From: Macrostomum lignano
Lineage: Eukaryota
NCBI GenBank assembly: GCA_002269645.1
Contig: NIVC01000027.1
Location: forward strand, 310,001-374,000
Direction of reading: 5' to 3'
Length of the DNA stretch: 64,000 nucleotides
The position numbers were made by a program, and so were the translations under genes. The notes beneath the pieces are model-generated. The model made no database searches and was not told the origin of the DNA. It was given only the letters and a program-made list of their open reading frames with translations. Of the stretch, positions 1 to 64,000 are shown piece by piece. Each line of letters begins with the position of its first letter. Position 1 is the stretch's first letter.

Positions 1-3000
1 CTCTCAGCATCTCTAACTAGCCCTGTCGCTGTCAATATATAGAATTAAATGGAGAGCTTAGAAATGACACTCAATGGGGCTGATATACACAGGTGCAAAG
101 ATGACGCAGAGCCCGCTACTCTCAGCATCTCTAACTAGCCCTGTCGCTGTCAATATATAGAATTAAATGGAGAGCTTAGAAATGACACTCAATGGGGCTG
201 ATATACACAGGTGCAAAGATGACGCAGAGCCCGCTACTCTCAGCATCTCTAACTAGCCCTGTCGCTGTCAATATATAGAATTAAATGGAGAGCTTAGAAA
301 TGACACTCAATGGGGCTGATATACACAGGTGCAAAGATGACGCAGAGCCCGCTACTCTCAGCATCTCTAACTAGCCCTGTCGCTGTCAATATATAGAATT
401 AAATGGAGAGCTTAGAAATGACACTCAATGGGGCTGATATACACAGGTGCAAAGATGACGCAGAGCCCGCTACTCTCAGCATCTCTAACTAGCCCTGTCG
501 CTGTCAATATATAGAATTAAATGGAGAGCTTAGAAATGACACTCAATGGGGCTGATATACACAGGTGCAAAGATGACGCAGAGCCCGCTACTCTCAGCAT
601 CTCTAACTAGCCCTGTCGCTGTCAATATATAGAATTAAATGGAGAGCTTAGAAATGACACTCAATGGGGCTGATATACACAGGTGCAAAGATGACGCAGA
701 GCCCGCTACTCTCAGCATCTCTAACTAGCCCTGTCGCTGTCAATATATAGAATTAAATGGAGAGCTTAGAAATGACACTCAATGGGGCTGATATACACAG
801 GTGCAAAGATGACGCAGAGCCCGCTACTCTCAGCATCTCTAACTAGCCCTGTCGCTGTCAATATATAGAATTAAATGGAGAGCTTAGAAATGACACTCAA
901 TGGGGCTGATATACACAGGTGCAAAGATGACGCAGAGCCCGCTACTCTCAGCATCTCTAACTAGCCCTGTCGCTGTCAATATATAGAATTAAATGGAGAG
1001 CTTAGAAATGACACTCAATGGGGCTGATATACACAGGTGCAAAGATGACGCAGAGCCCGCTACTCTCAGCATCTCTAACTAGCCCTGTCGCTGTCAATAT
1101 ATAGAATTAAATGGAGAGCTTAGAAATGACACTCAATGGGGCTGATATACACAGGTGCAAAGATGACGCAGAGCCCGCTACTCTCAGCATCTCTAACTAG
1201 CCCTGTCGCTGTCAATATATAGAATTAAATGGAGAGCTTAGAAATGACACTCAATGGGGCTGATATACACAGGTGCAAAGATGACGCAGAGCCCGCTACT
1301 CTCAGCATCTCTAACTAGCCCTGTCGCTGTCAATATATAGAATTAAATGGAGAGCTTAGAAATGACACTCAATGGGGCTGATATACACAGGTGCAAAGAT
1401 GACGCAGAGCCCGCTACTCTCAGCATCTCTAACTAGCCCTGTCGCTGTCAATATATAGAATTAAATGGAGAGCTTAGAAATGACACTCAATGGGGCTGAT
1501 ATACACAGGTGCAAAGATGACGCAGAGCCCGCTACTCTCAGCATCTCTAACTAGCCCTGTCGCTGTCAATATATAGAATTAAATGGAGAGCTTAGAAATG
1601 ACACTCAATGGGGCTGATATACACAGGTGCAAAGATGACGCAGAGCCCGCTACTCTCAGCATCTCTAACTAGCCCTGTCGCTGTCAATATATAGAATTAA
1701 ATGGAGAGCTTAGAAATGACACTCAATGGGGCTGATATACACAGGTGCAAAGATGACGCAGAGCCCGCTACTCTCAGCATCTCTAACTAGCCCTGTCGCT
1801 GTCAATATATAGAATTAAATGGAGAGCTTAGAAATGACACTCAATGGGGCTGATATACACAGGTGCAAAGATGACGCAGAGCCCGCTACTCTCAGCATCT
1901 CTAACTAGCCCTGTCGCTGTCAATATATAGAATTAAATGGAGAGCTTAGAAATGACACTCAATGGGGCTGATATACACAGGTGCAAAGATGACGCAGAGC
2001 CCGCTACTCTCAGCATCTCTAACTAGCCCTGTCGCTGTCAATATATAGAATTAAATGGAGAGCTTAGAAATGACACTCAATGGGGCTGATATACACAGGT
2101 GCAAAGATGACGCAGAGCCCGCTACTCTCAGCATCTCTAACTAGCCCTGTCGCTGTCAATATATAGAATTAAATGGAGAGCTTAGAAATGACACTCAATG
2201 GGGCTGATATACACAGGTGCAAAGATGACGCAGAGCCCGCTACTCTCAGCATCTCTAACTAGCCCTGTCGCTGTCAATATATAGAATTAAATGGAGAGCT
2301 TAGAAATGACACTCAATGGGGCTGATATACACAGGTGCAAAGATGACGCAGAGCCCGCTACTCTCAGCATCTCTAACTAGCCCTGTCGCTGTCAATATAT
2401 AGAATTAAATGGAGAGCTTAGAAATGACACTCAATGGGGCTGATATACACAGGTGCAAAGATGACGCAGAGCCCGCTACTCTCAGCATCTCTAACTAGCC
2501 CTGTCGCTGTCAATATATAGAATTAAATGGAGAGCTTAGAAATGACACTCAATGGGGCTGATATACACAGGTGCAAAGATGACGCAGAGCCCGCTACTCT
2601 CAGCATCTCTAACTAGCCCTGTCGCTGTCAATATATAGAATTAAATGGAGAGCTTAGAAATGACACTCAATGGGGCTGATATACACAGGTGCAAAGATGA
2701 CGCAGAGCCCGCTACTCTCAGCATCTCTAACTAGCCCTGTCGCTGTCAATATATAGAATTAAATGGAGAGCTTAGAAATGACACTCAATGGGGCTGATAT
2801 ACACAGGTGCAAAGATGACGCAGAGCCCGCTACTCTCAGCATCTCTAACTAGCCCTGTCGCTGTCAATATATAGAATTAAATGGAGAGCTTAGAAATGAC
2901 ACTCAATGGGGCTGATATACACAGGTGCAAAGATGACGCAGAGCCCGCTACTCTCAGCATCTCTAACTAGCCCTGTCGCTGTCAATATATAGAATTAAAT

Positions 3001-6000
3001 GGAGAGCTTAGAAATGACACTCAATGGGGCTGATATACACAGGTGCAAAGATGACGCAGAGCCCGCTACTCTCAGCATCTCTAACTAGCCCTGTCGCTGT
3101 CAATATATAGAATTAAATGGAGAGCTTAGAAATGACACTCAATGGGGCTGATATACACAGGTGCAAAGATGACGCAGAGCCCGCTACTCTCAGCATCTCT
3201 AACTAGCCCTGTCGCTGTCAATATATAGAATTAAATGGAGAGCTTAGAAATGACACTCAATGGGGCTGATATACACAGGTGCAAAGATGACGCAGAGCCC
3301 GCTACTCTCAGCATCTCTAACTAGCCCTGTCGCTGTCAATATATAGAATTAAATGGAGAGCTTAGAAATGACACTCAATGGGGCTGATATACACAGGTGC
3401 AAAGATGACGCAGAGCCCGCTACTCTCAGCATCTCTAACTAGCCCTGTCGCTGTCAATATATAGAATTAAATGGAGAGCTTAGAAATGACACTCAATGGG
3501 GCTGATATACACAGGTGCAAAGATGACGCAGAGCCCGCTACTCTCAGCATCTCTAACTAGCCCTGTCGCTGTCAATATATAGAATTAAATGGAGAGCTTA
3601 GAAATGACACTCAATGGGGCTGATATACACAGGTGCAAAGATGACGCAGAGCCCGCTACTCTCAGCATCTCTAACTAGCCCTGTCGCTGTCAATATATAG
3701 AATTAAATGGAGAGCTTAGAAATGACACTCAATGGGGCTGATATACACAGGTGCAAAGATGACGCAGAGCCCGCTACTCTCAGCATCTCTAACTAGCCCT
3801 GTCGCTGTCAATATATAGAATTAAATGGAGAGCTTAGAAATGACACTCAATGGGGCTGATATACACAGGTGCAAAGATGACGCAGAGCCCGCTACTCTCA
3901 GCATCTCTAACTAGCCCTGTCGCTGTCAATATATAGAATTAAATGGAGAGCTTAGAAATGACACTCAATGGGGCTGATATACACAGGTGCAAAGATGACG
4001 CAGAGCCCGCTACTCTCAGCATCTCTAACTAGCCCTGTCGCTGTCAATATATAGAATTAAATGGAGAGCTTAGAAATGACACTCAATGGGGCTGATATAC
4101 ACAGGTGCAAAGATGACGCAGAGCCCGCTACTCTCAGCATCTCTAACTAGCCCTGTCGCTGTCAATATATAGAATTAAATGGAGAGCTTAGAAATGACAC
4201 TCAATGGGGCTGATATACACAGGTGCAAAGATGACGCAGAGCCCGCTACTCTCAGCATCTCTAACTAGCCCTGTCGCTGTCAATATATAGAATTAAATGG
4301 AGAGCTTAGAAATGACACTCAATGGGGCTGATATACACAGGTGCAAAGATGACGCAGAGCCCGCTACTCTCAGCATCTCTAACTAGCCCTGTCGCTGTCA
4401 ATATATAGAATTAAATGGAGAGCTTAGAAATGACACTCAATGGGGCTGATATACACAGGTGCAAAGATGACGCAGAGCCCGCTACTCTCAGCATCTCTAA
4501 CTAGCCCTGTCGCTGTCAATATATAGAATTAAATGGAGAGCTTAGAAATGACACTCAATGGGGCTGATATACACAGGTGCAAAGATGACGCAGAGCCCGC
4601 TACTCTCAGCATCTCTAACTAGCCCTGTCGCTGTCAATATATAGAATTAAATGGAGAGCTTAGAAATGACACTCAATGGGGCTGATATACACAGGTGCAA
4701 AGATGACGCAGAGCCCGCTACTCTCAGCATCTCTAACTAGCCCTGTCGCTGTCAATATATAGAATTAAATGGAGAGCTTAGAAATGACACTCAATGGGGC
4801 TGATATACACAGGTGCAAAGATGACGCAGAGCCCGCTACTCTCAGCATCTCTAACTAGCCCTGTCGCTGTCAATATATAGAATTAAATGGAGAGCTTAGA
4901 AATGACACTCAATGGGGCTGATATACACAGGTGCAAAGATGACGCAGAGCCCGCTACTCTCAGCATCTCTAACTAGCCCTGTCGCTGTCAATATATAGAA
5001 TTAAATGGAGAGCTTAGAAATGACACTCAATGGGGCTGATATACACAGGTGCAAAGATGACGCAGAGCCCGCTACTCTCAGCATCTCTAACTAGCCCTGT
5101 CGCTGTCAATATATAGAATTAAATGGAGAGCTTAGAAATGACACTCAATGGGGCTGATATACACAGGTGCAAAGATGACGCAGAGCCCGCTACTCTCAGC
5201 ATCTCTAACTAGCCCTGTCGCTGTCAATATATAGAATTAAATGGAGAGCTTAGAAATGACACTCAATGGGGCTGATATACACAGGTGCAAAGATGACGCA
5301 GAGCCCGCTACTCTCAGCATCTCTAACTAGCCCTGTCGCTGTCAATATATAGAATTAAATGGAGAGCTTAGAAATGACACTCAATGGGGCTGATATACAC
5401 AGGTGCAAAGATGACGCAGAGCCCGCTACTCTCAGCATCTCTAACTAGCCCTGTCGCTGTCAATATATAGAATTAAATGGAGAGCTTAGAAATGACACTC
5501 AATGGGGCTGATATACACAGGTGCAAAGATGACGCAGAGCCCGCTACTCTCAGCATCTCTAACTAGCCCTGTCGCTGTCAATATATAGAATTAAATGGAG
5601 AGCTTAGAAATGACACTCAATGGGGCTGATATACACAGGTGCAAAGATGACGCAGAGCCCGCTACTCTCAGCATCTCTAACTAGCCCTGTCGCTGTCAAT
5701 ATATAGAATTAAATGGAGAGCTTAGAAATGACACTCAATGGGGCTGATATACACAGGTGCAAAGATGACGCAGAGCCCGCTACTCTCAGCATCTCTAACT
5801 AGCCCTGTCGCTGTCAATATATAGAATTAAATGGAGAGCTTAGAAATGACACTCAATGGGGCTGATATACACAGGTGCAAAGATGACGCAGAGCCCGCTA
5901 CTCTCAGCATCTCTAACTAGCCCTGTCGCTGTCAATATATAGAATTAAATGGAGAGCTTAGAAATGACACTCAATGGGGCTGATATACACAGGTGCAAAG

Positions 6001-9000
6001 ATGACGCAGAGCCCGCTACTCTCAGCATCTCTAACTAGCCCTGTCGCTGTCAATATATAGAATTAAATGGAGAGCTTAGAAATGACACTCAATGGGGCTG
6101 ATATACACAGGTGCAAAGATGACGCAGAGCCCGCTACTCTCAGCATCTCTAACTAGCCCTGTCGCTGTCAATATATAGAATTAAATGGAGAGCTTAGAAA
6201 TGACACTCAATGGGGCTGATATACACAGGTGCAAAGATGACGCAGAGCCCGCTACTCTCAGCATCTCTAACTAGCCCTGTCGCTGTCAATATATAGAATT
6301 AAATGGAGAGCTTAGAAATGACACTCAATGGGGCTGATATACACAGGTGCAAAGATGACGCAGAGCCCGCTACTCTCAGCATCTCTAACTAGCCCTGTCG
6401 CTGTCAATATATAGAATTAAATGGAGAGCTTAGAAATGACACTCAATGGGGCTGATATACACAGGTGCAAAGATGACGCAGAGCCCGCTACTCTCAGCAT
6501 CTCTAACTAGCCCTGTCGCTGTCAATATATAGAATTAAATGGAGAGCTTAGAAATGACACTCAATGGGGCTGATATACACAGGTGCAAAGATGACGCAGA
6601 GCCCGCTACTCTCAGCATCTCTAACTAGCCCTGTCGCTGTCAATATATAGAATTAAATGGAGAGCTTAGAAATGACACTCAATGGGGCTGATATACACAG
6701 GTGCAAAGATGACGCAGAGCCCGCTACTCTCAGCATCTCTAACTAGCCCTGTCGCTGTCAATATATAGAATTAAATGGAGAGCTTAGAAATGACACTCAA
6801 TGGGGCTGATATACACAGGTGCAAAGATGACGCAGAGCCCGCTACTCTCAGCATCTCTAACTAGCCCTGTCGCTGTCAATATATAGAATTAAATGGAGAG
6901 CTTAGAAATGACACTCAATGGGGCTGATATACACAGGTGCAAAGATGACGCAGAGCCCGCTACTCTCAGCATCTCTAACTAGCCCTGTCGCTGTCAATAT
7001 ATAGAATTAAATGGAGAGCTTAGAAATGACACTCAATGGGGCTGATATACACAGGTGCAAAGATGACGCAGAGCCCGCTACTCTCAGCATCTCTAACTAG
7101 CCCTGTCGCTGTCAATATATAGAATTAAATGGAGAGCTTAGAAATGACACTCAATGGGGCTGATATACACAGGTGCAAAGATGACGCAGAGCCCGCTACT
7201 CTCAGCATCTCTAACTAGCCCTGTCGCTGTCAATATATAGAATTAAATGGAGAGCTTAGAAATGACACTCAATGGGGCTGATATACACAGGTGCAAAGAT
7301 GACGCAGAGCCCGCTACTCTCAGCATCTCTAACTAGCCCTGTCGCTGTCAATATATAGAATTAAATGGAGAGCTTAGAAATGACACTCAATGGGGCTGAT
7401 ATACACAGGTGCAAAGATGACGCAGAGCCCGCTACTCTCAGCATCTCTAACTAGCCCTGTCGCTGTCAATATATAGAATTAAATGGAGAGCTTAGAAATG
7501 ACACTCAATGGGGCTGATATACACAGGTGCAAAGATGACGCAGAGCCCGCTACTCTCAGCATCTCTAACTAGCCCTGTCGCTGTCAATATATAGAATTAA
7601 ATGGAGAGCTTAGAAATGACACTCAATGGGGCTGATATACACAGGTGCAAAGATGACGCAGAGCCCGCTACTCTCAGCATCTCTAACTAGCCCTGTCGCT
7701 GTCAATATATAGAATTAAATGGAGAGCTTAGAAATGACACTCAATGGGGCTGATATACACAGGTGCAAAGATGACGCAGAGCCCGCTACTCTCAGCATCT
7801 CTAACTAGCCCTGTCGCTGTCAATATATAGAATTAAATGGAGAGCTTAGAAATGACACTCAATGGGGCTGATATACACAGGTGCAAAGATGACGCAGAGC
7901 CCGCTACTCTCAGCATCTCTAACTAGCCCTGTCGCTGTCAATATATAGAATTAAATGGAGAGCTTAGAAATGACACTCAATGGGGCTGATATACACAGGT
8001 GCAAAGATGACGCAGAGCCCGCTACTCTCAGCATCTCTAACTAGCCCTGTCGCTGTCAATATATAGAATTAAATGGAGAGCTTAGAAATGACACTCAATG
8101 GGGCTGATATACACAGGTGCAAAGATGACGCAGAGCCCGCTACTCTCAGCATCTCTAACTAGCCCTGTCGCTGTCAATATATAGAATTAAATGGAGAGCT
8201 TAGAAATGACACTCAATGGGGCTGATATACACAGGTGCAAAGATGACGCAGAGCCCGCTACTCTCAGCATCTCTAACTAGCCCTGTCGCTGTCAATATAT
8301 AGAATTAAATGGAGAGCTTAGAAATGACACTCAATGGGGCTGATATACACAGGTGCAAAGATGACGCAGAGCCCGCTACTCTCAGCATCTCTAACTAGCC
8401 CTGTCGCTGTCAATATATAGAATTAAATGGAGAGCTTAGAAATGACACTCAATGGGGCTGATATACACAGGTGCAAAGATGACGCAGAGCCCGCTACTCT
8501 CAGCATCTCTAACTAGCCCTGTCGCTGTCAATATATAGAATTAAATGGAGAGCTTAGAAATGACACTCAATGGGGCTGATATACACAGGTGCAAAGATGA
8601 CGCAGAGCCCGCTACTCTCAGCATCTCTAACTAGCCCTGTCGCTGTCAATATATAGAATTAAATGGAGAGCTTAGAAATGACACTCAATGGGGCTGATAT
8701 ACACAGGTGCAAAGATGACGCAGAGCCCGCTACTCTCAGCATCTCTAACTAGCCCTGTCGCTGTCAATATATAGAATTAAATGGAGAGCTTAGAAATGAC
8801 ACTCAATGGGGCTGATATACACAGGTGCAAAGATGACGCAGAGCCCGCTACTCTCAGCATCTCTAACTAGCCCTGTCGCTGTCAATATATAGAATTAAAT
8901 GGAGAGCTTAGAAATGACACTCAATGGGGCTGATATACACAGGTGCAAAGATGACGCAGAGCCCGCTACTCTCAGCATCTCTAACTAGCCCTGTCGCTGT

Positions 9001-11071
9001 CAATATATAGAATTAAATGGAGAGCTTAGAAATGACACTCAATGGGGCTGATATACACAGGTGCAAAGATGACGCAGAGCCCGCTACTCTCAGCATCTCT
9101 AACTAGCCCTGTCGCTGTCAATATATAGAATTAAATGGAGAGCTTAGAAATGACACTCAATGGGGCTGATATACACAGGTGCAAAGATGACGCAGAGCCC
9201 GCTACTCTCAGCATCTCTAACTAGCCCTGTCGCTGTCAATATATAGAATTAAATGGAGAGCTTAGAAATGACACTCAATGGGGCTGATATACACAGGTGC
9301 AAAGATGACGCAGAGCCCGCTACTCTCAGCATCTCTAACTAGCCCTGTCGCTGTCAATATATAGAATTAAATGGAGAGCTTAGAAATGACACTCAATGGG
9401 GCTGATATACACAGGTGCAAAGATGACGCAGAGCCCGCTACTCTCAGCATCTCTAACTAGCCCTGTCGCTGTCAATATATAGAATTAAATGGAGAGCTTA
9501 GAAATGACACTCAATGGGGCTGATATACACAGGTGCAAAGATGACGCAGAGCCCGCTACTCTCAGCATCTCTAACTAGCCCTGTCGCTGTCAATATATAG
9601 AATTAAATGGAGAGCTTAGAAATGACACTCAATGGGGCTGATATACACAGGTGCAAAGATGACGCAGAGCCCGCTACTCTCAGCATCTCTAACTAGCCCT
9701 GTCGCTGTCAATATATAGAATTAAATGGAGAGCTTAGAAATGACACTCAATGGGGCTGATATACACAGGTGCAAAGATGACGCAGAGCCCGCTACTCTCA
9801 GCATCTCTAACTAGCCCTGTCGCTGTCAATATATAGAATTAAATGGAGAGCTTAGAAATGACACTCAATGGGGCTGATATACACAGGTGCAAAGATGACG
9901 CAGAGCCCGCTACTCTCAGCATCTCTAACTAGCCCTGTCGCTGTCAATATATAGAATTAAATGGAGAGCTTAGAAATGACACTCAATGGGGCTGATATAC
10001 ACAGGTGCAAAGATGACGCAGAGCCCGCTACTCTCAGCATCTCTAACTAGCCCTGTCGCTGTCAATATATAGAATTAAATGGAGAGCTTAGAAATGACAC
10101 TCAATGGGGCTGATATACACAGGTGCAAAGATGACGCAGAGCCCGCTACTCTCAGCATCTCTAACTAGCCCTGTCGCTGTCAATATATAGAATTAAATGG
10201 AGAGCTTAGAAATGACACTCAATGGGGCTGATATACACAGGTGCAAAGATGACGCAGAGCCCGCTACTCTCAGCATCTCTAACTAGCCCTGTCGCTGTCA
10301 ATATATAGAATTAAATGGAGAGCTTAGAAATGACACTCAATGGGGCTGATATACACAGGTGCAAAGATGACGCAGAGCCCGCTACTCTCAGCATCTCTAA
10401 CTAGCCCTGTCGCTGTCAATATATAGAATTAAATGGAGAGCTTAGAAATGACACTCAATGGGGCTGATATACACAGGTGCAAAGATGACGCAGAGCCCGC
10501 TACTCTCAGCATCTCTAACTAGCCCTGTCGCTGTCAATATATAGAATTAAATGGAGAGCTTAGAAATGACACTCAATGGGGCTGATATACACAGGTGCAA
10601 AGATGACGCAGAGCCGCTACTCTCAGCATCTCTAACTAGCCCTGTCGCTGTCAATATATAGAATTAAATGGAGAGCTTAGAAATGACACTCAATGGGGCT
10701 GATATACACAGGTGCAAAGATGACGCAGAGCCCGCTACTCTCAGCATCTCTAACTAGCCCTGTCGCTGTCAATATATAGAATTAAATGGAGAGCTTAGAA
10801 ATGACACTCAATGGGGCTGATATACACAGGTGCAAAGATGACGCAGAGCCGCTACTCTCAGCATCTCTAACTAGCCCTGTCGCTGTCAATATATAGAATT
10901 AAATGGAGAGCTTAGAAATGACACTCAATGGGGCTGATATACACAGGTGCAAAGATGACGCAGAGCCCGCTACTCTCAGCATCTCTAACTAGCCCTGTCG
11001 CTGTCAATATATAGAATTAAATGGAGAGCTTAGAAATGACACTCAATGGGGCTGATATACGCAGGTGCAAA
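1..11071. repeat. 118-bp satellite array, ~94 copies
   Basis: Unit ctctcagcatctctaactagccctgtcgctgtcaatatatagaattaaatggagagcttagaaatgacactcaatggggctgatatacacaggtgcaaagatgacgcagagcccgcta. The phase recurs exactly at 3541 and 7081 (30 x 118). The only variants I saw are 1-bp deletions in the CCC run near 10615 and 10850 and an A>G in the last partial copy. Confidence 0.98.
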
Positions 11072-11504
11072 TATTGTTATTTACATAGTTATTTGAATAA
11101 CTATAACTTCAAATAGTTTTTCGAAGGATTGTAGTTTTGTCTCTTGAAGTCTAATATGTGTCTTTGTTTTTCTCCTTAAAGTAGTGTATCTGATTTTAGC
11201 TTTATTTTTGTTGGGATAGGGAAAATCTTGTGTTGTTTTATTGGTTTAAGTTTCGTCATTTTTTTATGGCGTATATTTAGAATATATCCTTTTTAGAAAC
11301 GGTAATTTTTTGCGCGTCATTTTTAGTTATTTAGAGGATATATTCGATTGTGTCATTTCTACATTCTGCGTCATCCAAACGCCCCGTTGGGGGAAATATG
11401 GATAGAATCTCTGTTCTCTACAAGTAACAAAAAGACAGCCAAATAAAGCCTTCACAAAGACGACAGACAAACTGCTCAAATAAAGTGTAATGCAAAAAGA
11501 AATC

Positions 11505-11586
11505 ATCCCAAGACAGCAAGCATCCCCCAGATAGCAAGCATCCCCCAGATTGCAAGCATCCCCCAGATAGCAAGCATCCCCCAGAT
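11505..11586. repeat. 17-bp minisatellite (catccccagatagcaag), ~4-5 copies
   Basis: Direct reading. Confidence 0.85.
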
Positions 11587-11729
11587 AATTTTCGAATAAT
11601 ACAGTTGAAAAGGCAAAACTTACGACAGAAAATATCTTGTTCGTAGAAAGCCGACATAAACTGCAAAGCACGACAAAAATGAGCAACGGCTGGATGAGTG
11701 GATCTCCCCCCCCACCGGACTCCTATTAT

Positions 11730-12245
11730 ACTGTGAGAAAAAGAGAACTTCAGCTTTTTTGCTACCGTTTTGTTCATTTGAACTCTGAAAGAGAAGAATG
11801 AGCCACGGTTTTGGACTGTCATAAATCACAGTCTGTCCAAACTAACCAGTTCTCTCTAACGCACGTACATCAATCACGCCATCTCGCAACTAACCCCGCC
11901 GTACATTTGCATTAAATGCTGCGCGTAGCTAAACCTGTGAGTATAGTAAAATTGATGCCTAGTGGGTATGCCTTCCTTTCCTCGGCCGGTCGTTTGATAC
12001 GGATTCTGAACTCTACAGTGTACCGTAGCAAGTGCGCGGTGTATTGTCTGACTTGGTAAGCTGCTCTACTGTGCAAATTTTACAGAGTTTTACTCACTGA
12101 CTCAAGTTGCAAAGCGAGCGCTCCTGTGGGTGGACGCAAAGAAATAGTAAACAACACATTGCGCGGGTCTCAGACAGAACTTTCGTAAGTTCTCAGGCTC
12201 AGTCCCATATAGTACAACTGCGCAAACACGAGTAGACAGTGACAA
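11730..12245. repeat. Diverged direct repeat, copy A (homologous to 13276-13900)
   Basis: Collinear shared blocks: tgtgagaaaaa, gaacttcagcttt, atttgaactc, aaaattgatg, ccggtcgtt, caagtgcgcggtgt, ctgctctac, gagcgctc, ctcagacagaactttc, acaactg. Confidence 0.8.
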
Positions 12246-12454
12246 TAAATTGAGTCGCGCCATCTTAGTGCACGCAATGATAAAATATAAAACGGTGCTT
12301 TTATGGTCCCCAGTAAGACCACTGCTCGGTCAAAAGTTCAAGCAGCAAATCCAAGCCTAAAAGTATTCTCTTCCAGGCATGCATAGCGAATATGCATTCA
12401 CTCAGCAACGGTTAACTCCCCCCTAATGCGGCACAAAAGTTAACCAATGTCTAA

Positions 12455-13020
12455 AGCACCAGGGGCTTTAGCACCAGGGGCTTTAGCACCAGGGGCTTTA
12501 GCACCAGGGGCTTTAGCACCAGGGGCTTTAGCACCAGGGGCTTTAGCACCAGGGGCTTTAGCACCAGGGGCTTTAGCACCAGGGGCTTTAGCACCAGGGG
12601 CTTTAGCACCAGGGGCTTTAGCACCAGGGGCTTTAGCACCAGGGGCTTTAGCACCAGGGGCTTTAGCACCAGGGGCTTTAGCACCAGGGGCTTTAGCACC
12701 AGGGGCTTTAGCACCAGGGGCTTTAGCACCAGGGGCTTTAGCACCAGGGGCTTTAGCACCAGGGGCTTTAGCACCAGGGGCTTTAGCACCAGGGGCTTTA
12801 GCACCAGGGGCTTTAGCACCAGGGGCTTTAGCACCAGGGGCTTTAGCACCAGGGGCTTTAGCACCAGGGGCTTTAGCACCAGGGGCTTTAGCACCAGGGG
12901 CTTTAGCACCAGGGGCTTTAGCACCAGGGGCTTTAGCACCAGGGGCTTTAGCACCAGGGGCTTTAGCACCAGGGGCTTTAGCACCAGGGGCTTTAGCACC
13001 AGGGGCTTTAGCACCAGGGG
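12455..13020. repeat. Perfect 15-bp minisatellite (agcaccaggggcttt), ~38 copies
   Basis: Direct reading; no variant units seen. Confidence 0.97.
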
Positions 13021-13275
13021 CGCCAGCCCTACATGTACTGAAAAGCCGCTATACACTGGCAGACAGTACTTGTAAATTCAAATCAAAAACTTCCCATCAT
13101 AAGTCAAGCCACGAGTTACCCAACTTGCTGTAAATTGCAAAGTAAATTGGAACATTAAATTTAATAATTAGCAATTTTGAAGTTTCCACAGAATTTTTAA
13201 GCAGTCTTGAGAGCGCGAATCATGTCAAATTGCGTGGAGGGAGACACTACTGACTGTTTTTGTGCACTTTATGGT

Positions 13276-13900
13276 TTGTGAGAAAAATATACCCTGAACT
13301 TCAGCTTTGTTTGAGCTATCTGCATTTTGTCTATTTGAACTCAGTAAAGAGAATGGGCTTCGGTTCGATCGAGACAGGTACAGTAACATTACCCTAGTCA
13401 TGAATACAGCAAGTGTATACCTACTGCAATCTTTGAATAATGTCACTTTCATAAATGGCTCGCTGTACTAGTGCTGTGCTATTGTGTCTCTCTCTGTCGC
13501 TCGCCCCAACCCTCCCAGTCTGCCCTGGGAAGTCACCTCGCCCCTCACCCTGTCGCACTTGAATTATACGATTGCTTCGAATACCATAAAATTGATGGCC
13601 CTTTTGGGGGGGGGGGCATGCCATCTTTCTCTCGGGCCGGTCGTTGGCTTCACTTTTTCAACTTTATCGTCACAAGTGCGCGGTGTCTTGCCTGACTAGG
13701 CAATCTGCTCTACCTTGTAAATTTTTAGAGCTTACTTATTGACCAACGTTACGAGTACAACACGAGCGCTCACGTGGATGGGCGCAAAACAAAATAGTCA
13801 AAAAATTTATTGCACTGCTCTCAGACAGAACTTTCAGAACAGAACTCAGGTTCTCAGTCCAATGGTATACAACTGTGCGCAAAGACGAGCAAGCAGTGGG
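13276..13900. repeat. Diverged direct repeat, copy B (homologous to 11730-12245)
   Basis: Same collinear blocks as copy A, with indels. Confidence 0.8.
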
Positions 13901-14574
13901 GCAAAAAATACGGTCGCAAAATCTACTGCGAGCGCTAATATACTCAGAAACATTGCAAACTCGCCACTCTATACGCCAGTGAGCAATTTCTCTTGGACTA
14001 TTCTGAAATTAAAGATACGAGAAAACTGATCGGGCTAGCTTTAATCCGTCCAAGCCTCGCACGCCGCTCCCCCCATTTCATTCCTGAACTCAAGTCTGCC
14101 GCGTGGCGTAGCTAAGTTGCGTCACTCGCAAAGACTGAGAGACTTTACCTGCACTCTCAAAAGTGGCGACCACAGACGGAATCTTCTGTGATGGCGACTT
14201 TTCGATGTTGCTGAGCATCCAATATCCGTGCCCCGCGCTGAATAAGATAATAAAGCTAATTGAAATGAAAACACATTGAGATTTGTTTTAAATTCATTAC
14301 ACACATTAAAGTTTTCAGTAGCTGTACGCCACAAGTTCCTACGCCTGAGGATCGAATGTTTTGCACGCCAGGTGTTGTGTCTATTAGCCGGGCAATTCAT
14401 TTTTACATGTAAATTAATCCATCAAAACTCTACGCAAAGACACTAAGTTCACAAAAAGGTTTATAGTATCACACACACTACATATTTATTTAACTGAAGT
14501 GCTCGAAAAAACTGTCAATTAAGGTCTATTTTAGTTTTAAAAAATACGCTTGTACTTAAACGATGTTAAAAGGT

Positions 14575-17500
14575 TTAAGGACTGAACACACCAGGTAGTA
14601 ATAAAATTAAATGTCCAATGAAAAAACATAATATTGAATAGTGAAGCGTTGAAGCGTCTATTGAATAGAGCAGGTTTAGCGGAAGCATGAACACCTGCAG
14701 AAAGGCATGCCAGCTGTAGTCAGACATGCTTCTGTCAGCTTCGGTCGAGGTGACAACCGGATACAGCAGGTTGAAGAAGAAAACTCCGAACGAATAAAAT
14801 ATGATCACAATAATGACAGAGAAAGGAATCAAGTCCTGGATGATCAAAGTCTTGAGCATGGACACCACCGGACCGATTCGCTCTGAGTAGCCGAGGAAGG
14901 CGACAGATCGAAACCCCCAGAGCAGGAACGCGGTGCTCAGCACCATCTGGCAGGCGTAAGCGCTGTACGGAGTCGGCTGGGTCCACGTTCGATTAGCTGA
15001 CGCACCGCGGAAGAGTGCCTGGTAGGCCGTTGAGTTGGTATTGATGCACATCGAGGAGCTGTCCACCCCTGTGACATAGTTGAAGATGCAGCCCCACATG
15101 GCAAGCTTCAGCAGCAGCCCGGCCCACATCAATATCAAGGCGAAACAGTCGAGTAGGTTGAGCACATCCTTGAAGTTCACGGGGAATTTTTTTTATCTCA
15201 ATGCCACATATTTTGGCACGTCTTCTTTTGCTTCGAGTGCAGATGTCCAGAACTTCTTGCAAAGTAAATGAAAGAAGATAAGCTATCATGACTAAATCTG
15301 CAGGCCAGAACTTGAAAGTCGTAGGCAAATCCATTATCCTAGGCTTAACCGAGAATTTGCGTTTGCAGCAATTTTCGCGATAGCGGGAATAGGCGTTGCT
15401 CCACTCGGATTCAATCAGATTATGTAGGCAGTCGCTGGCAAACAGATCGCCATCGCCCGCTTCCTCAATCATTTCCATTAGGGTGTAGGGTTTAGTCGAG
15501 CCATTTTCCATTCGGCACGGAAACTTGGGACCAGTCGTCTCCCAATCATCGTCCCATAGCGAGCCAGTTATGTACTGGAACAAAAGTTGTCTTTCTTCCT
15601 CGTCAGCGTTTGAATACATTGCATCAAGAGCGTTCATGGCTACACTGATAACTTTGCTGTACAGTAGCTGAAGCTGTTCGGACTTGCCCTCCGATTTAGC
15701 GATTCTCGGCTGCAGCTGAATGAGCAGATTTATGCATGCAGGAATCAGGTTGAACTGCCGAGTGAGCACAAGATCGATAAGAATGTCTATCTTGTCAAGG
15801 CAGACAGCTGCATCGATTATTGATAATTCTGAAGTTTCGTTGAATGGAATTGTTAAAAACCTATCACAAACATTTCCTAGTTCATATTCATTGCTTATGT
15901 CAAAAAGCCGTTCTCTGTAAAATTCCGGAAAGTCTGCCTCGGTCTCTGCTGTGACCCGGCACAGTTTCAGTGCGCACCTGTAGATCTCTGGGGAGTCGGA
16001 CTTAATTGCTTTTATCAAGATACTCATACCGCTTCTTTCATTCGACTTGTTCTGCTCTTTGGCACTAAGATCTTCTGACGCAATTGACGCCTCAATAGAT
16101 GCCAGACACTCTTTAGCTTTTGTTCGACTTGGGAGCCTGAGAGCTCCAGTTCTTTTGTCTAGTAAATGAATGAAGTTAACGTCGGTAAGCGAACTCTGTC
16201 GTGTGATTTCTCTAGATCTTTCGCTAGCATTGTCGTCATAGTTGCTGTCGGCGTCTTCATCGCAATCTTCTTCATCAGGAAATACTGCATCAATGAGTTC
16301 ATCTAGTTTCTCGCTAGCGTCGGCAAAGTCAACACAAGACAAACCGGAGTCTGTTTCGTCAGACAATCGAAGACCCTGACTCATTAGGTATCTAATATTC
16401 TCTTGATTACCCGCCTTGCAGGCAAAGTGTAAGGCCGTTGCACCACTGCTGCGGTGCGCTTGAGTCACTGGGAGACGCAGTAGATCCTGAACTTGTTGAT
16501 TCGACAGTTTAGCGAGAGGTTCAGCAAGCTGCTTCAGGTCGTGCCTTGCAGCAAATACATGAACCGCATGCAAACCAGTTGGGCTAATGAGAAAGCTTCG
16601 AAGCATTTCTTGGCAGTGCTCGCTTAGTGCGGTGTACTGAGCCAGTTTCTTTGAGATGATGCGACTGTCCGCTGTGGCGGTGGCCAGGCAATTCTGTCCG
16701 AGATTTTTCTCTGCAAATTGATCGACACCAGCCTTGACGAGACTTTCTGCCGCCTTCCAGAACGCTTCCACATAATCTACGTCTCTGTTGGTCTGGAACA
16801 AGGAATGAAGCAGAGTATTCCCGTCGTTATCAACGTAATTAAGTGTCCATTCAGTTTTCAATCTCTTAATTTCTCCAAGTAGCGCGTCGATATTTCCATA
16901 GTGCTTCACAGCAAAGTGCAAAACGGACTGCTTTGAGCTGTTCCGCCAGGCAAGAAAATTCCAGCTTCCAAGATGATCTGCCAGGATCTGCAGCACCTTG
17001 CTACTCTCATTATTTGCGGCATCGTGTGCCATTGTATTTTTTTCTTTGTCTTGAAGCTTGACCAAACGTTCCAAATCTGAGCTTTCAATGGTCTCTAGAA
17101 GCGTCTTCAGAGTTGCAGGACTGCACATTTCTAAGGCTATGTGAAGCACGGTATTGCCAAAGTTGTTGTGCCATGTAAAATATGGATGTGGGGTTCGCGG
17201 TGGATGTTTTAATTTGTCTTGGTAGTCAAGAAATGTGGCCAGCGACATTTTATTAGAAGCTGCCTTGTGTAGCACAGTGTGCCTTCAAAGTCCTTCAGAT
17301 CTTCAAGACTTCTCTTATTGTTTAGTTTATACAGAAGCCACTTAGCGGTTTCTTCATTGCAATCAGTGGCAGCAATATGGAGTGGAGTCACCTTATCCGA
17401 CCCTAGAGAAGTCAAGTACTTCCAACTTGCGTCGCTTTCTAAAGCATCGATCGCTTTTTGAAGAAATAGTTTTCTCGGGTCACTGCTAATTGCCGCCCAG

Positions 17501-18260
17501 TGGATGCAAGTGTACTTGCGATTACTCTGCACCTCCGCACATCTTTTATGGCGTCTCGTAGTGCATTCAGACCGCGCCAATCTTCATCAAACAGTTGTTC
17601 AATGCCTTTCTCGGCATAACGCATAAAAATGTCGAGCACAGTGACATTGTCCTTCCTCCGCCACATTAGACAGTCTGGCACAGACTCGATGACCGTCTTG
17701 AAAATATCGCAACAATTTTCATTTCTAGCCGCGTAGTGCAAACAGGTTGCACCGTTTACATCAGTCATCTGAAGTTTCGAGTCAGACAGAGGCATCCCGA
17801 AGTTTGCCTTGAACTGCTTTTCACTGTGATGCCTGGCCGAAAGATGCATGGGCGTGCGACCAGATTTATCTGCTGCGTTTGACAATCCGCTGTAGTTTTG
17901 TAGGGCAATCAACTGTTGAAAAAGTTGCTCACCTTCTGCATCATTGGCCGCATAGTGCACGGCAGTTCTCTCAGTGTCTTTGACTTGGTTGATTTCGCTG
18001 TATTCTTCATCAAATTCTTTTTTATTTTCGGTGAGATGCTTTAAGGCTTTTTCAAATTCAAGATTTTTAGAATAATAGAAAAGCTTTTTATGCAATTCTT
18101 TAATTTTGGTCTTTCGATTGTCATCTTCTACTTGGTTACCATCGGTGGCGTCATTTATTTGATATACAGTTTTAGCGGTAGTACACGTCACGACATCGCG
18201 GACTTCTTCCTGTTCAGCTTCAATATCGTCCAATTCAACTCCCTCCAAATGGATGGACAT
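14575..18260 (-). pseudogene. Disrupted, intronless ankyrin-repeat TRP cation channel with a TRPM-like transmembrane region
   Basis: Four overlapping ORFs (17439-18308, 17209-17580, 14993-17275, 14575-15180) join into one protein; likely ATG at 18260 (MSIHLEG). At least 12 ankyrin-like repeats (RTAVHYAA, RTPMHLSA, ATCLHYAA, VTPLHIAA, NTVLHIAL, ATALHFAC and others). Membrane part: pre-S1 FASDCLHNLIESEW, S2 DLVMIAYLLSFTLQEV, S3 NLLDCFALILMW, S4-S5 RIGPVVSMLKTLIIQDLIPF...FGVFFFNLLYP, pore helix WHAFLQVFMLP. Frameshifts near 17530, 17280 and 15190; no S6. Confidence 0.85.
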
Positions 18261-18599
18261 CTCGTCGTCAACCAGCCCTATAGTGGTTTGAGAGCAAATT
18301 TGAAACAATTAACTTATCCACTACATGAATATACTAAGAATGGTTTGTCTAACTATAACTTACTAACTACAAGGTACATGTACATGTAACTAATACCTTT
18401 CCGCAAGAAAAAAAAACAAAAAAGCAAACAAAAAAAATCGATACGCGTTTGGCGGACAGCGGATTGTCGTTTGGCGGAAATATATAGCAATGTCCTACCA
18501 AAAGGAACAAGAAAGTTTTAGGATCTGCTGACGGCTAAGGGTTAGTTAGCTACGACTTCGCGGGGTTTTGCAGCGTTGGCTTGTACGCTATCGCACATG

Positions 18600-18845
18600 T
18601 AGCTTTAAGTCGTCTTGAGCACGCACACGCTTACAAAGGACATACGTCGGCACTAACCTTCTCATATAGTCGGGCAATGCACATGTAACGCTGTGTTTGC
18701 CTTGCGGCTTGGCCCCCATGGGCGAGAAATGAGAATAGCCCGAAACGACCCCAGGCCAGCTTCCGTATACGAGTTTCCGAGACGAGTCATTAAGCGAGAC
18801 ATTCACATTAAGCCGCAGGAATCGAACCCAGGCACTATTGCGAGA
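18600..18845 (-). mobile_element. 5'-truncated tRNA-related SINE-like copy (diverged relative of the 47555 and 58158 copies)
   Basis: Minus strand has B-box gggttcgattcc, followed by a body resembling caaggc...tacatg...gttagtgccg...gtgtgcg of the other copies. Confidence 0.5.
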
Positions 18846-20578
18846 GAATTAAACATGTAAAAATATGTACCTCTTGCTCATAGAGTACGTATTAACTTAC
18901 CCGAGCCAATTGACGAGCAATTTGAGAAGCGTTTACGATAGCTACTTTGATGTCAGAATCGCTTGCAAGTGAGCACAATCCAGCTTCTATACCTATTCTT
19001 TCTATTCTTTGGCGGACCTTTGCGCTGTCTATTTATAATGTTTCTTTAAGAAGCGCCGCAGGCTTTGTAAACAGGTTTTGTAAACCATAAATCGTGCCCT
19101 AAGAAGCCCTGTGCCAGTTCGGCTTGTCTAGTTTAGAAGTCCTCCGCCACAACACAATGCAAACTTTTGAGCTGACGCAAAAGATGCTCAAAACAACAAA
19201 CTTATTGTAGGGCTATTCTATAAATACAGATTACATTGAAGGGCGATTTTGACTATGACTGATGATACAATAAATCAGCCGACTGACTCTCAAGCAGACA
19301 TCGAGGAGCAAAATGACATGCATTTGCTGATTTAAAATTGTAGCGGCTAGCGACCCTCCGCAAATGAGGAACAAACTTAAACACGCAGTTTTTACATTTT
19401 TATACGGTTGATGCGGAGAGAAACAAAGCGGAACAGTTATTGTACACCCGCGCCAGTGTGCCACAGTTGCACAGAAACAGGTGTATTCACTCACCTGGCA
19501 TGTCCTTAATGCTGAATCACGTTTAATTAGTAATAACCAAATTTTATATAATGATTAAGCGAGCTACATAAATTGAACCACCTAAAGGCACTCAGCCGTA
19601 CACAGATTAAAAAAACAATACAAGTACGTTAATAAACTTATGAAAAACACAGTGCACGAGTCTTACAGTGGCTTTGAAGTACATTTTATTACTATTAGTA
19701 GTTGTTAAAAAACACAAACAAGCAACGCAAGACGCGGCCAGCTCGCACACGCGTCCTAAAAGGGCATACAAAGCTAAAAAAAGTTCTAGAAGCGACTGGA
19801 CAAATGACACTACAGCGGATGACGGAGCAGCCACAAGAAAACATGATGACAAAAAGCAAAAACAGATGACTGACGGAAGCGGAGAACCTCAGGGCTCTCT
19901 TCAATTTGAAAAAAACATAACAAACAAAAAATTTAAAGCGAAATAACAAAACGAGAATTTATTTTACTCAAATAAAATTTATTCGAAACTACTTACACGA
20001 CCGAATTATACGCAGTAGACTACTGATCAGCCGCGGCAGTAGAGCGTTGCAAACATTATAGTCTTAAAACAAGAAAATTACACGAAAGAAGCAAAAACAG
20101 CCGTTTGTTTATTTATTAGCCAGCTAGCGCGGGAAAAAACTAAAAGACGAAACAATGGGAACGGAAAATTAATTAATAAGGGTCCATTGAACCATACTTG
20201 AATTTTGTAAACTTTCACACAAAATAGATTCTAAACCAAGCATTTCTAGATATGCCTAGTGCCACCACAAGCCTACCACAATCAATGCTTGCATAAAAAA
20301 TCATCTCAAAACACACTTTTAAAGACAGAAAATTTCGGGGGGGGACCTCAATCGAGCGAAAATAGACAATTGCAGAAATCACAGCCATTATTTTTAGTGT
20401 TAGTTTTTATAGGGCAATGTTAATTTCAAAAAAATATTAATAAAGCAGTGCTGCATAGCCGAGTGAAGCGTGAACAGGATCTAAAAAATTGAGAGAAATG
20501 GTCATTCTGTTTACAAAGTGCTACAATTCGAAACCAAGAACTGAAACCTAAAAATGACTCACTTGATTAGCTAAATTA

Positions 20579-20729
20579 TTAGGTTGGCTGCTGCTGATGC
20601 TGCCTGGATTGTTGGTACTGCAGCAGGTGCTGGGCATCCATCAGGTCCGAGTCCAGGCTGCGCACCACCTGCGGGTTTGAGAGCGAGTTTAAGGGTACCT
20701 TGGGCGGGGGGGGAGACTTCAGGTGCGCG
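20579..20729 (-). CDS. Putative terminal coding exon of scribble (AHLKSPPPPKVPLNSLSNPQVVRSLDSDLMDAQHLLQYQQSRQHQQQPT*)
   Basis: GC-rich, protein-like open frame with gtcag acceptor and TAA at 20579-20581. It needs a phase-2 upstream intron; I could not resolve the linking exon(s) near 23.36-23.5 kb. Confidence 0.4.
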
Positions 20730-20746
20730 CTGACGTATCCTCGTGA

Positions 20747-23011
20747 ATCCTTCAGGTGAGCCACCCCTCCCTGATCCTTCAGGTGAGCCACCCCTCCCTG
20801 ATCCTTCAGGTGAGCCACCCCTCCCTGATCCTTCAGGTGAGCCACCCCTCCCTGATCCTTCAGGTGAGCCACCCCTCCCTGATCCTTCAGGTGAGTCACC
20901 CCTCCCTGATCCTTCAGGTGAGCCACCCTCCCTGATCCTTCAGGTGAGCAACCCCTCCCTGATCCTTTAGGTGAGTCACCCCTCCCTGATCCTTCAGGTG
21001 AGCCACCCTCCCTGATCCTTCAGGTGAGCAACCCCTCCCTGATCCTTTAGGTGAGTCACCCCTCCCTGATCCTTCAGGTGAGCAACCCCTCCCTGATCCT
21101 TTAGGTGAGTCACCCCTCCCTGATCCTTCAGGTGAGCCACCCCTCCCTGATTTTTCAGGTGAGCCACCCCTCCCTGATCCTTCAGGTGAGCAACCCCTCC
21201 CTGATCCTTTAGGTGAGTCACCCCTCCCTGATCCTTCAGGTGAGCAACCCCTCCCTGATCCTTCAGGTGAGCAACCCCTCCCTGATCCTTCAGGTGAGCC
21301 ACCCCTCCCTGATTTTTTTAGGTGAGTCACCCCTCCCTGATCCTTCAGGTGAGCAACCCCTCCCTGATCCTTTAGGTGAGTCACCCCTCCCTGATCCTTC
21401 AGGTGAGCCACCCTCCCTGATCCTTCAGGTGAGCAACCCCTCCCTGATCCTTTAGGTGAGTCACCCCTCCCTGATCCTTCAGGTGAGCCACCCTCCCTGA
21501 TCCTTCAGGTGAGCAACCCCTCCCTGATCCTTTAGGTGAGTCACCCCTCCCTGATCCTTCAGGTGAGCCACCCCTCCCTGACCCTTTAGGTGAGCCACCC
21601 CTCCCTGATCCTTCAGGTGAGCAACCCCTCCCTGATCCTTTAGGTGAGGCACCCCTCCCTGATCCTTCAGGTGAGCAACCCCTCCCTGATCCTTTAGGTG
21701 AGTCACCCCTCCCTGATCCTTCAGGTGAGCCACCCCTCCCTGATTTTTCAGGTGAGCCACCCTCCCTGATCCTTCAGGTGAGCCACCCCTCCCTGATCCT
21801 TTAGGTGAGTCACCCCTCCCTGATCCTTCAGGTGAGCAACCCCTCCCTGATCCTTTAGGTGAGTCACCCCTCCCTGATCCTTCAGGTGAGCCACCCCTCC
21901 CTGATTTTTCAGGTGAGCCACCCCTCCCTGATCCTTCAGGTGAGCCACCCCTCCCTGATCCTTTAGGTGAGTCACCCCTCCCTGATCCTTCAGGTGAGCA
22001 ACCCCTCCCTGATCCTTCAGGTGAGCCACCCCTCCCTGATCCTTCAGGTGAGTCACCCCTCCCTGATCCTTCAGGTGAGCCACCCCTCCCTGACCCTTTA
22101 GGTGAGCAACCCCTCCCTGATCCTTTAGGTGAGTCACCCCTCCCTGATCCTTCAGGTGAGCAACCCCTCCCTGATCCTTTAGGTGAGTCACCCCTCCCTG
22201 ATCCTTCAGGTGAGCCACCCCTCCCTGACCCTTTAGGTGAGCCACCCCTCCCTGATCCTTCAGGTGAGCAACCCCTCCCTGATCCTTTAGGTGAGCCACC
22301 CCTCCCTGATCCTTCAGGTGAGCCACCCCTCCCAGATTTTTCAGGTGAGCCACCCTCCCTGATCCTTCAGGTGAGCCACCCCTCCCTGATCCTTTAGGTG
22401 AGTCACCCCTCCCTGATCCTTCAGGTGAGCCACCCCTCCCTGATCCTTTAGGTGAGTCACCCCTCCCTGATCCTTCAGGTGAGCCACCCCTCCCTGATTT
22501 TTCAGGTGAGCCACCCCTCCCTGATCCTTCAGGTGAGCCACCCCTCCCTGATCCTTTAGGTGAGTCACCCCTCCCTGATCCTTCAGGTGAGCAACCCCTC
22601 CCTGATCCTTCAGGTGAGCCACCCCTCCCTGATTTTTTAGGTGAGTCAGCCCTCCCTGATCCTTCAGGTGAGCAACCCCTCCCTGATCCTTTAGGTGAGT
22701 CACCCCTCCCTGATCCTTCAGGTGAGCCACCCTCCCTGATCCTTCAGGTGAGCAACCCCTCCCTGATCCTTTAGGTGAGTCACCCCTCCCTGATCCTTCA
22801 GGTGAGCCACCCTCCCTGATCCTTCAGGTGAGCAACCCCTCCCTGATCCTTTAGGTGAGTCACCCCTCCCTGATCCTTCAGGTGAGCCACCCCTCCCTGA
22901 CCCTTTAGGTGAGCCACCCCTCCCTGATCCTTCAGGTGAGCAACCCCTCCCTGATCCTTCAGGTGAGCCACCCCTCCCTGATCCTTCAGGTGAGCCACCC
23001 TCCCTGATCCT
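20747..23011. repeat. 27-bp minisatellite (gatccttcaggtgagccacccctccct), ~84 variant units
   Basis: Direct reading; source of the HLKDQGGVA pseudo-ORFs. Confidence 0.97.
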
Positions 23012-23554
23012 CCACTGGGTCCTTAAACAAATGTAAAATATGCATTTCCCTCGGATTTATTAAGACCGGAAATGCCTGCAATACATGAGACAAAGTTTCA
23101 GTCAGTGAGGCTGTCTCAGCAACTACGATAGGCTGATATTGGCACGAATAAAGCTTATCTGTTTGATATCTGTGCTCTTAAAGCAAAAGAATTATTGATT
23201 ATTAGTTATGCTGCTAGATGCTGCTAGCAAATCAAGAAGCATACATAATTTAAAAAGAAAGGTATACGATAATTAGATGAATAAACTGGAACTAGGTGCG
23301 TAATTCGAATTGGTAATGCAAATGCAAATATAATTGAATTTGAAAAATTTCATTGAAAACTACTTAAAAATCCATCTGGGATGAAGCATTGCTTGTCGGA
23401 TGCTGGAATAAATGAAATGTTTAGCAATACTTCATTAAGCTTCTTATCTGGCTATTTTTACCACTGAGCAACAGATGAAGCCTCTTGCAACATCCTAGCG
23501 GGGAATTCCTTTTTCAAAAAATCCATAATGGAGCATTTTTCAGAAACAACCTAA

Positions 23555-23965
23555 ATTGGGAATTCCTTTACCAATCAATAATAGGGAATTTCTTAGCAAG
23601 AACCCACAATGGGAATTCCTTTTGCCACAAGTCATAATGGGGAATTCATTAGCAACAACCCCTAATGGGGAATCCTTATCTAACAACCCATAATGGGGAA
23701 TTCCTTAGCAACAACCCATAATGGGGAATCCTTATCTAACAACCCATAATGGGGAATTCCTTAGCAACAACCCATAATGGGGAATCCTTATCTAACAACC
23801 CATAATGGGGAATTCATTAGCAACAACCCCTAATGGGGAATCCTTATCTAACAACCCATGGGGAATTCCCTAGCAATAACAAATAATGGGGAATTCCTTA
23901 GCAATAACCCATAATGGGGAATTCCTTAGCAATAACCCATAATGGGGAATTCATTAGCAACAGCC
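23555..23965. repeat. ~28-bp minisatellite (ccataatggggaattccttagcaacaac)
   Basis: Direct reading. Confidence 0.9.
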
Positions 23966-24328
23966 ATAGAAACATCAGCATCAATTAGATATGCTTTCTT
24001 ATCAATGATGTTTTAAATAAATAAACTAACTTTCTATAAAGAAGCGCCTCAACATTTCGACAGTCATAATGAGAATTGAAACCAGATCGGATACAATTCG
24101 CAAGCTCAACACCGATTAATTATAAACAAGGTAAAGAAGGAATAAATAAAAACAATCATAAAGCCAGGTGTTTCAAGGTTTGGATGTCTCAACGACTCTC
24201 AATCATATAAATATATGTATACATATGTATAAAGCAGGTAAAACCGCTGCAATTATAAAGATTTCATCCGCGAAAGAAAAATAAATAAATGATGATATTT
24301 TGCAGGTATTCGGACTCTAATTAGGTAC

Positions 24329-53607
<29,279 letters not shown>

Positions 53608-54579
53608 GTTTTTATGATCTTAGATGGCTTCTCAAGAAAAACTTACATAAATATTGAGATTAAATAGAAATTTTGCTTGCTAAATGGTGACTAATTTAGT
53701 ATTTTCCGTACTGTAGGCCTACAACTACGATGCTTCTGCTTATTTTGAAATAATTAGCAACGACAAACACAAGAAAATTAAGTCAAGGACAGGGCAATAG
53801 AAAAGTAAATTTCTTGTGAAAAGCTATTTAGAGATAAGTTTAATATGAATCATTTGATTCAAAGGCTGACTCATGACTAAATTGTGCAATCTGATTTTAC
53901 TCAATATAAAGCGCTTGCGTTGCCGCACGACGCTAAAACTGATTCAACTTGGGCTTCTTCTACAGCTCTCGCCCGAGGTCAGTCTTCTCTTCCGCAAATT
54001 AAATTTCAATATTCATTGTTCCTGTAAAATATTGGTTCTTAAATGCGTAGCTTAACAAAAAATAATTACTAAATTACATATCTTGACTAAAGAAAAGAAG
54101 TATAAAGCATTCCATAATTTATAGAAAAATAATGCTTATAAAAAATGTGTGTAAACTTTTATTTGGATTTTTTTAAAAGTGCACCTATAACTGTATGCGG
54201 AAGTAAACGCCCCTTACAATCTTGGGCCAGGCCAAATGTATGAAAAAGTCGATTCTAGGAAGCACTTGACTCAAAGCATTCAGTATGTATACATACATAA
54301 AAATCAGTACTAGCTATAGTCGATTTAAGCCCAAAAGCTACGGACTTAATCCGAATTATATATATATGCGAATGCATGTATGTACATGTATAGCCGTCCA
54401 AATTACGTGTACGTAATGTACATATGTAGTGCATGTAGCAAGGGCGCAATGGATTTTCTTTAAGTGGTTTACAGAACAAAACAGAAAATGCTAAACGAAA
54501 CTCCCTATATTATTTTCAGGCATCATTATTTTAGTACTGATTTTTTGGTGCCCGCGAATATAAAACGGGAGTACGTCGT

Positions 54580-55200
54580 TTGCTTGCGGGAAGTTTGCTT
54601 GCCGAACTTTGCTTGCAGGAACTTTGCCTGCCGAACTTTGCTATTTCATCTGGAAATTTGCTTGCCGAACTTTGGGTATCCGAGCGTTGGGTATCCTTAC
54701 GAGTCATGATATGTAGCAATTCATAGATCGGTGGCACATTCATTTGCAAAAAATCTATTCTGTAAAGTTCGCTGCCTAAATCATTCGATATGTGTATTGT
54801 TCGAAATTGTGTCCAATTTTTTGTTGAAAATCTATATTCCCAGTAAAAAACTAAATTATTCCGTTTCTGTGTTAGGGCTTATCAAATCCGCCATATCCTC
54901 ATGCAAAATCATAACACTATAGGCGACTTCCATGAATCTTAGAAAATGAAAATTAGAAACACGCAAGAGCTCAAAAAGGTTCTTTAAGGTTCCGCAAGAA
55001 AAATTTGGCTGGCAAATCTCGGCAAGCAAAATTTCGGCAAGCAAAGTTCCTGCAAGCAAAGTTCCGCAAGCAAAGTTCGGCAAGCAGACTTCCGCAAGCG
55101 AAATTCCGCAAGCAAAGTTCGGAAAGCAAAGTTCGGCAAGCAAAGTTCCTGCAAGCGAAATTCCGCAAGCAAAGTTCGGCAAGCAAAGTTCGGCAAGCAG
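54580..55200. mobile_element. Foldback-like remnant with inverted arms made of ~13-bp subrepeats
   Basis: Left arm (54580-54675) ttgcttgccgaactttgc repeats; right arm (55005-55200) gcaaagttcggcaagcaa repeats, the reverse complement. Confidence 0.65.
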
Positions 55201-55398
55201 ACTTGTGTTTGAGCATGTCTTTCGAAAAATTCAGCGTATCTTAAAAAGGTCGCGTGCTGCTGAAATCTGACAACTGTTCGTGTTGGTTTCACTTTACACT
55301 TTGCTCAAAGATTGGGCTCAGAGAAAAGAAGGTTTGTAGGAAAAACAGCTAGATCGCCTATCTTTAATCATCAGCTAGCTTTGCGTGGCAGCTGACCT

Positions 55399-55575
55399 TG
55401 AGTCACGCCACAGCAGCGTGACAGGGTTACCTTATTTGGAAGTTGGCCTTGGATCACGCATCGCTCGCATGATTCAGAGGACCAAATAAGGAAGTTTCAC
55501 GCGCTCACTGCATGAAACTCACGTGACTTTTGGGGGTCCGCTCGGCTATAAATACAGAGCATCTGCGAGCCATTT
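55399..55575 (+). promoter_or_regulatory. Compact Pol II promoter-like module (AP-1, two CArG, E-box, TATA)
   Basis: tgagtca 55399-55405; ccttatttgg 55430-55439; ccaaataagg 55482-55491; cacgtg 55520-55525; tataaata 55547-55554. Confidence 0.5.
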
Positions 55576-56218
55576 TTTCTCCAGATCGTGGAGCAGCGCG
55601 GAGCAGCGCGGAGCCTCGCGTCGTCCTGCCTGGCCTCGTCCGGAGCTGCCTCTCTGCCTCCGAGCTCTCCTCTCTCATTTCAGGGTTTTCAGGTTTTCAG
55701 GTTCGAGCAGCATCTACTAGAACGATCAACTGTCGAGACATTTTCAGATTTGCCTTTGCTCCGAGAGACTTCGTTATTTTATTTCAGGTGAGGGATAGAC
55801 AACTCTGCCGACGCGTCGAGTCCGCACACCAAGGTGGCAGCGACCCTACCAAGTCTAAGGCTAACGTTTTAGGTTCTTTTTCAGGCAAATCGATAGGTAG
55901 TACAACGGTACTATCTAGCTACTTCCGGAGCAGCGAGTTGTACTTTAGGAACATCTTCAAGAACTCGGCAAGGAGCAACACAATATTTTATTCAGCACGT
56001 GTATTGGTTTAGGCACAGTAAATATAAACATAATGTACCGGGATACTGACCAGCAGTTCCTCTCATCTAGTGTCTCAAAGGCTTAGTACAACATACATGT
56101 AGGGACTATAGCACATCGTTACTAGAGGATAGGGACTTTAGCTTCTATCCGGCCCTCGGGTTCTTTGAAACTTCATTGTAACAATCAGACCTGCTCAAGG
56201 TCTGTGTCTTATAGCGCT

Positions 56219-56450
56219 CTTCTCTCTTATCTCTCTCTCTTCTCTCCTCTCCTTTCTCTCCTCTCCTCTATCTTCTCTTCTCTCTTCTCCCTTCTCACCT
56301 CTCCTCTACATTCTCTCCTGATCTCCTCTTCCTTTCCCTTCTCTCATCTACCTTCTCTCCTCTCTCCTCTCCCTTCTCCTCTCTTTTCTCTACTTCTCTC
56401 TCCCCTCCTCTCCTCTTCTCTATTCCGTCTCCTCTCTCCCCTCCTCTAGC
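56219..56450. repeat. CT-rich low-complexity tract
   Basis: Direct reading. Confidence 0.85.
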
Positions 56451-56882
56451 TAGATTCTTCATCTGGCTGTTCAGGTAAAAAAGTTTTCCAACCCTTGGCA
56501 TATAGAGATATGGGTATAGAAAAATCCCGGGATGGTTTTCGTCTCAACCCAACCGTATCAAAAACAATTGCGTGATAAAAAAGAAATAGCGATCAGTTTG
56601 GATAACCCTCCAATGAACGTCAAAGCTTTCATAAATATGAAACAATAAACCATTTTTGAGCCATCTCTGTGGTGTTCTCTTTCAAAACAACGAATTTCTA
56701 TGAAATTTTGTTTGAAATATTTAATTCCCTAACTGTAGCAAGCAAGAGCTGGTATTATAGTCGAGAATTTTCAGCTATTGATTTTAATAATTTCAGATGC
56801 GATATTTTGCGTGTTACTATGCGATCGACTGTTAAGGTGAATGCGAAACTGTCGCTGGATGCTACAGGCTCTTGCTCACGCC

Positions 56883-58115
56883 TCAGCCAACATAGGCACG
56901 TCGGACTGCGAGACGCATTAGCGGATCAATGTACACCTCAGCCAGCTGCCTAGACAAAGTGTTGTGCTCGCAAATCCATTCACCATGGGCTCGTTGATAA
57001 AATAGCCTTCTGTTTGCCAGGTATTGCAGTCTATAAAATGCAAATGATTGAAAGCAGCTGGCTACTTTGATAGGCGGCAGGTGGCTTTTTGCTGACAGGT
57101 TGGCCATGACGTGATTGTAGTGAACTGTAGGCAGCTTGCGTTCCTCTCCAAACTGCTTGTTATTGTAAAATGTCAGCGAGCAGGGGTCCTGCAGCTCATT
57201 GGACTCGCTAAGCGTGTTAGCGCACAGCTGATGCAGCTGAGGTCTGCTCGCAAAGTAATAGAGTCCTTGAGCAATGTTGTCCAGGTTCCATCTGGCGGCA
57301 ATTAGAAGAGGTATTTGAGCATTCAGATGCATGCTTAATAATCATTCGAACTCCCAATCGGCCAGATGTTCAGAGCTCTGCACATAATGGGGCGATAAAC
57401 TTTTGACTCTGACTATAGGGATTCTTTTCACACTCCTTTCCTACTACTCTTTAGTAGGCGATGCCTATAATAACGCTCGAAAGTAGTGCCAAAAATTATT
57501 ATTTAATGCAACTAACTGATGCATAGTTTAAACAAAAACAGCGTTGTACTAGCATTGGTCAGAATAGACTTTACAACGCTGATACCTGAACGCTGGCAGG
57601 CCGCATCATCCACGCCGAAGAGAACTGCTTGTAGCCGAAGCAGGTGCTGCTGCTACCTCTTCAGGCACTCTATTGAATAGGACTGGCGCGCACTTGGAGC
57701 TTCGTCAACTGCCTGCTAGCTTGATGCTATATAGCGTCCCAGATTCGGTTGCATCCTACCCTAGAGACCCACCCTATAACGATGATTTGTTGTATTAGAC
57801 CTAAAGCTGACAGAGTGTTAAATTGTCGTTGTCTTAAGACAATTAATTGAATCTCTTATTAGTAATGTTGAGTCTTCTTAATCAATAAAAGTCATCAAAT
57901 AAACTAGAAATTCACCTTTTCCAGGCAACATCAGCATCTAGCACTAGCAACAGAGTGGGGCCCATCGGTGCCAGATGCCTATAAGTGTAGTCCAGATACT
58001 GGTTGCGCAGGGCGGACATGATGAGGCCTCTGTCAATCTCTTCCGCTACGGTGCGCTTCACCAACAATCCGGGTTGATGACTGCGACGGGTGCTGGCGTA
58101 TCTGCAGCAGTGCAA
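56883..58115 (-). pseudogene. Degenerate coding-like remnant, unidentified
   Basis: Protein-like minus-strand frames (56883-57332, ~57590-57740, 57912-58115) interrupted by stops, with donor-like ends (tcag|gtatc, aaag|gtgaa). No family recognised. Confidence 0.25.
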
Positions 58116-58157
58116 TTGAGGATGAGGTAATATGTGCGCTGTAACGGTCAGTTCAAT

Positions 58158-58380
58158 GGGGGGCCGTAGCCCAGCGGTAGCGCAGCTGCTCTGGTGTGCC
58201 GCGACCCAGGCTCGATTCCAAGTGCAGCCACATTAATTTGGGGCTGAATTAGAATTTCGGCTTGGCTCGCTTGTGCAATTAACGGCCTTGAGAACCAACC
58301 CCCCAAGGCGCAGTGAAGTGTACATGCCTAACAATTGATAAAGTTAGGGCCGCTGTACACTCCTGTGTGAGTGTGTGCCT
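58158..58380 (+). mobile_element. tRNA-derived SINE, most complete copy in the window
   Basis: Head ggggccgtagcccagcggtagcgc (A-box-like) plus ggctcgattcc (B-box-like); body shared with 47555-47760. Confidence 0.82.
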
Positions 58381-59267
58381 GCGTAACGTATCCGCGCGCT
58401 TGTATGCCTGCTCAGGGGAGTCGGCGGAATGGGCAGTAATGCCTCTCGCCGGTTGTGAGCCTATGTCGCTTAAAGTGCGCCAGGGTGCACACAACCCCCC
58501 TGCCTCTAATAAAAAAACGGTCAGTTCAGGTCGATCAAATACTCGTATTCGGTGTTTTTGAGCACTGGAGATTGTCAAGAGACGTCAAACTGTGAGCTGC
58601 GGGTGTCAAATCAAAGATGATACCCGGGGAAAGACCAACGGTTGGTGTTGGCGTCACTGATGCTGAGGCGCTTCAAATAGGCGCATCGCCCCAAACGAAA
58701 ACTAAGCATATGACGAGCAAGGTTACGTCTATGGAACAATGTAAAGCAGAGATCGTGTAGGTTCAGTGATAAATAGAATAAGTCACAGCACACACTTGGC
58801 ATTCAACAAGCACGGTTCAGGTGAGTTGACGCGGCCGCAGCCCAGCAGGCGCACCGTCGGGTCGCGTTTGCCAATGCTGTGCAGCAGTACTCGCGTGGTG
58901 TCAATGGAGTCGCTTTCCACAGCTACGATCCACGATCTGTGGAGTACGATCGAGTTAGTGACATCTGTACTAGGCAAAATACAAAAACATTTACATTAAA
59001 TTACATTTTGTCATGTGTGCAACCAAGGGCACAGCTTCTACAATTACGTGTTGCATCCGAGGGAAGCGTATAGTATGTACAGTTTGTACGGAGTACAACT
59101 TTAACACAGATGGGACCGCAAGCTGGCACCCTGTATTTCGAATCCCAGCTCAAAGTTGTTACTGAGAAACAACTTACAAAGTTGTTGTGAGAATTACAGA
59201 ATTACTGTGAGAATTACTCGGAATCATAGTACAGTAAACAGTCCAACTAGAGTCCAGATGTAGAGAG

Positions 59268-59425
59268 AGAGCAGCTTAGCGGAAAAACGCGTCTGAACCT
59301 TTGCGCCACAGCCCCTGGTTCGATTCTCCGTAAGTAGCCACATGCATTTGGAACTTGCGCACAAAATTGACCGGTGGGTTGTTGTGCGATTCATAGTTAG
59401 TCATGAAGGTCAACCCCCAAGGCAA
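59268..59425 (+). mobile_element. Diverged SINE copy interrupted by the Maverick insertion
   Basis: B-box cctggttcgattc; ends at the conserved SINE motif caacccccaaggca, after which SINE similarity stops abruptly. Confidence 0.6.
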
Positions 59426-59487
59426 AGAGAGTAGAAGGCATGAGGGGGCTTTTGGGACAAAATTTTTCACGTCCCCCAGAATCCACC

Positions 59488-59686
59488 TAAATCCATCCAT
59501 ATTATCCCCGACAGAATCAGAAAAAAGGGGGGGTCGCACTCGCTCACAAAACGTCCTCCATAATCCCATTAAATCCATCCATATTATCCCTGACAGAATC
59601 ATGAAAAAGGGGAGGGGCCGCACTTGCTCTGAAAACTTCGAACATAATCCTATTAAATCCATCCATATTATCCCCGACAGAATCAG
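59488..59686. repeat. Subterminal repeats of the putative TIR (3 x taaatccatccatattatcccYgacagaatca, ~82-85-bp period)
   Basis: Direct reading. Confidence 0.85.
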
Positions 59687-59881
59687 ACAGTGGACACCTG
59701 TTATGCTCACTGACACTGACATCATCCACCGACATCCACCCATAACATTTCTAAAACAATCAGAAAATAATCTGCATTCTTCTCCCCACATTCAATCCGC
59801 AACGTGCTACCACATCCCTAAGACTTTAAATCATCAGCGCAGGGGTCCTCACCCTTTAAAAAAATTAAATTCTCAATAAAA

Positions 59882-60121
59882 ATGTTTCCAGTTGTCTCTC
59901 CAGGTTCTTATTACAAAGCGCACGAGCCTAATTACAAGAGTAAGTACCGATGCAAACTTGAATGCAGCGAGTACATGAGAAAATATTGGCCCAACGTTGA
60001 TATCAATGTCCCTAATATTAATCTAGCTCTCCAAAGACATTGGTTTCATAAGTATGGAGTAACCTATGTAAAAGATTATGACAGCTACTATAACTTTGCA
60101 GAAATCATTAGGCAATTGTGA
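59882..60121 (+). CDS. Small element ORF, possibly an RNase T2-like derivative
   Basis: 79 aa, aaaaATG context; MRKYWPNV...PN...RHWFHKYG resembles the T2 CAS II region. Confidence 0.45.
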   Translation: MFPVVSPGSYYKAHEPNYKSKYRCKLECSEYMRKYWPNVDINVPNINLALQRHWFHKYGVTYVKDYDSYYNFAEIIRQL

Positions 60122-60706
60122 TTTCTTACATTCTCTCAATGATTAACGTCAATACAAACTCTTCACCGTTGAAATCAACGCCCATCCATCTTCAGTCTCA
60201 AACTGTAGCACAATCTCGTGAATCTCCTTATTACTCAATACAACTCTTTTCACTGGATTTGGTTTCTCTACCACCATCTGTCCTCCAGCAACAGAGGTTA
60301 GGGTTAGGAAAAAACTACTTATAGTAAATGGTGAGTGTTTTATTGCGTCAAATATCTGTCAGCTGACGGAAATTTGCAGAAACGCGGCAAATTTCCGTCA
60401 GCTAGTCAGAATTCTGACAGAAAGGAATGCAATCCTTTGTGTGGCTGCCCTCACCCTTTGTGCACCAAATTTCATTCCTCCGTACAATCTCTATTATTCT
60501 CAAAAGGGAACTTCCCTTCTACTCCCTTCCCTTCTCTTCCTTCTCTTCCTTCTCTCCCTTCCCTTCCTCCCTTCTAAACACTATAGGAACAAATTTCTCT
60601 TCCCTTCTCAAAAGGGGAAGCTATGTTTCTGCAGCCATATATATTGGGTAGATTTTTTAATCACTCAGCTTTCGCCGCGCTTCCTCACAAAAAAATTCAC
60701 TAGAAA

Positions 60707-61138
60707 ATGTCTGGCCTTGCCACAGTTAGAGCTAGGAGAGCTACGGCGCAGATGACGGCTGTGGTTTATAGAAATGTCTTAACAACCCTAAAGCCCGAAA
60801 CTTTATTCAATCAAATGGACGACCAAGTTCTCGTAGACGCTTCAGAAGAAGTGCTAAAGAAGACTGAAAGGTTTATCCAAAATTTAAGACGATTTAAACA
60901 ACAACTAGCACGCCAAAGAAACTATGACGAGCAAGAAGCAGTCGCTCTGCAGACTCGCAACATCCGCAACATTGAGTTGCCACAGCCACCGCCACCATAC
61001 CAAGAAGTTCAAGCTCAAGCTCAAGCTCAACCTGAAGCTCAACCTGAAGCTCAAGCTCAAGCTCAACCTCAAGCTCAACCTGAAGCTCAAGCTCAACCTC
61101 AAGGCAACCAACGGTCGCGAATTCCCCGGCGAATCTAA
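60707..61138 (+). CDS. Element ORF, 143 aa; probable coiled coil + PPPPY motif + QAQPEA repeats
   Basis: gaaaATG context; biased, protein-like composition. Confidence 0.7.
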   Translation: MSGLATVRARRATAQMTAVVYRNVLTTLKPETLFNQMDDQVLVDASEEVLKKTERFIQNLRRFKQQLARQRNYDEQEAVALQTRNIRNIELPQPPPPYQEVQAQAQAQPEAQPEAQAQAQPQAQPEAQAQPQGNQRSRIPRRI

Positions 61139-61263
61139 AATAGCGCGCGACAAAAAATTAATAAACTGACTTATTATTCTACTTGTGTGTGGCGTGTTTT
61201 CACACAAAAAATACAAATACCATCTTTTTGAACACATGTTGACTCACTTGAGTCACTTTTACC

Positions 61264-61455
61264 ATGTTTAGATTGAAAATATTTTTGTTGTCAATTTTTT
61301 TCATTATTGAAGCAGAATATAAAAAATATTATAGATATGAAGGAGAAGGAATTCTAGATTTTTTAACTTCTGCAGAAAATTTAGTTAAAGATAATCTAAT
61401 AGCTCAAGCTGGTTCAGGTGTTGGATCAATTGCAACACTATTAAAGGGTCAATAG
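61264..61455 (+). CDS. Small element ORF, 63 aa; hydrophobic N-terminus and GEGILDFL motif
   Basis: ATG start; lies between other element ORFs. Confidence 0.45.
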   Translation: MFRLKIFLLSIFFIIEAEYKKYYRYEGEGILDFLTSAENLVKDNLIAQAGSGVGSIATLLKGQ

Positions 61456-61709
61456 ATGCTGCAAGATCTGCAAACGGTGCAAATGGTTGTTGTGAACCGC
61501 TATGTTTTAATAACTGTCGGATTTTTTTTTGCTCAACAGAAACTGTCGGAAAACTGCCTCAAATACAGACAAACTCAACCTGTCTGTATTTGACGATGTG
61601 TGCATTGACGATGTACGCAGTCTCTATTTGGCGTGTGCAATGCAAATCCCCCTCCCGGTTCTCTCTTCTCCAAAACAGCCGCCAATCCAGCTGAATTTTC
61701 TTGCTTGAC

Positions 61710-62159
61710 TCATTCTGCTCTCTCAACCCCCAGCTCTTTCAGCAGTCTTCCTAATTCTTTACTTGGAGCGTGCAATGCAAAGCCCGCCCCCAAACAGCCG
61801 CCGACCCCCAACCCCAACTTTGTCTTACCAAAAATAACAGCTTTAACTAGCTTCCGAGCGATCGATTCCTTCCACCCGCTTGAAGCCCCTATATTGTCTA
61901 GTCTTCTAAGCATTTCTTTGTCCCAGCGATTCTTCTCCTCAGGAAAATCTCTATATTTAACATCGTGCCACATGCAGACAGAGTCTAGCTCGTTCACAGG
62001 CTCGTGCCCAGGATTTGGATTATTGTTTTTATCCAACTGAATTTCAAGTGGATTCAAAGGCCCGCAATATTTATAGCCGGGAAGTGTCCAGCCTTTGTTT
62101 GGATGAGGAAGCTTTTCTATCAGTCCATGTGAATCTAACTTACCACCAGAGCGTTGCAT
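61710..62159 (-). CDS. Parvovirus VP1u-type phospholipase A2 (PLA2X-like)
   Basis: GWTLPGYKYCGPLN (Ca-binding-loop-like), EPVNELDSVCMWHDVKY (catalytic HD..Y) and RWDKEM (second Asp) match parvoviral LPGYKYLGPGN...EPVN..D..A..HD..Y...AD. Open 149-aa frame. Confidence 0.88.
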   Translation of the reverse strand: MQRSGGKLDSHGLIEKLPHPNKGWTLPGYKYCGPLNPLEIQLDKNNNPNPGHEPVNELDSVCMWHDVKYRDFPEEKNRWDKEMLRRLDNIGASSGWKESIARKLVKAVIFGKTKLGLGVGGCLGAGFALHAPSKELGRLLKELGVERAE

Positions 62160-62189
62160 TATTTTATTTTAAATTTTCTTTTTAAAAAA

Positions 62190-63170
62190 ATGACAGATCA
62201 GAAACTTAAAAAACTCAACTACAGCGACAAAGGATTCTTTGTAGGAAAAAATGCAGTCACCAAACTCGCAGAACTAAGTGAGGAACCAAAAGGTAAAGTA
62301 GAAAAGTGGCTCTCTAAGCAAGCAGTCTACCAAGTCTATTTCCCACCAGTAAAATTTACAAGACCTCACTTTAGCATCTATAAACCTAATGAAGCGCACC
62401 AAGCAGATCTTTTGTTTCTCCCCAACGACTCAGGCTACAAGTATGCTCTTACAATTACAGACGTTGCCTCCAGATATAAGGAAGCGAGACCGCTTAAGAC
62501 GAAGAAGTCAGAAGCAGTTGCAGCCGCCCTCCAAGATATTTATAAAAACTCTCCGCTCACATACCCCCAAATCTTTATGACCGACCCGGGTAAAGAATTC
62601 TTTGGGGCAGTGAAATCACTTCTACATAAGTATGACGCAGAACTGAGCTCCACAGAGATCAGGCTTTTGTGGAAAGATTCAATCTAACTCTAGCCAAGAG
62701 GCTATTCACTAAGCAGACAGCTGAAGAGCTGAAAATAAAAAAGTGGTCAGTACTATTCAAAATAGACAGACCGCCTCCCCACTGTTATAGAGCAACTGAA
62801 CAATGAAGTCACACGCATGACTGGATTGAAACCGTCCCATGCAATTAAACAAGACACTGTCGAACTTAAATCATCTCATAGAACAGACACCTCGAACTAC
62901 CCTAAGCTTCCAGGAGTTGAATCACCATACATACTGACAAACTCTGAGTTTCTACGCTTTTTATATCTACCTGGAGAGCTAGAGAAGGACACTAAAAGAA
63001 GAGCTACAGATCCATACTTCAGCCTTGATGTACATAAAATAGACAGACATTTTACATCCGACTCCGGTGACTATTACTTTTTATCTCAGGCTTTTAACCC
63101 TAAATCCCCCACGCGGTCATTCACTAGAGCTGAACTCCTAGTGATACCAGCTGACACAGAAATTAATTAA
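62190..63170 (+). pseudogene. Polinton-type retroviral-like (rve, DDE) integrase with two frameshifts
   Basis: ATG at 62190. HQADLL, GYKYALTITDVASRY, MTDPGKEF, then a shifted frame HRDQAFVERFNLTLAKRLF, then VIEQLNNEVTRMTGLKP and RRATDPYFS. Shifts near 62640 and 62740-62785. Confidence 0.9.
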
Positions 63171-63186
63171 AATATTAAAATAAAAA

Positions 63187-63633
63187 ATGACAAAGATTGA
63201 AACCAGAACCATCAATAAACTCAATAAAATCATTGAATCAAAGAAACCAGGTCTTATATCAATTAAAGGTATCAAAGTAAAAATCGATCCCACGCAGCAA
63301 ATAGTTCAGTGTAATGAACAAAGACACAGCATCACAGATGAAAAGTCAGGAGGAATCCTACCATTAGCAGCTCTTATCCCAATCATTGCAGGCGCTGTAA
63401 GTGCCGCAGGTGGTGTAGCTGGAGGTGTAGCAACTGCTGTTAAAGCTGGTAATGATAGAGCCCACCAGCTTGAATTGCAAAAGATTGCAAGAGACAAAGG
63501 TATAACAATTAAGGCAGGAGAGGGCTGCCCCGATCGTGATGATTGTGAGCATGAAAATTCTGTAAGCAAGTCTGACATTGTCAAAGCCATCATGACACTC
63601 CACAATGCTGGGTTTACAATAATGCGCATGTGA
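63187..63633 (+). CDS. Adenovirus pX/mu-like core protein homolog
   Basis: SGGILPLAALIPIIAGAVSAAGGVAGGVATAV resembles adenoviral pX GGILPLLIPLIAAAIGAVPGIASVA (recalled); aaaaaATG context. Confidence 0.7.
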   Translation: MTKIETRTINKLNKIIESKKPGLISIKGIKVKIDPTQQIVQCNEQRHSITDEKSGGILPLAALIPIIAGAVSAAGGVAGGVATAVKAGNDRAHQLELQKIARDKGITIKAGEGCPDRDDCEHENSVSKSDIVKAIMTLHNAGFTIMRM

Positions 63634-63756
63634 TGAGGTTTAAAATCCCACTTTATCCAGCTTCATGAACCTAACGCTACTTATAGGATGTAGAAACAGT
63701 TCAACTTTTCTACCAGGGTGGTCACCCTCAATTTTTTTTATATTTTAGAGAAAAAA

Positions 63757-64000
63757 ATGCCAAAAGCCAATCCAGCAAAAGATTTAGTCAACAAATATTT
63801 TTCAAAAGGCGTCTCATTTCAAGACAAAAGTAATTTACTAAGAGAATCATGTAAACAAAAGTTTAACACCGACCCTGGTCACCTGGGAAGCTATGAAAAA
63901 CAGTTGGAAATCATCAATCAATTAGAATCCAACCAGTATGCGCCTATAAAAAATCCTGCAAAGGAACACCAAGAGAGGAGTCGCAACTTAGTTAACAAAT
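63757..64000 (+). CDS. Element ORF, partial (MPKANPAKDLVNKYFSKG...), runs off the window
   Basis: aaaaaaATG; open to the window end; not in the ORF track. Confidence 0.6.
   Translation, partial: MPKANPAKDLVNKYFSKGVSFQDKSNLLRESCKQKFNTDPGHLGSYEKQLEIINQLESNQYAPIKNPAKEHQERSRNLVNK

What the first reader, a model, noticed from the sequence alone, without database searches (positions are those of the whole stretch)
59426..64000. Endogenous Polinton/adintovirus with a virion entry toolkit (PLA2 + pX-like + PPxY protein) clustered around the integrase
Next to the rve integrase are an open-frame parvovirus-type PLA2 (an endosomal-escape enzyme in parvoviruses), an adenovirus pX/mu-like core protein and a PPxY-containing protein. 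These make sense for a particle-forming virus rather than a plain transposon. PLA2-like genes are known in adintoviruses, but this gene order and cargo in this host may be an undescribed lineage. The integrase is frameshifted while the neighbouring ORFs are open.
Basis: partly seen in the sequence, partly recalled or inferred. Interest (0 to 1): 0.8.

Follow-up and report, generated by a model that had tools for sequence, protein, structure and literature searches.

The report
Decayed Maverick-Polinton provirus, left end
This is the broken left end of a Maverick-Polinton, a well-known kind of integrating DNA virus of animals, carrying genes (phospholipase, core-like protein, part of a capsid vertex protein, integrase) already described in that group.

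Summary
Pfam confirms a parvovirus-type PLA2 (61710-62159, -), an rve integrase (62190-63170, +) and an Adeno_PX-like ORF (63187-63633, +). A full-length relative's model matches mavirus, adenovirus and Sputnik pentons. A probable (AG)3 left end lies at 59426, followed by 82-84 bp repeats. The integrase has no H2C2 or GPY/F, which argues against Ginger or LTR elements. So this is a Maverick-Polinton (adintovirus) provirus, probably group 2, and this copy is dead: integrase with two frame changes and a stop, penton truncated and frameshifted. The 'entry toolkit' is overstated. PLA2 and pX-like genes are published, both fused (PLA2X) and separate. The PPxY ORF has no homolog and no amphipathic helix, and the motif is common (38 of 131 fetched proteins). 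pPolB, major capsid, ATPase, protease, right end and copy number could not be checked. Verdict: new member of a known kind, from a sub-lineage whose closest relatives are unnamed sequences.

The parts
59273..59423 (+). Host dispersed repeat (SINE-like; label inferred) directly left of the element; probable insertion site
   Evidence: Local alignment to copies at 58168-58409 and 47538-47787, score 71 against a shuffle maximum of 48; clean identity stops near 59423, but a gapped match runs on to 59442
59426..59431 (+). Probable left terminus, 5'-(AG)3 end motif
   Evidence: AGAGAG; listed as a Maverick end motif in PMC8097293; 5 occurrences in 56000-64000; the right end and target-site duplication lie outside the window
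59439..59690 (+). Subterminal direct repeats, 82-84 bp period, about 3 copies; probably inside the terminal inverted repeat (inferred)
   Evidence: Tandem Repeats Finder period 84, 2.4 copies; families D4 and D6
59882..60121 (+). 79-aa ORF, function not identified
   Evidence: A-rich ATG; no Pfam or PHROGs hit
60126..60301 (-). Penton (minor capsid protein) remnant: C-terminal ~56 of ~278 residues, one frame change near 60185, 5' part missing
   Evidence: 12 of 14 family members match here by tblastn, 51-95% identity; model of full-length relative P0136 matches mavirus penton, Foldseek E 5.4e-7, VIA Z 9.3, rmsd 6.1, 211 aligned
60707..61138 (+). 143-aa orphan ORF: helical N-terminal part, one PPPY, Gln/Ala/Pro repeat, basic tail; role not shown
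   Evidence: Open frame, A-rich start and AATAAA downstream; no Pfam, PHROGs or Atlas match
61710..62159 (-). Stand-alone parvovirus-type phospholipase A2, open, 149 aa, with the YCGP loop and the HDxxY site
   Evidence: PF08398 E 6e-14; 11 of 11 relatives stand-alone, 139-180 aa, none with pX; Y31 C32 G33 P34 H65 D66 Y69 D80 invariant in 12 of 12; fold hits are entomopoxvirus PLA2, parvovirus VP1 and rice PLA2
62190..63170 (+). Polinton-type rve integrase pseudogene: two frame changes and one in-frame stop; the third catalytic residue lies in the out-of-frame segment
   Evidence: PF00665; 148 relatives, closest 61% over 325 aa; frame map; tree
63187..63633 (+). Adenovirus pX/mu-like protein, open, 148 aa: basic N-terminus, then a hydrophobic segment
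   Evidence: PF05829 E 4.5e-7, residues 52-84; Kyte-Doolittle 19-residue maximum 2.08 at residue 57; Atlas neighbours in animal and Preplasmiviricota clusters, weak recognition
63757..64000 (+). ORF running off the window, not identified
   Evidence: A-rich ATG; no Pfam or PHROGs hit on 81 aa

Best explanation
The stretch is the left ~4.6 kb of an endogenous Maverick-Polinton (adintovirus; class Polintoviricetes), probably group 2. It is inserted about 5.8 kb upstream of a host LRR+PDZ gene, in or next to a dispersed repeat. In the active lineage the rve integrase inserts the linear genome through its terminal repeats, the penton forms the capsid vertices, the pX-like protein is a virion core protein, and the stand-alone PLA2 most likely cuts endosomal phospholipids during entry, as in parvoviruses. 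Shown here: the gene identities and the lesions. Inferred from known families: all of the roles. This copy has decayed and cannot integrate or build a vertex by itself. The short open ORFs are compatible with simply not having been hit yet. The PPxY ORF is an orphan lying where the 5' part of the penton gene should be.
For: Penton remnant. PLA2 and pX families, both known from this group. Integrase is a single ~326-aa gene with no Cys in its first 148 residues; 0 of 120 relatives show H2C2 or GP[YF], and PMC2836005 says Polinton integrases lack the zinc finger. (AG)3 end and subterminal repeats. One relative, P0043, carries PLA2 and rve in a single ORF. Two pairs of hits share source and contig length (PLA2/penton 1892; PLA2/integrase 1948), jitter-null P(>=2) = 0.002: indirect evidence that these genes are neighbours in relatives.
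Against: pPolB or helicase, major capsid, ATPase, protease, right terminal repeat and target-site duplication are not in the window. The penton call rests on a relative's model of moderate quality (pLDDT 62, 13 sequences); no penton-family member has a relevant Pfam or PDB sequence hit. The integrase tree is a quick tree without Ginger, LTR or named Polinton references. The left junction is ambiguous by about 20 bases. The breaks could be assembly errors; no reads were available. The open ORFs avoid all lesions with post-hoc P 0.02-0.06, which leaves slight room for selection.
Confidence: 0.88

Rival explanations
1. The element is an active or recently active provirus with a dedicated three-part entry module: PLA2 lyses the membrane, pX assists like melittin, and the PPxY protein recruits Nedd4 like adenovirus protein VI.
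For: All three ORFs are open with A-rich starts. PPxY arises in 2% of composition shuffles and PPPY in 0.15%. Adenovirus protein VI uses PPxY in entry (PMC7564661). Starrett et al. speculate on PLA2/pX synergy.
Against: Integrase and penton are broken. The PPxY ORF has no match to any family at E<1, no Atlas hit and no amphipathic helix above chance (210 of 500 shuffles as high). PPxY occurs in 38 of 131 fetched integrase and PLA2 proteins and 9 times in the window's long frames. Each short ORF has a 55-72% chance of being lesion-free at the pooled rate.
Confidence: 0.08
2. The host has kept or domesticated the PLA2 or pX genes while the rest of the provirus decays.
For: All 4 detected point lesions fall in integrase or penton (post-hoc P 0.02; 0.06 if the two compensating shifts are one event). 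PLA2 active-site residues are intact.
Against: The test was chosen after seeing the data. Short ORFs are often spared by chance. Expression, orthology and dN/dS could not be examined.
Confidence: 0.05
3. It is a Ginger/TDD DNA transposon or an LTR-element fragment that picked up viral genes.
For: The rve domain is shared by these groups (PMC2836005). No reference-rooted tree could be made.
Against: No H2C2 or GPY/F. The end reads AGAGAG, not TGTNR. No reverse transcriptase or RNase H hit among the 15 ORFs scanned. Penton, PLA2 and pX lie alongside.
Confidence: 0.02

Closest known systems
Alpha adintoviruses / group 2 Maverick-Polintons (PMC8502044; bioRxiv 10.64898/2026.06.19.733378)
   Same: rve integrase, single-jelly-roll penton, parvovirus-type PLA2 and pX-like domain in an integrated animal element; phospholipase is described as common in group 2
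   Different: PLA2 and pX are separate genes on opposite strands either side of the integrase, not the PLA2X fusion; the integrase has no chromodomain; this copy is decayed; replication gene and major capsid were not seen
Entomopoxvirus-associated PLVs AHEV_PLV1, AHEV_PLV2, CBEV_PLV1 (PMC11296320; PLV1 elements in the mavpol2 capsid clade)
   Same: Separate stand-alone PLA2 (140-179 aa) and separate L2 mu/pX-like ORF (e.g. AJP61529.1 and AJP61523.1), plus a minor capsid gene
   Different: They have no rve integrase (none, or a tyrosine recombinase) and were recovered from occlusion bodies; the element here has rve and is a germline fossil
Vertebrate Mavericks (PMC8097293)
   Same: (AG)3 end motif; integrase and minor capsid genes; most copies degraded by stops and frameshifts
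   Different: The word phospholipase does not occur in that paper's main text
Parvovirus VP1 PLA2 (AAV and others)
   Same: Calcium-loop and HD motifs; weak sequence hits to AAV VP1 and fold hits
   Different: A free 149-aa protein, not an N-terminal extension of a capsid protein

Membership tests
Maverick-Polinton / adintovirus (Polintoviricetes) | Retrovirus-like rve integrase without an N-terminal zinc finger | tested here: met
   PF00665; no Cys in the first 148 aa; 0 of 120 relatives with H2C2; criterion from PMC2836005. The gene is broken in this copy.
Maverick-Polinton / adintovirus (Polintoviricetes) | Single-jelly-roll minor capsid protein (penton) | tested here: met
   Remnant at 60126-60301; the family's model matches mavirus, adenovirus and Sputnik pentons. 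Only the C-terminal fifth is present.
Maverick-Polinton / adintovirus (Polintoviricetes) | Double-jelly-roll major capsid, packaging ATPase, cysteine protease | not testable with these tools
   The window ends 4.6 kb into the element; no related loci were obtained
Maverick-Polinton / adintovirus (Polintoviricetes) | Protein-primed PolB (or helicase/primase in group 2) | not testable with these tools
   Outside the window; the 81 aa of the last ORF gave no hit
Maverick-Polinton / adintovirus (Polintoviricetes) | Terminal inverted repeats with (AG)3 or (AGT)2 ends and a 6-bp target-site duplication | tested here: inconclusive
   AGAGAG at 59426 beside a repeat boundary and before 84-bp repeats; the right end is not in the window
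Group 2 / Alpha-class virion module | Parvovirus-type PLA2 gene | tested here: met
   PF08398 E 6e-14; association with group 2 / Alpha
Group 2 / Alpha-class virion module | Placement by major capsid or ATPase phylogeny | not testable with these tools
   Those genes are not in the window
PLA2X gene (Starrett 2021) | pX-like domain fused to the C-terminus of PLA2 | tested here: not met
   No PF05829 in the window PLA2 or in 11 of 11 relatives (that search covered only 81-261 aa proteins); pX is a separate ORF
Ginger1/Ginger2-TDD transposons and Gypsy LTR elements | H2C2 zinc finger; GPY/F motif (Ginger1, Gypsy); TGTNR termini | tested here: not met
Adenovirus protein VI-like entry protein (143-aa ORF) | Amphipathic membrane-lytic helix plus conserved PPxY | tested here: inconclusive
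   PPPY present; no family hit; helix moment not above shuffles; conservation untested because no homolog was found and no sequence-database search was run with this ORF

The most novel reading that the evidence does not exclude
An undescribed animal sub-lineage of group 2 Maverick-Polintons in which a stand-alone PLA2, the penton and a pX protein flank the integrase, and an orphan PPxY protein acts like adenovirus protein VI, recruiting Nedd4-family ligases during entry or egress. It would be the first late-domain entry factor proposed for a Polinton: one paper held both terms, and it only tallies motifs in virophages.
Probability: 0.08. Interest if true: 0.6.

Novelty: new member of a known kind. 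Interest (0 to 1): 0.27.

Why it matters
Modest. It adds a sub-lineage (integrase clade of 7 sequences, PLA2 family of 12, penton family of about 14, nearly all unnamed) to a known virus class. It also gives a small stand-alone viral PLA2 that is easy to assay. Virions of animal Maverick-Polintons have not been directly observed according to the papers read, but this copy is broken and does not make that question more testable. Intact sister copies in the same genome might.

Tried and rejected
Scan of bacterial and archaeal genome contigs with integrase relative P0012: 28 pattern matches, 5 confirmed, 0 loci returned, so no gene neighbourhoods of relatives were seen. The cluster look-up for the PLA2 hits could not be made. 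PDB sequence searches: integrase piece 0 hits, pX nothing meaningful, penton family nothing meaningful. PHROGs: nothing. Pfam on penton family members: only 6 weak single-member hits. Five of the 7 hits were repetitive proteins (Ig-like, Calx-beta and other repeats) and were dropped as chance. Rfam on 56000-64000: one sub-threshold miRNA match. ARAGORN: 0 tRNAs, so 'tRNA-derived' for the flanking repeat is a recalled impression only. Atlas search of the PPxY ORF: no usable hit. The careful integrase tree did not finish; the quick tree is quoted. No second copy of the left end in the window. No complex prediction was run.
Full report
Observation. Pfam gives PF08398 (parvovirus-type PLA2) for 61710-62159 (-), E 6e-14; PF00665 (rve) for the piece from 62190, E 6e-10; and PF05829 (Adeno_PX) for residues 52-84 of 63187-63633, E 4.5e-7. 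The 143-aa ORF at 60707-61138 has only sub-threshold hits. Four ATG ORFs of 140 aa or more occur against a mean of 0.02 in 200 base shuffles. All 6 element ORF starts have at least four A among the six preceding bases, against 10% of 316 flanking ATGs. The genes are real.

Integrase. A search with the first 148 aa found 148 longer relatives, of which 120 were listed and used. The closest, P0012 (326 aa), covers 62190-63164 at 61%. Ungapped frame mapping shows frame changes near 62625-62640 and 62733-62737 and an in-frame stop at 62763-62765. The two Asp residues lie in the first piece and the Glu in the out-of-frame piece, so the product from the ATG should be inactive (inference). The first 148 residues contain no Cys. 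0 of 120 relatives show an H2C2 pattern or a C-terminal GP[YF]. PMC2836005 (passages read) states that Ginger1 and Ginger2 have H2C2 and TGTNR ends and that Polinton integrases lack the finger. In a quick tree of 121 rows the window groups with P0012-P0017 at SH-aLRT 98. The only named hits are two Actinostola hypothetical proteins elsewhere in the tree, and no Ginger, LTR or named Polinton reference was included.

On the minus strand at 60126-60301 two frames looked like the end of a minor capsid protein (the resemblance was recalled, then tested). A phmmer search with a 58-aa single-frame piece gave 7 hits, of which 2 were real relatives: P0132 (95% identical over the matched part, 153 aa) and P0136 (278 aa). 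P0136 has 13 relatives. 12 of these 14 proteins match the remnant, 11 in both frames, and similarity stops near 60300, so about 80% of the gene is missing. An AlphaFold2 model of P0136 from 13 sequences (pLDDT 62) has mavirus penton as best Foldseek PDB match (E 5.4e-7), followed by adenovirus penton bases and Sputnik. Its viral-library matches include minor capsid and penton entries of giant viruses, MELD viruses, adomaviruses and adintoviruses. VIA-align gives Z 9.3 to mavirus penton (rmsd 6.1, 211 aligned), among four capsid entries at Z 8.5-10.3. Sequence-only searches found nothing. This is direct evidence of a capsid gene within the element, and of its decay.

PLA2. Eleven relatives (56-75% identity, 139-180 aa) are all stand-alone and none has a pX domain; only proteins of 81-261 aa were searched. 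Y31, C32, G33, P34, H65, D66, Y69 and D80 are invariant in 12 of 12. Their roles in calcium binding and catalysis are recalled from parvovirus work. The model (pLDDT 67) matches an entomopoxvirus PLA2 and parvovirus VP1 proteins and rice PLA2 at Z 7.7, rmsd 3.8, 93 aligned, which is a middling score. Parvovirus PLA2 frees virions from endosomes (PMC11903649, passage); the same role here is inference. P0043 carries DUF5679, PLA2 and rve in one ORF. One PLA2 hit shares source and contig length with a penton hit (1892), and another with a top-20 integrase hit (1948); a jitter null gives P(>=2) = 0.002. This suggests that the penton-PLA2-integrase neighbourhood is conserved, but the contigs themselves were not seen.

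pX and PPxY. The pX-like ORF has a basic N-terminus and a hydrophobic segment starting at residue 57. Atlas neighbours score 0.92-0.93 in mollusc, arthropod and Preplasmiviricota clusters, with recognition below the reliable level. The PPxY ORF has no family or Atlas hit; it was not searched against the large protein databases. The motif appears in 2% of composition shuffles, 9 times in the window's long frames, and in 38 of 131 fetched integrase and PLA2 proteins. Its best hydrophobic amphipathic window is matched by 210 of 500 shuffles, so it does not look like adenovirus protein VI, whose PPxY acts in entry (PMC7564661, passages). It lies on the opposite strand, where the missing 5' part of the penton gene should be.

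Ends and host. AGAGAG at 59426 matches the (AG)3 end motif of Mavericks (PMC8097293, passages). It follows a dispersed repeat with two other copies in the window (score 71 against a shuffle maximum of 48) and precedes 82-84 bp repeats. A gapped match to that repeat runs on to 59442, so the junction is probable, not proven. To the left lies a minus-strand host gene with LRR and PDZ exons; the name LAP/Scribble-type is inferred from that architecture. The host taxon was not determined.

Open versus broken genes. All four detected point lesions fall in integrase or penton (post-hoc P 0.02, or 0.06 if the two compensating shifts are one event). At the pooled rate each short ORF has a 55-72% chance of being spared. 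This is weak support at most for selection on PLA2 or pX.

Comparison with what is known. PMC8502044 (parts 1-4 of 6, abstract to discussion; supplement part 1) describes PLA2X, a PLA2-pX fusion, in Alpha adintoviruses, and only speculates on a membrane role for pX. PMC11296320 (section 5, passages and supplementary rows) lists separate PLA2 and mu/pX-like ORFs in entomopoxvirus-associated elements, two of which fall in the mavpol2 capsid clade, so the split form is in print. bioRxiv 10.64898/2026.06.19.733378 (passages and section 5) calls phospholipase common in group 2, treats adintoviruses and Mavericks as synonyms, and notes that pPolB is often replaced. PMC3671162 (passages) already labels PLA2 in its genome figure legend. 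10.1101/2023.08.22.554363 and PMC11071296 (passages) added nothing on these genes. A search for Polinton with PPxY found one paper, a motif tally in virophages. Other searches. Genome maps are figures and could not be seen; the sequence files in the Starrett supplement were not reached, and the bioRxiv supplements were closed. Whether this exact gene order has been published therefore stays open.

Verdict. A decayed left end of a Maverick-Polinton provirus, probably group 2, from a sub-lineage whose closest relatives are unnamed sequences. The virus identity is well supported. The claim of a special entry toolkit is supported only for the PLA2, and only by analogy. New member of a known kind; interest 0.27.

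Noticed in passing
window 25995-53607 (-): Multi-exon host gene with LRR exons (53446-53607, 50088-50390, 48838-49296, 38853-39767) and PDZ exons (32581-33663, 25995-26831), LAP/Scribble-type by architecture; many of its introns hold a different minisatellite each.
   Followed up: partly
window 14996-18308 (-): Long ankyrin-repeat coding stretch in three frames (763, 124 and 289 aa), apparently intronless; could be frameshifted or a pseudogene.
   Followed up: no
window 1-11071: Highly homogeneous 118-bp satellite, about 94 copies, 99% matches.
   Followed up: no
window 60347-60418: Hairpin with 17-bp perfect arms (60361-60377 / 60387-60403) just beyond the point where penton similarity stops; possibly a small inserted element linked to the truncation.
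   Followed up: no
window 61621-61656 and 61756-61791: A 36-bp stretch of the PLA2 3' end is repeated 135 bp (45 codons) further on, in the same frame, beyond the stop codon.
   Followed up: no
window 61252-61455 (+): Short frame whose Gly-rich C-terminal part recalls small adintovirus accessory proteins (recalled impression); no Pfam hit, no amphipathic signal above shuffles.
   Followed up: partly
protein P0043: A 493-aa protein with DUF5679, PLA2 and rve integrase in one reading frame; either a true fusion or run-together neighbouring genes.
   Followed up: partly
window 47538-47787, 58168-58409, 59273-59423: Three copies of a SINE-like dispersed repeat; two are 89% alike, the third is much more diverged.
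   Followed up: partly
window 54579-55199: 14-bp and 57-bp imperfect repeats just upstream of the host gene's first exon, possibly a miniature transposon.
   Followed up: no
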